Below are positions 1-64,000 of a stretch of 64,000 nucleotides of DNA, in pieces. This stretch comes from an uncultured Candidatus Poseidoniales archaeon. Its GTDB lineage: Archaea > Thermoplasmatota > Poseidoniia > Poseidoniales > Poseidoniaceae. The notes under the pieces are model-generated. The model had not been told where the DNA came from. It saw only the letters and a list, made by a program, of their open reading frames with translations, and did no database searches. A program made the position numbers and the translations under genes. The stretch spans positions 9,911 to 73,910 of the forward strand of contig CACEWA010000005.1 of NCBI GenBank assembly GCA_902563095.1, in the 5' to 3' direction. Positions within the stretch are counted from its first letter, which is position 1; the number at the start of each line of letters is the position of its first letter.

Positions 1-3000
1 AAATCTGTAGTTTCGGCATCGGCTACTAACTCGAATACGTGGATTACATTGGTTGACAGAATAACAGAGTCTGCAACTCTTGGGTATCCTTCCAAGTGTG
101 CCTTGACCGTTACTGCTGGTCCTAGTCCTGCATTTGCATTATACGGTGCACAAACGGCTACGCCGACAGTATATGTCGTGCCGATTGGCCATAACCTCGG
201 ACTATGTGGATCTGAAGGATCTCTTGGGCCCGGGGCATTGGAGAAGTCCAATGTAACCGTCCAGTGATCTTGCCTCCATGTATTCATGTCAACTTCATCA
301 GGCTTAGCTTCAGGAGCGCCCGGGGTTGAAAATACGAGGTATCCTGCTTCGTAATTCTTGATTATGTTCAAGTCGTACTCTGCGCATGTTCCTGGCAGGA
401 TAATTTCACTTGTATCATATATCTCGAATACGATATTTCCAATCGAACGAATTGAAACATTTATCCATAATTCAAGGACGTCAAAGGTTCCCTTTTCTAG
501 CGATTTAATCGGTTCGCCTTCAGACCAACCTTTCACATAAACAACGAATGTTCCTGGGTCTTGGCTAGTAGGTACTGAAATTTCCAAATTCTTGGTCACA
601 GACTGCCCTGGGTCCAAAGCAACTTGCATTGGGAATGCCACTTGCCATCCGAACGGTAACAGCCATTCTTGTTGGCCTTCGAGGCTATTCGGGTCATAGA
701 AGGCAAATGTATCTTGTACGTTTCCAGTATTGGTAATTGTAATCGAAAAGATTGCTGTTTGTCCTTGCTCTACGTCTGCCATGCGGTGACTTGTATCCAA
801 GTCGATTCCATGAACTACATCCATCAGAGTTAATGTAAGACGTTCCGACCTAATTGCTGGGTCTTTCATTGAAATCGCGGTGACCATGATTTCGGCTACC
901 TGGTCTTCCTGTGCTTGATAAATCGATGGTGCTCTTACACGCAGGTACATACGAGACATTTCTCCGCCTTCGAGGAAGATTGGAGTGTCTGGGAAAATCG
1001 CTGTATGGTTGTTAGAGAAGTATAGATTTGCAGTCCAATTCTCCGGCATTCCTGATAGGTTCAGGTTGTAAGTATCTGCAACTAGATCCTTTGGCCCCGG
1101 AGTTGTATTGTTGATTGTCAGATTGTAGAGCGTCTGCTCTCCCGGCTCAATAACGTGATAGTAAGTCTCGCCTTCATCAAATTCAACATCGACTTGCCCT
1201 GTTAGTACGTGTGAATAACAGATTGTCCATGGTCCACCATTGCTCTCGCTTGAACACTTATTGGTATCAGACCAAGCAATATGCGCTCCGCTACCGAGAT
1301 CGTTTGCAAATGCAGGCGGCTGGCCTAGCGATGGTTTCGATAACTGATTTGGTCCAAGTTTGAACGATGACCAAGATGTTACTGCTGTCGAATTCCAAGG
1401 GTCTAGCGCTGTCTCGCCGGGTCCTGTATTCTCTGTAGAATTCAAGCGAGTGTAGCGAATTTCTTCTCCAGCGCTAGCATTTCCAAAGTCTAACCAAGCG
1501 ATGTGAATATTGTTTTGCGGGTCGGTCAGAATTGCAGGGTAAGCTGAATTTTGACTGCTGCCCTGTGGCATTTGTTGCCATCCCTCAACTTCAGAAATCG
1601 GGGTGTCTTCGATTCTCTTGATTGCATAAGTTGACAATCCGTTTGGAACGCCATCCCATTCTCCAGCACCTTGTAGCCTCAACTTGGTGTAGTAGATTTC
1701 GTATGGTACGTTCTTTTCGAATCCATAGTCACGTCCGTCCATCCAAGCAATGTGTGTATTGCCTTGCATATCAACGCCGATTGAAGGGTGGAAAGAGAAT
1801 GCGTCATCAATGGTTACTCTTGTGTCGTTTACTACGACTAAGTGGCCCTCACTTCCTCGTCCCATGTCTTCCGCATACCCGTTACCTAGGGTGGCGTGAC
1901 CTGGGTTTCCAGGAACCCATGATTGATCGTTTTCCATCTTTCCATATGGATCTAATACAGTCATGAAGATTTCACGAGAATTGTTTGTTGAGATGTAAAC
2001 CATTGCTTCTACAAGAAGTTGCATTTGGCTTGCACCGCCGGTTCCGGATGGGAATTCGTAGGTTTGTCCACCAGCATCAGTAGAACGTACTGAATTTCCT
2101 GGGCAGTTGCGTGTAGCGGTTGATACTACTCCATTTGGACACTGAGCCAAATCGCGCATGTGGGATTCAATGTTGTTAGCACCGCCATAGGATTGTCCGT
2201 ACAATCCTACAGGCACTACACCAGCATTTACACAATTGTCGTGTGCTTCGTTAATCGAAGTTGTATCGTCTGCTTGTTGAGATGGGTCTCCGTCCTTTGG
2301 TCCTTCATCAGACACTGGTAGAACGATCTTTGTTGCGTTCGGGTTCCAGCGGTGGTCGGAAGATGTTGGAGGGTTGCCTGGAACATTTCCAACTGTGTCT
2401 TTCCAAGATAGGCAAGCCCAGTTAGAACCTGGGCCCCAGTCTTCACCAGAGTATCCGGAATAGGTTGCACCGTTGTATACAGTTCCCGGTAGAGTTCTCA
2501 ATCCACCAGAGTCATCGTTGGCAATTAATCCAAGTGGTGTATTTCGCGGACCAGAATTCTTGTTGTGCTGAGCACAGTTGCCAGAACTTGCAGCGCCCGG
2601 CAAAGTGTTTCCTAATCCATAGATTGTTTCGTAAACTGTCATGTTTCCTTCTTCTAGCATTGGCTTAATTCCCTTGAAGAACCCACCAGATGCGAAATTT
2701 CCACCGTAAATTACTGTGCACACATCAGCCCACTCAGAATACATAGAACCTGATGTATCTACAACGAATACCAGTTCTACCTTTCCTCCACGGGTGTCGT
2801 CCCAAGCGATTTGAACGTAGTCATTAGCATCGACTACGATGTCTGGGTGCCCCTTGTGTCCAATGATTGGAGTTAGTAGAGTGTCGTCGAATAGGATGAT
2901 TGCGTTTTGGACACTGTAATCTGGTTGTAGCATCTTGTAGTAAATCTGTGGCTGCTGGAAGAACATGTCTAGAGAATCATAATTGTCTTGCCAAACGATG

Positions 3001-3527
3001 TGTATGTTTCCTTTAGAATCGACATCGATTGCTGGCCAGTCACGGTTATTGATGTGCTGTGCAACGATATAATCGTCGATTGCTGTGATTGTTCCGTCGT
3101 CAGAAACCGTGCCATCCATTGCGGTATTGAATGGATGTAATGCCGTATACATGATCTTGTGCTGTCCTGAATGATCAGCCCACACGATGTGAACACGGTC
3201 TTCGTCATCGATTACCATATCTGGATGGTATATCTTGTGAAGGCCGGCTCCAGTGACTTGTGTGGCATCAATCAATGTGTCTCCGCGTGGTGAAATCATT
3301 GAGTAATACAAGTGCTGATTGGACCGACTCCAGACAACGTGAACGTTGCCTTCAGAGTCTGATGCAACCGCTGACATGCGGTCGGATGAGCCTCCGCCAT
3401 CCACGACTTGAATCGCTTCAGTAATCACAACTTGCGTTGCTGCAGCGGGAGCTGCCATCATAATTCCAGATAGTGTTGAAAGCAGCATTATTGCTGCAAG
3501 GCTGATTGACTTCATTTTTTGTCCCAT
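1..3527 (-). CDS. Large secreted surface protein, partial (C-terminus lies beyond the window start). It has an N-terminal signal peptide, a VWA domain, repeated beta-propeller-like modules, and C-terminal Ig/adhesin-like regions.
   Basis: Uninterrupted minus-strand reading frame from the window edge to the ATG at 3525-3527; an alternative ATG lies at 3515. It is absent from the ORF track because no stop falls inside the window. The N-terminus MGQKMKSISLAAIMLLSTLSGIMMAAPAAA looks like a signal peptide. The motif ELVFVVDTSGSMYSEW is a classic VWA MIDAS (DxSxS) site. A module of the form (V/I)HI(V/A)W.D...(I/L)YY is repeated at least 8 times. Total length is over 1170 aa. Confidence 0.7.
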   Translation of the reverse strand, partial: MGQKMKSISLAAIMLLSTLSGIMMAAPAAATQVVITEAIQVVDGGGSSDRMSAVASDSEGNVHVVWSRSNQHLYYSMISPRGDTLIDATQVTGAGLHKIYHPDMVIDDEDRVHIVWADHSGQHKIMYTALHPFNTAMDGTVSDDGTITAIDDYIVAQHINNRDWPAIDVDSKGNIHIVWQDNYDSLDMFFQQPQIYYKMLQPDYSVQNAIILFDDTLLTPIIGHKGHPDIVVDANDYVQIAWDDTRGGKVELVFVVDTSGSMYSEWADVCTVIYGGNFASGGFFKGIKPMLEEGNMTVYETIYGLGNTLPGAASSGNCAQHNKNSGPRNTPLGLIANDDSGGLRTLPGTVYNGATYSGYSGEDWGPGSNWACLSWKDTVGNVPGNPPTSSDHRWNPNATKIVLPVSDEGPKDGDPSQQADDTTSINEAHDNCVNAGVVPVGLYGQSYGGANNIESHMRDLAQCPNGVVSTATRNCPGNSVRSTDAGGQTYEFPSGTGGASQMQLLVEAMVYISTNNSREIFMTVLDPYGKMENDQSWVPGNPGHATLGNGYAEDMGRGSEGHLVVVNDTRVTIDDAFSFHPSIGVDMQGNTHIAWMDGRDYGFEKNVPYEIYYTKLRLQGAGEWDGVPNGLSTYAIKRIEDTPISEVEGWQQMPQGSSQNSAYPAILTDPQNNIHIAWLDFGNASAGEEIRYTRLNSTENTGPGETALDPWNSTAVTSWSSFKLGPNQLSKPSLGQPPAFANDLGSGAHIAWSDTNKCSSESNGGPWTICYSHVLTGQVDVEFDEGETYYHVIEPGEQTLYNLTINNTTPGPKDLVADTYNLNLSGMPENWTANLYFSNNHTAIFPDTPIFLEGGEMSRMYLRVRAPSIYQAQEDQVAEIMVTAISMKDPAIRSERLTLTLMDVVHGIDLDTSHRMADVEQGQTAIFSITITNTGNVQDTFAFYDPNSLEGQQEWLLPFGWQVAFPMQVALDPGQSVTKNLEISVPTSQDPGTFVVYVKGWSEGEPIKSLEKGTFDVLELWINVSIRSIGNIVFEIYDTSEIILPGTCAEYDLNIIKNYEAGYLVFSTPGAPEAKPDEVDMNTWRQDHWTVTLDFSNAPGPRDPSDPHSPRLWPIGTTYTVGVAVCAPYNANAGLGPAVTVKAHLEGYPRVADSVILSTNVIHVFELVADAETTD

Positions 3528-3622
3528 GCGGAAACCTTCCTAAAGATAATTTTTGGTATCACTACTGGTACTTAACCGCGCCCCTCTCAGGTCATACGCC
3601 ATAGGTTTGCAATAGGCGTTGT

Positions 3623-4279
3623 TCAAAGCCAATCTGTAGGGTCGAAATCATCGCCAAATGACATGGATTCGTCTGCTTGGATTTCGGTGGGGTGAGGTGG
3701 AGAAGGCCTCCCTACTCTTTGTTTGGAATCTTTCTTGTTTTTCCAATCATCAACAGGGCCTGGCTTGCCCGAGCCTGCTCCGAATGTGTATTTGATCTCA
3801 TGAATTACTCCCAATTTTGCTAGCCATAAACTACGTAGGTTTTGCATCATTTCATTCTTGGTTAATCCGTCGAACCAAAGCGGTTCACTAACATTGAATG
3901 CCTGTAAAGGTCCTTTCCTTTCTTTTCCAGAATGGCCTAGGTGGATCCCCCAGTCAACTCCTGATGCGATTAATTGCATCCTGCATTCATGCATCCAAGT
4001 TTTCCACTCTTCTTCATCGGTTTTCATCAGGCCTTTCATCGACTCTTGCTGCCCTTCGTCGACCCTTGTCATAGATGAAATTGCAAGTAAATCTCTGCCT
4101 TTTGGTATAACGACTGCAAACATATGGCCGTTCTTTCCTTGAGGGTATTTGACAAGTAAATGCATCAGCGCCCTGGGGTCTTCTTGCTCCCGAATTTCGA
4201 TCCTCTCGCTAGTCAGCCATGAGCGGACCAACCTCTCTGCTTCTTCGGGCGACATATTCATTCCGAAACACTCCACCAA
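3623..4279 (-). CDS. hypothetical protein (218 aa)
   Basis: ORF with coding-like composition, last gene of a co-directional run (FAD protein, HIT, acyltransferase, this ORF). I recognise no motif. Confidence 0.45.
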   Translation of the reverse strand: MVECFGMNMSPEEAERLVRSWLTSERIEIREQEDPRALMHLLVKYPQGKNGHMFAVVIPKGRDLLAISSMTRVDEGQQESMKGLMKTDEEEWKTWMHECRMQLIASGVDWGIHLGHSGKERKGPLQAFNVSEPLWFDGLTKNEMMQNLRSLWLAKLGVIHEIKYTFGAGSGKPGPVDDWKNKKDSKQRVGRPSPPHPTEIQADESMSFGDDFDPTDWL

Positions 4280-4289
4280 CTTGAACCGT

Positions 4290-5828
4290 TCACTTTAGTA
4301 AGTCACGCAATTTTACAAGATCTGCACTTACTGCAGAATTGGTTTTCATTCTGCGTATCCACTTTGAGAAATCGGAAACAGCGTCCCAACCATTGGCAAA
4401 TGAAATCGCTGAAATCCACAACAACACAATTATTGATGTCCAGATTGCAATAATTGCTAGCCCCTCTTGCCATAATTCACTACCGAAAATGCCTACAATA
4501 TCATAGCCAATTTCTGAATTATAAATTACAGCTAAGATTGTGATTATTGTAGTTACTATTGGCCACCACAACATAGAGCCAAACATTCCAAAGAGCATGT
4601 GATAGGATGTTCTTGCATCTAGTCCCTCGTCTGTACGATCGCCCAAAATCCTACCAAGGGCGATTTGCCAACCCATTCCAATAATCAGTGTAGGCAAAAA
4701 CAGTACGAATGGAATGAATTTAATCAAGTCGATAATTGCTCCCGAAGGAGAGAAACTCCTGAGCCCATCGCTATTGGAATTTATGTCTCGGCCATCTAAT
4801 CCAGATGAGTCTAGTTTGTCGCCGATTCTTGTTGCGACTTCTTGGACTTCCTCAGAAGCAGGTTCGTTTTTGAGCCTGCGGATTTCTAACACTTCTTCTC
4901 GCCATGTCAGTTCTGGTTTTTTCTGAATGCGCCTTTGAACATGTGCGATGACTGAATCTCTGTGAACCTCGCTATATGTTTCTCGATTTGGAGTCAATGG
5001 TGCCAGCTTTTCTTGCAGGTGGTCTCTCAAACCAGTTACTATTTCAGCAGGAGGTTCCATCCAATCTCCAGCACCAACGGTTTCAATCAATTCGGAAGTT
5101 AATTCATTATGAGGTAATTCGATTGGATCTCCATATTCTACCCAACAGTCTGTTCTGAAAAGATGTCTAGTTCTGAAGTGCAGACCTATTGGAATCAGAA
5201 CAGGTACCTTGCCTCCATTTGCCTTAGCATGAGCAGCAGCGGCTAATACCGTTCGGAATGGCCCGGTTTTGAGGCGTATCAAATGGCTCTCTGAATGGCT
5301 AGTTCCTTCTGGGAAAAGCGCACAACCAAAACCATGTGAGATCCCGGTCGCCAAATTTAGCAAGGAGCGCCCGTTGAGGTAGCTCGCCTCTTCTTCTGAG
5401 CAGCCTCCACGTAATAACTCGGCTTTGCGAACCACTGGTTGAACTGCAAATTTTCTTGCCCAGAATCCAAGAATTGGTCTAGTAACTAGGTCGTGCCTTC
5501 CCCCCACAACGAATTTTTTTGGATGTGTTAAGAAAATTGCAATTGGGTCGATCAAACCATTTGTGTGCCATGCTGAACACATGCTCCCTCTATCGGTTGG
5601 TATTTTCTCCTCGCCCGATGATTCAAAGGTTCTGAATTGTGAAAACATTGTTCGCCTAAGCATGAAATATCCTAACTCGGTGAAAAAGGGTGAGCCAGGA
5701 TAATCTTTGTCAAATTTAGGCAGGGGAGTGTTTACCAATTTGTCGTATTTCATCCGAGTTGCTGATGCTGAAAGTTCGGGAAGTAAGTCACCATGGCTAT
5801 CTCTTGCCCCATCAAAACCCTTCTTCAT
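4290..5828 (-). CDS. glycerolipid acyltransferase family protein (PlsC/GPAT-like, bacterial type) with C-terminal transmembrane segment
   Basis: FPEGTSHSE matches acyltransferase motif III (FPEGTRS). The upstream H-x5-D (WHTNGLIDP) resembles motif I (HxxxxD). The C-terminal roughly 120 aa are hydrophobic with several predicted TM helices. There is a 4-nt start/stop overlap with the upstream HIT gene. Confidence 0.55.
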   Translation of the reverse strand: MKKGFDGARDSHGDLLPELSASATRMKYDKLVNTPLPKFDKDYPGSPFFTELGYFMLRRTMFSQFRTFESSGEEKIPTDRGSMCSAWHTNGLIDPIAIFLTHPKKFVVGGRHDLVTRPILGFWARKFAVQPVVRKAELLRGGCSEEEASYLNGRSLLNLATGISHGFGCALFPEGTSHSESHLIRLKTGPFRTVLAAAAHAKANGGKVPVLIPIGLHFRTRHLFRTDCWVEYGDPIELPHNELTSELIETVGAGDWMEPPAEIVTGLRDHLQEKLAPLTPNRETYSEVHRDSVIAHVQRRIQKKPELTWREEVLEIRRLKNEPASEEVQEVATRIGDKLDSSGLDGRDINSNSDGLRSFSPSGAIIDLIKFIPFVLFLPTLIIGMGWQIALGRILGDRTDEGLDARTSYHMLFGMFGSMLWWPIVTTIITILAVIYNSEIGYDIVGIFGSELWQEGLAIIAIWTSIIVLLWISAISFANGWDAVSDFSKWIRRMKTNSAVSADLVKLRDLLK

Positions 5829-6307
5829 TCAGATGCCTCCTTTATTGCGCTACAAAGATTCGCAAGAGCAGAAAAATCCGGGGGGTTCGAAGGATTGGCA
5901 TTTGGGAACATCGAAGGTAGAGCTCTGCCGCCATCTCCTTGTTTGCGTGGAATTACATGCACATGCACGTGAGGAATTTCCTGACCAGCCAATGGCCCGT
6001 CGTGGATTACAATTGTGAAATCTGATGTTTGGAAATATGTGGATAAAATCGACTGTGTTTGCTTAACTCCAGAGAATAGTTTCATCAAATCCTCGTCTGA
6101 TAAATCTGCTAATCGCTGAGAGGGGTTTTCTAAAACAACCAAGGTATGTCCTTCTGAACGAGGAAAAACATCGAGGAAAGATGACCATCCTTCGCCTCGA
6201 CAAATAAAGTTGCCAGGGACCTCTCCAAAGAGGATTTTCTCGAAAAGAGTGGTCTCTGCCATGAGCATTCGAAGCGCACGCCCCTCAAAGTTTTGAGGGT
6301 GTTTCAA
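5825..6307 (-). CDS. HIT (histidine triad) family hydrolase
   Basis: The C-terminal GQEIPHVHVHVIPR is the HxHxHxx histidine-triad signature. Size is 160 aa. The start may be the internal Met at MAETTLFEKIL. Confidence 0.75.
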   Translation of the reverse strand: MKHPQNFEGRALRMLMAETTLFEKILFGEVPGNFICRGEGWSSFLDVFPRSEGHTLVVLENPSQRLADLSDEDLMKLFSGVKQTQSILSTYFQTSDFTIVIHDGPLAGQEIPHVHVHVIPRKQGDGGRALPSMFPNANPSNPPDFSALANLCSAIKEASE

Positions 6308-7944
6308 GCATCAGGCGTTAAGACCCAAGTCCCTGAAACGCCTTTACGGATTGCTAGTGTGGAAAGATTTCCTTCTACATCCACTAGAGTGTGGTGTAAT
6401 TGTTCATCGTCTTGTTCAGAGAAATCTGTTCTTTGGTGTGTTCCGCGGCTTTCGGTTCTAGACAGCGCGCTTCTTACCGACGCTATAGCCAATCTGACTC
6501 CAGCCTTCAGGCGTAATGCCTCCAGTAAATTGGTATTGAATAATCTACTAGAATCATCAAGGTGCAACTTTCCTGCTGAATCAGCAAGCGATTCTAGTGA
6601 ATCCAATGCGGATTCTAGTCCTTCTGCTCCTCGAGTGAGTCCCATGCTCGATTGCATAATATCTCCAAGTTTTGCAAATAATGGTCCTGTTCTCTGAACA
6701 GGCCCTTCTTCAGCAGCAGCCATGTCGAAATCGAGATCAGCTTCAGCTGCCCCGAGTGCTGTTTCAAGAGCCGCCCTTCCGGTATGTGAGGCTTTAGCAG
6801 CATGTGCTGCTGCATGTTCTCCCGCTGCTGCTCCTCCTGCCATAGCGTCAAGTAGCCTGTTGCCTGCAATCAATCCTGCACCATGTAATCCTGAGCACGC
6901 AGAGTCTCCTGCTGCATATAATCCAGTAAACCAGCGCGACCAGCGTCCAGTAATGGCGCGGCCATGTTCATCTGTGGCTATTCCACCAATTGTAGTTGCA
7001 ACCCTTGGGTGAATAGAAATTGTTTGCTTTTTCATATCGATGCCCAATCTTTGGCTGACTAATTCGAAAGTTTGTGCCCACCAAACCGATGATTCGCCCA
7101 TATTTCGAGCATCCAATACTGCATCAGAATTAGCCCCAATTGCCTCGGCTAGGGCGGTTGTATCAGAAGTCAAATCTACATCGATTGGAGTTCCGTTAGA
7201 ATGGTGTAATGTAGCGCCATCGGCCAGAAGGCCAATTGGTAAAACGACATTCGTTCCACTAACTGCTAGGGGCGCCCATGCAATGAATTCAAGATCTCTA
7301 GCCGCTAAACCTGCATTCATTGCTAAGTCTAAGCCAAGGCCTACATTGCTGCCAGTCCAGATTCCTTCGTATCCTCCATCTGCAATTATTACTGATTTTG
7401 ATTGAAGAGAATTTAGTGAACCAGTAGACATGTCCAATGCGATTACTCCGTGTACTTGCTCACCAGAATGAACCAGTTGTAGTGGGACTTGCTCTCCTCT
7501 GCGGACGACGCCGTGCTTCATGCACTGTTCTTCGAGTACTTGTTGTGTGTTGCGTATCATCGAATCTCCTGCGCCTGCTAAACGAGGCAAAGAATGCCCT
7601 GATGCTTTACGAACCATTGGAATTCCATCTGCATCTCTGCGGAAAATTACCCCCCAACGCTCCAATAGATCTACCTGGCGAATTGCTTGTGAAACTCTGT
7701 TTGAAACGATATCTTGGTCGCAGAGGAAGCCCCCTGCGCGGATTGTGTCATCTCTGTGTGATTTGGTTGTGCTCTCTTTCAAAGGCGCAGCTATACCGTC
7801 AATGGCTGAATTATTTCCGACGCCGAGACTATCAGCAGACATCATCAAAGTGGATGCTCCTGCCTTTGCTGCGCTTGCTGATGCTCTGAGAGCGGCTGGA
7901 CCGTCTCCGATTACGATGATGTCCCATGCTTCCACGTACTCCAC
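6304..7944 (-). CDS. FAD-dependent oxidoreductase, succinate dehydrogenase/fumarate reductase flavoprotein or L-aspartate oxidase family
   Basis: N-terminal dinucleotide-binding motif WDIIVIGDGPAAL. Length of 546 aa and overall fold signatures match the SdhA/FrdA/NadB family (H..LP..AGAG.., RGTHQRTDF near the C-terminus). Confidence 0.65.
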   Translation of the reverse strand: MEYVEAWDIIVIGDGPAALRASASAAKAGASTLMMSADSLGVGNNSAIDGIAAPLKESTTKSHRDDTIRAGGFLCDQDIVSNRVSQAIRQVDLLERWGVIFRRDADGIPMVRKASGHSLPRLAGAGDSMIRNTQQVLEEQCMKHGVVRRGEQVPLQLVHSGEQVHGVIALDMSTGSLNSLQSKSVIIADGGYEGIWTGSNVGLGLDLAMNAGLAARDLEFIAWAPLAVSGTNVVLPIGLLADGATLHHSNGTPIDVDLTSDTTALAEAIGANSDAVLDARNMGESSVWWAQTFELVSQRLGIDMKKQTISIHPRVATTIGGIATDEHGRAITGRWSRWFTGLYAAGDSACSGLHGAGLIAGNRLLDAMAGGAAAGEHAAAHAAKASHTGRAALETALGAAEADLDFDMAAAEEGPVQRTGPLFAKLGDIMQSSMGLTRGAEGLESALDSLESLADSAGKLHLDDSSRLFNTNLLEALRLKAGVRLAIASVRSALSRTESRGTHQRTDFSEQDDEQLHHTLVDVEGNLSTLAIRKGVSGTWVLTPDA

Positions 7945-7997
7945 CTCCGGTGGAGTGAGCCAAGAGTGGGTATGTCATAAGCAACGCGCCTAAATTA

Positions 7998-9569
7998 TCA
8001 TGATGTAGGGGTTGTAAATTCGACAAGAGGTAGAGGGCTTTCACCCTTTGAGCGTGCCTTCAACATACGCTTCAAACGTTGTCGTGAGAGATTGCTTTCG
8101 CCGACTAGTACGTTTGTTTTGATTATTCTTGAACCTAAAATATTACCATCGTCATCACGAAGAATAACTTGGACATTTCTGCGCCCTCTCACATTTTCAT
8201 TCCATGCAACGCCAATCCACAAAATGACTCCTTTCTCGAGATATTTTGGCATCCAATCTAGTGCGTCTTCGACAAGAGGATCTGTGATTTTTACCGCTCC
8301 TTCGGGACCAGGGCATGAGCGCAACTCGAAACGATGTTCTTGGTTTTCTGGCATACCTCCTGGAACAATTACTTCCACACGCAAATGGCGATCGTGTAGT
8401 GTTTGATTGTTTAACGCGATGAAAAGGTGCCCAGTGCGGTTACTACAACGGTCGGCTAATGCCATATCCATACGCCATGGATTTTGGGTGATAGAAGCGG
8501 TTCCTGCTAGTAAATCGTTCTGTAACCTATCTAGTAAATCAAATACCTCGACTTGCCAAGCCCTTGCATGGGCTATCAACCTCTGAATCTTAACCCAATT
8601 GAATGGCGCTTTATCATCAAATAGTAATTCTTCTATTGCCATGGGCTTGATGAATTCCTTTAATTCACTCATCGTTTCTTCATCGTTCAAATCGCCTCTA
8701 CTATTGAGGTGTAGCAAATAGAGTAGCCTCTCTCTAGCTTGTTTTTTGTCTACACCAGGTAGTAACGATTTGGGTAGTTTACTTTCCCATGTATTCCAAA
8801 GTAAAGAGTGGTCTGGATCAAGATGTGCATAAATTAAATCCCCTAAAATCGTATCTAATTTCATCGGGTGATGGGTTGGAGAATGCATTACTAAATACGG
8901 CAACTCATCGCCCAATTTCCTAATTGAGTCTGTAGTAAAAATAGCATGAAACGAGAGAGCAAGGCTCGATGTTAATGTAATTAGTAAAACTAGATTGTAA
9001 GCCAATCCATTTGGTTCTAACCCCGCTGCAAGAATTAACAATAATATCGATACTGCGGCTAGAATTGCTGCAGTAGCATTATGCAACCGTACATCGTTTA
9101 AACCGGCTTTGATTCTATCCATTCCGGGTTCGGCCATCATATCTCTACGAACGCCTTTTTCGATCGCTTCCTCTTTCCATAAAGAAGAACGTAGCATCAA
9201 AGCAGTCATTCCTCTCTCTGCGGCTATGAATGAAGGCGCAATTGAAATTGCAAGCAAAGGTATCCAAAGTAAAATCATCAATGTTGGTTTAGCAAGTGGG
9301 TGATATGGGGCTACAACCCCTGCAAGTGCAGTTAATGCCATCAATAATCCAACTACTCTTCTAGCCATCAATAGAGATGGGCTGCAGGCTAATCTCCCAT
9401 ATTTGAGTCGGTGCTTCTCAGCTAAGTTGTAATCTGATAATGATATTGAAAGAGAATCCTCGCTACGGTCGAAGTCCTTACTGTAAGGGTTCGGAAGAGT
9501 GGATTCTTTGCCAGGAATCACTTTTTTCAGTGAAGTGTCCTCAGGCATGTTACTAGGCACAATACTCAA
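7998..9569 (-). CDS. hypothetical membrane protein (523 aa); N-terminal TM bundle plus C-terminal soluble domain
   Basis: Several hydrophobic helices between about residues 70 and 210. The C-terminal roughly 300 aa are hydrophilic. I recognise no motif. Confidence 0.45.
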   Translation of the reverse strand: MSIVPSNMPEDTSLKKVIPGKESTLPNPYSKDFDRSEDSLSISLSDYNLAEKHRLKYGRLACSPSLLMARRVVGLLMALTALAGVVAPYHPLAKPTLMILLWIPLLAISIAPSFIAAERGMTALMLRSSLWKEEAIEKGVRRDMMAEPGMDRIKAGLNDVRLHNATAAILAAVSILLLILAAGLEPNGLAYNLVLLITLTSSLALSFHAIFTTDSIRKLGDELPYLVMHSPTHHPMKLDTILGDLIYAHLDPDHSLLWNTWESKLPKSLLPGVDKKQARERLLYLLHLNSRGDLNDEETMSELKEFIKPMAIEELLFDDKAPFNWVKIQRLIAHARAWQVEVFDLLDRLQNDLLAGTASITQNPWRMDMALADRCSNRTGHLFIALNNQTLHDRHLRVEVIVPGGMPENQEHRFELRSCPGPEGAVKITDPLVEDALDWMPKYLEKGVILWIGVAWNENVRGRRNVQVILRDDDGNILGSRIIKTNVLVGESNLSRQRLKRMLKARSKGESPLPLVEFTTPTS

Positions 9570-9637
9570 TGGTATGTCATTTTTGGAGGAAATAATACAG
9601 CGATAGGTTGTTGAAAGGGTTCCTCGCCCCTCGGCAT

Positions 9638-9713
9638 GGACACGTGGCCCAGCTGGATAAGGCGGTGGCCTCCTAAGCCACAGATCGCGGGTTCGAATCC
9701 TGCCGTGTCCGCC
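9638..9713 (+). tRNA. tRNA-Arg (anticodon CCT)
   Basis: Hand-folded cloverleaf. Acceptor stem GGACACG/CGTGTCC. Anticodon stem GTGGC/GCCAC with loop CTCCTAA. T-arm GCGGG-TTCGAAT-CCTGC. Discriminator G followed by genomic CC. Confidence 0.8.
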
Positions 9714-10855
9714 TAAACCGTTTGTGTTGCAGCAATTTCTTTTACTCTATGAAGGAACTCTTCTAACTGTACTCTTCCATGCATTGAAGTTTGTAACTTG
9801 ACATCACAATCTGCCAATGCATCTAGTAGATCACATAGCATAGCCTCTTCCAATAATAATCTGCCAGTGGTCAGTAATCTATGCAGATGCATTACCACAT
9901 CCTCCGCTTCCAATGCATGTTCATTCATCAATTGGTCAAGTGCCCCCAATGCCCCTTTCAAAATACGCTTATTTCGCCCACCTTGTTTTTCCCATCGCCA
10001 ATCATGGACCCTTCCTCTCAGGGCTTCTTCGAATACTTGCTGAACCCCAACAATAGTTGTTGCTGCAACCACGTTTTGCAGGTTTTTACGGTCGTGAAGA
10101 TTCTTTCTTCGTGCTAACAATTCCAACAGGAAGACTGCTCGGCGAAGGTTGCCTGTAGAGACGTGGGCTATGTCGCCAAGAATGCCTCTGACTGGTGCTA
10201 AATCTTCTTTTTCTACAATCGATTCGAGTCTTTGAGTGATTATATTGTTTGGAGTTGCAGGAATTCTGATTTGTTTTGACCTGGAACGTAATGCGTCAAT
10301 AATTCTAGAGGGGGATCTAGCGGTAAATATGAATCGAGAGGTGGACGATGTCGATTCCATCATTCTTCGCAGATATGGTTGCCTTGTTGGCCCGAGGTGG
10401 TCTGCATCCTCTATGATGATTAGTCGCGAAACATAACTTTCTCCGCTAGTGTTTATTTCTCTATTTTCTTTTCCAGCGGGGGGCGTGTCACCCTCTGCTG
10501 CTTGTGTAAGATTGGCATCAAAAGAGTCTAGAGATGAACGCCCTGCAAGAGTGTCTCCTGAGGATGTTCCTGCTGGGCGTAAAAATTCCTCGAACTTCTT
10601 CATCGCACCTGCGGTTTTTGCTAAATCCCTAGCTTGTAAGACGTGAGTTGTAGATTGCCAGGACGGGCCTAAAATTTGCCTGGCGACTAACCTCCATGCA
10701 GCAGTTTTGCCAACTCCAGCCGGCCCGGCTAAAATCAAATGAGGGGGATTTGCTTGAACTGAAACTCTCTCAAGGTTCTCTCGGATTGATTCATTCATAG
10801 CTAATTCGTCAAAACGACGAGGCGCGTATGACTCAAGCCAAGATGCCATCAACAA
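9713..10855 (-). CDS. rfc: replication factor C subunit (AAA+ clamp loader), probably the small subunit, with an approximately 80-aa insertion
   Basis: Walker A GPAGVGKT. Walker B/DEAD-like IIIEDADHL. Clamp-loader sensor region SRFIFTARSPSRIIDALRSRSKQIRI, which aligns to the RFC SRC-motif region. The stop abuts the 3' end of tRNA-Arg. Confidence 0.7.
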   Translation of the reverse strand: MLMASWLESYAPRRFDELAMNESIRENLERVSVQANPPHLILAGPAGVGKTAAWRLVARQILGPSWQSTTHVLQARDLAKTAGAMKKFEEFLRPAGTSSGDTLAGRSSLDSFDANLTQAAEGDTPPAGKENREINTSGESYVSRLIIIEDADHLGPTRQPYLRRMMESTSSTSRFIFTARSPSRIIDALRSRSKQIRIPATPNNIITQRLESIVEKEDLAPVRGILGDIAHVSTGNLRRAVFLLELLARRKNLHDRKNLQNVVAATTIVGVQQVFEEALRGRVHDWRWEKQGGRNKRILKGALGALDQLMNEHALEAEDVVMHLHRLLTTGRLLLEEAMLCDLLDALADCDVKLQTSMHGRVQLEEFLHRVKEIAATQTV

Positions 10856-10898
10856 GAATGTTAGCGAATGGGTCTTTCAACCCCTCGGTAGAATGTAA

Positions 10899-11081
10899 TC
10901 ACTCTGCGTCTAGGATTTTGTGCCCCGTTCTTCGTAATTTGATGAAGATACGAGTCCCGCAATGCTTGCATGTCATTGCTGGTTGCCACTTTCCTTCGCG
11001 GTCACGAGTGAAACTCTGAATCATACCGCAATTTGCGCACTTGTAGTCTACAGTAAGGTCAGCCATGTAGTTCACGCTCAT
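10899..11081 (-). CDS. rpoP: zinc-ribbon protein, RNA polymerase subunit P (Rpo12/RpoP)-like
   Basis: C-x2-C-x17-C-x2-C zinc ribbon (YKCANCG...CKHCGTRIFIKLRR). It matches the RpoP pattern Y.C..CG...RCP.CG.RI..K.R. The start is placed at the internal Met MSVNY at 11081; the ORF track extends to 11129, and MADL at 11066 is also possible. Confidence 0.4.
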   Translation of the reverse strand: MSVNYMADLTVDYKCANCGMIQSFTRDREGKWQPAMTCKHCGTRIFIKLRRTGHKILDAE

Positions 11082-11158
11082 CTGCGCGACCGGCCTCTCC
11101 TCTTTGAAGGTGTCCTTTGCCACAAGCAATGTTCAAGGGCGTAACACGGCACCATAAT

Positions 11159-11752
11159 TACATGGCAGAGGGTAAACTGGTCATCGATGTTGTCGATAAT
11201 GGCGGCCAGTGGACGCACCGAGAATGGAGGATGCTCAGATACCTAGGCGTAGATACCCAAATCATCGAAAATACTACCCCGATTGAAGACCTTAGAGATC
11301 TTGATGGATTGATTTTGTCAGGGGGCGCTGCAAGAATTGGCCTGTCAGGAGAATTAGGAAATTGTGCAGCATTCCTTGAATTGGATATTCCAATTTTAGG
11401 GATTTGTGCTGGGCACCAATTCATGGCTAGGCACTATGGAGGAGATGCAAGAGAATCTCCTAAGCCAGAATTTGGAGCGATGAATATCGAATTAGTAAAC
11501 GGCGGCGGGACGATTTTCGCCAATACTGCTGATTCCCAAACAGTTTGGGAAAGTCACAACGACGAAGTTCATGTCGTACCAAATGGTTTCTTCATCACAG
11601 CTTCTTCTGATTCATGTCATGTTCAAGGAATGGAAAATGAAGAGGGGACTCGTTTTGGATTGCAATTTCACCCAGAGGTAAATGACTCAGAATTCGGAAA
11701 AGAAATGTTCGAAAACTTCGTCGAAGTTTGCAGGGCTGCGAAAAATTCCTGA
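11159..11752 (+). CDS. guaAA: GMP synthase (glutamine-hydrolysing) subunit A, class I glutamine amidotransferase
   Basis: The N-terminus KLVIDVVDNGGQWTHREWRMLRYLGV is the GuaAA signature. The catalytic Cys sits in GICAGHQF. The C-terminal His and Glu are present. The start is placed at Met 11159; the track ORF starts at 11117. Confidence 0.8.
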   Translation, partial: YMAEGKLVIDVVDNGGQWTHREWRMLRYLGVDTQIIENTTPIEDLRDLDGLILSGGAARIGLSGELGNCAAFLELDIPILGICAGHQFMARHYGGDARESPKPEFGAMNIELVNGGGTIFANTADSQTVWESHNDEVHVVPNGFFITASSDSCHVQGMENEEGTRFGLQFHPEVNDSEFGKEMFENFVEVCRAAKNS

Positions 11753-11760
11753 AGGCTCCA

Positions 11761-13551
11761 TTAAACTGGAGTCCCAAGGTAAATTTCGTCGATATCTAAC
11801 TGTAGGATATACAAGCCTGTAGAAATACACGAAGCGTAAATTCTGCCTTCGTGGAATTCAACTGCCCACAGGAAAGGGACCCAGCCAAAATCGTAGTATG
11901 CGCTGTCAAGCGGTGTACCGTCGAGATGCCCTGAAGGTAGATAATAGCCAATAGTTGATTCAAAGTGAATGTCGATTCTGTCCGTTGCCTCAGGAGCAAT
12001 TAGCGTTTCAAGATCCACAATCCAAAGGCCCGCATGGTAATGAGAAATGTACAGTCTTACATCCCAGTTTCCGCCATGTGATTGATCGGTTTCCTCAGTA
12101 GTCTCAAAGTATCCTGTATCCAGATTATGCGGACTAAATAATAGCCATTCATCATTATTAGGATCCAGTTCACAACTTGCTCCAAAGCAGTGGTCTTGAG
12201 CGTACGGAATTTCCCAATCTCTAGTCATTGTAATTTCAAACCTGAAATTGCCATTTTCTTCAGAATATTCTGTAGTATCCAATAGGTAAACAATACCGGT
12301 CCCTTGGTACAAGTCAAGGCATTCTACTGCTGCTGTTACGTAATGTCGAGGTTCGTCTCCAAGTCCTAGATGAGATACATCAAGCATCTCAGGAACTGGT
12401 TCGGCATAATGAATGTAAGATACTCGGCCACCGTTTTCGTTGCCAGTAGTACCGCTGTCTGGCTGTCCATCATTATCCAAATCTAAGAAGTCCATCCATG
12501 AGCCGACTTCAGGCGCCCTCCAGCGACATAGCACTGGGTTTCCTTGTCCGGCTTTGCAGGTTGATGCCATCAAAGAATACAATTCTGGAGTATTAACTGG
12601 ATGAGGTACGTCAGTAACATCGCCGATTCTCAATCCTGCTTCCCAATATGAACCATAAACAAAGGTGCGGCCGTATCTTGGGTCTTCAGTATCCTCTCCC
12701 GGCCACTTCTGAACGGTCATGTCATGAATGTAAATCCAGCCGCCTCTGGTTGTTTCCCATGCTACCTCGTACTCACCAACTTTGATGATTGTATGGCCGA
12801 ATCCCGAGCCCGGTGTGCCCGGAGCGACCTGGGCTGCGCTTCCTTTGAGGTTCAAGTGAGCAATGGTTACTCCACCACAAGCTTCACCAATTGCAGAATC
12901 GCATTGTTCGTAATCTGGATTTGCAACGAAAATGTACCACTCTCCATCTATCATGTACGGGTACAGGTTGTGAGGCCCGCTTGGGTGGTCTGAATCATAC
13001 CATGAGTCGACATAAGTCGGGTTTGCCTTATCTGTAACATCAATCAAAGTCACTGATACTTGAATTGGATCGCTCCACTGGCCAATGTTAGGGTCTGCAT
13101 ATCCGGAATCGATGAGTTGGTTTTGTAAAATTACATATTCGTCGCCGTTGTACTCTAGATACTTAACATCCAAAACCTGAGTGTTTGGGTCATGGTAAAC
13201 TCCTACGACTTGGGGGTCTGATGCATTAGTAACATCAACAATGTGCATATCATTCCATCCTGCTTGGTAAGTGTACACTCTGCCGTCTGGAGAACGTGCA
13301 ACCGAAACTTCTGCATTTCCTGGCGATGTTAGAGGATTGAATGCAAGTTGTTCGATATTATCTGTGCCGACGGTATGCTGGCTCGCATTCATGTGATCAT
13401 GGCCTTCGCCTTGGAATAATGGGTCTCCTGCATGAAAGTGAGGTTTTGCCTCATTGGTCTCCACATCTTCTTCGCCAAGGACTAGGACAACTAAAGAAGA
13501 TGCAAACAGAATTATGAAAATTCCCAGCGCTACGCCAATCTTGCTGTCCAT
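11761..13551 (-). CDS. secreted/anchored beta-propeller protein with LVIVD-like repeats (putative)
   Basis: N-terminal hydrophobic segment MDSKIGVALGIFIILFASSLVVLVLG. Repeated motifs include GLWIVDL, GIVYLLDT and GLYILQLD, reminiscent of LVIVD repeats of archaeal/bacterial surface proteins. The track ORF extends to 13617 but then overlaps the divergent neighbour. Confidence 0.5.
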   Translation of the reverse strand: MDSKIGVALGIFIILFASSLVVLVLGEEDVETNEAKPHFHAGDPLFQGEGHDHMNASQHTVGTDNIEQLAFNPLTSPGNAEVSVARSPDGRVYTYQAGWNDMHIVDVTNASDPQVVGVYHDPNTQVLDVKYLEYNGDEYVILQNQLIDSGYADPNIGQWSDPIQVSVTLIDVTDKANPTYVDSWYDSDHPSGPHNLYPYMIDGEWYIFVANPDYEQCDSAIGEACGGVTIAHLNLKGSAAQVAPGTPGSGFGHTIIKVGEYEVAWETTRGGWIYIHDMTVQKWPGEDTEDPRYGRTFVYGSYWEAGLRIGDVTDVPHPVNTPELYSLMASTCKAGQGNPVLCRWRAPEVGSWMDFLDLDNDGQPDSGTTGNENGGRVSYIHYAEPVPEMLDVSHLGLGDEPRHYVTAAVECLDLYQGTGIVYLLDTTEYSEENGNFRFEITMTRDWEIPYAQDHCFGASCELDPNNDEWLLFSPHNLDTGYFETTEETDQSHGGNWDVRLYISHYHAGLWIVDLETLIAPEATDRIDIHFESTIGYYLPSGHLDGTPLDSAYYDFGWVPFLWAVEFHEGRIYASCISTGLYILQLDIDEIYLGTPV

Positions 13552-13609
13552 GTTGCTGCGGCTAACTTCTTCCGTATTGTATTTATTCTTGGCTTGAGTG
13601 GCAAAATCA

Positions 13610-14173
13610 ATGCGCATACTTGCTGCTATCCTTGGTGTTGTGATGCTCGCATCGCCGGTTGTAGGTCATGAATTATTGATTTATACTGTAATTGTAAACT
13701 CGGAAGGCGCGCAGCCAGCGGACATTCCCACCGGTGCACTGAAGGAAGGAGATTCCGCTTGGTTTTGGATGAAAGATACCACTGAAAATGCCACCTTAGT
13801 GATAGAATTAGAGAAAGATGGGGCTAAGGTAAGGTCACCTGTTCTACAATTCGCGTGTGAACTAGATGACAACGGTACGAGAATCGATGAGAACTGTATG
13901 ACTCGATACGATTTTGTCTTCAATCAACATACATCTGCAGGGGAATGGAACTTCACTTTCATGACATACGTCAACGATAGTCTGAACAAAACTAGTACAG
14001 GCTCAGTTTACATCCAAGAAGATGTTCACCTCGAGGAAGATTTGGATGAAATTGCAGAAAGTAAGGAGATTTCTAAAGAAGCGATTGCTGGAGTAATAGC
14101 GGCGGTCTCACTGGTGGCGATAGCGTTTCTAATATCAAAAATAGAATCTGAAACTATTCAAGAAAAAGAATAG
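13610..14173 (+). CDS. small secreted protein with C-terminal membrane anchor (hypothetical)
   Basis: N-terminal signal peptide MRILAAILGVVMLASPVVG. The C-terminal hydrophobic helix AIAGVIAAVSLVAIAFLI is followed by a charged tail. The track start at 13598 is a GTG. Confidence 0.5.
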   Translation: MRILAAILGVVMLASPVVGHELLIYTVIVNSEGAQPADIPTGALKEGDSAWFWMKDTTENATLVIELEKDGAKVRSPVLQFACELDDNGTRIDENCMTRYDFVFNQHTSAGEWNFTFMTYVNDSLNKTSTGSVYIQEDVHLEEDLDEIAESKEISKEAIAGVIAAVSLVAIAFLISKIESETIQEKE

Positions 14174-14178
14174 TTACT

Positions 14179-15633
14179 TCAGACTTTGAGGTTGGCCTGT
14201 CTTGCTAGAAGGACGATTTTCATGCTGTGCTCTAGCATTGCTGCATTGGCCCAGGCATCGTCTAAATCAGCGCCGACACAGTATGCCCCATGGCCCCTAA
14301 TTACCACGCACTTACTTCCGCCTTGCTTCAGAGCTTCTGCTGTTTGGCGCAAGAAATCGTCAGGGTTTTCTTCATCTGGATCTACGATTACTATTTTCCC
14401 GAGCATGCTTTTTCCAATCTCATCAATAGGTGAGCAAAGAATGAGGTCTTTTTCACAACTTACTGCTGTAGTGTATGGCCCCATCATGTGAATACAAGCA
14501 GCAGAGCCGCCGGTTTCGAGGGATGTTGCGGCTAACAGAACCTCAAGAACTCTCCAATCGCTTGGTGCAGTTGGAGGTGCGCCTTGCCCTAGCCTTCCGC
14601 CAACAAGTCCCCTCTCATTTAATCGAGATAGAGTGGTTCCTGCTTTGGTTGAAATCATGACTCCCGGCATCCCTGGGTGTAGTAGAGAAATTGTTCCCAT
14701 GTTTGCTCTGACTAATTGCTCTCTATCCAGTTGCCTTGCCAAACGTGCAATATCTGCAACTAAGTGATCTTGAACTACAATATCTGCTGCAAGAACTGCT
14801 GGAGGCATTGGTTCTGTTTCCAATTCCTCGATAATGTCGGCAGCTCCGGCTAGTGATTTGCGTAGACTATGTACTTCACCAGATAGTTTGAGAACTTCTT
14901 GTTCTGCCGCTTTTGCTCTGTTAGAAACATCAGGACCTGTTGTTTCTGAAACCGGTTCTGAGTCGGTTTCTTCTGCTTCAGATTCTTCTTCAGCAGGGGC
15001 TTCTTCGGCTTCGGCTTCAGCCTCTTCGGTTGATTCTTCAGTAGTTTCCTCTGCGGACTCCTCTTCTGCTTCAGATTCTTCTTCAGCAGGGGCTTCTTCG
15101 GCTTCGGCTTCGGCCTCTTCGGTTGATTCTTCAGTAGTTTCCTCTGCGGACTCCTCTTCTACTGCAGGGTCTTCTTCTGCCGGAGATTCATCCTCAGCAG
15201 TAGGCGGTCCGCTTGGCGGACCGGATGGAGGCCCTGAAGGTGGCCCTTTTGGTGGACCGCCTGGTGGACCTGATGGAGGTCCTGAAGGTGGCCCTTTTGG
15301 TGGACCGCCTGGTGGGCCCGAAGGAGGACCAGAGGGTGGCCCTTTTGGCGGGCCGCTTGGCGGGCCTGAAGGTGAATCGCTGGGTTCATCCTCGGTGGAT
15401 TCTTCCTCATCGGATTCTTGTGATTCTTCTTTAGCAGGAGTTTCTTCTGTTTCTGGTTCTGTTGTTTCCTCTTCAACAGCCGTTTCTTCAACAGGCGGTG
15501 CATCAGGGACATCCATGTCTTCAAGGCCTCCGAACGCGCCCCCAAACATGTCGTCTGCTGCAGCGTTTTCTGCATCGTCTTTAGCCTTCTTTGATGATGT
15601 TTTTCGGCCGGCCACGTTCTCGCCTCGTACCAC
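14179..15633 (-). CDS. class II aldolase/adducin-family domain protein with a long N-terminal acidic, Pro/Gly-repeat low-complexity region
   Basis: The C-terminal roughly 230 aa carry class II aldolase signatures (NMGTISLLHPGMPGVMISTKAGTTLSRLNERGLVGG ... HMMGPYTTAV ... VIRGHGAYCVGADLDDAW). The N-terminal roughly 250 aa are (E/T/S/A)-rich and include 16-aa GPPSGPPKGPPSGPPG-type repeats. Confidence 0.6.
   Translation of the reverse strand: MVRGENVAGRKTSSKKAKDDAENAAADDMFGGAFGGLEDMDVPDAPPVEETAVEEETTEPETEETPAKEESQESDEEESTEDEPSDSPSGPPSGPPKGPPSGPPSGPPGGPPKGPPSGPPSGPPGGPPKGPPSGPPSGPPSGPPTAEDESPAEEDPAVEEESAEETTEESTEEAEAEAEEAPAEEESEAEEESAEETTEESTEEAEAEAEEAPAEEESEAEETDSEPVSETTGPDVSNRAKAAEQEVLKLSGEVHSLRKSLAGAADIIEELETEPMPPAVLAADIVVQDHLVADIARLARQLDREQLVRANMGTISLLHPGMPGVMISTKAGTTLSRLNERGLVGGRLGQGAPPTAPSDWRVLEVLLAATSLETGGSAACIHMMGPYTTAVSCEKDLILCSPIDEIGKSMLGKIVIVDPDEENPDDFLRQTAEALKQGGSKCVVIRGHGAYCVGADLDDAWANAAMLEHSMKIVLLARQANLKV
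14976..15161. repeat. tandem direct repeat, 2 x 93 bp (one mismatch), encoding a duplicated 31-aa acidic block
   Basis: Read directly: cttcagattcttcttcagcaggggcttcttcggcttcggcttcagcctcttcggttgattcttcagtagtttcctctgcggactcctcttctg occurs twice in tandem. It lies inside CDS 14179..15633. Confidence 0.8.
15195..15370. repeat. about 3.5 tandem copies of a 48-bp unit encoding a 16-aa Pro/Gly repeat (GPPSGPPKGPPSGPPG)
   Basis: The periodic unit gcctggtggacctgatggaggtcctgaaggtggcccttttggtggacc is visible in the sequence. It lies inside CDS 14179..15633. Confidence 0.6.
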
Positions 15634-15678
15634 CCACAGAGCGCGGCTTAAATAGCCGTTGTCACTCGGCGACTTGCT

Positions 15679-15751
15679 GCCCGCGTGGTGTAGTGGTCTA
15701 TCATGAAGCGTTGTCGATGCTTCGACCCGGGTTCAAATCCCGGCGCGGGCG
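15679..15751 (+). tRNA. tRNA-Asp (anticodon GTC)
   Basis: Acceptor GCCCGCG/CGCGGGC. Anticodon loop TTGTCGA, giving GTC. T-arm CCCGG-GTTCAAAT-CCGGG. Discriminator G, then genomic CC. Confidence 0.75.
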
Positions 15752-15823
15752 CCTAACCGGCGCAATCAATCGATTTCGAGATGTTTTTTGTTATTCCAAT
15801 TCTAATTTTTGAAATAAAAAAAA

Positions 15824-15855
15824 GCCCCCACCGGGAGCAAACTCCCGGTGAGGGC
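15824..15855 (-). terminator. GC-rich hairpin followed (on the minus strand) by a U-run; putative terminator of gene 15897..16541
   Basis: Stem CCCACCGGGAG / CTCCCGGTGAGGG with loop CAAA. An A9 run at 15815-15823 on the plus strand gives a T-run on the minus strand downstream of the hairpin. Confidence 0.4.
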
Positions 15856-15896
15856 GAATTCCTGTTAAGGTGTATCAATCAAATTTACTGATTGTT

Positions 15897-16541
15897 TCAC
15901 TCGTCAGCTTCAATGAACTGGCCGATTAGTGCAGAACCAAGTCCCATGGACATTGCTGCGCCTGCCATCCAGCCGCTCATTCCTAGGCTCATGTCGCCAC
16001 CGTCTGGTAGCATGAAGTACCATCCTAGCATACCAACTAGCATCAAAGCGCCTGCTGCCCATGTCGCGAGTTGCGTTACATTTTCTGGAACAGCGTCCAT
16101 TGCGTCAACGCCAGCCATTGGTAGAACCATTGTCAGAGTAATTAGTAGTGCACAGACAATTCCTGCCCACATGCCAATTGTTCCGATCATTCCGCCAGTA
16201 GCCATATCACATGCTTCTTCGTCATCAGTATCATCGCATACATCGCTAAATGCCATTGTCATCGTTATGACAGTGCCATCACATTCTGATTCTGCGCCAC
16301 CAGGTGCCATATTATCAGCGAAATCTTCGCAGTCTGATTCTGAGCTTGCGCCCATCTCGGCTAAATCCATTTCCGACCATGAAGCAGTCAGACTTGTGCC
16401 TGCGTCCATTCCATCATCCATTTCCTCCTCAGGGACTAGCCAGGTGTTACCCATAGCGCCCATGATTCCGAGTACTAGACATAGGGCCGACATAGCCGCC
16501 ATGACCATTCCTTTCATTTTTGCATCCATCATTGTTTTCAC
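15897..16541 (-). CDS. Met-rich, acidic membrane/secreted protein (hypothetical)
   Basis: N-terminal signal/TM (MKGMVMAAMSALCLVLGIMGAMG). Central D/E/C-rich region. C-terminal hydrophobic helices. About 30 Met in 214 aa. Confidence 0.5.
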   Translation of the reverse strand: MKTMMDAKMKGMVMAAMSALCLVLGIMGAMGNTWLVPEEEMDDGMDAGTSLTASWSEMDLAEMGASSESDCEDFADNMAPGGAESECDGTVITMTMAFSDVCDDTDDEEACDMATGGMIGTIGMWAGIVCALLITLTMVLPMAGVDAMDAVPENVTQLATWAAGALMLVGMLGWYFMLPDGGDMSLGMSGWMAGAAMSMGLGSALIGQFIEADE

Positions 16542-16625
16542 ATTCCCGAGGCCTTAACCTCAGAGGGTATCCGAGCCCATGAGTATATGAGTGTTGTACC
16601 GGCGAATTAGTTAAAAAACGGGGTT

Positions 16626-16751
16626 TCAAACTATCTTATGATTCGTCACAGTGCCGCAAACCGTGCAATATACATCGATACCGTTGAGGCGAGGAGTAAC
16701 TCCAGAAATATCAATTTCTGCTCCGCATTCACACTTGACTTTGGTCTGCAT
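16626..16751 (-). CDS. possible small zinc-ribbon protein (41 aa)
   Basis: Hand-translated: MQTKVKCECGAEIDISGVTPRLNGIDVYCTVCGTVTNHKIV, with C-x-C ... C-x2-C spacing. It is below the 60-aa cutoff of the ORF track and sits in an otherwise unassigned gap. Confidence 0.3.
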   Translation of the reverse strand: MQTKVKCECGAEIDISGVTPRLNGIDVYCTVCGTVTNHKIV

Positions 16752-16792
16752 GATTCCTCGCAGGTGCTGCCTATTGATGAAATCAACGGCTA

Positions 16793-17863
16793 CTAGTTTC
16801 TGATAATGTGCGCTTCAATACTAGCATAGGTAATATTGGAGGCGTAGGATTTTTTCGATTCTAGGTTCAAAGAGATTAATTCCGTATCAACTAGGTGTTT
16901 CCTAATTTCCATTTCTGCATCTTCCAATAAATCAATAGAAATGATGGCCCATCCTCTAATTACAACCTCGTGTCCTTTTTTCAAGAGCCCTAGTAGATGA
17001 GGTAGGTGTTCGATGCTTTCATGGGGGAGGTTAACCAAAAGCAGGTCGCAACATTCTGGTAATTCTCTAGATAGATTGAGTGCATCAGCGCACCTAGTAT
17101 TGTGATCAGGTAAATTTAGTTGTAAGAACTCTGCTGCATGAGGATTTAGATCGCTACCATATATCTCATCGACAATTTCTGGTATCTTTGTTAGCGGAAC
17201 TAGTGCAGGGCCAACTCCAGCATAGGGGTCACAGACAGAAATTTTACGGCCCAAGGTCTGTGATAGTTTTGTGGCGCAATCAACGTTCCCAAGTCTTTCA
17301 TTGGCCAACCTAGGAGAGTAGTATACCAGGCTTGGATCTATCCAAAATGTATTGCCGTGTTCTTTCACTCTCGTCTTAGTGGAAGTGTCTGATTTGGTTG
17401 CCAATACTGTAAGATCTCTAACGCGGAAATCGCCTTTTACTCCATTATCCGCGCATGCTATTCTGGCGCTAGGATGTTGAGCGAGCATTGCTTCGCCAAT
17501 CATTTGTGAATGGGGCATCAGAGGTTCAGGAATTTTTACAATTATGACATCGCCGATTTGGTCATGGCTCATTGGCAATATGTCATGATGTCCGGCTAAA
17601 ATTTCTGAGTCTATCCTCTCTGTCCAATGTTTTGGGCCCGGGGTTAGTGGGTCCAATTCTAGAATCTCCAAATCATCGATTTCGAGTGGTGCTGAATCGT
17701 TGAGTGGGATGCCTGTATACTCCCCTAATTTGTGAATCCCGTGCCCTTCAGCCAACCAGCCATTACCGGCTAATTTGTCTCTCCAGAGAGAAGTTTCTCT
17801 CCTCGGCACTCTCAAATGGCGCATGTCCTTCGCCACACCCACAGGAGCATGAGGTTTGAGCAT
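16793..17863 (-). CDS. trm5: class I SAM-dependent tRNA methyltransferase, Trm5/Taw2 (Met-10+) family
   Basis: SAM-binding CDPYAGVGPALVP and the NLP motif (LLLVNLPHES) typical of tRNA (m1G37)/wybutosine methyltransferases. Size is 356 aa. Confidence 0.65.
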   Translation of the reverse strand: MLKPHAPVGVAKDMRHLRVPRRETSLWRDKLAGNGWLAEGHGIHKLGEYTGIPLNDSAPLEIDDLEILELDPLTPGPKHWTERIDSEILAGHHDILPMSHDQIGDVIIVKIPEPLMPHSQMIGEAMLAQHPSARIACADNGVKGDFRVRDLTVLATKSDTSTKTRVKEHGNTFWIDPSLVYYSPRLANERLGNVDCATKLSQTLGRKISVCDPYAGVGPALVPLTKIPEIVDEIYGSDLNPHAAEFLQLNLPDHNTRCADALNLSRELPECCDLLLVNLPHESIEHLPHLLGLLKKGHEVVIRGWAIISIDLLEDAEMEIRKHLVDTELISLNLESKKSYASNITYASIEAHIIRN

Positions 17864-18710
17864 GGCGGCTGGATTAATTCTAATTGGAATGGGTCTCGGC
17901 GGAATTGCTGGAATGACGCGCGCTGCTATTGATGCTGCTAAAAGTGCTGACCATCGCAGGTATGAAGCGTATACTGCTTTGTGGGATTCACAAAGCCTAG
18001 AGGTGCTTGAAAGTGAAATCGGCCATATTCAGAAAGTTATGCGCCCGGAAGTGGAAGACCCTGTTGAATTACTCGAACTTGCAAAAAATTCCACAGTCGC
18101 TTTACTGATCGTGGGAGACCCTTTGCAAGCAACAACACATGTTGACTTGCAATTACAAGCGATTGAAGCCGGAGTTGCCTGCTCTGTAATTCATGGTATT
18201 TCGATTACTAGTCTAGTAACTGGGGCTGTTGGGCTATCCAATTACCGATTTGGAAGGCAAACTACGCTAACTTATCCTTACGGCGGATGGGTTGCTACTT
18301 CCCCTTTGGAAGTAATTGCAATGAATAGATACCAGGGGTTACACACTCTTGTGTTGTTGGATTTAGACCCAACTGGAGAAGGGGTGGGCGGTCAAGTTCC
18401 AATGCAACCACAAGATGCTGTTAATGCAATGATGGCGATGTCTGAGAAGTTGTCAGAAACAATCCAAGAGATACAGCAAGAGACGCCATTAGAGCAAATA
18501 CGAGTCGATGCGTGTAAACAAATTTGTCTAGATACGGCCAATTTGATGGTTGTTTTATGTAGTGACATGGGCACAAAAGAACAAGCCATTACCTACGCAA
18601 AATTGAGTGAATTATCAAATGTGAAAAGTGGTAGATTGCATAGTTTAGTTATCCCTGCAAACCTCAGTGATGTTGAGAATTCTGCTCTGCATCGCTGGGC
18701 GAAGGAGTGA
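17856..18710 (+). CDS. dphB: diphthine synthase
   Basis: LLIVGDPLQATTHVDLQLQA..HGISITSLVTGAVGLSNYRFG aligns closely to the archaeal/eukaryotic DphB/Dph5 core (GDP..ATTH ... HG.S ... NYRFG). Confidence 0.8.
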   Translation: MSMAAGLILIGMGLGGIAGMTRAAIDAAKSADHRRYEAYTALWDSQSLEVLESEIGHIQKVMRPEVEDPVELLELAKNSTVALLIVGDPLQATTHVDLQLQAIEAGVACSVIHGISITSLVTGAVGLSNYRFGRQTTLTYPYGGWVATSPLEVIAMNRYQGLHTLVLLDLDPTGEGVGGQVPMQPQDAVNAMMAMSEKLSETIQEIQQETPLEQIRVDACKQICLDTANLMVVLCSDMGTKEQAITYAKLSELSNVKSGRLHSLVIPANLSDVENSALHRWAKE

Positions 18711-18737
18711 ACAGGGAGCGGCATCTCCGCGTGTTCA

Positions 18738-20414
18738 ATGGCGAGACCAGCGCAAGTTGAATTTCCAGGCCAAAAACGTCAGCGCATGCGTATGCGTGGC
18801 ACGAAGCAGGCCAATTTGGATACTCAAAAGCGTCTTCGAAAAAACCTCGATACTTTGCTAGAAGAAGGCGAAACTCTTCTCCCTGCAATGACTTGGACTG
18901 GGAAGTTGAAATGGGGCAGAACGGACCCTGTAACTAAAACTCTACGTGATTTAAGAAAAATTCTTGATAGACGCCATGATAAGAAATGGTTGGCAAAACG
19001 AATGATGGCTAAGCGTGGCGATGATGTTGGTAAAGCGATGGCTGGATCGCTTTTGGCAGCCCATGAGGAAGATATTTCTCTAGTTGGAAATTATAGTCAT
19101 CAATCATTTGGAAAGGCTTCATTTGTTCGAAAAGGAGATGGTAAAGTCGCATACCAAGCTGGAATTCAAAACCACCATATGCAGACCTTGCGAATGCTGC
19201 CCTGGGAAGACCATGCGCGAAAAGGATACTTCTTTTTCTCATGGAAAGGAGGATTTGTGTGCACTGGTCCTAGGCCGGAAATTCCCACAGGTTGGTTAGA
19301 TGATGTTCTGAAGAGGTCGAGATTCGATTTCACTAATGAAGGGAATATCTGGGCTACTGAAGGTTTGGAGGTAAAGAACGTCGCAGAAGATGAAATGTCG
19401 GGCGACGGGTATCTAGTAATGAATTTCATCGACGGAAGTAAGGTCGCAATCGGGTTCGATAAATTGGAAGTTGTAAAGGGCAAAACTTCGTTCATTCACG
19501 ATTTGGCACTTTCCATGCTCCCCCCTAATCTTTCGACTGTAATGACTCCTGATGCAGTATGGTTTCCAGAAGGCGCTTCTCGTGATGGAGCAAGAGATGC
19601 CTTAGATCGAGTTCTAGACGGCTGGATGGGTTTGACTCTGAATGAAGGTTCGATTTCCAAGAGAGTAAAATTAGCAGTTCTACATCACCTAAATGATGGA
19701 TTTATTGTTGGAGAAAGGTGGTTTGAATCTGCAGATGAGGCGGTAAAAGAATTGAATGGTTCTACTTCTGAAAAGGAATTAGCACTGATGTTAATGAAAG
19801 AAGCCTCAGGCTCCGGAATTAGAATTTCCAAAGGAGGAGAGGTTAACGAAAGAGGCGGTGATGCTCTAGAAATTGCTGCAACTTCCTGTAATGATGTTCT
19901 TTCTGGCTTGTGGGAAGACCATGGTCTTGCGGGACTAATTGGTATCGGAATCGATGAAGACGAGGCAGAAGATCTGTGGGCTGCTCAATGTAACAAAAAG
20001 CGAGCTTTTGGCAAATTCCTGAAAGATATCGAATCGCAAAGAGCCAAAGCGGACATTACCCAAAAATTCCCTTACCGTAAAGGAAAGATTCCAGGGCCGG
20101 TTGGTATGATTCACGACCTAACTCTAACTGGGTTGGTTGAAGGGATGGGCAAAGCTGAGAAAATGGCTTTGTCGAAAAAATCTGATATCGAAGAAGAGGC
20201 TGCTTCTTGGGCTTGGCTAATGGCTGCTGGGAAATCTGGCGGCCAGGAATGGCAGTTCTCATCTAATTCCCGAGACAAGGGAAGTGCATGGAGTCCCGCT
20301 GCTATTGACGTTTGGTCTGCTGGGAAAGCATTGGTCGATGGAGAAGAAGTGGACTACAAGGCCTGTTTAGAAGTTCTTAGGAAGTCTTGTGGGCAAATCG
20401 AAGAGTTGCCTTAA
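18738..20414 (+). CDS. hypothetical protein (558 aa), basic N-terminus, no recognisable domain
   Basis: Long ORF with coding-like composition. The N-terminal 120 aa are K/R-rich. I find no catalytic or fold motif. Confidence 0.5.
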   Translation: MARPAQVEFPGQKRQRMRMRGTKQANLDTQKRLRKNLDTLLEEGETLLPAMTWTGKLKWGRTDPVTKTLRDLRKILDRRHDKKWLAKRMMAKRGDDVGKAMAGSLLAAHEEDISLVGNYSHQSFGKASFVRKGDGKVAYQAGIQNHHMQTLRMLPWEDHARKGYFFFSWKGGFVCTGPRPEIPTGWLDDVLKRSRFDFTNEGNIWATEGLEVKNVAEDEMSGDGYLVMNFIDGSKVAIGFDKLEVVKGKTSFIHDLALSMLPPNLSTVMTPDAVWFPEGASRDGARDALDRVLDGWMGLTLNEGSISKRVKLAVLHHLNDGFIVGERWFESADEAVKELNGSTSEKELALMLMKEASGSGIRISKGGEVNERGGDALEIAATSCNDVLSGLWEDHGLAGLIGIGIDEDEAEDLWAAQCNKKRAFGKFLKDIESQRAKADITQKFPYRKGKIPGPVGMIHDLTLTGLVEGMGKAEKMALSKKSDIEEEAASWAWLMAAGKSGGQEWQFSSNSRDKGSAWSPAAIDVWSAGKALVDGEEVDYKACLEVLRKSCGQIEELP

Positions 20415-21596
20415 TCACAACTTGTCTAGAGAATTAGAAATATCATCCCATAGGTCTTCGACGTCTTCGATTCCGATTGACATTCTAACGAATCCTCTTC
20501 CTAGACCTGCTGCAATTCTCACGTCTTCGGGGATGAACATGTGAGATGAATTGAACGGGCATTCGACCAGGCTTTCAACGCCTCCAAGGCTAGTTGCTTC
20601 GAAAATTATATCCAGTCCTCGCATGAATTTGAGAGCCGCGTCATCGCCTCCTTTCACGGTGAATGCAATCATGCCTGTACCTTTGGGAATGATTCTTTTT
20701 GCCAAATCATAATCTCTGTGAGATGATAAAGATGGGTGATGAACTACTTCTATCAAATCATGTGCCTCTAGGCGCTTTGCTATCTCTGCAGCATTTGAGC
20801 AGTGAATAGGCATACGGGCCGCTAGAGTTCTAATTCCTCGTTCCAACAAATAGCAATTGTGTGGATCTGGCGACCCTCCAAAGTGAGCTTTCTTGATGAA
20901 CATAGCAGCGATCAAGTCCGCTCTGCCAACAACTGCTCCTCCAACAATATCAGAATGGCCGCCCAAGTATTTGGTCGTAGAATGTATGATTAGATCTGCA
21001 CCCATTGAAATCGGTTGACAGCCCCAAGGTGAGGCGAATGTATTGTCGATAACTAGTAACAGATTGTGCTTTTTTGCTATTGCAGACATCGCTTCGATAT
21101 CGCAGATTTTGATTACTGGGTTGGTGATGGTTTCAATGTACAGCATCTTGGTGTTATCTTGGATTGCCGCTTCATATGAGGAAGGGTCTTGCATGTCGGC
21201 CATTGTGGTTGATATTCCAAAACGGGGTAATTCCTCAGTCATCAATCCATATGTTCCTCCATAAACATCTGAGCTTGCTACAATATGGTCTCCCTGGGAA
21301 AGTAAACCCATGAGGGTTGTAGAAATTGCTGCCATTCCACTTGCAAACAATTCTCCATCTTCCGCTCCTTCCAAAGCACAGATTTTCTCAACTACTGCTT
21401 CTGAATTAACGCTGGATAATCGCGCATAGAGTAGCGTATGTTGCGCTCCTGCAGCCCATCCGGCATATCGTTCATCGGTTAATTGGTAAGTCGATGATTG
21501 AAAAATTGGCGTATTTACTGCGCCTTCGATGTGCTGCGTGCCTGCATGAACTGCGTTAGTGGAAAATTTCCTTTTGTCGGCCATGTGCATCTCCAA
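20415..21596 (-). CDS. PLP-dependent Cys/Met-metabolism enzyme (cystathionine gamma-synthase / methionine gamma-lyase / O-acetylhomoserine sulfhydrylase family)
   Basis: Family signatures FSTNAVHAG, the PLP-lysine region HSTTKYLGGHSD, and the C-terminal GGVESL. Size is 393 aa. Confidence 0.8.
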   Translation of the reverse strand: MEMHMADKRKFSTNAVHAGTQHIEGAVNTPIFQSSTYQLTDERYAGWAAGAQHTLLYARLSSVNSEAVVEKICALEGAEDGELFASGMAAISTTLMGLLSQGDHIVASSDVYGGTYGLMTEELPRFGISTTMADMQDPSSYEAAIQDNTKMLYIETITNPVIKICDIEAMSAIAKKHNLLLVIDNTFASPWGCQPISMGADLIIHSTTKYLGGHSDIVGGAVVGRADLIAAMFIKKAHFGGSPDPHNCYLLERGIRTLAARMPIHCSNAAEIAKRLEAHDLIEVVHHPSLSSHRDYDLAKRIIPKGTGMIAFTVKGGDDAALKFMRGLDIIFEATSLGGVESLVECPFNSSHMFIPEDVRIAAGLGRGFVRMSIGIEDVEDLWDDISNSLDKL

Positions 21597-21682
21597 ACTA
21601 TTGTTTGGGTCTAATGCACATCAACAATTCGCAATAATTGTCGGCCGAATGTCGGAAAATACCTTCATTTCCACTGTAAATT

Positions 21683-21697
21683 CCGTCAAAATGACGG
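21683..21697. promoter_or_regulatory. perfect 15-bp palindrome CCGTCAAAATGACGG in the divergent promoter region; candidate Lrp operator
   Basis: Seen directly. It lies 17 bp upstream of the lrp ORF start and within the 117-bp intergenic region shared with the divergent MetB-like gene. Confidence 0.35.
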
Positions 21698-21713
21698 AAT
21701 CATTGAAAATGTA

Positions 21714-22187
21714 GTGCCTATTCGTTTGTTCATGAAACTAGATTCTAACGATTTGAAATTGATTGAATTACTAAAACAGGATGCGCGTGCTTCTGTTACT
21801 TCGTTAGCAGATTCGATGGGCGTGGCAAGAGTAACCACTCACGACAGGATGGTTCGTCTAAAGCGCGAAGGAATAATTCGTAGATACACAGTAGATATTG
21901 ATGCTAAAGCTTGGGGGTATGAATTGCGTGCATTTATTTTTGCACGTTGTGAAAGAGGTGATGTAGATAGGCGTGATGTTGCGCAGAAAATTTGCAAGTT
22001 TCCCTATGTTGTTAGATGCAATGTGGTTGCGGGGGATTGGGACTTGCTAATCGAAGTAGTAAGTCCGTCTATGGACTCCTTGGGTGATGCAATTCTCGAT
22101 GGGTTGTCGAAGGTTGGAGGGATTGCAAGTACGCAAACGATGGTGTCGTTCTACGATTATTCTGGTCCAGCATCATCGCTAAGATGA
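21714..22187 (+). CDS. lrp: Lrp/AsnC family transcriptional regulator
   Basis: HTH region (DLKLIELLKQDARASVTSLADSMGVARVTTHDRMVRLKREGII) followed by the RAM/AsnC-C ligand domain. Divergent from the Met-metabolism gene. The start may be the Met at 21735. Confidence 0.8.
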   Translation: MPIRLFMKLDSNDLKLIELLKQDARASVTSLADSMGVARVTTHDRMVRLKREGIIRRYTVDIDAKAWGYELRAFIFARCERGDVDRRDVAQKICKFPYVVRCNVVAGDWDLLIEVVSPSMDSLGDAILDGLSKVGGIASTQTMVSFYDYSGPASSLR

Positions 22188-23095
22188 TCGTCGCTACCAG
22201 ATTCATCCATTTCCACAATGATATTGCCTAAGAGTAGAAGCAACCCCATTGCTAACCAAATAGAGATATCAACTAGCCCTTGTTGCCAACCATACAATGT
22301 TGCCCAAACAGGTTCGAAAGAATATATGATTGCAGCGTGGGTTGGGTTGAGATATTTCTGGAATGCATTTAGCATTAGAATACAAGCTAGTGAGCCAAAT
22401 AATCCCAAACACAACAGTGGCACAATAACGCCATCTTGCCAGGCAGATTCGAATACCATTACATCTCTCGATGAGACTAGTGCAATGATGCCTGCCCCTA
22501 TTACCAAAACCAAAAACGAAGTTGATGTAACTGCTATTGGGTTGAGTTGTTTAGTAATACGGTCTGTGTAAATGATGTGTAGTGCAAAGAAGAGTGCGCA
22601 TGCCACAGTTAGAAGTTCTCCAGTTCCCCATACAATGTGTGGTGGCCCATCGATAAAACCTGCTCCAAGTGTTGCAAGTGCAACTCCCAAGACCATCATC
22701 CTAGTTGGTTTTCTATCGCTGATTTTTACTGATAAAATTGCAGTAAACACAACATAGAGCGATGTCAAAAATGCTGAAACTGAAGGGCTTACAGAATCTA
22801 TTCCAATCATTTGTAACACGAATCCAGCAAGCATTAGTCCGCCGAGAATCAATCCCCCGATCCAATCCTCTTTGGAGGTTAAGGCCGACCTTGCAGTACT
22901 TGAGAATGGAAGTAATGCCACGAACGCTATGAAAAAGCGCGCACAAACGATTACTCCTACGACTCCTGCTGTAGAGTATTGTGTAATCTCGCCGTCCAGT
23001 GAATTCATCGCTTGTTTCATCCATACGAAGGTTCCCCCCCATAGCAGAGTAACAAAAAACAGGCCAAGCGCGGCTTGTTGTCGCTTTGTGGCCAT
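22157..23095 (-). CDS. DMT superfamily (EamA-like) transporter
   Basis: About 10 predicted TM helices in two repeated halves. WGGTF near the N-terminus is typical of EamA domains. Confidence 0.65.
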   Translation of the reverse strand: MATKRQQAALGLFFVTLLWGGTFVWMKQAMNSLDGEITQYSTAGVVGVIVCARFFIAFVALLPFSSTARSALTSKEDWIGGLILGGLMLAGFVLQMIGIDSVSPSVSAFLTSLYVVFTAILSVKISDRKPTRMMVLGVALATLGAGFIDGPPHIVWGTGELLTVACALFFALHIIYTDRITKQLNPIAVTSTSFLVLVIGAGIIALVSSRDVMVFESAWQDGVIVPLLCLGLFGSLACILMLNAFQKYLNPTHAAIIYSFEPVWATLYGWQQGLVDISIWLAMGLLLLLGNIIVEMDESGSDDHLSDDAGPE

Positions 23096-23207
23096 ATTTG
23101 GTGGCCGTGTTAGTTGCTTTTGATGATGGCGGTACAGTTAGTATTTCACGGTGGATTCTTGCTGATTTAGCACTACCCTCTTGTGCTTGGTGTGTTGTGT
23201 AGTTGAT

Positions 23208-24530
23208 ATGGCGAGCGAAAGGTTCTGGGACGAACCTATTGAAACCGGGGCGGTTCCTGATACTGGTACTGATTTCGATTGCATCGTTGTTGGCGGGGGG
23301 CCTGGTGGAGCTGCGGCTGCATCTTACCTCGCTATGGAAGGAAAAAATGTGTTGCTTATCGAAAAGGGGGTTTGGCCGCGCGACAAAATTTGTGGCGATG
23401 CGGTCGGTGGAAAATCGCTAGGCCATGTTAATGCTCTTGGGGTCAAGGCCACGTTAGAGTCGACGCCTCACTTCAGAGTCACCGGTATTGTTTTTTCATC
23501 TCCTAATGGAAGTGATGTTACTGTACCTTTACCTGAGGAAGATGTTGAAAAGATGGAGGCTGGCTATTCTCTTCCTAGACAACAATTCGATTGGTTACTA
23601 TTCAAAAGAGCCACTGAGTTGGTTTTAGAAAACGGTGGGTCTGTAATTCAAGGCACCATGGTTACCGAGGTATTTGATGATGACGGTAAGATAACTGGTG
23701 TTGAAGTTGGGATCGGTGGCAAAAGAGGTGAGAAGAGAGAATACTCCGCGCCTTGGACTATCGGCGCTGGCGGATATCAATGCCCTGTTGCTAGAAAGAT
23801 TGTCAAAGAGATGGCAAAGGAAGAGTTGGTCGACAGGATGCATTATTGTGGAGGATACCGCGAATATTGGTCTGGTGTCAAAGGCTGTGAAGGAGATGCT
23901 GGTAACATCGAAATCCACTTTGTTGATACGGTTATTCCTGGATATTTCTGGCTATTCCCTCTCGGAGGGGGGAAAGTAAATGTTGGAATCGGCATGGTAA
24001 TGGGGCTTCTAGATAAACAAAAGAAGAAACTCAAAACTATGCAAGCAGATGTTATTGCTAATCATCCATCATTCAAGGATAGGTTCGCTGAGGCTGAGCT
24101 GATTAAAGGCACTGGGAAGGGGTGGCAACTACCGTTTGGTAGCCCGAGAAAGGGTGAAAAAAATCAGCCCCGCCGTGCTTATGCACCTGGTGCCTTGCTA
24201 ATAGGAGATGCTGCGAGTTTGGTTGACCCGTTTTCTGGAGAAGGAGTTGGCAACGCATTGGTTAGTGGAGAGATGGCTGCAAGACACGTGATAGAAAATA
24301 AGGGTGGGCCCGAGTATCAAGAAGAGTTGTGGGCTGCATTAGGTCCTGAGTTAACAAACTCCTTCAAAATGCAAAAAATGAGCCGCCGAAAATGGTTGCT
24401 AAATTGGTTCGTAGGTAAAGCGAGCAGAAAGCCTGTTATTCAGGAGATGATGACGGAGATGATTGCGAGTAAAGAAGCGCAAGAAAACCTACACTCAAAG
24501 TGGTTCTTGGTGAAAACTCTACTATTCTGA
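23208..24530 (+). CDS. geranylgeranyl reductase family flavoprotein (digeranylgeranylglycerophospholipid reductase-like)
   Basis: FDCIVVGGGPGGAAAASYLA Rossmann motif, plus KICGDAVGG (the conserved GGR Cys motif). Size is about 440 aa. The track start at 23181 is a TTG; the ATG is at 23208. Confidence 0.75.
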   Translation: MASERFWDEPIETGAVPDTGTDFDCIVVGGGPGGAAAASYLAMEGKNVLLIEKGVWPRDKICGDAVGGKSLGHVNALGVKATLESTPHFRVTGIVFSSPNGSDVTVPLPEEDVEKMEAGYSLPRQQFDWLLFKRATELVLENGGSVIQGTMVTEVFDDDGKITGVEVGIGGKRGEKREYSAPWTIGAGGYQCPVARKIVKEMAKEELVDRMHYCGGYREYWSGVKGCEGDAGNIEIHFVDTVIPGYFWLFPLGGGKVNVGIGMVMGLLDKQKKKLKTMQADVIANHPSFKDRFAEAELIKGTGKGWQLPFGSPRKGEKNQPRRAYAPGALLIGDAASLVDPFSGEGVGNALVSGEMAARHVIENKGGPEYQEELWAALGPELTNSFKMQKMSRRKWLLNWFVGKASRKPVIQEMMTEMIASKEAQENLHSKWFLVKTLLF

Positions 24531-24539
24531 TGTGATATA

Positions 24540-25316
24540 ATGGATACGAAATTAGACGGTGTCAAAGCGGTGTTTTTAGATCTTGATGGCACAATTTATC
24601 TCGGAGGAAACCTAATTCCTGGCGCTCTAGAATTCCTTTCGCGTTGTAAAGAACAGGGTGTGCAACGTTATTTCTTGTCAAATAATTCATCTAGGTCTGT
24701 CGAACAATATGTTGCTAAACTACACAAAATGAACATTCCTTGTGAGGCAGATGATGTCTTGCTTTCTACTCATGACCTGCTTTCTTGGTTACAAAAAGAA
24801 GGTGTTAGCAAAACATGGGCTATTGCGACCGAAGGTATGTGTAAAATGATGGAAGATGTTGGAATCTCTACGAGAGATAAAGATCCAGAGTATGTGGTCC
24901 TGGGTTATGATACTGAAATTGATTATGAGAAAATCTCTACTGCTTCCATACACATGCACAAAGGCGTACCTTTGGTTGCAAGTCATCCCGACATGGTTTG
25001 TCCTTCACCAGACGGAGGTCTGCCCGATGTTGGTGCTTATCTTGCAATGCTAAAAGTAACAACTGGGAAAGACCCTGTTCACATTACTGGAAAGCCAAAC
25101 CCGGGAATGATAATGCACAAAATAGAGGAGTTGGGCCTTGCCCCTTCGGAATGTGCAATGGTAGGAGACCGGTTGTATACGGATATGGAGATGGCAATAC
25201 AGGCTGGGTGTGTTTCTGTACTTGTTCTATCTGGAGAAGCTACAATGAAAGATTTACAAGAGTCTGAAAAAGCAGTTAGTGTAGTGGTCGATTCTGTTGA
25301 TGCACTACTGAGGTGA
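24540..25316 (+). CDS. HAD superfamily hydrolase, subfamily IIA (NagD/PGPase-like phosphatase)
   Basis: Motif I VFLDLDGTIY. Motif II S. Motifs III/IV K...GDRLYTD. The 258-aa length is typical of HAD-IIA. Confidence 0.75.
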   Translation: MDTKLDGVKAVFLDLDGTIYLGGNLIPGALEFLSRCKEQGVQRYFLSNNSSRSVEQYVAKLHKMNIPCEADDVLLSTHDLLSWLQKEGVSKTWAIATEGMCKMMEDVGISTRDKDPEYVVLGYDTEIDYEKISTASIHMHKGVPLVASHPDMVCPSPDGGLPDVGAYLAMLKVTTGKDPVHITGKPNPGMIMHKIEELGLAPSECAMVGDRLYTDMEMAIQAGCVSVLVLSGEATMKDLQESEKAVSVVVDSVDALLR

Positions 25317-25320
25317 GAAA

Positions 25321-26142
25321 TTGGGCAGGCTTGCAGAGTTTTTCGCAAGAAGGGTAAAGTTCGAACCTGAGGGACATGTGGTTTCCGGCAGGCTTGCTGA
25401 GTTTAGATTAATGAAATTGACAAGGGCCGTGGCTGGCAAGGCTTTGGTTCTAGAAGGAATTAGAATACCAGACCCAGAGGAAGGTGGCCGAAGAGAGATC
25501 GATATGGTCATAGCAACAAAGAATGAGATCCTATTCGTTGAACAGAAGCACTGGTCGGGCTCTTTTACCATAACTAGTGAAGGTAGATTTTTCCAACGTA
25601 GAAAGAACGGTGGAACCCTGATGCACAAGGATATTGTTGCATGGACATGCAGAAAGGGTGACATATTATGCGATTTGCATGAATCTCGCACAGACAATTC
25701 CCCTCCACCAAGCAGAGTGGTTTTGGTGTTCTCCAACAAGAATCTGGAATGGGATCCTTTACCAGAAGAAGTTCCTGCTGAAGCTTATGATGAAATGGGC
25801 TTCATCAACATGGTTGAAAAAATGGATAAGAGTGTTCCCGAGGATTCACTAAAGGAGACGTTGCTAGGTTTTGGGACATGGGATACCATTCACCTGAATG
25901 GAGGAAAAACCCTACATGGCGATATTCTCGAATATCCTTTTGAAAGAGTTGATTGTTCTATCGGGCACACAGGTATTTTTGGATTAATTACTGGTCCCAA
26001 GAGTAATTTGTCAACAGGCCAGGTTGTAGTTGATCAATCTGGACCGTTGGTAGCGGTTGTCGGAGAAGATGGTTCTAGAATAATTCCCTTCGCGCATATA
26101 TCAAAAATAGAATTTAGCAACCCTCGGGCTGAGTGGGGTTGA
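25321..26142 (+). CDS. NERD (nuclease-related) domain protein with uncharacterised C-terminal domain
   Basis: Residues about 20-95 (GRLAEFRL...REIDMVIATKNEILFVEQKHWSGSF) match the NERD pattern GE..v...L ... EIDhvv....gifvIE.KnwsG. Confidence 0.5.
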   Translation: MGRLAEFFARRVKFEPEGHVVSGRLAEFRLMKLTRAVAGKALVLEGIRIPDPEEGGRREIDMVIATKNEILFVEQKHWSGSFTITSEGRFFQRRKNGGTLMHKDIVAWTCRKGDILCDLHESRTDNSPPPSRVVLVFSNKNLEWDPLPEEVPAEAYDEMGFINMVEKMDKSVPEDSLKETLLGFGTWDTIHLNGGKTLHGDILEYPFERVDCSIGHTGIFGLITGPKSNLSTGQVVVDQSGPLVAVVGEDGSRIIPFAHISKIEFSNPRAEWG

Positions 26143-26199
26143 GGGTTTTCGTTGTACTGCGGCGTTGTTGCCCTAAGTTAACTTCTATGCATATCGGGT

Positions 26200-26451
26200 T
26201 CAACATAATGCATTTCGCAATTCCATTGCGTCGATTCGGTTGTCCCCATTGGTATCGAATGCTGTGATAATCATAGAAACCTGGCCCGGAGTTAGCGCTT
26301 CTCCTGCTATTTTCTTTATGCCGTTGTATAGTTCTGGACCATTTATGGTTCCATCTCCATCTGTATCGATCTCTTTGAATAGGTCTTCTACTGACTTTCC
26401 TGCGTCGCTCATTGCGTCTTTCAGTTTCTCTAGCGCTTCATTGCTTGCCAT
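26200..26451 (-). CDS. EF-hand calcium-binding protein (two EF-hand loops)
   Basis: Two canonical 12-residue loops: DTDGDGTINGPE and DTNGDNRIDAME. Size is 83 aa. Confidence 0.6.
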   Translation of the reverse strand: MASNEALEKLKDAMSDAGKSVEDLFKEIDTDGDGTINGPELYNGIKKIAGEALTPGQVSMIITAFDTNGDNRIDAMELRNALC

Positions 26452-26531
26452 GACTGTTGCATCTCGGGCTAGGACAAAACGGTTTCCTACAATCTGAGGG
26501 TTTGGATTTGAAAGGTTTGAAACCGGATAGT

Positions 26532-26825
26532 ATGGCAGGCCGCTATATGGCAGAGTTGTGGATCGAGGCTATCGGGCTCTTTGCCGGCATACTGGGTATA
26601 ATTGCCTGGATTCCTCAAATTCGAGAGGTTTGGGTTAACAAACGCCACGATGGGATTTCTCTTGCTACCTTTAGTGTAGTAACAATAGCTCTAGGGCTAT
26701 GGTTGCTCTATGGCATCCTTATTGAATCGGTGTCAATGATAATTGCTAACATCATGACGCTCAGTGTCATTTTCGCTGTAATAATTGGCGTTGTGCGCCT
26801 GCGAAAGGCCGAAGCGAATCAATAA
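26532..26825 (+). CDS. PQ-loop / SemiSWEET family 3-TM transporter (putative)
   Basis: Three hydrophobic helices. The PQ motif sits in the first helix (AWIPQIREVWVNKRHDGISLATF), which matches the SemiSWEET consensus lPQ...k.k...giSl. The start is placed at the internal Met; the track ORF starts at 26457. Confidence 0.5.
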   Translation: MAGRYMAELWIEAIGLFAGILGIIAWIPQIREVWVNKRHDGISLATFSVVTIALGLWLLYGILIESVSMIIANIMTLSVIFAVIIGVVRLRKAEANQ

Positions 26826-27829
26826 GCGGACTTGGTTGTAGTAATAATCGCTGCAGCAATCTTGTACGGGTCTCCGTTTGATGCTGGCCTACGATCTTCC
26901 AGTCTTCCAACCCAGCCGTCATCTTTGGTTGTAACAGGGATTCTTATCGATGCCCCTCTGTCAGAAACTCCGAATGAGAATTCATGGATAGATTGGGTTT
27001 CGTGAAGGCCTGTTAAGCGTTGATCGTTGTGTGCACCATAGACATCGATGTGTTTCTTGATGTTCCTTCCGAACGCCTCACAGATTTTTGTCATCAATTC
27101 TTCACCGCCTTCTTCTCGCATTCTTGTATCGGAGAAGTTAGCATGCATTCCACTACCGTTCCAATCGGTTGCCCCGAGTGGTTTAGGGTGCCATTCGATA
27201 TGCAATCCATACTTCTCTGCATTGCGCTCGGCTATGTAACGGGAGACCCAAATTTGGTCTCCTGCGTCCTTTGCTCCTTTTGCGAAAATCTGGTATTCCC
27301 ATTGGCCGCAAGCAACTTCAGCGTTGATTCCTTCAACGTTAAGTCCTGCTTCAAGACATTGGTCTAAGTGGTCTTCAATACAATCTCTACCGTATGCGTT
27401 CTTTGCACCTACGGAGCAATAAAATTGACCTTGTGGGGTCTGGTCTCTAGGGAAGCCAAAAGGCAAGTTGGTTTCAGGATCCCATAAGAAATATTCTTGC
27501 TCAAAACCAAACCAAAAATCATCATCGTCTTCTTCAATAGTTGCCCGTCCATTAGTCGGGTGCGGAGTTCCATCAGCATTCAATACTTCACACATTACCA
27601 AGTAACCCGAGTTTCGGTCGGGGTCGGGATAAATAGCTACAGGTTTTAGTACACAGTCAGAAGAACTTCCGTCTGCCTGGTTTGTTGAGGACCCGTCGAA
27701 ATTCCATAGTGGACACTCGTCTAAGGTGCCTCCAAAATCTCTCCTTACCATTGTCTTACTTCTCATGCTCTGTGTTGGCTCTTTTCCATCAAGCCAGATA
27801 TACTCTAGTTTTGCCCACATGGGTATCAA
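26819..27829 (-). CDS. glnII: glutamine synthetase, type II (eukaryote/bacterial GSII type)
   Basis: KLEYIWLDG, FGFEQEYFL, NAEVACGQWEYQI, KPLGATDWNGSGMHANFS, and RLTGLHETQSIHEFSFGVSDRGASIRIP are the hallmark GSII motifs. Size is 336 aa. Confidence 0.8.
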   Translation of the reverse strand: MIPMWAKLEYIWLDGKEPTQSMRSKTMVRRDFGGTLDECPLWNFDGSSTNQADGSSSDCVLKPVAIYPDPDRNSGYLVMCEVLNADGTPHPTNGRATIEEDDDDFWFGFEQEYFLWDPETNLPFGFPRDQTPQGQFYCSVGAKNAYGRDCIEDHLDQCLEAGLNVEGINAEVACGQWEYQIFAKGAKDAGDQIWVSRYIAERNAEKYGLHIEWHPKPLGATDWNGSGMHANFSDTRMREEGGEELMTKICEAFGRNIKKHIDVYGAHNDQRLTGLHETQSIHEFSFGVSDRGASIRIPVTTKDDGWVGRLEDRRPASNGDPYKIAAAIITTTKSAY

Positions 27830-27963
27830 AACGCCCGTTATGAGTACGGTATATTATACAATCGCTCATATTTTACTATGTTTTTCGTATCAAATTTCCA
27901 TCCTTTTACTAGAATTTTGTGTATTTGGGCAATTAAGTGGTTGTGAGTGCCGCGGTTGATTAT

Positions 27964-28001
27964 TCAAATGCGCGCGCTAATCGCGCGTGATTGGAAATTT
28001 G
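27964..28001. promoter_or_regulatory. nested imperfect palindrome (TTCAAAT-GCGCGCG-CTAAT-CGCGCGT-...-ATTTGAA) between the GSII start and the S15 peptidase stop
   Basis: Seen directly. A GC-rich inner hairpin is flanked by AT-rich outer inverted arms. It could be the terminator of 28018..29808 and/or an operator for glnII. Confidence 0.3.
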
Positions 28002-28017
28002 AACAACTGTGAAATTT

Positions 28018-29808
28018 TCAGTTGTTAGCGGCTTCTTCACTCTGCGGAGTTACGAAAACTGTGGTCCCGTCACGATCGATATGAGGGACGGAGAATGTTC
28101 CTCCATTAACTGAGACCGGGCATGAGTTACCACATGCTGGAGCAAGGTAGTCTTCACCTGTTTCTGTAAGTACTAGCTTTATTCCGTGGCCTGCAGGTAA
28201 TATTACGTCCAGCGCTTGGAATTCCATCAGCATAACCAAGTTTTGGCCAGGGAAGACTGTTTGAGGGTCGTATCCTCCCGCGTGGTAGCGAATATCCATT
28301 GTAGCATGGCCCAGCCTTAGGCCGGTTTCAGCATCCTGCAATTCTGCGAAAATTTGCCCGCCATCAAACGATGCTGTTACATCTAAATGTAGAGTTGGCA
28401 AACCGGCGATGTGCATCTCTTGTTCAAATCCAGCACACGTGATTGTTACCGATTGAGTTCCTCCCCCAATAACTGATGTGCCTCCAACATTGCTTCCTTG
28501 CTGGTCACAAGTAGAGAGATCGATTGATTCCCATACAGCATCTTGCGGCGGCCATAATTCTTCTATTCTCCACTGGCCATCGTTCCTCTGGATTTGAGCG
28601 TGGTTGTCCGGTTTTGGACCTACTCCTTTGAGATAATATTCGAACCATTCAAACAAATCTTGTCCCCAATCCCACCGGGTCATGTTGTGAATTGCTTCGC
28701 CCCCATATCCTGAATCCTGGTTGTTGTGTTTTGTCCACTGGTCTGGGTAATTATGCTCCCATTGGCCAAGCATCCCTCTAACATCATATCCTGCTGCTGA
28801 ATAATCGAGATACCAATTTACTCCACTAGGTCCACCGAATACTTGGTGGGGGTCAACATTCCAATCTTGCATGCCTTGAATCCAATAGATTGACCCATTC
28901 CAGTTTTGGAATGCTTTGTCGATATGGCTTCTTTCTTCGTAGTAGTTTTCCATGTAAGGATCCAGCTCTCCCAAACCATAAGTCACCGGTCCAGCAAAAA
29001 TCCCTTCAATGATGTCAGGGCATATGTTATCCAAATCATCACCGTTGTAATCTACAGTGCTGCCAAAATAATTCATATGCATTACTTGGCTTCTAGCCTC
29101 TGCACTACCGTTCTTGTACAGCAAGGGGTGCAATGCAGTAGTTCCTGAAATTGGCACTATTGTTTTCAGATGATCGCTGGCAAGTGCTGCTGCTTCCCAT
29201 TGAGTTGCCCCCTCGTATGATTTGCCATACAGCCCTACATTTCCATTCGACCAGTTTTGTTGACCTAGCCATTCAACTGCATGATGAATACCTAGGCCTT
29301 CTCCTGCTCCGCGATAATCAAAACAGCCGCTAGATTCCTCTGTTCCGAATACTGAAACTTGAGCTAATGCATATCCGTGTGGAACGAAATTATCGAAGAT
29401 AAATTCACCACGCCCAGCAGCAACAACGTTTGTTGCTCCTGATTCAGAACCGGGCTGGCCATATGAGTAATACGGGCTAACGATTGCGATTACTGGAACT
29501 TTTTCGCCTTCCAATGTATTCGAAGGTAGCCAATAAGAAAGGTGTACGTTGGAGGTCGGCGGGCCGGTTTCCCAAATGTCTGAAGTATCTACTTCAATCA
29601 TGGCCTCTTGAACATCGAGTGCTGTATGCGGCCCTTGTTCGAGGACCATTGCATAAGTCCCATTCCACTCCCAATCGAGATATTGCCTCTCAGAAATATC
29701 GGGGTAATACGACTCAGTTTCCTGTTTTTCGATGATTTCTTCATCGCCAAAACAGCCTGCAAGTGGCCCGATTAAGACCAAAGCGCATAGCAATATGGCG
29801 ATTCGCAT
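28018..29808 (-). CDS. secreted CocE/NonD family hydrolase (S15 X-Pro dipeptidyl-peptidase-like serine peptidase)
   Basis: GLYGKSYEG is the G-x-S-Y-x-G nucleophile motif of the S15/CocE family. The N-terminus MMRIAILLCALVLIGPLAGCFGDEE is a signal peptide with a lipobox-like LAGC. The track ORF extends to 29901; the start is placed at 29808 to avoid overlap with the divergent neighbour. Confidence 0.6.
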   Translation of the reverse strand: MRIAILLCALVLIGPLAGCFGDEEIIEKQETESYYPDISERQYLDWEWNGTYAMVLEQGPHTALDVQEAMIEVDTSDIWETGPPTSNVHLSYWLPSNTLEGEKVPVIAIVSPYYSYGQPGSESGATNVVAAGRGEFIFDNFVPHGYALAQVSVFGTEESSGCFDYRGAGEGLGIHHAVEWLGQQNWSNGNVGLYGKSYEGATQWEAAALASDHLKTIVPISGTTALHPLLYKNGSAEARSQVMHMNYFGSTVDYNGDDLDNICPDIIEGIFAGPVTYGLGELDPYMENYYEERSHIDKAFQNWNGSIYWIQGMQDWNVDPHQVFGGPSGVNWYLDYSAAGYDVRGMLGQWEHNYPDQWTKHNNQDSGYGGEAIHNMTRWDWGQDLFEWFEYYLKGVGPKPDNHAQIQRNDGQWRIEELWPPQDAVWESIDLSTCDQQGSNVGGTSVIGGGTQSVTITCAGFEQEMHIAGLPTLHLDVTASFDGGQIFAELQDAETGLRLGHATMDIRYHAGGYDPQTVFPGQNLVMLMEFQALDVILPAGHGIKLVLTETGEDYLAPACGNSCPVSVNGGTFSVPHIDRDGTTVFVTPQSEEAANN

Positions 29809-29866
29809 CATTGGGTGCGTAGCACCCATGCGGCAAGAAGATGACCCTGTAATGTATGGGTCGTTT

Positions 29867-30832
29867 ATGCCCGTCCTAGTTACTGGAGCTAGTGGATTCA
29901 TCGGAGCCCACGTAGTATGTGAATTATTGTCGAGGGGTTATTCGGTTAGAGTAATGTTACGCAACCCATCTCTGGCTAAAATGCTGCCAGAAAATGAAAA
30001 ATTAGAGATAGTTCAAGCAGATCTTTTCGATGTTGAGTCGCTAAGAAAAGCCATAGAAGGGTGTGATGATGTTATTCATTGTGCTGCGTCACTATATGTG
30101 GGCGCGAAGGATGTCAAAAGAGACGTTGTTGATCCTTCTGTTGTTGGGGTTAGAAATCTATGTAGTGTAATGGGAGGCGTCAAGAGAATTATTCACACTT
30201 CATCGGTTGCTGCAATCCGTGCAACTAAATTCGAAAATGGCAAGATTTTCTCGAACAAAGATTGGTGTGAAGATGCTTCTGAGGCGTCTAATGCTTATGG
30301 TTTTGCCAAAGCAGAGGGTGAGCGTATCATGCGTGCGTGGGCAAAAGACAGAGATGTTCGTTTAGTAACTATACATCCTTCAATAGTTTTCGGCCCAGTT
30401 TTACATGAAAGACACATTGAAGGTTCTATGTCATATCTGAAGCATTTTGTAAGGGGTCCGCCGTTTGTTCTTGATGTTCACATCAATTTTGTAGATGTTA
30501 GAGATGTTGCCATTGCCCATGTGAATGCTTTAGATAGAGGTGAAAATGGCCACAGATATATCATTCACAAGAAAGGGTTGTGGATGAAAGAAATTGGAGA
30601 AATTTTGAATTCCTCCTTAGAAGGAAAATTTGCAACCCGAAAATTACCGAAATTATTTGCTTATTTATTGGCAGTATTCCATCCAAAATTATCTGTTAAT
30701 CAGTTAAAGAAAGCCCTAGGAACCCATGTTGGTTATGAGGTAGGAGATTCTTTCGAGGTACTCCAATTGCCAAATTATGATATCGAAGCAACCTTAGTCG
30801 ATTCTGTAAACTCCATCAAGGCGCAAGATTGA
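29867..30832 (+). CDS. NAD-dependent epimerase/dehydratase family protein (extended SDR, cinnamoyl-CoA/dihydroflavonol reductase-like)
   Basis: MPVLVTGASGFIGAHVV glycine-rich motif, plus the catalytic Y..xK (NAYGFAKAEGE). The track start is at 29732; the start is placed at the Met preceding the Rossmann motif. Confidence 0.7.
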   Translation: MPVLVTGASGFIGAHVVCELLSRGYSVRVMLRNPSLAKMLPENEKLEIVQADLFDVESLRKAIEGCDDVIHCAASLYVGAKDVKRDVVDPSVVGVRNLCSVMGGVKRIIHTSSVAAIRATKFENGKIFSNKDWCEDASEASNAYGFAKAEGERIMRAWAKDRDVRLVTIHPSIVFGPVLHERHIEGSMSYLKHFVRGPPFVLDVHINFVDVRDVAIAHVNALDRGENGHRYIIHKKGLWMKEIGEILNSSLEGKFATRKLPKLFAYLLAVFHPKLSVNQLKKALGTHVGYEVGDSFEVLQLPNYDIEATLVDSVNSIKAQD

Positions 30833-31656
30833 CACGCATCCTCACGATGCCCTATGTAATGGCGAGCGGAGTGTGGGGCGAGCGTTGGTCAAATTCAACA
30901 TCCGATATTGCTCGTAAATATATGGAGGTTGCAACCCGCAAACAGTCCCTTGTGTGTTTGGCAGCAGACCGTAATACAATGGCTGGTTTGTTTGACTTGA
31001 TTGAAGAGGTTGGCCCTTATATTGCTGCATTGAAAACTCATGTTGACTTGGTTGACGATTGGACTTCAGATTCTTGGTCTGAATTTTGTAAAGCCGCAGA
31101 AGATGCTGATTTGCTAATATTCGAGGATAGGAAATTTGCAGATATTGGTAAAATTAGCCGTTCGCAAATGGCTGGAATTTACGACATTCGTTCATGGGCA
31201 GATCTAGTAACTTCACACCTGATTAGTGGCCCCGATGTTGTTGATGGATTACAATCTGGATGGGGCGATGTTGGCCGTAAAGGAGGGGTTTTACTATTAG
31301 CGCAAATGTCCAGTCGTGGAAACTTATTGGGCCCAGAATATACTGATGAAGTAGTAGCTAAAGGTCGTGAACACCCCGGTGTCTTCGGATTCATTGGTAA
31401 CGGTTCAAGGCCTGAAGAATTGAAGCAGTTGCGCAAAAAGGTTGGTGTCGAAAAAATGATTTGGACGCCCGGTGTAAATCTTTCAGTTGGTGATGGTGAA
31501 ATGGGACAAAGATATGGCGACCCTAGAGAAGCTGTTTTGGCAGGGTCGGATTGTATAATCGTGGGCAGTGGAATACACCGGGCGAACAATCCTGCTGGTG
31601 CTGCTAAAGAATACGCTTCTTCCTCATGGAATGCATTGGTTGAGAGAGAGTCATGA
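30829..31656 (+). CDS. pyrF: orotidine 5'-phosphate decarboxylase
   Basis: LVCLAADRNT...LKTHVDLV and FEDRKFADIGKISRSQ match the OMP decarboxylase active-site motifs (D.K..DIG.T). Confidence 0.7.
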   Translation: MTRILTMPYVMASGVWGERWSNSTSDIARKYMEVATRKQSLVCLAADRNTMAGLFDLIEEVGPYIAALKTHVDLVDDWTSDSWSEFCKAAEDADLLIFEDRKFADIGKISRSQMAGIYDIRSWADLVTSHLISGPDVVDGLQSGWGDVGRKGGVLLLAQMSSRGNLLGPEYTDEVVAKGREHPGVFGFIGNGSRPEELKQLRKKVGVEKMIWTPGVNLSVGDGEMGQRYGDPREAVLAGSDCIIVGSGIHRANNPAGAAKEYASSSWNALVERES

Positions 31657-31997
31657 GTTCTGTAGTAGCCGCTATTGTTGGAATACCAATTATGATTGGT
31701 ATTGGGTGGCTAGTATGGTATGTCTGGAATAATAACCGGCTTTTGGATAAAAAATTGGCTAGTGGTGATTTAGAATTACTAGATTCAACTAGTTACAAAG
31801 TTACCGAAGTGATTCGCGCTCCCGCTGGAAGTAGAGTAGAAAAAATCGCACTTCAACCAATGGCTGTAGATATGTCGGGTTATGTTCGAAAAGCATTGCC
31901 TGATGGAAGAATTGCATTAGTCCCGATTGCTGTAAATCAAGAAATCAAATCAGTCCATTCGTCCATGCATACCAACCAGCAGCCCCCAAGCCAGTGA
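31653..31997 (+). CDS. hypothetical single-pass membrane protein (114 aa)
   Basis: N-terminal TM helix AAIVGIPIMIGIGWLVWYVW. It overlaps the 3' end of the minus-strand gene by about 50 nt, so its coding status is uncertain. Confidence 0.35.
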   Translation: MSSVVAAIVGIPIMIGIGWLVWYVWNNNRLLDKKLASGDLELLDSTSYKVTEVIRAPAGSRVEKIALQPMAVDMSGYVRKALPDGRIALVPIAVNQEIKSVHSSMHTNQQPPSQ

Positions 31998-32616
31998 AAA
32001 TCACAAGAACGAATAGTAGGCGTTTTGCTTTACTAGATTTCTTCTTTGGTTGCACTGTTTCTTCTATTGGAAGGGGATTAATTGGCAAAGGTAGTGGTGC
32101 AGGAATAGGCATTGGCCCTTCATCCTCCTCAACCTCAATCATCTCTTCAACTGGATGAATTATATCTAAATCTTCTAAACCTGGGGCTTCAGGAATTGGA
32201 CCTAATACTAAATCCCAAATCGAATCTATTGCAGATGCTGTTATTGGTTTCTCAACCCAGCCTATAGCTCCAGCAGAATGAGTTGCGTCTTGGGCTAGTT
32301 CAGCCTGCCTTTTAGGAGCGGAGAATAATATTCGGCAATCTTTACCATGCTCTCTCATTTCAAGTGCCGCTAAATGGCCATCCATAGAAGGAATATCTAG
32401 TGCTAAAACAACTAATTCTGGATCTAGGCGAATATACTCGTCCACTGCTTTATCACCATCATCACATGTTACAACATTAAATTCTCTCTGGCGGAAAATG
32501 TTGGTTAATCTATGTAATGACATTTGGTTGTTGTCAACAAGAAGCACGGTAGGCGCTTCTTCGTCTTCGACATCGGTGACTCTAACCATGGCTAACAGGT
32601 ATGTGATTAACTTCAC
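31945..32616 (-). CDS. response-regulator receiver (REC) domain protein with Pro-rich linker and C-terminal transmembrane anchor
   Basis: The REC fold is recognisable: LLVDNN, phospho-acceptor-like LVVLALDIPSMDG, S/T in ILFSAP, and K in VEKP. It is followed by PIPAPLPLPINPLP and the C-terminal helix LLFVLVIFTGLGAAGWYAW. Confidence 0.6.
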   Translation of the reverse strand: MKLITYLLAMVRVTDVEDEEAPTVLLVDNNQMSLHRLTNIFRQREFNVVTCDDGDKAVDEYIRLDPELVVLALDIPSMDGHLAALEMREHGKDCRILFSAPKRQAELAQDATHSAGAIGWVEKPITASAIDSIWDLVLGPIPEAPGLEDLDIIHPVEEMIEVEEDEGPMPIPAPLPLPINPLPIEETVQPKKKSSKAKRLLFVLVIFTGLGAAGWYAWTNGLI

Positions 32617-32652
32617 ACTGATGAATCAACCGCTCAAATTAGTCGAAAGAAG

Positions 32653-33024
32653 TCATTCTTCTTCATCAGTAATGATTTCCGAGGGTGCGTCCTGAGGATT
32701 TGTGAATGTTTCGCGGATTGCTTCAGATTCTGCCACCTGATCTTCTAGAGCCCTCTGTCTTGCAGGCGCTTTGACAAACTGAAGTTGTAATTCAGAAATT
32801 ATCCCATTTAGCATAGTGCTTTCTTTAGTAGTAAGATTGCCGTCCATCTTTGTTTTAAGCATTGATAGGGTGTCTATGGCTGCTTTAGTTTCGCTCAAAT
32901 TGTAGTGGACTCTTCCTTCACTATCCTGCATTAATCCCATGTGCATCATGGCGCTTCTTTGCAACATGTGCACTAATTGAAATAGATGTGCGCTATTCTC
33001 ATCATCGAAGAATTCTTGTGCCAA
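32653..33024 (-). CDS. hypothetical acidic protein (123 aa)
   Basis: ORF between ftsY and the REC-TM gene, same strand and tightly spaced. I am not confident of any family. Confidence 0.45.
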   Translation of the reverse strand: MAQEFFDDENSAHLFQLVHMLQRSAMMHMGLMQDSEGRVHYNLSETKAAIDTLSMLKTKMDGNLTTKESTMLNGIISELQLQFVKAPARQRALEDQVAESEAIRETFTNPQDAPSEIITDEEE

Positions 33025-33033
33025 AATATCACC

Positions 33034-34446
33034 TCACTCGAATAATTGTTCTAGAAGCCAGTCTGGGTCGAATTGCATCAAATCGTCATACTCTTGGCCA
33101 ACGCCGCACAACACAATTGGTTGACCTGTAGCATGGGCGATTGAAAGACCCGCTCCTCCTTTGGCATCAGTGTCTAATTTTGTTAAAACAGCGCCATCGA
33201 ATTTCAGCATCTCTTGGAAATTCCTAGCTTGATCTACAGCATCATTTCCAGCCAATGCATCGCCAACGAATAATGTGAGATGTGGGTTCGCTACACGCCT
33301 AACCTTTTCCAATTCTGCCATTAGATTGGATTTGTTTTGCATTCTTCCTGCTGTATCGACCAAGACTACGTCTATGTCTTTGGCCCTAGCCGATTCTACT
33401 GCATCTCTGGTAATAGCGGCGGAATCTCCTCCGCGCTGCGATGAAATACAACGGATATTGAGTCGGCCACAATGAGTTTCTAATTGTTCGATTGCCCCTG
33501 CTCTGAAGGTGTCTCCTGCTGCTGCGATAACCGATATACCGCGTTGCTGTAAATTGTGGGCAACTTTGGCTACGGTTGTGGTTTTCCCAGTACCATTTAC
33601 CCCAACAAACATGATTACAACAGGGGTGTCCTTTTTGTCGATAAAACTTCGAATTGAAGCATAAAAATCCCAATAGCCGGCTTTCAAAATCCCCCTCAAA
33701 GCGCGTTTTAGGCTGGCTTCGAGTACTTTAGCCAAATCTGCACCTTTGCGTAATCTTTGTCCGATTAAATTTCGTTTGAGAGCCTCCATAACAGCAGTAA
33801 CTGCGTCTGAAGAAATGTCTGATTCAAGCATAATCCATTCAAGTTCTTCCATTAGATTGTTGAGTGCTTCGCTTTCTTTGATTACTCTACCGCCAGATTC
33901 AACAACCCCGCCACCTAAATCGATTGTTATTCCCTCGTCTTCAACAGATCCTATTCCGCCTATAGGTGCGGCTTTTACTTCGACTAATTGGCGGCCGGTT
34001 GTGGTGCGCATCATGTGTAAATCAACCTTTGAGCCAGCTAGCCTTTCGACTGCTTTTGCGCCGCGTTTTTTCATTTCTTTTTCACTGGCTTTCTTTCTTG
34101 AAGCTTCTTTTTTTGCCTCTTTGGCAAGGATTTTCTTTTCCTTACGAGTTAATTTGGTTGGGAGAGTATATTCTTCATCTTCTTCCCAATCATCCCACTC
34201 ATCATCGTTGTTTGAAGGGAGTTCTAATTCCTCCTCTTCATCCAATTCTTCCCAGTCATCATCATCGTCCCCAAAATCTGGTTTTGTATTGTAAGCAGGA
34301 ACATGGGTCCTAATTTTTGAAAATTCTTCGTGTTGAGATATTGCATCTAATGCTTCCTCGCTGCCTTCGTCGGCAGATAACGAATCTGTGTCGACTTCAG
34401 ATGCAGCCTCTCGGACCTTTTTGCGGAATTTATCGAATAATCCCAT
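33034..34446 (-). CDS. ftsY: signal recognition particle receptor FtsY
   Basis: SRP-GTPase G1-G5 motifs (GVNGTGKTTT, DTFRAGA, DTAGR, TKLD). A long acidic N-terminal A domain is present. Confidence 0.85.
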   Translation of the reverse strand: MGLFDKFRKKVREAASEVDTDSLSADEGSEEALDAISQHEEFSKIRTHVPAYNTKPDFGDDDDDWEELDEEEELELPSNNDDEWDDWEEDEEYTLPTKLTRKEKKILAKEAKKEASRKKASEKEMKKRGAKAVERLAGSKVDLHMMRTTTGRQLVEVKAAPIGGIGSVEDEGITIDLGGGVVESGGRVIKESEALNNLMEELEWIMLESDISSDAVTAVMEALKRNLIGQRLRKGADLAKVLEASLKRALRGILKAGYWDFYASIRSFIDKKDTPVVIMFVGVNGTGKTTTVAKVAHNLQQRGISVIAAAGDTFRAGAIEQLETHCGRLNIRCISSQRGGDSAAITRDAVESARAKDIDVVLVDTAGRMQNKSNLMAELEKVRRVANPHLTLFVGDALAGNDAVDQARNFQEMLKFDGAVLTKLDTDAKGGAGLSIAHATGQPIVLCGVGQEYDDLMQFDPDWLLEQLFE

Positions 34447-34454
34447 GATATCAC

Positions 34455-34982
34455 CTAATCATCCAAAGTTAATTCTCCGCCAACTCCTCTCCTACGGCGA
34501 CGTGTAGATTTTTCTTCGGGCTTTTCGGCCACTTCTTCTTCTACTGGTTGTGATTGTGTCATCTCTTTTGCTGCTGATTCAAAAGCGGTAGCAAGTTCTT
34601 CGATTCGTTGTGTTAACATGGCCGCTTCGGCTTCGAATTGAGATTTTAGTTCGGTTAAATCCTCGAGTCTTTTACTTACCAATTCTTCAGCGCTTTCTGC
34701 GCTTCTTTCTCCGAAAACACCACTGCCTAAGTCTACTATTGTAGTGGCGCCCTTTGGAATAGGGACCATCACACCTGCGCCCAGAGGTATGTGTCCGTTT
34801 TTACCCTGGGACAATGAGTTGAGGGCCCTACGTGTGTCGTCGTGTTCTAATTGAACGGTTTCTATCCTCTCAATTTGTTGATTTATTTCCTCAAGACGTT
34901 GACGATTCATATCGACAAGGCGCGCCATTCTCTGAAGTTCACTAGAATCAATCATGGCGCTCAGCCCTTGGGAGAAGCCCAT
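34455..34982 (-). CDS. pfdA: prefoldin alpha subunit
   Basis: Two coiled-coil arms flank a central beta-hairpin region (GAGVMVPIPKGATTIVDLGSGV). The position between rplX and ftsY is the conserved archaeal arrangement. Confidence 0.7.
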   Translation of the reverse strand: MGFSQGLSAMIDSSELQRMARLVDMNRQRLEEINQQIERIETVQLEHDDTRRALNSLSQGKNGHIPLGAGVMVPIPKGATTIVDLGSGVFGERSAESAEELVSKRLEDLTELKSQFEAEAAMLTQRIEELATAFESAAKEMTQSQPVEEEVAEKPEEKSTRRRRRGVGGELTLDD

Positions 34983-35006
34983 CTATGATGAACCCGACGA
35001 TTAGTT

Positions 35007-35279
35007 TCACTCTTCTTCGCCAACTGGAGCGATTGGCCCGCCTGCTGCTGCAATTTGTTCTCTAAACGCATTGAGAACCATTGGCTCTGAAGATGTTCTT
35101 GGATCTATTTCAGATACAGAATCGATATTGATGGCTCTGCGGTTTACCTTATGTCGGGAACCAATTATAGAATAGCAACGATGTTCAGCATCGTCTGCAG
35201 AACTTGCTACAAGGTCCATGTTGAACTTCTGTCGTTGGCTACCAAATGGTGCTGTGCCGGATACGCGGAAGGCTTGCAT
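35007..35279 (-). CDS. rplX: 50S ribosomal protein LX (L18Ae/L20A family)
   Basis: The N-terminus MQAFRVSGTAPFGSQRQKFNMDLVASSADDAEHRCYSIIGSRHKVNRRAINIDSV fits the LX pattern (M..FRV.G.F..G...QKF..E..A.S...A.E...S..GS.H...R). The gene-order context rplX-pfdA-ftsY supports the call. Confidence 0.65.
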   Translation of the reverse strand: MQAFRVSGTAPFGSQRQKFNMDLVASSADDAEHRCYSIIGSRHKVNRRAINIDSVSEIDPRTSSEPMVLNAFREQIAAAGGPIAPVGEEE

Positions 35280-35369
35280 GTTTCCGCCGACCTGTGAATG
35301 CGTCTTAAACGCGCTGGCGCGACCCTTTGAGTCTAAATCTTCAACCGTAAAGGGGATTTCACGTGTTTT

Positions 35370-37424
35370 GTGCGGGTAGCGGCGTTACTGGTATTTTCAT
35401 TGTTGATGTGCGTTGCATCTCCTGTTTTAGCCACTGCAAGCATCATGGATGTCGGCGAAGATTCGCCCTTGAAAGCCCTTGATGGAAGTGGTGTGGTAAT
35501 TGCAGTTGCAGATACAGGCATAGATATGGACCATTCTTGTTTTAGAAATTCTACTTTTGAGGTAGGAGGGCCTGGATTAGAGCATAGGAAAATCGTCCAC
35601 TTGAATGATACAGTGGATGATTGGGACACTCAAGGGCATCAACAATTTCGTCACGGCACCCATATTGCTGGGATTTTAGCTTGTGACCAATTAGATGGTG
35701 ATAGTAGTATGCGCTCTCTTTCTCATGGAGCAAAATTAGTGGTTCAAGATATAGTGAATTCTAGCGGATGGGTGGTACCTGAAGATGTCACTTCCCTATT
35801 GGCAGAATCTAGCCGCTATGGAGCAGTAATCAATTCTTGGTCTTGGGGAGACAATACTATAAATTACACGGAAAGGAGTAGTATGGTAGATAAATGGACT
35901 ATTGAAAATCCGTGGTCTCTGGTTTTTGTCGCCCCGGGAAATACAGGGAATATAATGTTAGAGCCATCAAATGCATACAACGTAGTTTCTGTAGTCGCTA
36001 GTGATTCAAATCAAAACGGAAGTTTGTGGTCTGGAAATTCGCACGGCCCTGATGTCAACGAAAGGCGTGGAACGTTTATTGCAGCGCCTGGTATGAGTAT
36101 AGTTTCAGCAAAGGCTGATGGAACAAAATTAGGAATGAATAACGAATCTTATGCAATGACTGGGACTTCGATGGCGGCACCTATGGCGGCATCGTTTACC
36201 GCACTATTACAAGAATTGATACAAACAGAATACGGTTACACCCCTTCTGCACCATTACTACGAGCAATGTTGGCTTCATCTGGCGAGGCTTTGACTGGAG
36301 GCGATCCTGATTCCATGCAAGGTTATGGTCGGCCATCTTTGGAAAGTTTTGAAAATGGATTTATCGTTCATGATTCGTATGCAGTAAATGATTGGGTAGA
36401 GTTAATTCAATCGCGCGGGGGTGTTCTTGAACAAATGATTGCCAACCCTTGGAATGGAAGTGGTGCTGCTGGCCCATTCCTCTCTGAAAATGAATCATGG
36501 AGTAAATTGTATCAGCCGATACCTGGTGAAGATGTGGAAGTTGTAATGTCTTACAATGCTAGACCTGGTGGGTATGAAATTGATGATTTGAGATTAATTG
36601 TAACAACTTCAGATGGCAGATTTGCAATAGACGACCAAATGAGTAATTCAGGATATAGTCAACTATACTATGGGTCTTTTAGAGAGCCTTTGCAAATGAA
36701 TTCTAGTAATGAAACCACAGTAATGATACGGCTACCTGCATCCCAACTAGAAGGTGTTGAATGGGTAAGTATCGAAGTTGTTGCTAATGACTTGTATGAA
36801 GGATTGAATGTTGGTTATTTGGGTGTCGAGGGGACGAAAATTGGGTTCGGAGTGATTGGAACTGGTCTGCAAAATTTAACTCAAAATACAGCTCCAAAAA
36901 TTACAGTTATCGATAGCCCAATGGGTGGAGAAAATTATTCTGAAAATTTTTCACTCTTATTGAATATTTCAGATGAAGAAAGTGATGGTTATGTGGTCGC
37001 TATTCGTCTAAACAATTCAAACTACTCGGTTGAATTAAGTGATTGTGCTATTATGTTAGAATATTCATCTAATGTTTCATGTGAAGTAGATATTGTTAGA
37101 GATTTGATTCCTAGACCAGTAAATAGAGAAGATTGGAAATTCGAAGTAATAGTTGTTGATGATAATTCTTCAATTTGGACGGGGTCTGAAATGTCTGTAT
37201 ATCTTAGCAATAATTTCTCAATTTTTTGGACTTCTCCTTTGATTGATAATCCTGAAGATTCGCCTTCCGTCGATCAGGATGAGGGAGTCGAGCAAAACCG
37301 CGCATTATTATGGGGAATTATTGGCGTTGTGTTAGGTGTTATTGTGGCCGCAGGTGTTATGTTTAGAGGTTTTGAGAGGCGGGTTTTGGATGGGGTTCCA
37401 CCGCCATTCAGAGAGGAAGAGTGA
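35370..37424 (+). CDS. secreted subtilisin-like serine protease (peptidase S8) with C-terminal membrane anchor
   Basis: Catalytic triad motifs VAVADTGID (Asp), HGTHIAGILA (His) and GTSMAAPMAA (Ser). N-terminal signal peptide. C-terminal hydrophobic helix plus charged tail. Confidence 0.8.
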   Translation: MRVAALLVFSLLMCVASPVLATASIMDVGEDSPLKALDGSGVVIAVADTGIDMDHSCFRNSTFEVGGPGLEHRKIVHLNDTVDDWDTQGHQQFRHGTHIAGILACDQLDGDSSMRSLSHGAKLVVQDIVNSSGWVVPEDVTSLLAESSRYGAVINSWSWGDNTINYTERSSMVDKWTIENPWSLVFVAPGNTGNIMLEPSNAYNVVSVVASDSNQNGSLWSGNSHGPDVNERRGTFIAAPGMSIVSAKADGTKLGMNNESYAMTGTSMAAPMAASFTALLQELIQTEYGYTPSAPLLRAMLASSGEALTGGDPDSMQGYGRPSLESFENGFIVHDSYAVNDWVELIQSRGGVLEQMIANPWNGSGAAGPFLSENESWSKLYQPIPGEDVEVVMSYNARPGGYEIDDLRLIVTTSDGRFAIDDQMSNSGYSQLYYGSFREPLQMNSSNETTVMIRLPASQLEGVEWVSIEVVANDLYEGLNVGYLGVEGTKIGFGVIGTGLQNLTQNTAPKITVIDSPMGGENYSENFSLLLNISDEESDGYVVAIRLNNSNYSVELSDCAIMLEYSSNVSCEVDIVRDLIPRPVNREDWKFEVIVVDDNSSIWTGSEMSVYLSNNFSIFWTSPLIDNPEDSPSVDQDEGVEQNRALLWGIIGVVLGVIVAAGVMFRGFERRVLDGVPPPFREEE

Positions 37425-37499
37425 TTCATCAAAGCGCGAGTGAACATTAAGACTAGTAACACCGTGGGCGTGATGTCCGAAGGACAAAGGTGAGACAAA

Positions 37500-38504
37500 A
37501 TGGGAGAAAGACTCTATGTTGGAATTGATTTGGGAACATACCAATCAACTATTGCAAGTAGTGCAGGATCATTAGAAACTATTGAGACGGTTGTAGGACG
37601 TCCAAAAGACCCGGTTGCTAGAAATTTCCTAGGCCGAGATGTTCTATTCGGTAATGATGCTCTGAAGAATAAATTGGCTTGTAACCTATACCGCCCAATG
37701 GCTGCTGGTGTTGCGCAAGATGATGAAGCAAACCTCGCTGCTGCTAAGGCGTTTGTAACTCACCTTATCGAGACTGTTGGACCTGAAGATTACGACGAGG
37801 TTTTCGGAGTAATTTGTTCTCCATCACACGTTTCATTCACAGACAAGAGCAATTTAGTTGCTACACTTCGTGGTCAAGTCAATGCGATTATGGTGGTAAC
37901 CGAGCCTTTCGCTACAGCATACGGAATTGGAGAGATTTCTGGTTCAATCTGTGTTGACATTGGAGCAGGTACAACCGATATTGCTCGCCTTTACGGAATC
38001 TTCCCAACTGAAGAAGACCAATTAACAATCCAGGAAGCTGGAGATTGGATCGATTTGCAACTTATGGAATTAGTTCAGAAGAAGTACACAGGTGCTCAAG
38101 TAACAAAGGATATGGTTCGCAAGTGGAAGGAAGAGTTTTCCTATGTTAATGGTGATGACCGAGAACAGATGGTCGAATTATCTGTTGAAGGTAAGAAGCA
38201 AGTTGTCGATGTTGGCGACTTGATCAAGTCTGCTTGTTCAATGGTTGTTGGAAAGGTTGGGTCTGCAATCAAAGCAATTGTAGCAACGGCTGACCCTGAA
38301 TATCAACCAATTTTGCGGAATAACATCATCCTATCTGGTGGCGGCTCTCTAATCGATGGAATTGCTGACGCTATTGCAAATGATATCGCAGATATTGGAG
38401 ATGTGACCGTAACTTGTGTTGACGACCCTATCGAAAAGGTTGCAACTGGTGCTATGGCACTGGCCCAAGACATGCCTGATGAGCAATATACCGCCATCAA
38501 CTAA
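37500..38504 (+). CDS. actin-fold ATPase (MreB/ParM/archaeal actin-like family)
   Basis: Phosphate-1 GIDLGT (residues 8-13), phosphate-2 DIGAGTTD, and adenosine motif ILSGGGS, in the canonical order and spacing. The 334-aa size is that of MreB/ParM/Ta0583-type proteins. Confidence 0.7.
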   Translation: MGERLYVGIDLGTYQSTIASSAGSLETIETVVGRPKDPVARNFLGRDVLFGNDALKNKLACNLYRPMAAGVAQDDEANLAAAKAFVTHLIETVGPEDYDEVFGVICSPSHVSFTDKSNLVATLRGQVNAIMVVTEPFATAYGIGEISGSICVDIGAGTTDIARLYGIFPTEEDQLTIQEAGDWIDLQLMELVQKKYTGAQVTKDMVRKWKEEFSYVNGDDREQMVELSVEGKKQVVDVGDLIKSACSMVVGKVGSAIKAIVATADPEYQPILRNNIILSGGGSLIDGIADAIANDIADIGDVTVTCVDDPIEKVATGAMALAQDMPDEQYTAIN

Positions 38505-38554
38505 GGGTCTCACAATGGGCCCATAGGGCCCTCCAACCAATGAAAGGTTGAATA

Positions 38555-39847
38555 ATGGTAGTTGTGCGATTGGAGTTAATGACGTTAGGCGCAGATACCC
38601 CAGGTGGCATCCGTCGTATGACTGAAACGACTGGTGATGAGCGAGCAGCGCTCGAAGGAATGTTACGCGCATATCCCGTTGACCAACTCGTTGAAGAGGT
38701 CCTTGTCGCATGGCAAGAATTGGCTGATAGAAACGAAGATTTGGTTACTTCAAAACAGAGATTGAGAGTTTTAGAACTCGACCTTGCGGAGCGTAAAGAC
38801 GAGGTTGCTCCAGAAGTGGCTCAATTGAAGGCTGCAGAGAATGACCTTGAAGAATCAGGAGCAAGAATTGTTCACTTGGAAAGATTGCTCGAAGATACAC
38901 GAAAAGAGTTGGCAGAAAATAGTTCCAGTATTTCTGTAGAAGAAAGGGAGGCTCTTGAAAACGAAGCCTCTCAATTAAGAGAATTAACTACTCAACAAGA
39001 CGATGTTATCGCTGAAATGGAAGGCCGTATGGGACAAATGGTCGAAGCTTTGGAGCGGGCGGCTGATGCTGGTCTAACCAGTGTTACTGCAGATGAGGTC
39101 CGCGCTTTGAAAGCCCAATCAGATTCACTGTCTAGCGACTTGGAGGCTGAGAAGGCCGCCAATAATGCACTTGAAGAAGAACGTCAAAGATTGAGAGATA
39201 TTGCTGATAGATTGCGTGGATTGTTAGATGCTCGCGACACCCGTCTTGCGGAATTAGAAGAACAATTAGAACGAGTGATGCAAGGCCCAAGATCGGTTTC
39301 TGCAGAACATGATTATCTGGTTGAGCAAATTGAAGAATTAAAGCGTAGATTGCTTGAAAGAAATCGCGAATATGAATCTCTAAGAAGAAGAGAGAGAAGA
39401 TTGCACAATGATGTATTCGAAAGGGATGAGAGAATCCAGCAAATGTCCCTAACTATTGGTGATTTGGAATCTGCACTAACAGACAGAACCTCAGAGGTTC
39501 GTGAATTAGAATCTCAAAGAGATACTGCGGTAAACCAACTCGATGGAGTAAAGCGCTCTGAAAGAACTCGTGAAGTTGTAGGACGTGTGTTTGCTGATTC
39601 CTTATCTCTTGTACGTAGTCATGATGAAAGGGAATTACGCAAGGAGATTTATTCCAATTCGCCTGATGTAGAGAGAACTATTTCAGCGCCAAATGCTGAT
39701 GATATGCAAACTTTAGCAGATGGTGGAACTGTCGACCTTGATACTGCATTAGAAGTTATTGAGAAAGGAATGGATGTTCCGAAAGAGGCACGTCCAAATT
39801 CCCCTGGTGGAACAGGAGACCCTGTAATCTACGAAGACGAGGATTGA
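38555..39847 (+). CDS. acidic coiled-coil protein (430 aa), hypothetical
   Basis: Almost entirely heptad-like E/L/R/A/Q-rich sequence, with no enzymatic motifs. It starts 50 bp after the actin-fold gene on the same strand. Confidence 0.55.
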   Translation: MVVVRLELMTLGADTPGGIRRMTETTGDERAALEGMLRAYPVDQLVEEVLVAWQELADRNEDLVTSKQRLRVLELDLAERKDEVAPEVAQLKAAENDLEESGARIVHLERLLEDTRKELAENSSSISVEEREALENEASQLRELTTQQDDVIAEMEGRMGQMVEALERAADAGLTSVTADEVRALKAQSDSLSSDLEAEKAANNALEEERQRLRDIADRLRGLLDARDTRLAELEEQLERVMQGPRSVSAEHDYLVEQIEELKRRLLERNREYESLRRRERRLHNDVFERDERIQQMSLTIGDLESALTDRTSEVRELESQRDTAVNQLDGVKRSERTREVVGRVFADSLSLVRSHDERELRKEIYSNSPDVERTISAPNADDMQTLADGGTVDLDTALEVIEKGMDVPKEARPNSPGGTGDPVIYEDED

Positions 39848-40647
39848 ATTCCTTCAACTATTTCGTTAATTCTTTGCCGAATTTCATCCATATTCGCAGC
39901 GTCTTCTGTGAGAGTTCCAGTAACAATCCAGTTTGCTCCTGCATTTGCAGCTTTAGCTGCTTGCTCCCCTGTCCTAATTCCGCCACCTACGATTAAACAC
40001 AAATCTTCGACTTGATTTGCGGCTTCAATGCATTTTGGTTCTACTTGTTTTGATGCTCCACTACCTGCTTCGAGATAGAGGATTTTAAATCCGAACATTT
40101 TCGCTGTAATCGCATATGAATGAACTAATTCGTGTTGGTTTGCTTCGATCAATTCGGCTTGACCAACTTCTCCAACTTTACCCCCTGGAGAAAATACAAG
40201 ATATCCTGTTGGTAGTGCTTCGACACCAAATTTCTGAAGATATGGCGCTCCACGTAGTTGTTCACCAACTAAAAATTTCCTAATTTGTGAATTCATCAGC
40301 ATCATGAATGTTATTCCGTCTGCAGCTGGTGAAAGTGCATGAGCGCCTCCAGGGAATAGAACTACTGGTATTTTCCACATCTCTTCATCTGAATTTGGGT
40401 CTTGACTTGCAGCAAAAATTTGCAGTTCAAGGGCTTCTTGGATTGATTTACATGTTTGATGGACTACTTCGTCTGGCGTATCTGTTGATCCCCCAACGAA
40501 TATCATCTTGGAGCCTGCTTCAATTGCTGCAATTGCCCTTCTAGTAGCAATTTCTGCACTCTGTTTTCCTGGATCGATAAGTGTGATGTGCCTACAACCG
40601 CGACTTTGGTCAAGAACGTAATTTAACAAGCCTTCATCCGGTATCAT
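39829..40647 (-). CDS. geranylgeranylglyceryl phosphate synthase (PcrB/GGGPS family)
   Basis: TLIDPGKQ, FVGGSTD, YLEAGSGA, and LIVGGGIRTGEQA are the GGGPS/PcrB signature motifs of the TIM barrel. Confidence 0.8.
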   Translation of the reverse strand: MIPDEGLLNYVLDQSRGCRHITLIDPGKQSAEIATRRAIAAIEAGSKMIFVGGSTDTPDEVVHQTCKSIQEALELQIFAASQDPNSDEEMWKIPVVLFPGGAHALSPAADGITFMMLMNSQIRKFLVGEQLRGAPYLQKFGVEALPTGYLVFSPGGKVGEVGQAELIEANQHELVHSYAITAKMFGFKILYLEAGSGASKQVEPKCIEAANQVEDLCLIVGGGIRTGEQAAKAANAGANWIVTGTLTEDAANMDEIRQRINEIVEGIQSSSS

Positions 40648-40648
40648 G

Positions 40649-41290
40649 TCAACTCAACTCCTGAAGGGAATGAATGATGTTTTTGGCGATTTCTTCTCCT
40701 TCCACTATTGCTTCATCAGCCCAAATATAATTCGAAGAAAGTGGATGTTCCCCTTGCATTATCTCTAACCAACCCTGTACAGGCCTAGGTAAATCTCCTC
40801 TAATCCAACATTCAACTAAATTATCCGCTCTTTGAAAACAAAATCTGTCATCCTTCATATCATTCAGAATAAATTCTGATGGGATATTTTTCTCTATTGT
40901 AATTCCACCAGTCCAGTTTTCTAAAACATATTGAGTTCCGGATTGCGGCCAACCCGGAGCAACTGATTTTCCTCCTGTACAATTGATTGAACCGTCAGGA
41001 GCTGTTGATTTTAATTTGATAATTCCTCCTGAATCTGCGACTTTTTTTGCTAGTTCTTTTTCATACCATTCTCTTCTAAACGCCCAACCAAACTCTATTT
41101 TTTTAGCCGAAGTCTTTTCGATAAAATCTTCTGGTAGATTTTTGATTATCCCAGGTGACCTAACTGGATTTCCAATTTCTTGTCTTGCTTCATATAGAGT
41201 AACTTGATAATTATTTTTTAGAAGATAAAGAGCACAAGATAGTCCACGAACACCGGCTCCTGCAACGTTAATCATCAACTGCACCTTCAA
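40649..41290 (-). CDS. short FAD-binding protein resembling the N-terminal part of geranylgeranyl reductase / FixC-type flavoproteins
   Basis: Rossmann motif INVAGAGVRGLSCALYL. EARQEIGNPVRSPGII aligns to the GGR E.RQEIG.PVRCGEGL segment, but with Ser in place of the conserved Cys. It is only 213 aa. Confidence 0.45.
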   Translation of the reverse strand: MKVQLMINVAGAGVRGLSCALYLLKNNYQVTLYEARQEIGNPVRSPGIIKNLPEDFIEKTSAKKIEFGWAFRREWYEKELAKKVADSGGIIKLKSTAPDGSINCTGGKSVAPGWPQSGTQYVLENWTGGITIEKNIPSEFILNDMKDDRFCFQRADNLVECWIRGDLPRPVQGWLEIMQGEHPLSSNYIWADEAIVEGEEIAKNIIHSLQELS

Positions 41291-41474
41291 TACTTAGAGC
41301 GAAAACTGGACAAGAGGGAATACAGTGTTCACATAATGTGCATTTTTCTTGTTCTACTATTGCTAATCTATTTTGTAGATCTAAAGCGTTTGTAGGACAT
41401 AGAGCTATACATGCACCACAGCCATAACATAAGTCTTCATCAACAACGAAGGTTGCTGTTGATGTCTCGGCCAT
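41268..41474 (-). CDS. 2x[4Fe-4S] ferredoxin
   Basis: Two CxxCxxCxxxCP clusters (CYGCGACIALCP, CTLCEHCIPSCP). Size is 68 aa. Confidence 0.75.
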   Translation of the reverse strand: MAETSTATFVVDEDLCYGCGACIALCPTNALDLQNRLAIVEQEKCTLCEHCIPSCPVFALSIEGAVDD

Positions 41475-41788
41475 ATTACTTCCAGTGGATATGCATTCAT
41501 TGTTTCATCGGCGATATGACCGTTGGAAAATAATGATTTGTTAGTGAATGTATTAATTCGAATAAAAATATTTTTTCAAAGGAAATTGAATTTTAGAATT
41601 TTACTTGGTAAAAGGAAGATGTATGATTACCCCTACGTTTCCATTGGAGTAGTAAAATTAGATATGTGACTAAGTAAGGAATGATGGAATTTCAACGTGA
41701 ACGAAGTAAGACCCATTGATGTTTAACGCGTCTAGTCCATAAGTATAACGAGATTTGATTTGATCATAACACCCTCAAAATATCTCCA

Positions 41789-43156
41789 ATGGAAACACAG
41801 GGGTCCGACATATTCATTCATGATAATCAATACCGACTAATCATGGTGTTTTATTCTCCAGGTAGAACAACATCATATCCTGAAATTCCACCATCTAATG
41901 GAATTCGATATCATTACCTCGGAGGAGGGGATGAAGTTGGTAATGTTGGATGCGTATTCGAAGATAAAAACGGTACAAGAATGCTACTTGATTATGGGTT
42001 AGCACCAACAGATCCTCCAAAATATCCAAGAGAAGCTCCAGACATCAAAGATGCAGTAATTACTCATTCTCATATTGACCATTTAGGTATGGCCCCTTGG
42101 TTGTGTTCTAATCATAGAACTAGATTACATGGGACTCCATTAACTTCAAAGATCAGCCATATGATGTGGAATGATTGTTACAAAGTTAGTCGACTAGAAG
42201 GATATCCTTTAGCATGGGATAAAAGAGACATAGATATTGCAACATCATCTTGGCACACTCATCAATTCGGTGAAAAATGGGAAAAGGATTCCTGGAAACT
42301 CAAACTAACAAAAGCGGGACATATACCAGGAGCAGCAATGTTGAACGTTGAAACCGATACCCACAAATTACTCTTCACTGGAGATTTTGACACTAGAGAT
42401 TCTCCATTAGTTTCTGGAGCTAAACCAGAAAAATGTGACGTATTGTTTGTTGAAGGGACCTATGGTGGTAGGGATCATCCGAGTAAAGAAGAAACAATTC
42501 AAGCATTTATTGACAGAATCTTAGAAGTTACTCAAAGAGGAGGAACAGCACTTATTCCAGCATTTGCAAATGGTAGAACTCAAGATATTGTAATGACTCT
42601 TCACAAACACTTACCAGAATTGGATGTCCATGTTGATGGTATGGGTAAAAGCGTAGCAAGGCTGCAGATGGAACACCCGGAATCACTTCGAGACCCACAA
42701 GCATTGGAAGATGCGTGGAAATGGTGTAGAAGAGTTTCTTCTAAATCTGACAAAAAGAAAGCATTAGATGCAGATTGTATAGTTTCAACATCTGGAATGA
42801 TGGATGGAGGACCATCGATTTGGTATCTAAATAGGTTGAGAATGGATCCAAGAAACGCAATCCTCCTCACGGGTTATCAAGCATCAGGCTCAGGCGGCAG
42901 GATGCTCTTGGATGAAGGGCACGTCCCTATTTGGGACAAGAGGACTCCAATCGATCTTGAAGTAAGCCAATTTTCATTCTCAACACACGCTGGCCATTCA
43001 GATATTGTCGAATTTGCAGAAAAATGTCAAGCAGAAACTGTAGTTATTTACCACACAGACCCAAATTACGCAAGACCTCCATTAGTAGAAGAATTAGAAT
43101 CTAAAGGCCATATAGTTCACACTCCAATAAACGGTGAATCAAAAATATTGGAATGA
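41789..43156 (+). CDS. metallo-beta-lactamase fold hydrolase, beta-CASP family (RNA-processing nuclease, aCPSF/RNase J-like)
   Basis: The HxHxDH motif THSHIDHLG. Downstream Asp and His motifs (FTGDFD, EGTYG, STHAGHSD) are consistent with the beta-CASP architecture. Size is 455 aa. Confidence 0.6.
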   Translation: METQGSDIFIHDNQYRLIMVFYSPGRTTSYPEIPPSNGIRYHYLGGGDEVGNVGCVFEDKNGTRMLLDYGLAPTDPPKYPREAPDIKDAVITHSHIDHLGMAPWLCSNHRTRLHGTPLTSKISHMMWNDCYKVSRLEGYPLAWDKRDIDIATSSWHTHQFGEKWEKDSWKLKLTKAGHIPGAAMLNVETDTHKLLFTGDFDTRDSPLVSGAKPEKCDVLFVEGTYGGRDHPSKEETIQAFIDRILEVTQRGGTALIPAFANGRTQDIVMTLHKHLPELDVHVDGMGKSVARLQMEHPESLRDPQALEDAWKWCRRVSSKSDKKKALDADCIVSTSGMMDGGPSIWYLNRLRMDPRNAILLTGYQASGSGGRMLLDEGHVPIWDKRTPIDLEVSQFSFSTHAGHSDIVEFAEKCQAETVVIYHTDPNYARPPLVEELESKGHIVHTPINGESKILE

Positions 43157-43201
43157 TAATTTAGCCGAAGCGATTGAATATGGTGACATTCACCGTCACC
43201 C

Positions 43202-43489
43202 ATGGCAACCAAGAAAACACCCCCTCCTGGTAAGCGCCGAAAGAAGAAGCGTAAGATTCGTCTATCTCTAAAGAGTTCAAAGATGAAGAAAACAGATTCT
43301 TATAGCGACCAAGTTGGGTGGTCTACAGACGTTGGAAGGACCTTAGGAGAAGCTCCAAAATCAAAAGAACCTGATACAATAAAACATCAATGTTCACTCT
43401 GTGGAGCAATTATGAAAGTTCCAAAACCGAAAAAGGCCCGCTATACAATTTCATGTCCACACTGCGGACACGAAGACGCATTCAATTAA
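43202..43489 (+). CDS. basic zinc-ribbon protein (hypothetical)
   Basis: The N-terminal 30 aa are K/R-rich (GKRRKKKRKIRLS). The C-terminus carries C-x2-C...C-x2-C (CSLCG...CPHCG). Confidence 0.45.
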   Translation: MATKKTPPPGKRRKKKRKIRLSLKSSKMKKTDSYSDQVGWSTDVGRTLGEAPKSKEPDTIKHQCSLCGAIMKVPKPKKARYTISCPHCGHEDAFN

Positions 43490-44269
43490 TCAGAACCAAA
43501 TTCCGGCAAGTTCTAGGATTTGCCTGATTGCAGCAATCAACATTACAGATACTAGAGTCATTCTAACAGTGTTCTGAGAGAATTTTTCAGAACCAAACCT
43601 GGAACCCAGATAACCACCGATTAAAACTGCGATTGCAAACGGTGCCAAAACAACAAAATCAATCACTAATTGTCCAGAAATAGAACTTCCAATCAAACCA
43701 GCAGCCGAGTTTACCCAGATGAATAAAGCTGCAACACCTGCGGTTGTTTTTGGATCACCCCATCCAAATATGAGAATAAGTGGCGATAAGAAAATTCCAC
43801 CCCCCACCCCAATTATTCCACTTAACAATCCGATAGCAGCACCCACAATCAGAGCGATGTGAACTTTAGGAGGGCTCGAAAACAACTCTTCAGATTCTCC
43901 AGATTTTGTAGTATACAATTTCCAAGCAGCAAACACCAGAGTTATCGATAACAAAGTGTCATAAACATCATCATTTACTCGTAAATATCCGCCAATTAAT
44001 GCTGCAGGGATACTTGCAACTATGAAAGGAATTGCCAATTTTGAATCAAAAAAATCATTTTTCCAATATGCGAAAAAAGCCATACCTGCAACTAACAAAT
44101 TCAAACTCCAAGCATGTTGTTTCAACCATGCAGGATCGTTAGAAGCATATACAGTTAGAGATAATACTGCCAGATATCCAGAAGCCCCGCCGTGGCCTAC
44201 GCTAGCATACATTGCTGCAACCAATGAAAGCGCAACCAAGAGAATTAACTCTCCTAACACCACTTCCAT
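43490..44269 (-). CDS. TauE/SafE (TSUP) family membrane transporter
   Basis: Two repeated halves with glycine-rich motifs VGHGGASGYLAV and GVGGGIFLSPL. About 8 TM helices. Confidence 0.7.
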   Translation of the reverse strand: MEVVLGELILLVALSLVAAMYASVGHGGASGYLAVLSLTVYASNDPAWLKQHAWSLNLLVAGMAFFAYWKNDFFDSKLAIPFIVASIPAALIGGYLRVNDDVYDTLLSITLVFAAWKLYTTKSGESEELFSSPPKVHIALIVGAAIGLLSGIIGVGGGIFLSPLILIFGWGDPKTTAGVAALFIWVNSAAGLIGSSISGQLVIDFVVLAPFAIAVLIGGYLGSRFGSEKFSQNTVRMTLVSVMLIAAIRQILELAGIWF

Positions 44270-44326
44270 ATACTAATCGAGGTGAAACTAGACGAATATT
44301 GTGTTGCTGTTTTTAAGATTATTTTC

Positions 44327-44728
44327 TCACCAAAAAGCAGCGGCCAGTAATACGAGTATTACCCATGCAACAATACTACAACAACACAATGCCGCTAATT
44401 CTTTCTTTAGATTAAACGATTTATTTTCTTCTTTCTGATGTTCTTCAAATTCTTTTTCAGTAACTGAAAACCCTTCACTAATATTTTCATTTTTTGATTT
44501 ATTTTGATTTTTTGATTTGTATGTTTTTATTGTATATTTGATAAGTCTTATAGCCACTTTTATAATCCAATATGAAATATATACAATTGTAAAGAAAAAT
44601 GAGTAAAGAAGTAACCAATCTAAAAATGTAAACTCTTGAGGGCAAAAACCAAAACAACCCATATTTGAAAAATCAAGATTGGGCCCACCTACATCACCAT
44701 ATGCCATACTAACAAACCCCCTTCTCAA
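44327..44728 (-). CDS. doubtful ORF; possible small membrane protein in an AT-rich island
   Basis: The ORF exists, but the region is low complexity and AT-rich. It has two hydrophobic stretches. It may be non-coding. Confidence 0.2.
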   Translation of the reverse strand: MRRGFVSMAYGDVGGPNLDFSNMGCFGFCPQEFTFLDWLLLYSFFFTIVYISYWIIKVAIRLIKYTIKTYKSKNQNKSKNENISEGFSVTEKEFEEHQKEENKSFNLKKELAALCCCSIVAWVILVLLAAAFW

Positions 44729-44851
44729 ATTGTTCTACTTATTTTCACTAATAAAAAAAATCCCGGATTCAAAGTAATTGACACTCAATTCAACTTCCAA
44801 AGATGCTTTACGCAGAACTAAACACGACAACACAACATAAGGTGTTCACTG

Positions 44852-45661
44852 ATGGATTTGATGGTTATACTCGCGATAATTTGTCTACTTCTAGTAGCGG
44901 TCGCCTTTAGCCCACTTGGCCTTGGAGGCGGGATCTTATACGTTCCAATAATGCACTATATGCTTGATTGGGAGATTAAAGAAGCATTAGTTGCCTCTTT
45001 GACTTTAGTTTTGATGGTTAGTTTAGGGAGTAGCCTAGCACATTCAAAATCAGGATTTGCAAACCACCAGGTTGCAAAATGGGGAAGGATTGCAGCCGTA
45101 CCTTCAGCTATAATTGGTGTATTATTATCAGGAATTTTATTGTCTTGGGTGGGCGATATAGGAATCAAAATTATCGCTGCAATAGTTATCACATTCGTTT
45201 TGGAGCGAACGATCCGTACACCTCAAACTATTAATTCAGCAGAATTTACAGAAACATACCTATCTGAAAAAAGAAACCAATATTTTGCAGGTTCATCATT
45301 CGCAGGAATGGCTGCAGGAATATTAGGAATAGGCGGTGGTGCGATTTTAGTTACCCTCAATCGCTCATTATTGAAAATGGATTCAAAAAAATCGGCCGGC
45401 ACCAGTTATCTTGTTACAGCAACCATCGTCCCAGTTGCTTTATTGAGTCATTTACTCATCAGTCAAAATTTAGAAAAAATTGTTGAAAATTCTGGAATCT
45501 TAGCCATGATTTTAGTCCCAGTAATGGTATTTGCATCTGCGTTTTTTGGGGCCAAATATGCAATAAAATATCTTCCAAAGCAAGTAGTTACAGGAGTATT
45601 CTTGTTTGTAGTATCAGTTAGTTTATTGAGATACATTATTGATTTTGCATCACTAATTTGA
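44852..45661 (+). CDS. TauE/SafE (TSUP) family membrane transporter (paralog of 43490..44269)
   Basis: Motifs LGLGGGILYVPIM and GIGGGAILVTLN. Confidence 0.7.
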   Translation: MDLMVILAIICLLLVAVAFSPLGLGGGILYVPIMHYMLDWEIKEALVASLTLVLMVSLGSSLAHSKSGFANHQVAKWGRIAAVPSAIIGVLLSGILLSWVGDIGIKIIAAIVITFVLERTIRTPQTINSAEFTETYLSEKRNQYFAGSSFAGMAAGILGIGGGAILVTLNRSLLKMDSKKSAGTSYLVTATIVPVALLSHLLISQNLEKIVENSGILAMILVPVMVFASAFFGAKYAIKYLPKQVVTGVFLFVVSVSLLRYIIDFASLI

Positions 45662-45700
45662 GACCGAGAAAACCAAGGGCAACCACTTCTTGGTAATGAC

Positions 45701-46906
45701 ATGGGCGAATTACCATATTTCATCGAAGTCGCCCAGGCATTGGAAATTTGCAATAAGACAACATTGCAGACCGTCACCGAAAGAGTAAATCTCGATGACT
45801 CCCATTGCCGAATTTTAGCTGTTGATCTACCTTCTTTAGTCGACGACCCCCCGTTTGACAATTCAGCAATGGACGGCTTTGCAATGAGATTTGAAGACAC
45901 AATCGATGTGCCTGCAACATTGGAAATAATCGGAACAATCCAAGCAGCAGGCCAAGAAGACAACATCACTGTAGGAAAAGGCCAAGCAGTCAAAATAATG
46001 ACAGGTGCACCAATTCCCAACGGAGCAGATTCAATTTTGCAAGTAGAATTGACCTCAACTGAAGACAACAAGGTAACACTCCAACAAGAATCTATGAAAC
46101 ACTTCATTAGGAGAAAAGGCGAGAACCTATCTAAAGGCGAAATCGCTTTGTCGGCTGGCACTTATCTCACTCCTTCAAGAGTGGGACTTTGTGCAACAAT
46201 GGGGTATTCATCAATTCCTGTAATCAAGAAACTAAAGGTAGCAATAATCGCTACTGGTGATGAATTAAAACAACCCGGTGAGGAAATAGAACGCGGGGAA
46301 ATTTACGAATCGAACTCATTTGGATTATCCGGACTAATCAAATGGTTAGGACATGAATCGACACGTCTGAATTGTATTGGAGATACAATTGATGATTTAC
46401 GTCAAACCCTGAATCAAGCATCACTTGATCACGATTTGATATTGACTAGCGGGGGCGTATCAATGGGAGAATGGGATTTAGTTCGCAAAATTATGGAAGA
46501 AGAAGGAGACATACATTTCTGGAGAGTTAAATTACGACCAGGCTCACCTCCTTTATTTGGTACTTGGAATAACACCCCAATCTTTGGTTTACCTGGAAAC
46601 CCAGTAAGTTCACATGTTGTGTTCAGAATTTTAGTCGCTCCATGGATTCGACATATTACTCAAGCAAATGGCCCAATTGAGAATAGGGCTTTTGCTAAAT
46701 TGGCAACTAAAGTAAAACCGACCAAAGATTGTCTTACTCTTCGCAGAGTTAGTATTGAAGTTACAGACGATGGCTTAGTAGCCCATCAAAAAATCCACCA
46801 AGGCTCAGGCAACATTGCAAGCATGGCTCTAAGCGAAGGGATGGTAATTTTACAACCAGGTTGTGAATATTCTATCGGCGACACAGTCGAAGTGATGTTT
46901 TTGTGA
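45701..46906 (+). CDS. moeA: molybdopterin molybdenumtransferase MoeA
   Basis: The MoeA N domain plus the MoCF-biosynthesis domain (GDELKQPGEEIERGEIYESNS, LTSGGVSMGEWD). Size is 401 aa. Confidence 0.8.
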   Translation: MGELPYFIEVAQALEICNKTTLQTVTERVNLDDSHCRILAVDLPSLVDDPPFDNSAMDGFAMRFEDTIDVPATLEIIGTIQAAGQEDNITVGKGQAVKIMTGAPIPNGADSILQVELTSTEDNKVTLQQESMKHFIRRKGENLSKGEIALSAGTYLTPSRVGLCATMGYSSIPVIKKLKVAIIATGDELKQPGEEIERGEIYESNSFGLSGLIKWLGHESTRLNCIGDTIDDLRQTLNQASLDHDLILTSGGVSMGEWDLVRKIMEEEGDIHFWRVKLRPGSPPLFGTWNNTPIFGLPGNPVSSHVVFRILVAPWIRHITQANGPIENRAFAKLATKVKPTKDCLTLRRVSIEVTDDGLVAHQKIHQGSGNIASMALSEGMVILQPGCEYSIGDTVEVMFL

Positions 46907-46915
46907 GGGACTAAA

Positions 46916-47785
46916 ATGAAATTCGAACAAGATATCGATTTGATTGAAGCGCTGGCTTCAATTTATCCCGGCTCCAAACGAAACACGCTCCGAAAGATGC
47001 TTACTACAGGCCGGGTAACAGTAGATGGAAACATCATCCACAAAGCAAAACATTTGGTTACTGCCGGTAGTACAGTTGCAGTTTCAAACAAAGACATTGC
47101 AGCTCAGAATTCACCCCCTCCGGCGCCAAAAAAGAAACATTCTCGAATCAAAATTATTTTTGAAGACGAACACATAATTGTAGTAAACAAACAAGCAGGC
47201 CTTCTTTCTGTTGCTACAGACAAGATGGAGCCTGACACTTTACATTCAAGGGTTGTCGAGTATCTAAAATCAGAGAATGAAAAGTCTTGGGCGTTTATTG
47301 TCCATCGTTTAGATCGGGAAACATCCGGAGTTATGGTTTTGGCAAAGCACAAGTGGCACAAAGAATACTTGCAGGAACAATTTGCAAACCGAGATGTTCA
47401 CAGGATATACCACGCATTGGCTGAAGGAAAACCCGAAAAATCAATTGGAACAATTCATGAATGGTTATTGGAGGATAAATTTCTCAAGGTTAAAGCAGTA
47501 AAGAAAAATCACCCACGAGCCAGAGAAGCAATCACTCATTATAGCGTAGAAGATAATGATGATTTTGCAAGCCTAATTCAATTAACAATCGAAACCGGAA
47601 GGCGCCACCAAATCAGAGTAGGTCTAGCAAATTTAGGATGTCCAGTAATTGGTGATGAAGCACATGGAGCCGAAGGAAATCCCATAGGCAGAATTGCTCT
47701 TCACGCAAGCTCATTGGAGTTTTTACATCCTGAAACCGACGACCCAGTAAGGTTCGAAGCACCAATACCCTTCGGGCCAGAATGA
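46916..47785 (+). CDS. RluA-family pseudouridine synthase (S4 domain + catalytic domain)
   Basis: The catalytic motif HRLDRETSGVMVLAK carries the conserved Asp. An N-terminal S4-like RNA-binding region is present. Confidence 0.75.
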   Translation: MKFEQDIDLIEALASIYPGSKRNTLRKMLTTGRVTVDGNIIHKAKHLVTAGSTVAVSNKDIAAQNSPPPAPKKKHSRIKIIFEDEHIIVVNKQAGLLSVATDKMEPDTLHSRVVEYLKSENEKSWAFIVHRLDRETSGVMVLAKHKWHKEYLQEQFANRDVHRIYHALAEGKPEKSIGTIHEWLLEDKFLKVKAVKKNHPRAREAITHYSVEDNDDFASLIQLTIETGRRHQIRVGLANLGCPVIGDEAHGAEGNPIGRIALHASSLEFLHPETDDPVRFEAPIPFGPE

Positions 47786-47825
47786 AAAGCAAGGACTCAA
47801 GAACTCTTGACTAACCGTACAAATC

Positions 47826-50735
47826 ATGCCAAAGGTTGGAAGCGATGGCTGGATTGAAGTCCGTGGAGCACGGACTCATAATCTTCAGAACATCGACGTC
47901 AAACTTCCCAGGGGTAAATTCGTAGTAATTTCTGGAGTTTCTGGTTCTGGAAAATCTTCTTTGGCATTCGACACATTATACGCAGAAGGACAGAGGAGGT
48001 ATGTCGAGAGCCTTTCTTCCTATGCTCGTCAATTCATCGGACAGATGAAAAAGTCCGATTGTGATGGCATTGAGGGGCTATCTCCAGCAATTTCAATCGA
48101 TCAAAAACAAGGTAGCCACAATCCACGTTCAACCGTTGCTACCGTTACAGAAATAATGGATTATCTAAGATTAATGTGGGCCAGAATCGGCAAACCGCAC
48201 TGTCCAACATGTGGCGTTGAAGTTGCGAGAAGAACTGTCCAAGAAATTGTTGATGACATTATTTGGCAAATCGAAGGGCACGCAATCGCAGTTTGGAGCC
48301 CAGCTATTAGAAACCGGAAAGGGACACACGCAGATTTATTCCGTCATTTAGTCGAACAAGGCTGGACTGAGGGGCGAATTAATGGTAGAATTGCATCTTT
48401 TGAAGATGAACACAATCTAGACAAGAATTTACGCCACGATATCGATGTTAGAATCGATAGATTGCGCTGTACAAAAGATCGCAGACAGCGACTAACCGAA
48501 GCTGTAGAATCCGCTTTACGAATTGGCGGGGGCACTGTTGCAATAGAGAGCATTAAAGCACCCGAAGCCAATTTTGAATTTAGTAAAGGTTCGAAATCTA
48601 ATGAGACCGAAGTTGGGCAAACAATGGTTTGGTCCGAAGAGTTTGCTTGTCCAGAACACGGCGCGTTTATGCCAGAGATGAGCCCAAGAGTTTTCTCTTT
48701 CAATTCACCACTTGGTGCATGCAAATCATGTCAAGGGCTAGGAGTTCAAAGGAGATTTAGTGAAGAATTATTAGTCAATAGAAAGGCTACAATTTCCGAA
48801 GGATGCATCATTCCTTGGCGTCAATCTATGTCTCCACATTGGTATCGTAAACTGATGGAACAAACAGCATTACATTATGGAATACCGACAGATGTTCCAT
48901 ATTCAGAATTAGACGATGACGCTCAAGATATTTTGATGAATGGGTCAGGTTCCACGATTATACACTTTGAATTCACATCAGAAACAGGCTCTCAGTACAA
49001 GTATAGCAAACCATGGGAAGGGGTGTATGGGCGGTTACAGAAAACATACACAGAAACAACTTCCGAACGCACCAGAAGCCGCCTGATCGCCTGTATGAAT
49101 GACGAACCCTGTCCTGATTGTAATGGTGAGAAACTCAACCCAGCGGCAAGAATGGTTACTGTTGGAGGCAAACGTCTTCCAGAACTCGGTGCTGCTAGTG
49201 TACACGAAGCACTCGACATAATTCGTTCCATGAGGGGTGATGGCAAGAGCGCGGAAGAATTGGATGAGAGGAGCGCATTTATCGGGCGAGAAATTTTGAA
49301 AGAAATCGAGGGGCGATTAGACTTCTTGAATGACGTTGGCCTTGACTACCTAACACTCGATAGAAGAGCAAATACATTATCTGGAGGGGAGAGCCAAAGA
49401 ATCCGTTTAGCTACACAAATCGGCAGTCGCCTAACTGGTGTAATGTATGTTCTTGATGAACCTTCAATCGGGCTTCATCAAAGAGATAATGCGAGGCTAT
49501 TAGCCACCCTTAGAGAATTATCAGATCTTGGTAACACTCTCTTGGTAGTAGAACACGATGAAGATACACTGAGGCAGGCCGATTGGCTTTGCGACCTCGG
49601 CCCTGGAGCAGGATTGGAAGGAGGCCAAATCGTAGCAAACGGTACGCCAAAACAGGTTATGAGGGCCAAAGAATCGATTACAGGAGCATACCTTTCTGGT
49701 AAGCGTTCTATTCCAGTACCGGAAGAAAGAACTATCCCAACGAAAGGTTACCTCAAAGTAATCGGTGCAAGACAAAACAACCTTGCTAACATCGATGTTG
49801 AATTCCCATTAGGGTGTTTAACTGCAGTTACTGGGGTTTCAGGCTCAGGCAAATCCTCTCTTGTGTCAAGTATTTTGGCACCATCTTTGCAACGCCAATT
49901 GAGTGGTACAGATGCATTACCAGGCGCGCATGACGATATTGAAGGAGTCGACAATGTGGACAAAGTCATTGTAATCGACCAATCTCCAATCGGAAGGACG
50001 CCTCGTTCAAATCCGGCAACTTATACCAAAGCCTTTGATGAGATTCGCAAGTTGTTTTCAGAGACTACGCTGTCTAAAGAAAGAGGATATACTCCGGGAC
50101 ATTTTTCCTTCAACGTCAAAGGTGGTCGATGCGAAGCCTGCAGAGGAGGAGGATCAATCAAACTGGAAATGAATTTCTTACCAGATGTTTGGATAACCTG
50201 TGATGTATGTGAAGGCAAGAGATACTCCAGAGAGACACTCGAAGTTACTTGGAAGGGCAAGAATATCCATGATATTTTACAAATGCCAGTGAGCGAAGCT
50301 GTAGAATTCTTTGCTAATCATCGCAAACTACACCGCACCCTCTCAACAATCAATGATGTAGGATTGGGCTACATTCGATTGGGCCAACCCGCTACTACAC
50401 TTTCTGGAGGAGAAGCCCAGCGTGTTAAATTAGCAAGTGAACTGAGAAGACCTCCTCACCGGCATACGTTGTATATTCTAGATGAGCCGACAACAGGCCT
50501 TTCATTTTCAGATGTGCAACAACTGATTGATGTGTTATTGAGATTGAGAAAAACCGGGCACTCAATTATTGTAATTGAACACCACATGGATGTAATCAAA
50601 TCAGCCGACTGGGTAATCGATTTAGGCCCAGAAGGCGGCGATAGAGGAGGGAAAATTGTAGCACAAGGAACTCCTGAAGATGTGGCCAAAGTCAAGGGTA
50701 GTTTTACTGGACAATTCCTCAAAGAAATCCTTTGA
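47826..50735 (+). CDS. uvrA: excinuclease ABC subunit A
   Basis: Two ABC ATPase modules (GVSGSGKSSL twice, LSGGE signature twice) and a zinc finger (CPDCNG, CEACRGGG). Size is 969 aa. Confidence 0.9.
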   Translation: MPKVGSDGWIEVRGARTHNLQNIDVKLPRGKFVVISGVSGSGKSSLAFDTLYAEGQRRYVESLSSYARQFIGQMKKSDCDGIEGLSPAISIDQKQGSHNPRSTVATVTEIMDYLRLMWARIGKPHCPTCGVEVARRTVQEIVDDIIWQIEGHAIAVWSPAIRNRKGTHADLFRHLVEQGWTEGRINGRIASFEDEHNLDKNLRHDIDVRIDRLRCTKDRRQRLTEAVESALRIGGGTVAIESIKAPEANFEFSKGSKSNETEVGQTMVWSEEFACPEHGAFMPEMSPRVFSFNSPLGACKSCQGLGVQRRFSEELLVNRKATISEGCIIPWRQSMSPHWYRKLMEQTALHYGIPTDVPYSELDDDAQDILMNGSGSTIIHFEFTSETGSQYKYSKPWEGVYGRLQKTYTETTSERTRSRLIACMNDEPCPDCNGEKLNPAARMVTVGGKRLPELGAASVHEALDIIRSMRGDGKSAEELDERSAFIGREILKEIEGRLDFLNDVGLDYLTLDRRANTLSGGESQRIRLATQIGSRLTGVMYVLDEPSIGLHQRDNARLLATLRELSDLGNTLLVVEHDEDTLRQADWLCDLGPGAGLEGGQIVANGTPKQVMRAKESITGAYLSGKRSIPVPEERTIPTKGYLKVIGARQNNLANIDVEFPLGCLTAVTGVSGSGKSSLVSSILAPSLQRQLSGTDALPGAHDDIEGVDNVDKVIVIDQSPIGRTPRSNPATYTKAFDEIRKLFSETTLSKERGYTPGHFSFNVKGGRCEACRGGGSIKLEMNFLPDVWITCDVCEGKRYSRETLEVTWKGKNIHDILQMPVSEAVEFFANHRKLHRTLSTINDVGLGYIRLGQPATTLSGGEAQRVKLASELRRPPHRHTLYILDEPTTGLSFSDVQQLIDVLLRLRKTGHSIIVIEHHMDVIKSADWVIDLGPEGGDRGGKIVAQGTPEDVAKVKGSFTGQFLKEIL

Positions 50736-50789
50736 TTCTAGGAATTATTCCAAGCGTAGTATTCATGGACGGTAGTCGCTGCGGTGTGT

Positions 50790-50808
50790 CTGCCCCCATA
50801 GGGGGCAG
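50790..50808. promoter_or_regulatory. perfect 8-bp-stem hairpin CTGCCCCC-ATA-GGGGGCAG between uvrA and purSL
   Basis: Seen directly. It ends immediately before the GTG at 50809. Confidence 0.3.
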
Positions 50809-53800
50809 GTGTACACGGTGTCATCGAATATTGTCAGAGTAGAGGCAACTCCCAAACTTGGAGACGGTATGAGAGACGTCCGAGGAGATTCTGTAAAGCG
50901 CCAACTGACCGCTGACCACGGTATTGAAATCGACAAGGTCAGATCAATCGTAGGATTCTTGATTTCTAGCGAAATCTCAGCTGCAGAAGTTGCAAGCAGG
51001 GCCGACGATGTATTCGCAGACCCAATCATCGAAGAAAGTGCAACAGATTCACTACATTTGAGCGACAAGGAATTATTTCCACAAGAACCAGACATGGTTG
51101 TTACAATAGGATTCAAGCCAGGAGTAACAGATAATCCGGGTAAAGCAGCACTAGACGGATTCAGAACTATTTTCCCAAATGCTGGCGATGATGCTAGAGT
51201 TTCTACATATCTAACATACGCATTCGAAGGAGTGCCCGACGGCGTAGAAGTAGAATGGCTAGCAAAACAACTTCACAATGGCCTGATTGAGAGGGCTTTG
51301 TACTCATTGAAGGGAGAAGAATATCCAGTTATTGAATACGCTCCAATTACTCCAAGTGATTACGCCCCACCTGCAGTTGTTGATCTAGAAGTCACTGATG
51401 AAGAATTGATGAAACTCTCTGTTGAAGGACTACTGGCTCTAAATTTAGAGGAAATGCAAACCATTCAAGCCCACTATATGAATCCCGAAGTTAGGTCTGC
51501 TAGAGCAGCTTTGGGGCTACCAGAAAATGCACCCACGGATGTTGAACTGGAATGCTTAGCACAAACATGGTCAGAACACTGTAAGCACAAGATTTTCGCC
51601 GCACATATCCACCATATCGATACTGAGACCGGCGAAGATACGGAAATCGACTCACTATTCAAGACACACATAATGAAACCAACCCTTGAGATGAAAGACG
51701 AGGTAGACTGGCTTCTATCAGTATTCCATGACAACTCAGGAGTAATCGCTTGGGATGATGAATGGTCAATGTGTATGAAGGCAGAGACTCATAATTCTCC
51801 TAGTGCACTAGACCCATATGGTGGCGCAATGACTGGTATAGTCGGCGTTAACAGGGACATTCTTGGAACAGGTCTTGGTGCTAGACCGATTGCAAATACA
51901 GATGTATTCTGTTTTGGACCTCCTGATTGGAAGGGCGACCTTCCAGAGAACCTATTCCACCCCTCACGGGTTCTTCGAGGAGTGCATGCAGGAGTAAGAG
52001 TTGGAGGAAACGAAAGTGGGATTCCAACTGTAAACGGAGCCATCGTTTTCGATGACCGATATATCGGAAAACCACTCGTTTATTGTGGAACAATCGGCAT
52101 AATGCCGCGCAAACTCCCTGATGGAAGGGAGTCTCATGTGAAAAACCCCGATGCGGGCGATAGAGTATACATGGTCGGAGGAAGAGTTGGCTATGATGGA
52201 ATCCACGGGGCAACCTTTTCTTCACTAGAATTGACCGAGGAATCCCCTTCTAGCGCTGTACAAATCGGAGACCCAATCACTCAGAAGAAGATGCTAGACA
52301 TGATTCTAGAGGCAAGAGACGCAGGTCTGATTACATGTATTACTGATAATGGCGCAGGAGGCCTTTCTTCTAGTATTGGAGAGATGGCTGAATACACTAA
52401 TGGTTGTCGAATAGACCTAGGTAAAGTGCCGTTGAAACAAGAGGGACTTTCATCATGGGAAATTCTAGTTTCAGAATCTCAAGAAAGAATGACAGTAGCA
52501 GTTCGTGAAAGCGACGTACCTGCCTTTGAGGCCTTAGCAGACTTACATGAGGTGGAGGCAACATGGGTCGCCGACTTTACCGACACAGGACAATTTCATG
52601 TTGTGCATGGCGAAGATACAGTAGCATCTTTACCAATCGAATTCTTACATGATGGGGTGCCACAACTTCGCTTAGAAAGCGAATGGGCTCCACCAAACAA
52701 CCCTGAATTTAATCCACCATCCAAGGCAAATCATTCCAGTCTACTAATGCGTATGCTTACTCGTCCAAACATCGCTAGTAAGGAAACATGGGTCCGTCAA
52801 TATGATCATGAAGTTATAGCTCAAACAGCAGTCAAACCATTTGTCGGAGTTGAAAGAGATGGACCGGGAGACGCTGGGTTACTAGCACCAATCCACGGCT
52901 CCACTCATGGCCTAGTAGTTTCGAATGGTATTTCTCCAAGATACAGCGATATTGATGCAGGCGCGATGGCAGCAGCAGCAGTCGACGAAGCGGTAAGGAA
53001 CGCGGTTTGCACAGGAGTCGACTTGTCAAAGATTGCAGGCCTAGACAACTTCTGTTGGCCAGACCCAATTGAGAGCAAGAAAACTCCTGATGGTAAATTC
53101 AAACTTGCACAGTTAGTTAGAGCAAATAGAGAATTAGAAAGAATATGTCGAGCATATTTCGTGCCATGTATTTCTGGTAAAGATTCTATGAAGAACGATT
53201 ACGGAACCGGAGAAAATAAAATTTCAATCCCTCCAACTCTCCTATTCTCTTTATTTGGAAATCACCATGATGTACGCTACACCACGACTTCAGATCTCAA
53301 ACCCGGAGAAAGCCTCTACTTAGTGGGCGAATCAAAGCAGGAATTAGGCGCTAGCGAGATTTCTTACATGCTTAGCGAGTCTGGTGAATCCAATGGTATC
53401 GGAGGAGAAGTTCCACGTCTGCCGAATCCTGAAAAGAACCTAGAATCTTACAAGGCCCTGACTAAAGCCATTCAATCCGGCATAGTCCGTACCGCTCACG
53501 ATTGTAGTGAAGGCGGTATTGCAGTAGCAATAGCCGAGATGTGCATAGGAGGCAGATGTGGTGCAGCAATCGATGTTGACGGCCCAGGCGAAGCCGACCT
53601 TTGGGGCCGACTTTGGGGAGAATCTCTCGGCAGAATTCTCGTAGGAGTTAAGCAAGAACATCGAGCAGAATTTTTGGCTACAATGAAAGGACAGCCCCTA
53701 ACTTACATGGGGGAGGTTACTGAAGGAAACACACTCAGTGTGTGGGATGGTGACGATTTAATCATCGAATCAAATGTCGATGAGATGGTATCTGCTTGGA

Positions 53801-53835
53801 AAGGCAGTCTTGACATGACCGGAGGTGTTCAGTGA
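50809..53835 (+). CDS. purL: phosphoribosylformylglycinamidine synthase subunit PurL with two N-terminal PurS-like domains (PurS-PurS-PurL fusion)
   Basis: The PurL core is present (AQTWSEHCKHKIF, GGAMTGIVGVNRDI, ITDNGAGGL, two AIRS-like repeats). The N-terminal roughly 200 aa contain two segments with the PurS pattern: IVRVEATPKLGDGMRDVRGDSV and VVTIGFKPGVTDNPGKAALDGF. The track start is a GTG. Confidence 0.8.
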   Translation: MYTVSSNIVRVEATPKLGDGMRDVRGDSVKRQLTADHGIEIDKVRSIVGFLISSEISAAEVASRADDVFADPIIEESATDSLHLSDKELFPQEPDMVVTIGFKPGVTDNPGKAALDGFRTIFPNAGDDARVSTYLTYAFEGVPDGVEVEWLAKQLHNGLIERALYSLKGEEYPVIEYAPITPSDYAPPAVVDLEVTDEELMKLSVEGLLALNLEEMQTIQAHYMNPEVRSARAALGLPENAPTDVELECLAQTWSEHCKHKIFAAHIHHIDTETGEDTEIDSLFKTHIMKPTLEMKDEVDWLLSVFHDNSGVIAWDDEWSMCMKAETHNSPSALDPYGGAMTGIVGVNRDILGTGLGARPIANTDVFCFGPPDWKGDLPENLFHPSRVLRGVHAGVRVGGNESGIPTVNGAIVFDDRYIGKPLVYCGTIGIMPRKLPDGRESHVKNPDAGDRVYMVGGRVGYDGIHGATFSSLELTEESPSSAVQIGDPITQKKMLDMILEARDAGLITCITDNGAGGLSSSIGEMAEYTNGCRIDLGKVPLKQEGLSSWEILVSESQERMTVAVRESDVPAFEALADLHEVEATWVADFTDTGQFHVVHGEDTVASLPIEFLHDGVPQLRLESEWAPPNNPEFNPPSKANHSSLLMRMLTRPNIASKETWVRQYDHEVIAQTAVKPFVGVERDGPGDAGLLAPIHGSTHGLVVSNGISPRYSDIDAGAMAAAAVDEAVRNAVCTGVDLSKIAGLDNFCWPDPIESKKTPDGKFKLAQLVRANRELERICRAYFVPCISGKDSMKNDYGTGENKISIPPTLLFSLFGNHHDVRYTTTSDLKPGESLYLVGESKQELGASEISYMLSESGESNGIGGEVPRLPNPEKNLESYKALTKAIQSGIVRTAHDCSEGGIAVAIAEMCIGGRCGAAIDVDGPGEADLWGRLWGESLGRILVGVKQEHRAEFLATMKGQPLTYMGEVTEGNTLSVWDGDDLIIESNVDEMVSAWKGSLDMTGGVQ

Positions 53836-54656
53836 TGGGCGATGTCCCCAAAGTAGCAATATTGTTTGGATTTGGAATAAATTGCGATAGAGAAACAGCG
53901 GCTGTTTTCGAGTTAGCAGGAGCTGAAAGTGAGAGAGTGCACGTAAATCACTTTGTTAATGGAGAAAGAGACCTTTCAGAATTCCATATTTTGGCAGTTC
54001 CAGGCGGCTTTTCTTTCGGAGACCATCTGGGCTCAGGGCGCCTACTAGGCAATCGAATGAGATTCGCAATGAGAGAACAATTGTCGTCCTTCGTAGCCGC
54101 CGGCAAACCAATTATCGGGATTTGTAATGGCTTCCAAGTTTTGGTAAAGACGGGATTACTTCCGGGAAGAGAAGTGCCAGACTTCGAGCAGAGAGCAAGC
54201 CTGACGCTGAACAACAGTGGGCGATACGAAGACAGATGGGTCACCTTGGAATTTGATCCGGATAGTCCGTGTATTTGGACGAAAGGAATCACCAGAATCG
54301 AATGCCCGGTAAGGCACGGAGAAGGAAGATTCGTAATGCCATCAACAACAGATTTGGATGAGTTAAATGAGAACAACCAGATTGTAACTCGTTATGTTGA
54401 CCCTACATCAGAGCCCGGTAAAGGAATAACAGATGAGACATTACCATTCCCGATTTGCCCTAACGGCAGCATCAGAAACATAGCTGGAATATGCGACCCC
54501 ACAGGGTTAGTATTCGGTCTAATGCCACATCCAGAAGCAGCCTATGCAACATTCTTACACCCGCACCATACAAGGGGAGAAGTTAGTGAAGAAATCCTAG
54601 CCGAGGGGATGCAAATCTTCCGTAACGCTGTAGAATACGCTCAAGCAAACCTTTGA
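53832..54656 (+). CDS. purQ: phosphoribosylformylglycinamidine synthase subunit PurQ (glutamine amidotransferase)
   Basis: Class I GATase with catalytic Cys in GICNGFQ and the C-terminal His/Glu. There is a 4-nt overlap with purL. Confidence 0.8.
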   Translation: MMGDVPKVAILFGFGINCDRETAAVFELAGAESERVHVNHFVNGERDLSEFHILAVPGGFSFGDHLGSGRLLGNRMRFAMREQLSSFVAAGKPIIGICNGFQVLVKTGLLPGREVPDFEQRASLTLNNSGRYEDRWVTLEFDPDSPCIWTKGITRIECPVRHGEGRFVMPSTTDLDELNENNQIVTRYVDPTSEPGKGITDETLPFPICPNGSIRNIAGICDPTGLVFGLMPHPEAAYATFLHPHHTRGEVSEEILAEGMQIFRNAVEYAQANL

Positions 54657-54681
54657 GAAACAACCCCTCTTCCTTGGTAAC

Positions 54682-55419
54682 ATGCCGTCGAGGAAAATCT
54701 ACATGGATAGCATAGATGCGTGCTACCTCAAGGACTTCACAGCTGAAGTTACTGCAGTAGATGAAAACACAGTAACCCTTGACCAAACACTATTCTATCC
54801 ACTTGGTGGCGGGCAGAATTGGGATACTGGGAAATTAACCTGGGACGGAGGGCAAGTATCTGTTACCGAAGTGAGGGGCAGAGGCGAAGTACAGCATTTC
54901 GTTGGAGAAGACCACGGTCTTGAAATTGGAGATTCCGTTGAAGGAGAAATCGATTGGGATAGGCGCCATGCGCACATGCGAATGCATACAGCACAGCATT
55001 TAGTCAGTGGACTAGTTTACGAAATGTATGATGGGGCAAGAACCGTAGGAAACCAAATTCATGCAGACCGCTCAAGAATTGATTTCAACCCAGTCAAGTT
55101 TAATGAAACAATGATCGATGAATTATTCAGTAAAGCCAACGAAATGGTCGAATCTAATTTGGAAGTTACAGATTGTGTAATGACTAGAGAAGAAATCAAT
55201 GCCATAATGCCTCCAGAAAGAACGAACATGGACCTATTACCCATTTCAGTCAAGCAATTAAGAGTGATAAAAATTGGAGACAACGTCGATTTGTGCCCCT
55301 GTGCAGGCACTCATGTAAGGGCTCTTAGTGAGATAGGAAAGATGGAATTCCTTGGCAAGAAAAACAAGGGCAAAGGTACGACAAGAGTTAGTTATACTCT
55401 TGAGGGCTGTGAGAGTTGA
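54682..55419 (+). CDS. alaX: alanyl-tRNA synthetase-related editing protein AlaX (tRNA-SAD domain)
   Basis: The zinc-binding motifs HTAQHLVSG and CPCAGTHV match the H..H ... C...H signature of AlaRS/ThrRS second additional domain proteins. Confidence 0.7.
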   Translation: MPSRKIYMDSIDACYLKDFTAEVTAVDENTVTLDQTLFYPLGGGQNWDTGKLTWDGGQVSVTEVRGRGEVQHFVGEDHGLEIGDSVEGEIDWDRRHAHMRMHTAQHLVSGLVYEMYDGARTVGNQIHADRSRIDFNPVKFNETMIDELFSKANEMVESNLEVTDCVMTREEINAIMPPERTNMDLLPISVKQLRVIKIGDNVDLCPCAGTHVRALSEIGKMEFLGKKNKGKGTTRVSYTLEGCES

Positions 55420-55482
55420 AAAACCATCAAAATCAATAACAAATAATTGAGAAGAGTTTTCACCAAACCCTTCTCTAGAAGA

Positions 55483-56175
55483 TTATAAGTCTAAATCATC
55501 ATCTAGTAATTCCGAGACTTCAGATTGAGCATCTTCCCACTCAGCACGGCCACGCTCTCTTTCTGCTATAGTAGCGGCTTCAACGACCTCTTTTAGTGAA
55601 TCTGGAGCTTTAGAAGCCACGCGTTCTGCCACAACCTTATCAGCCATCCCTCGGTCTTCACCAACACGGTCAGAACGGTCTACTGCGGCTATGGGGCGAC
55701 TTGGAATTGTACGGGCTCCATGATCAATATCTTCTGCTTGTAGAGAATCTGCCATGATGTCTAAGACCTCTTCTGGGGGCAACTCGTCTTTCCATGGGTT
55801 TTGATTTGCAACCGATTGAACTACGTTCTTCTTTTCTCGTTTAGCTTGGTTAGCAAATAATTCTCCAATATCTTCACTAGTAGGGAGTGGTTTTGTTTCA
55901 GCCATTTCATTCGCTAGAAATTGCTGCTCACGTAATACAGGCCCATGGACCTCATCGTGGTCGTATCGATTGGGATTGGCCGCCATGGCTAATAGGTCTC
56001 TAGCAAATTGGAATAATTCATCGGATTGAGGCGCTTTAGCAATTAATTCCCTCACCTTAGTGTGGTGGGTTATACATTTCCGGCACCTACTCGAGCCCGC
56101 AATATCTGGGGCGTCGCAGCGAAGGCAACAGGCTTGGAAACCCAAGTCCTTCATCGCTCTTCTCGGCATCGCCAT
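55483..56175 (-). CDS. hypothetical protein with N-terminal C4 zinc finger (230 aa)
   Basis: CLRCD...CRKC near the N-terminus, followed by acidic C-terminal regions. Divergent from the M50 protease gene. Confidence 0.4.
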   Translation of the reverse strand: MAMPRRAMKDLGFQACCLRCDAPDIAGSSRCRKCITHHTKVRELIAKAPQSDELFQFARDLLAMAANPNRYDHDEVHGPVLREQQFLANEMAETKPLPTSEDIGELFANQAKREKKNVVQSVANQNPWKDELPPEEVLDIMADSLQAEDIDHGARTIPSRPIAAVDRSDRVGEDRGMADKVVAERVASKAPDSLKEVVEAATIAERERGRAEWEDAQSEVSELLDDDLDL

Positions 56176-56378
56176 GTATTCTCCTAATCCCGGTCAGCAA
56201 AGAATGCTTTCGCGCGAGGCTTCAAAACCCACCGTGGTGAGAACCGGGTATGGCGAGAGACCCACGGGCCGACATCCTAGAGGACGACCTCTTCCCAAAA
56301 CAGAGTCCGCGAATACATCGTGTACACGCTCATAGGGCTGGCGATGGGACGATTCATTTCAATACAGGAGGAGGCTTC

Positions 56379-57146
56379 ATGGGAATTAACAATCGCCAAC
56401 CAGTCCAACTCCACAAGGGGAAAATATGGCACTTTAGCGATGAAGAAAAACGCCATCTTACACTTGCTACTGCAGCATTTACATTTGCTCTTGGACTATT
56501 GATGGCAGGAGGCATTTTGCGAATAAATGCTCAAGGTGGTCTTGAGCAATGGATTGCCATTGTTCTATTATCCATGCCTGTTATGTTAATTGCAGTTGGC
56601 CCTGCGTTTTTGTTACACGAAATAGGTCACAAAATTGTCGCTAAGAAATATGGTTGCTGGGCTGAATTTAGAGTAGACCCTAGTGGTTTAAAATTTGGAA
56701 TAGCCTTTGTTGCATTAACCGGATTTTTGTTCATGGCACCTGGTGCAGTAATGGTTGCAGGTTTAGTTACAAGAAGGCAAAACGGACATATTGCGATCGC
56801 CGGACCTGCTGTTAATTTTGGTCTATTTCTAATCGGCATACCGCTTGGTGGAATAATCCTTGGACTCACTGGTGCAACAGAATCAGCAGCTTACTTAGAA
56901 GCCGGTGCAATTAATTTGAAAGCAATGGTCTATGATGTTGTATTTTGGTGGGTTGCAGCCAATCTCGGATTGGGATTCTTCAATATGATTCCATTCGGAC
57001 CACTCGATGGTGCTAAAATCAAGGATTGGAGCGAACCGGTTTGGTTCTTTAGTTTCATGACATTTATTGTAATCATCTACATGTGGTGGACTGGAGTATT
57101 CAGTCCAATCGATGACGTTGCGTTACGAATTGCTGGATGGTTCTAA
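56379..57146 (+). CDS. site-2 protease family zinc metalloprotease (peptidase M50)
   Basis: HEIGH zinc-binding motif inside a TM helix, and the downstream NMIPFGPLDG (N..P...LDG) motif. Multiple TM helices. The start is placed at the Met 7 nt downstream of a GGAGG; the track ORF starts at 56250. Confidence 0.6.
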   Translation: MGINNRQPVQLHKGKIWHFSDEEKRHLTLATAAFTFALGLLMAGGILRINAQGGLEQWIAIVLLSMPVMLIAVGPAFLLHEIGHKIVAKKYGCWAEFRVDPSGLKFGIAFVALTGFLFMAPGAVMVAGLVTRRQNGHIAIAGPAVNFGLFLIGIPLGGIILGLTGATESAAYLEAGAINLKAMVYDVVFWWVAANLGLGFFNMIPFGPLDGAKIKDWSEPVWFFSFMTFIVIIYMWWTGVFSPIDDVALRIAGWF

Positions 57147-58925
57147 TCAACCTTCAAGATAAGCACTTCTTACTGGATTCTCATCCAAGTGGAAGAAGGA
57201 GTAAGTTGCCCACCAAGTAATTGTGTCAAGGGCATCTACTAGGTTACTAGTGCCACTTCTTTCTTCTCCGTAATCCTTGCCTGTTGTGTCCATCCAATCA
57301 ATCATCTCGTCAACAGTATCACAGGTTTGGTGGTAACACCAATATCCATCAACAAGTCCTCCGAATCCCATTGTTACAGTTCCGAGATTATCTTGGAAAC
57401 TTGCATGGTCTGAGCGGGCGGTCGTATCTTCATAGACAATAATTTCAGGCCTATCTTTTGCCAACCAATCGTCTACTTTCCAAGTACTTGAGTCATAACC
57501 GGTTCCAATCAATGTAGATGTTTGTTCTTCAACACCAATGGCATCAGAACCGATCCACAGTGCCAAATTAACCATTCCTGGCTGGTTCATAACATCATGA
57601 TCAAGACTTGGTCCAATGTAAACTCTCATCGGCCAAACTTCCTCGTCTTTTGGATAACCATCAGGGTCGATTTCCGGGTCCGGGTCACAGTTAGGCTCTC
57701 CGCCTCCATGGTTGCCGCCACAAGGCGCTCCACCGCCACCAGGCCAGTTAACTCCAGCCATATCTAGGTTCACGTAGTTGGTAACTTCGACGTCAGGGTT
57801 GTCTTCTTTGACCCATTCCTCGGTCCAGTAATCGCTACCTCTCTTGCCACCTTCTTCACCAGACCAAAGGCAGAAAACCATGGTATTTCTTGTACTGTAA
57901 CTAGCCATTGCTTCTGCAACAGTCAAAACCATACTGGTTCCAGCAGTGTTATCGTAAGCACCAACTCTTGTCCCGTAGGTTCTTTCACCGAGAACGTGGG
58001 GGGAAATCAATCCACCATTAATCGGTGGAGCAATGTCGAAATGGGCACCAAAAACCATCCATTTATCGGGGTTAACTTCACCGAATCTGTAACCACATAT
58101 GTTGTACGCTTCAGGATTTTGTTGTCCAGTATTAATTGAATCGTAAACGAATCTTTGATTGATAACTTCGAGACCGAAACCTTCGAGCTCTTTTATCAGA
58201 TATTGTGCCCCGTCCTCGTAAGCAGCATTACCTTGTCCTGCCCATCTATCCAAGTAACCCACAGCATTATCTTGTCCGCAACCTACCACTGTAAGGTCTG
58301 TACATGGGGTTTCATCTGACATGATGTTAATGTAATTCAAGACGGTCCTTCCATCTACCATCCCCATCGAGTGCCTGCCGCCTTCTGGTTCACTGTAAGC
58401 GGCAGCAAATGGCCTATCTATTCCTAGTCTAATTGCTACAACCTTTCCTCCATTATTATCTGAAGGTTGAACAGAATCAAGCGAGGTATTGGACGAAGTC
58501 CTCGAAATGCCCTGGTTGTCAGACTTGTCAAAACCGTCTCGCGCATACCAAGTTCTCCAAGATTCTGTGAGGTCGCGGATTGGCCAATCTTCTCTTCCGT
58601 ATTCTCCAACCATTACTACTGCAGTATCGGTCCTAGGAGGGGCTAGGACAGTAAGTTGTACCGATTCTCCAGCTTCTATGTCAACAACGGTGGAATTTTG
58701 CACAAAACCATCTTCAGGATTTAGTATCAAGTAAGGGACAAAGGCAGACAAATCAGAATCAGCAGCGATCGTTATTGCTTGAAATTCTCCACCAATCCAC
58801 GTGGCTGGAGTGACAACTACGTCTCCTTCAGAAACAGTAGAATCAACTTCTTCACCGAAGCAACCACTTAGTGGTGCAAGACAGAATAACAGAGCGAGAA
58901 AACCCGCTGTTATTGGCCGCTGCAT
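57147..58925 (-). CDS. secreted M28 family zinc aminopeptidase-like protein (paralog 1)
   Basis: The M28 metal-ligand motifs GAHFDIAPP, YDNTAGTSMVL, WSGEEGGKRGSDYW, and NLDMAGVN. The N-terminus MQRPITAGFLALLFCLAPLSGCFGEE is a signal peptide with lipobox-like LSGC. The track ORF extends to 59054. Confidence 0.7.
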   Translation of the reverse strand: MQRPITAGFLALLFCLAPLSGCFGEEVDSTVSEGDVVVTPATWIGGEFQAITIAADSDLSAFVPYLILNPEDGFVQNSTVVDIEAGESVQLTVLAPPRTDTAVVMVGEYGREDWPIRDLTESWRTWYARDGFDKSDNQGISRTSSNTSLDSVQPSDNNGGKVVAIRLGIDRPFAAAYSEPEGGRHSMGMVDGRTVLNYINIMSDETPCTDLTVVGCGQDNAVGYLDRWAGQGNAAYEDGAQYLIKELEGFGLEVINQRFVYDSINTGQQNPEAYNICGYRFGEVNPDKWMVFGAHFDIAPPINGGLISPHVLGERTYGTRVGAYDNTAGTSMVLTVAEAMASYSTRNTMVFCLWSGEEGGKRGSDYWTEEWVKEDNPDVEVTNYVNLDMAGVNWPGGGGAPCGGNHGGGEPNCDPDPEIDPDGYPKDEEVWPMRVYIGPSLDHDVMNQPGMVNLALWIGSDAIGVEEQTSTLIGTGYDSSTWKVDDWLAKDRPEIIVYEDTTARSDHASFQDNLGTVTMGFGGLVDGYWCYHQTCDTVDEMIDWMDTTGKDYGEERSGTSNLVDALDTITWWATYSFFHLDENPVRSAYLEG

Positions 58926-59174
58926 ATTACCCCGTAGATGCGACCCCTTCTCAATGCTACTATTAATTGCGAAATCAAGGGAGCAAAGGTTTGATAATCT
59001 TCTAAGTCCAATTATATCATGAGAATAATGGTAATCACAGCCCCACTTATTCATGAATTGCTAAGAAAGAAGAGATGCGCTAAAGGCGTTTGCCGCCCAA
59101 CAAGAACAAGTTATCTATGGGCAAAAATGGTAAGGTCTGAACAAGAAGATAAAACTCCGGTAATCGAAGGGTAA

Positions 59175-59912
59175 TCACTCATTCATCAATTCTTGATTAA
59201 TCATGAAAAATTGACTTCCTAATATCCCAATTAAGGCGATAGTGAAGAAACTCGGCCATGGAAAGCCCCCTTCTAGTCCAAGCATAACTAAAATTCCAAT
59301 TAGAATAAACACGTATCCAGCAATAGCACAAATTAGTGGGATTAACGATGTATGCCAACGATAGTGATATGCGCGATAAGCCATTTCCATACTTATTTCG
59401 AGGCTACCCGAATCCATCATGTGAAGCATCAGCCTAAACGCTACATGAGCAATTTGAGAAATAACCGCAACCAGTGTTAGAATCATGAAAATAATTCCAG
59501 TGATTGCAATAATTCCTCCCTCTGGTTCACCGAACATAGAGAACCAACTAAAAAACTCTGTGAATCCGAATCCAGAAGCCCGAATTCCGAAAGGAGTAAT
59601 CTCGAAAAATCCACCTAGTGTAATCCAACTTGCGAATAGCCCGATAATCAACATCAAAGCACCTGTGCCATGTAGGGCGTGGGATAACGCAACAATTCCA
59701 CTCATCGGTTCTGTAGCAGATTTTGCTACGGCTTTTGGGGTTTCACCCCACTCGAATTCTCCGTCACAGACAGGACAAGAAAATTCTCCATAAGCATCGT
59801 CATCAAGTTCGATTTCCGCGTCACAATGGGGACAAAGAATTTCTACCATACAACAAACCATGAGAGGTATGTAAAGAACATTGGCCCGTTTTTGAAATCG
59901 GTTACGAATCAC
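59175..59912 (-). CDS. membrane protein with N-terminal zinc ribbon (hypothetical)
   Basis: CPHCDAEIELDDDAYGEFSCPVCDG (C-x2-C-x16-C-x2-C) is followed by about 5 hydrophobic helices. It sits between the two M28 paralogs on the same strand. Confidence 0.5.
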   Translation of the reverse strand: MIRNRFQKRANVLYIPLMVCCMVEILCPHCDAEIELDDDAYGEFSCPVCDGEFEWGETPKAVAKSATEPMSGIVALSHALHGTGALMLIIGLFASWITLGGFFEITPFGIRASGFGFTEFFSWFSMFGEPEGGIIAITGIIFMILTLVAVISQIAHVAFRLMLHMMDSGSLEISMEMAYRAYHYRWHTSLIPLICAIAGYVFILIGILVMLGLEGGFPWPSFFTIALIGILGSQFFMINQELMNE

Positions 59913-61501
59913 AACTCATTAGGAACTGGCGTTTGGTCCATATGAAGGAAAGCATAGACTGCCCACCATGTAACGATGTCCCATGAATGAACAAGATTGT
60001 TAATTCCTGTAGAATCATCTGTGCCCATGTATTCAATCATAGTCTCCATCGTATCGCATTCACGGTGATAGCAAGGGTATCCATCTACCAACCCGTTCCA
60101 CCCCAGAGTGGCCACGCCGATGTTTTGGAACGAATCATGGTCACTTCGGGCCGTTGGTGATTCGTAAATCGCCACAGTATCTTCATAGATATCTCCCCAA
60201 AGTGGACTTTCTCCATCTGCGGCCCAGGCCTCTCTTCCACGCTCAATTTCATATCCAAGATCTAGTGCATCAGCGCCAATCCATTCTGCTAGATAGTACA
60301 TTCCGGGTTGGTCTATCACATCCCCAGTTCCATCCGGCCCTAAATAAACAGACAGAGCATAATCGCCAGGGTAATTGACTCCAGCCATATCCAAATTGAG
60401 ATAGTTGCTTACTGTAATTCCATCAGGCAGGTCGTTAGCGAAAGAACGCGACCCCCACAAACCTTCTTCTTCAGAAGACCATAAACAGAACACCATGGTT
60501 CTCCTTGCATCAAATTCAGCAAGGACCTTTGCAGTACTCAAAACCATACTTGAACCAGCCGCGTTATCGTAAGCACCATGTCTGGTGCCGTAGCCGGGAA
60601 CACCAATTTCTGCACCCGGAGTGTAAGCTACAGGAGGGGCGATGTCAAAGTGAGCGCCGAAAATAAGCCACTCGTCTGGATAGACTGAACCGTCCTTGTA
60701 TCCACAAATATTGACTGCCCACGCAGTATTCCATTGGAACCGGTGTACTTCTACTCGGTCTAACCCATATCCTTGCATTACCCCTTCAAAGTAAGTTATT
60801 GCATGTTCATAGGAGGGATTTGCATTACCAATCCAACGGTCTAGATATCCTACAGCACCATCAGGTCCACAAGTTGCACAAGGGGTGTCGTCTGCAATGA
60901 AATCAACCCATTCGTATACATCTCGGCCATTCACCCAGCCCCCGCTTGCGCCAACACCATCGGCCTCTGTTAGGTCGGATCTCTGGTCACGAATAGTTTC
61001 AAGCGATTTGATGACAACATCTCCTCCGCTTTGGTTGGCAGGAACAATCCATTTCCATTCTCCACCAGCATCTTCGTTGTCAGTCGCCATTATTGCTGCT
61101 GAACCTTCAGTTTGACCACCAGCCCAAGCCGCCCACGAAACATCAGGTGCACGAATTGGCCAATTTTCTCGTCCATGGTCCCCAATTAGGAATATGACAT
61201 CCGAGTTTCTTGGTGGGAACAAGACGTTCAGCGATACAGATTCCCCGTCTTTGAGGTCAAAGACGGTTCCGTTTTGAGCTCTCATCGATCCTGGGTCTTG
61301 AACAAAATACGGAACAAACACACTCATTGCAGCATCTGCTTTTAGTGTAATCACAGACCATTCTCCACCAGGAATAATAGATGGAGATACCTTCAAATCA
61401 CTTTCAGAAATTTCCTCAGGAGGGCTATCTTCTCCGAAACAACCGGAGAGGGGCGCAAGGCACATCACGGCCACCATCAGCAAAGCGCGCATCACATCCA
61501 T
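59909..61501 (-). CDS. secreted M28 family zinc aminopeptidase-like protein (paralog 2)
   Basis: The same motif set as paralog 1: GAHFDIAPP, YDNAAGSSMVL, WSSEEEGLWGS, and NLDMAGVN. The N-terminus MDVMRALLMVAVMCLAPLSGCFGED is a signal peptide. The track ORF extends to 61600. Confidence 0.7.
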   Translation of the reverse strand: MDVMRALLMVAVMCLAPLSGCFGEDSPPEEISESDLKVSPSIIPGGEWSVITLKADAAMSVFVPYFVQDPGSMRAQNGTVFDLKDGESVSLNVLFPPRNSDVIFLIGDHGRENWPIRAPDVSWAAWAGGQTEGSAAIMATDNEDAGGEWKWIVPANQSGGDVVIKSLETIRDQRSDLTEADGVGASGGWVNGRDVYEWVDFIADDTPCATCGPDGAVGYLDRWIGNANPSYEHAITYFEGVMQGYGLDRVEVHRFQWNTAWAVNICGYKDGSVYPDEWLIFGAHFDIAPPVAYTPGAEIGVPGYGTRHGAYDNAAGSSMVLSTAKVLAEFDARRTMVFCLWSSEEEGLWGSRSFANDLPDGITVSNYLNLDMAGVNYPGDYALSVYLGPDGTGDVIDQPGMYYLAEWIGADALDLGYEIERGREAWAADGESPLWGDIYEDTVAIYESPTARSDHDSFQNIGVATLGWNGLVDGYPCYHRECDTMETMIEYMGTDDSTGINNLVHSWDIVTWWAVYAFLHMDQTPVPNEL

Positions 61502-61622
61502 GCACACTCCGAGAACTACCCTATTGTTGAATGATATGGTTACATTCTCATTTCCGGTGTATGGAATACACTTTCCGCTTACAGGATAAGGGTTATACAC
61601 AGACCATCGGCCCGATTAATCG

Positions 61623-62432
61623 ATGGCGACTGTTCGGTTGGACCAAAAATCCCGGGCACTAGTCCGGGCAATACCCAACTCCTATTCACGGGCATTGGCT
61701 AATTTTTTCGGAACCGGTCCAACAGACATCGAGTTAGCGAAAACACACCACGCTGCATATGTGGAGGCATTGACTTCTAACGGAGTTGAAGTTACAGTAC
61801 TGGAAGCAGACGACAATCATCCGGACTGCATTTTCGTTGAAGATCAAGCAGTAGTTATTGACGGACATGTCCTTCTTCCAGTCCCTGGGCACGAATCTAG
61901 AAGGGGAGAACAGCCACCAATTACAGAATTTCTCTCTGATGAATTAGAAGGTCATCAAATCTGCAAAATGGAACCTCCTGCAATGATGGATGGAGGAGAT
62001 ATTCTCCGCTTGGGTAACCTGTTCTTTGTAGGGCGTTCAACTAGAACAAACGATGCTGGTATCGATGAGCTAAGAGACTTACTCAAACACCTTGGACATG
62101 AGTTAAGAGTGGTTGACATTCCTTCACAAGCATTACACTTGACAAGTATCTGTTCAACCCCCTCAGATCAGATTATTCTAGCACCCGAAGGTTACATTAC
62201 TCCAGAATCATTTGGCGAAATGCCTGAAGGATGTGAAGTAATTATGATGCCAGAAGAAGAGGTGTATGGCTGTAACACAATCGGACTTCCTGGCAATAAG
62301 GTAATCATTGCAGACGGGTATCCAACTGTTAGAAAAACACTCGAAGAGAAAGGCTTCGAATGCATAGTGTTAGACATGGGCCAAATTAGGGCCGCAGACG
62401 GCTCACTGACTTGCTGTTCAATATTCTACTAA
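61623..62432 (+). CDS. amidinotransferase superfamily protein, dimethylarginine dimethylaminohydrolase (DDAH)-like
   Basis: The 269-aa length and the C-terminal catalytic-Cys region ADGSLTCCSIFY are typical of DDAH/arginine deiminase-type enzymes. Internal His and Asp are consistent with the family. Confidence 0.55.
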   Translation: MATVRLDQKSRALVRAIPNSYSRALANFFGTGPTDIELAKTHHAAYVEALTSNGVEVTVLEADDNHPDCIFVEDQAVVIDGHVLLPVPGHESRRGEQPPITEFLSDELEGHQICKMEPPAMMDGGDILRLGNLFFVGRSTRTNDAGIDELRDLLKHLGHELRVVDIPSQALHLTSICSTPSDQIILAPEGYITPESFGEMPEGCEVIMMPEEEVYGCNTIGLPGNKVIIADGYPTVRKTLEEKGFECIVLDMGQIRAADGSLTCCSIFY

Positions 62433-62479
62433 AATCTACCAAGCGTTTTGATATACGCGCGCTAGGTGGCAAAGATGCT

Positions 62480-62566
62480 GCAGGGGTTGCCAAGCTTGGT
62501 CAACGGCGCTGGGATGAGGTCCCAGTCTCTATGAGTTCGCAGGTTCAAATCCTGCCCTCTGCACCA
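62480..62566 (+). tRNA. tRNA-Leu (anticodon GAG), class II with long variable arm, CCA encoded
   Basis: Acceptor GCAGGGG/CCTCTGC with one G-U pair. Anticodon stem CTGGG/CCCAG with loop ATGAGGT. The long extra arm is about 13 nt. T-arm GCAGG-TTCAAAT-CCTGC. Discriminator A, then CCA. Confidence 0.7.
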
Positions 62567-62621
62567 ATTTTTTTGACGCAATGGATGATATACATCGTAT
62601 TACAACGGGAGAATAGGTGTA

Positions 62622-63002
62622 ATGATGGCCTCTTTTAGAATATGCTCGAACTGCTACGGAACCCAAGTTTATCCGTACATGGGGTTCATGACAGGAGAGA
62701 AATATCAATGCCAAGAATGCGATGAGATACTAGTTATGCCAATCGAGTTCGATAACGTTGAGGATTATCTTAACTTTCTCAAAGTACAAAGTCCAGAGAA
62801 ATTCAAAGAGATCAAAGGAAATTTCAAAGTTGAAGAATCTGAAAAAGACACACCTGATGCACCGCAATTAGATTCACAACCACCTTCTGGTAATGAGAAA
62901 CTATCTCACCTTTGCATTTTCGAAGGGTGCCAGAAAGGAAAAAGAAGTGGGACAGATTACTGTCGAAAACACTGGCTCGAAGGACACGATGTTGAATTCT
63001 GA
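62622..63002 (+). CDS. hypothetical Cys-rich zinc-finger protein (126 aa)
   Basis: CSNC...CQEC near the N-terminus, and C..C...C..H (CIFEGCQKG...CRKHW) at the C-terminus. Confidence 0.4.
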   Translation: MMASFRICSNCYGTQVYPYMGFMTGEKYQCQECDEILVMPIEFDNVEDYLNFLKVQSPEKFKEIKGNFKVEESEKDTPDAPQLDSQPPSGNEKLSHLCIFEGCQKGKRSGTDYCRKHWLEGHDVEF

Positions 63003-63065
63003 ATTATTCTAATGGTCGATAATTCAGGGTCATGATTATTGAGTTAGACTGTCCCCCCCTGGGCG

Positions 63066-64000
63066 ATGAAGATGTTTAAAATCGAATCTATGCCCGCTAA
63101 AATATGCCTTGGAATTTCAGCATTCCTTTTGTTAATATATTCAATGAGTTTCATGTTTTTCGCTACAGAATATGTAACTGGTGGAGACACTGGATTTTCT
63201 TTAATCAATAATGGTCTAGCAGGAGTTGAAAGCGATGAAGCATATGGCCACGGAGGCCCAGAATCCGCATTCAACGGGGTATTGTTCTTTGGTATTTTCA
63301 TATCAACAATGCTTATTCTATTCGAAGGCGCAAAGGGTAAGTGGAGAATTATGCTACCTGTTACAATAGGTATGGCAACAATGTCCGCCTGCATTTGGGC
63401 ATATTGGAACCCAGATAGCGCAGCTAGCGACACGCCAAAATACGTTTCAATTTTGGTTACGTTAGTTTACTTTGCAGCCTACATGTTCCTTCGGGAGGAA
63501 GGAGTTAATGACGGATTATCAGATTTCAAACCAGGGTTGAAAGTAAAAGATAAGATCGCAATGTCAGCGCTTATTTTGCTCGTAATAGCAGGATTATACT
63601 ATTCTCTACGCATGATTTTCACGCCAGATGAAGTAATCTCTCAAGGCTTCCCTTCAGATTTGTCTGATGATTTAGACAAATTAGGACTGGGGGCGCCATT
63701 ACCTACTACGGTTTCAGTAACTGGAGCAATGCTCCTAATATACACACTTTGGTCTGCATTAGTGCTAATGGAAGGGGCCTCTGGAAAGTGGACAATTATG
63801 CACCCTTCAGCAATGGCATTTGTTGCAGCAACAGTCACAACATATGTCGGACTTGTTGCCGGCACCGCTCGTTTAGCAAGCGACAACAACCGAGCGGATA
63901 TTTTGACGATACCGGTGATTATGTTATTGGTTTTAATCAGTTATTATCGACTTAAGAAAGAGGGCATGGAAGATGAAATGACATTCATGGGAGAGCCAGC
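63066..64000 (+). CDS. hypothetical polytopic membrane protein with an internal duplication, partial (3' end beyond the window)
   Basis: Hand-translated stop-free frame of more than 310 codons from the ATG at 63066 to the window end. It is not in the ORF track because no stop falls in the window. The two halves share F/MEGAxGKWxIM(L/H)P. Multiple hydrophobic helices. Confidence 0.5.
   Translation, partial: MKMFKIESMPAKICLGISAFLLLIYSMSFMFFATEYVTGGDTGFSLINNGLAGVESDEAYGHGGPESAFNGVLFFGIFISTMLILFEGAKGKWRIMLPVTIGMATMSACIWAYWNPDSAASDTPKYVSILVTLVYFAAYMFLREEGVNDGLSDFKPGLKVKDKIAMSALILLVIAGLYYSLRMIFTPDEVISQGFPSDLSDDLDKLGLGAPLPTTVSVTGAMLLIYTLWSALVLMEGASGKWTIMHPSAMAFVAATVTTYVGLVAGTARLASDNNRADILTIPVIMLLVLISYYRLKKEGMEDEMTFMGEP

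Follow-up and report, generated by a model that had tools for sequence, protein, structure and literature searches.

Among described cytoskeletal systems, those built around MamK, the magnetosome actin of magnetotactic bacteria, come closest to the locus analyzed here. MamK carries the ATPase motifs phosphate-1, connect-1 (xEPx), phosphate-2 (DxGxG), adenosine (GG) and connect-2 (G) (PMC10653835). Partners are encoded adjoining genes of this family: MamJ and Mg-1g50 are two examples (PMC10653835), and the coiled-coil proteins Mad20, Mad23, Mad25 and Mad26, from deep-branching magnetotactic bacteria, are others (PMC12748827). In the related BeeR, the hallmark is an N-terminal disordered extension of 30–50 aa (PMC11929497). 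Among archaeal actins, salactin has been reported as the closest family to MamK (PMC10746226), and Arcadin-2 is described as regulating the crenactin filament (PMC5173319).

Marine Group II archaea (Candidatus Poseidoniales), abundant across the globe, have yet to be cultured, and next to nothing has been learned of their cell biology. We analyzed a 64-kb stretch of DNA from a member of this order, referred to below as the window, in which an actin-like gene is followed by a gene for a coiled-coil protein. These two genes probably constitute an undescribed cytoskeletal pair. The best overall explanation, to which we assign a probability of about one half, is a MamK-family filament with an order-specific coiled-coil rod as its partner.

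Both ORFs of the original prediction were found: a 334-aa ORF with GIDLGT, DIGAGTTD and ILSGGGS in canonical order, and a 430-aa ORF (38555..39847, + strand) in the same direction as the actin gene. Neither is a chance feature, as both are kept in hundreds of Poseidoniales contigs. Comparison of relatives placed the true start of the coiled-coil protein at Met-9 of its ORF, at 38579; the upstream ATG was discarded because two related genomes carry a stop codon between it and Met-9. The protein is therefore 422 aa long, and 74 nt, not the 50 bp first proposed, separate the two genes. The features of the locus are collected in Table 1.

Table 1. Features of the actin and coiled-coil genes, in window coordinates.
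Feature	Position	Strand	Remarks
Putative actin promoter box GTGAACATTAAG	37440..37451	+	about -60 to -49 from ATG
Actin 5'-UTR hairpin TGTCC-GAA-GGACA (37474-37486) and Shine-Dalgarno GGTGA (37489-37493)	37474..37493	+	weak
MamK-family actin-like ATPase	37500..38504	+	334-aa ORF
GC hairpin GGGCCC-ATA-GGGCCC after actin stop codon	38517..38531	+	possible 3'-end/terminator element; weak
Putative coiled-coil promoter box GAAAGGTTGAAT	38542..38553	+	-37 to -26 from ATG at 38579
Poseidoniales-specific coiled-coil protein	38579..39847	+	422 aa; mechanical ORF start 38555, 430 aa
N-terminal head motif DERAALEGML.GYPV.QLVEEVL.AW.EL	38636..38722	+	residues 20-48; mostly invariant columns, 22-sequence alignment
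Arg-rich core including helix break GPRSVSAEHD	39164..39433	+	residues 196-285; nearly invariant
Motif RSERTREVVGRVFADSLSLVR, end of coiled coil	39554..39616	+	residues 326-346; invariant columns
C-terminal tail RP.SPGG(S/T)GDPV.(F/Y)(E/D)(D/E)ED	39791..39844	+	conserved, in disordered region

The surroundings agree with the housekeeping and surface genes predicted as neighbors, which proved to be FtsY, prefoldin, ribosomal L18Ae/LX, an S8 protease and GGGP synthase (GGGPS). Metabolic genes and peptidases make up the remainder of the 64-kb window, and the base composition of the locus is native. The two-gene, co-directional layout recalls an actin with its adaptor. It would suit an integrated plasmid or virus that carried a ParM/AlfA-like DNA-segregation actin and used the coiled-coil protein in the unusual role of adaptor; DNA partitioning is a task that dynamic actins of archaea can take on, as salactin does (PMC10746226). 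As a mobile-element system, however, this reading is highly improbable: the ParM model, with a cutoff of 417 bits, gave only 19.7, the gene keeps one chromosomal position in 295 species-level genomes, and a DNA-binding domain was not found. A plasmid-partition context was rightly called absent, since the window contains neither a ParR-like small gene nor iterons or centromere-like repeats, only short chance repeats within coding sequence.

The 334-aa protein is unambiguously a full-length MamK-family actin. All five MamK ATPase motifs are present and align with MamK of AMB-1: GIDLGT (residues 8–13), TEPF (connect-1, 134–137), VDIGAGTTD (with DIGAGTTD at 153–160), LSGGGS (within ILSGGGS, 277–283) and ATGA. 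In NCBIfam, MamK scored far above every other family, with 329.2 bits (NF040964, E = 2.5e-98, actin residues 5–331 of 334 against model positions 1–328 of 335), yet this score lies below the curated cutoff of 400. BeeR followed at 209.6 bits, then MreB (78.5 and 66.9), salactin (32.6), ParM, and FtsA (16). A sequence search of the PDB retrieved MamK (5jyg/5ljv) with E = 5e-59 over residues 3–330 and 203 bits, compared with about 30 bits for actin; E values were 4.5e-36 for BeeR and about 1e-12 for MreB. Over the full length, MamK is approximately 40% identical to the Poseidoniales actin. The view that the pair could not be placed in any described family was thus wrong for the ATPase.

Structure prediction led to the same family. 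The AF2 model of the actin (pLDDT 83.5, pTM 0.80) matched the MamK filament subunit 5ljv_A best, with TM 0.90/0.92 and an rmsd of 2.3 Å, and TM values for BeeR and MreB were 0.87 and 0.75–0.78. The structural and sequence rankings both run from the MamK filament through BeeR and MreB to actin, confirming that the ATPase groups with polymerizing actin-like proteins and not with kinases or Hsp70. MamK and BeeR, the closest characterized relatives by score, both polymerize; MamK assembles with ATP into filaments of two non-staggered strands. One point on the other side is that MamK A278, whose replacement A278D gives the non-polymerizing MamK of 5ljw, aligns with Pro270 of the Poseidoniales actin. 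Mad28 polymerizes though far more divergent from MamK (PMC10653835, PMC11929497). Overall we consider it very likely that the Poseidoniales actin polymerizes; it would hydrolyze ATP and form MamK-like cytoplasmic filaments in small coccoid cells.

Public annotation takes a different position, naming the actin "rod shape-determining protein MreB" in both JGI and NCBI, and the top Pfam match is indeed MreB_Mbl (80.6 bits), from a database without a MamK model. Scores in NCBIfam argue strongly against an MreB-type rod-shape determinant: the two MreB models reach their 78.5 and 66.9 bits against cutoffs of 293 and 365.75, far behind MamK, and the PDB and fold comparisons above rank MreB in the same way. 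The window holds no MreC, MreD, RodA or PBP genes. To our knowledge, neither peptidoglycan nor pseudomurein has been reported for Marine Group II, which also counts against the MreB reading. The cells themselves are cocci of about 0.7 µm (PMC6864105). Taken together, these findings leave rod-shape determination a very improbable function.

The slimmest chance of all goes to a bona fide magnetosome MamK or, failing that, a non-polymerizing actin-fold enzyme or chaperone. MamK is the best family match, and the actin fold is common to kinases and Hsp70. Against the first, Pfam annotation of essentially all ORFs of the 64-kb window and of the syntenic contigs revealed no magnetosome-type genes, the score stays under the subfamily cutoff, and the clade lies outside the AMB-1 MamK group in a neighbor-joining (NJ) tree. 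Against the second, Hsp70 and butyrate-kinase scores were negligible (16.6 and 15.2 bits, far under cutoffs), and the top 50 fold matches of the actin model included neither a kinase nor Hsp70. Because the host is a coccoid, non-magnetotactic archaeon, the MamK-family actin must do some job other than rod shape or magnetosome alignment.

Phylogenetic analysis demonstrated that the Poseidoniales actins are isolated. Among 1.84 billion cluster representatives, identity was at least 77% within the clade and at most 48% outside it; across Poseidoniales it ranged from 78 to 99%. An NJ tree built from 86 sequences gives them a clade of their own (bootstrap 100%), outside both the BeeR clade and the AMB-1 MamK core clade (bootstrap 77%); the sister grouping with KSB1 has a bootstrap of 37%, and the tree resolves neither the deeper nodes nor the donor. 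All named relatives are bacterial, which suggests an ancient horizontal acquisition. It is likely that an ancestor of the Poseidoniales acquired the gene from bacteria, after which very strong purifying selection would have preserved it. At 40 of the 70 bacterial loci examined, the immediate upstream neighbor of the MamK-like gene is a gene for a TM-anchored Amidase_3, and other bacterial loci have a second actin, Roadblock and a small GTPase alongside. In Poseidoniales, a membrane-anchored S8 protease gene always lies directly upstream of the actin gene, a layout that mirrors the bacterial order of Amidase_3 and MamK-like genes.

The second protein had been predicted to be essentially one long coiled coil. 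This holds for about 70% of it: heptad (3.5-residue) periodicity extends over residues ~50–330 (z up to 8.1), with hydrophobic occupancy of 0.54–0.67 at a/d positions compared with 0.08–0.16 at the others. The first ~33 and last ~95 of the 422 residues are not coiled coil. AF2 placed four long helices of 46–84 residues each at 34–115, 120–165, 168–235 and 241–324, and the rod is most likely a parallel dimer or an antiparallel hairpin of four heptad-repeat segments, ~290 residues in all. The predicted acidity was also found (pI 4.54), but it is a proteome-wide trait and not distinctive, since the actin (4.33) and the S8 protease (4.25) are acidic as well.

Length is almost fixed in this protein, at 420–424 aa nearly without indels in 67 orthologues and in two further loci (L086 and L088). 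In an alignment of 68 sequences, 15-residue windows of the Arg-rich core have column identities of 93–99%, above the actin mean of 0.905, and the 15-residue window at 331–345, in the RSERTREVVGRVFADSLSLVR region, reaches 99%. In the C-terminal tail, P409, G410, G411, G413, P415 and V416 are invariant; pLDDT falls below 50 for residues 389–422, and the tail is a candidate short linear interaction motif.

Database comparisons returned no described family for this protein. Pfam and NCBIfam gave solely generic coiled-coil matches, all far below cutoffs, and the PDB yielded no homologue by profile (best E = 0.35) or by fold (0 matches at E <= 0.001). An SMC or ASRP identity was rejected: SMC_prok_A gave 36.7 bits (cutoff 729) and ASRP gave 21.3 (cutoff 300), the matches are limited to the coiled-coil part, and the 422 aa contain no ABC-type ATPase head domains. 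A crescentin or intermediate-filament-like identity fared no better, with Rod_CreS at 10–16 bits against a cutoff of 100. The protein was seen in the same order as this actin clade and found nowhere else; relatives outside Poseidoniales contained no homologue, and where the nearest bacterial relatives of the actin have N-terminal extensions, these are dissimilar to it.

We assessed conservation of the locus across the order. The actin was matched in 295 species-level genomes spanning Poseidoniales, each time in its position between FtsY/prefoldin and GGGPS. Between the most divergent Poseidoniales, identity was 80–83% for the actin and 69–74% for the coiled-coil protein; at the same loci it was 57–66% for FtsY, 61–72% for ribosomal LX, 61–72% for GGGPS, 32–41% for prefoldin and 32–45% for S8. 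The two genes thus rank among the most conserved in the block, and the actin is more conserved than FtsY or the ribosomal protein. As the original prediction required of a module, the coiled-coil gene is syntenic and co-conserved with the ATPase gene in related genomes: of the 78 GTDB species loci that were informative, 77 have the pair adjacent and co-directional, as do 6 additional contigs. The single exception (L024) has a 3.9-kb insertion that places a 1,229-aa surface-protein gene between the two. However, the whole ~12-kb block, from OMPdecase through FtsY, prefoldin, L18Ae, S8, actin and coiled-coil genes to GGGPS, retains its gene order and orientation in all clades examined, and adjacency within one order therefore says little about partnership.

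Signals around the genes point to separate transcription. The box upstream of the actin gene follows the consensus GTGAAC(A/C)TT(G/C)AAG across 17 diverse loci. TTGAA(T/A/G) boxes also lie 25–35 nt upstream of several unrelated window genes, and because of this similarity GTGAACATTAAG is read as a putative generic TATA-like element. The GAAAG(G)TT(G/C)AA(G/T) box of the coiled-coil gene occurs in 17 of 17 aligned loci and is of a type common to other window genes; the geometry of GAAAGGTTGAAT matches archaeal BRE/TATA and would imply a leaderless or near-leaderless mRNA, and the aligned loci contain no conserved Shine-Dalgarno sequence upstream of this ATG. In the actin 5'-UTR, GGTGA is invariant in the alignment. 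The stem varies by clade (GTCC/GGAC, ACCC/GGGT, TCCGC/GCGGA), its folding energy is weakly better than that of shuffles (mean z -0.85), and RNAalifold returned no consensus for the hairpin. Most loci also have a hairpin, of sequence that differs between them, just downstream of the actin stop codon (mean z -1.3 against shuffles), and in other clades a T-run often follows it. An apparent promoter for each gene and a hairpin between them thus suggest separate transcripts.

These observations bear directly on the possibility that the genes are functionally independent neighbors, namely a stand-alone actin filament and a coiled-coil protein serving, for example, chromosome organization, division or envelope scaffolding, with their adjacency being frozen synteny. 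Independence would account for the block-wide order, for the separate generic promoter boxes and intervening hairpin, and for a tolerated insertion in one locus; homologous pairing was not found outside the order, and the coiled-coil protein has weak SMC/ASRP-like matches and a model resembling SMC arms in fold comparison. Those SMC-type matches, however, fall far short of the cutoff and come without an ATPase head. The coiled-coil protein is seemingly confined to the order that carries this actin clade, both genes are among the most conserved of the block, and lineage-specific partners beside MamK-family genes are the rule in characterized systems (PMC10653835, PMC12748827). On balance, independence appears rather unlikely.

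We return to partnership, the preferred explanation. A physical or functional association of the actin and the coiled-coil protein is plausible by analogy with characterized systems, at somewhat short of even odds when taken by itself. A generic spacer would not be expected to show the constant length and invariant motifs of the coiled-coil protein, and these features argue for a partner. Coiled-coil or acidic partners beside MamK-family genes recur independently: in addition to the characterized examples, PAS and coiled-coil genes lie upstream of MamK-like genes in three loci (L155, L160 and L161), and long KSB1 forms have an N-terminal helical motif fused to the actin.

In the working model, the rod would be the lineage-specific adaptor or scaffold of the filament. 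Its basic core or a terminal motif could make the contact with the acidic filament, which the rod might link to cargo or membrane; the disordered tail of the rod, as modeled, would end in the conserved Pro-hydrophobic-aromatic-acidic motif. Such a role would resemble the one that MamJ and the coiled-coil Mad proteins have for MamK and the arcadins for crenactin. As to cargo, nucleoid partitioning or organization of cell envelope and shape, as for salactin and volactin, are candidates that we put forward with low confidence. A broader proposal, clearly speculative, is that the pair, possibly with the upstream membrane-anchored S8 protease, forms an unrecognized archaeal cytoskeletal apparatus that tethers a MamK-type filament to the envelope or nucleoid, and that non-magnetosome MamK-like actins may position membrane-anchored envelope hydrolases. 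If true, an S8/actin/coiled-coil apparatus would belong to one of the most abundant archaea of the surface ocean.

The locus is one more clear instance of a bacterial gene for a cytoskeletal protein that has become fixed in an order of archaea, and its placement would correct a widespread "MreB" mis-annotation. The actin is small and soluble-looking, so heterologous expression is possible, and filament architecture and coiled-coil binding are testable without culturing the host.

Comparison with known systems places the locus as follows. The Poseidoniales actin belongs to the same family as MamK, with five common ATPase motifs and the fold of a filament subunit. Its neighbor resembles mamJ in the mamJ–mamK arrangement as an acidic, lineage-restricted partner candidate beside the actin gene, with homologues elsewhere not detected (PMC10653835), and resembles the RS-1 system in that the candidate is a coiled-coil protein (PMC12748827); the resemblance to MamJ and the Mad proteins is functional and positional only. 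In contrast to MamK systems, the host is archaeal, the magnetosome cluster is absent, the actin stands in a clade of its own whose identity to other members does not exceed 48%, and the gene for the candidate partner follows that of the actin and seems to have a promoter to itself. BeeR, an actin from Verrucomicrobiota that forms three-stranded tubes, branches from the MamK lineage as a non-magnetotactic offshoot and is the second-best match of the Poseidoniales actin by HMM (210 bits), PDB search (E = 4.5e-36) and fold (TM 0.87). Unlike BeeR, however, the Poseidoniales actin begins with MGERLYVGIDLGT, 7 residues before the phosphate-1 motif, and so has no extension; its 209.6 bits are below the BeeR cutoff of 530, and it falls outside the BeeR clade. 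To MreB it is linked by the actin fold, the Pfam MreB_Mbl match and public annotation, and is set apart by scores 4–5x below the cutoffs, by Mre/Rod partners that were not found and by a coccoid host.

Among archaeal systems, salactin and volactin share with it a chromosomal, dynamic actin not tied to rod shape, and serve as functional precedents for DNA partitioning and shape transition. The families nevertheless differ: the salactin models gave 32.6 bits in NCBIfam (cutoff 400) and 26.2 in Pfam (cutoff 27.1), the Poseidoniales actin was unmatched by volactin (a close homologue, P0074, scores 26.9 against 35), and salactin has poor synteny and lacks a known partner. Crenactin of Thermoproteales, with its arcadins, falls in another actin family, one nearer to eukaryotic actin. 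It is nevertheless a filament-forming actin of archaea whose gene is accompanied by partner genes specific to the lineage, and it offers a fair analogy, as originally proposed, for how the Poseidoniales pair might work.

The original prediction described an actin-fold ATPase followed by a co-directional coiled-coil protein and proposed that the two form a cytoskeletal module; the observation was confirmed, and the interpretation is partly supported. The 334-aa ATPase reading frame is present and carries, in the order canonical for the actin fold, GIDLGT, TEPF, DIGAGTTD and LSGGGS. From sequence alone, the original prediction could not assign the pair to a described family; for the ATPase this no longer holds, as NCBIfam, a PDB search and comparison of an AF2 model all assign it to the MamK family. 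The NCBIfam MamK model matched it end to end (329 bits, E = 2.5e-98), ahead of BeeR (210 bits), MreB (79 bits), salactin (33 bits), ParM (20 bits) and FtsA (16 bits), and in the PDB search MamK (5jyg/5ljv) matched residues 3-330 at E = 5e-59, followed by BeeR (E = 4.5e-36) and MreB (E ~ 1e-12). Superposition of the AF2 model (pLDDT 83.5, pTM 0.80) was closest for the MamK filament subunit 5ljv_A (TM 0.90/0.92, rmsd 2.3 Å), then for BeeR (TM 0.87); MreB and actin reached about 0.75. The alternative that the ATPase groups with non-polymerising members of the fold is countered by the absence of kinase and Hsp70 folds from the top 50 structural matches of this model. Because its score lies below the NCBIfam MamK cutoff of 400 and magnetosome context is absent, the protein is a MamK-family relative and not a strict MamK. 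It forms a new branch, archaeal and non-magnetosome, within a family already known. The public annotation, 'rod shape-determining protein MreB', probably does not reflect what the protein does, since MGII cells are coccoid and about 0.7 µm in size (PMC6864105).

Searched exhaustively with HMMER, 1.84 billion cluster representatives yielded only 121 proteins at E <= 1e-30. The Poseidoniales actins among them comprised one 50%-identity cluster (representative 77% identical) plus fragments, and the relatives from outside the order were at most 48% identical. Fragments at 53-69% identity were considered as a sister lineage and rejected, being frameshifted calls of ordinary Poseidoniales genes; the intermediate-identity fragments P0260 and P0329, from long ENA contigs, are examples of such frameshifts, a database artefact. 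All named relatives were bacterial (KSB1, Gemmatimonadota, Nitrospira, Verrucomicrobiota, Acidobacteriota and one MTB MamK). Support for the Poseidoniales clade was 100% in an NJ tree (86 sequences, 332 columns, 100 bootstraps). The clade branched apart from the AMB-1 MamK core (77%) and from the BeeR clade, and its grouping with bacterial long forms from KSB1 reached 37% support only. The simplest reading of the origin would be that the gene passed from a bacterium to an archaeon long ago, at the base of the order. The homologues are named Candidatus Poseidoniales, Poseidoniaceae or Thalassarchaeaceae, that is, Marine Group II archaea, and include the original MG-II chromosome CM001443. In the literature library searched, we found no paper describing this actin clade; older work says no more than that the MamK and ParM branches hold 'some archaeal' proteins.

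The second reading frame is likewise present as a mechanical ORF of 430 aa. Comparison with 67 orthologues placed the conserved start at its Met-9, and two related genomes carry a stop codon after the upstream ATG and before Met-9; with the conserved start, the protein is therefore 422 aa long and the intergenic gap 74 nt. The description of this protein as essentially one long coiled coil applies to about 70% of it, which shows heptad-type hydrophobic periodicity of 3.5 residues (z = 8.1 at maximum, residues ~50-330) and long helices at residues 34-115, 120-165, 168-235 and 241-324 in an AF2 model from a shallow alignment (pLDDT 70.8); after residue 324 a shorter helix gives way to a disordered tail. 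Its acidity (pI 4.54) was correctly noted but is not distinctive, being proteome-wide (4.33 for the actin, 4.25 for the S8 protease).

Across orthologues, the coiled-coil protein measures 420-424 aa, with indels almost absent. Conserved elements comprise a head (DERAALEGML.GYPV.QLVEEVL.AW), a helix break (AADAGLTSVTADEVR), an Arg-rich core at residues 196-285 that is 93-99% conserved and contains GPRSVSAEHD, a motif at residues 326-346 (RSERTREVVGRVFADSLSLVR), and, within the disordered tail, a C-terminal motif (RP.SPGG(S/T)GDPV.(F/Y)(E/D)(D/E)ED). Pfam at E <= 10 returned generic coiled-coil families alone, and the precomputed match to 'PF24161' (CCDC39) was weak; the best profile match in the PDB had E = 0.35, and Foldseek against the PDB gave no match at E <= 0.001, only SMC-arm-like hairpins. 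The families and structures matched were generic coiled coils, nothing further. Fixed length, conserved elements and the absence of family matches point to a specific, order-restricted protein and not a featureless spacer, and the candidate partner of the actin is one without known relatives. A homologue 94% identical to it (P0155) is labelled Candidatus Marinimicrobia bacterium and probably derives from a mis-binned contig.

Matches to the actin were found in 295 GTDB species genomes, from which the best 80 loci were kept for comparison. Between the most divergent clades, identity was 80-83% for the actin and 69-74% for the coiled-coil protein, compared with 61-72% for both GGGPS and ribosomal LX, 57-66% for FtsY, 32-41% for prefoldin and 32-45% for the S8 protease; both genes are therefore strongly constrained. 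The adjacency on which the original prediction relied was upheld, the pair being adjoining and co-directional in 77 of the 78 informative loci, as well as in six additional contigs, which include the most divergent clade. One apparent exception, L062, reflects a scaffold gap inside the gene. In one species (locus L024), a 1,229-aa surface-protein gene separates the two; its product is secreted, repeat-rich and TM-anchored, and this is the sole adjacency break seen. Because the entire gene block is syntenic, adjacency is weak evidence for a module.

Gene order in the block runs from FtsY, prefoldin and ribosomal L18Ae/LX through a membrane-anchored S8 subtilase and the pair to a convergent GGGP synthase, whose tail-to-tail overlap with the coiled-coil gene recurs at similar size in many related loci. 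The subtilase is highly variable in sequence and length (about 680-1170 aa) in Poseidoniales. A (V/P)P(P/A)F motif is frequent in its short cytoplasmic tail and is missing in some clades (L086/L088 and the L045 and L047 groups). For the clade of the window, the tail terminates in ...PPPFREEE, loosely resembling the coiled-coil tail ...DPVIYEDED. A motif common to the two tails, PP(P/A)F…EEE, was rejected in view of its patchy conservation and the frequency of acidic C-termini in the proteome. As predicted, plasmid-partition context is absent, with neither iterons nor a ParR-like ORF found in the window. By Pfam annotation, the rest of the window holds metabolic genes and many peptidases and no magnetosome, Mre, FtsZ/CetZ or ESCRT genes; its known RNAs are three tRNAs only, and base composition is uniform along it.

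Coordinates of the features discussed (window positions unless another locus is named)
Feature	Position	Strand	Remarks
S8 subtilase upstream of actin	35370-37424	+	C-terminal TM anchor in all Poseidoniales
C-terminal part of S8 subtilase	37300-37424 region	+	
5'-UTR hairpin of actin	37474-37486		just before GGTGA SD
Actin-like ATPase gene	37500-38504	+	
Post-actin hairpin	38517-38531		directly after actin stop codon; weakly significant
Coiled-coil mechanical ORF	38555-39847	+	conserved start at 38579
GGGP synthase/coiled-coil 3' ends	39829-39847	convergent	19-nt overlap
TTGAA-type box, examples upstream of	3623, 9713, 21732, 38579, 41268, 43202	-, -, +, +, -, +	
Peptidases (S15, S8, M50, two M28)	28018-29901, 35370-37424, 56250-57146, 57147-59054, 59909-61501	-, +, +, -, -	peptidase-dense window
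ORFs without significant Pfam match	7998-9548, 11761-13617, 18738-20414, 15913-16557, 55483-56175, 59175-59861	-, -, +, +, -, -	214-618 aa
Long-form locus L081	10001-18682		GCA_020722815.1 DYKB01000023.1
Long-form locus L083	4864-13716		
Locus L024	7107-10796		ETNP1_MAG_19

The coiled-coil gene has a conserved TTGAA-type box at -37 to -26 relative to its ATG and lacks a conserved SD, which suggests a leaderless transcript; a second such box lies upstream of the 5'-UTR of the actin. The upstream box was considered as a regulon-specific signal and set aside, because TTGAA(T/A/G) also precedes unrelated genes and is therefore probably the generic promoter. Within the window, (A/G-rich)NTTGAA(T/A/G) occurs ~25-35 nt before many start codons, where a classical TTTAWA box is missing; it probably serves this genome as its TATA-like promoter element, and a number of window genes look leaderless. 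The 5'-UTR and post-actin hairpins folded only weakly better than shuffles (z = -0.85 and -1.3, respectively), their stem sequences vary between clades, and RNAalifold gave no consensus that would point to covariation. The genes' own promoter-type boxes, the weak hairpin after the actin stop codon and the gene inserted at L024 count against a module.

The bacterial relatives bear on the same question. The closest non-archaeal relatives of the actin (43-48% identity, 523-1254 aa, one named candidate division KSB1) are the long forms, in which a conserved helical motif (..KKERFREWTKSLG..) at the N-terminus is joined through a long, acidic and Pro-rich linker to a MamK-like domain at the C-terminus. 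Downstream of each lie another actin-like gene, three genes for Roadblock/LC7 proteins and one for an Arf/Ras-like small GTPase, and the loci look like an undescribed bacterial actin and MglA/MglB-like polarity module. In a Rosetta-stone test, similarity between the long-form N-terminal extensions and the coiled-coil protein was absent (best E = 0.65). Of 70 loci from soil and sediment that carry short-form MamK-like genes (L090-L169), 40 have an Amidase_3 gene directly upstream on the same strand, encoding a protein of about 330-420 aa in which a cytoplasmic segment at the N-terminus and a single TM helix accompany the Amidase_3 domain (Pfam E = 2e-44 and 2e-49, e.g. at L097 and L098); a cell-wall amidase with a MamK-like actin is thus a recurrent pairing in non-magnetotactic bacteria. 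That the nearest bacterial relatives have other partners counts against a module. On the other side, three metagenome loci (L155, L160 and L161) have a PAS-domain and long repetitive coiled-coil protein (320-419 aa) encoded directly upstream of the MamK-like gene, which counts for a module as a separate instance of a coiled-coil neighbour within the family. MamJ and Mg-1g50 are lineage-specific partners encoded beside MamK-family genes (PMC10653835), and the coiled-coil Mad20/23/25/26 form a network with MamK and Mad28 (PMC12748827). Such lineage-specific partners are usual beside MamK-family genes, which speaks in favour of a module.

Taken together, we put the probability of a functional partnership between the actin and the coiled-coil protein at roughly 0.45, slightly short of even odds. 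In the proposed mechanism, the actin would assemble ATP-dependent MamK-like filaments, an expectation drawn from the polymerisation of its closest characterised relatives, MamK and BeeR, and of Mad28, which is far more divergent. Either the invariant basic core or the terminal motif of the coiled-coil rod would mediate binding to these filaments, and the rod would couple them to membrane or cargo. With the evidence favouring neither, candidate roles would be nucleoid partitioning, comparable to that of salactin, and envelope or shape organisation, comparable to that of volactin.
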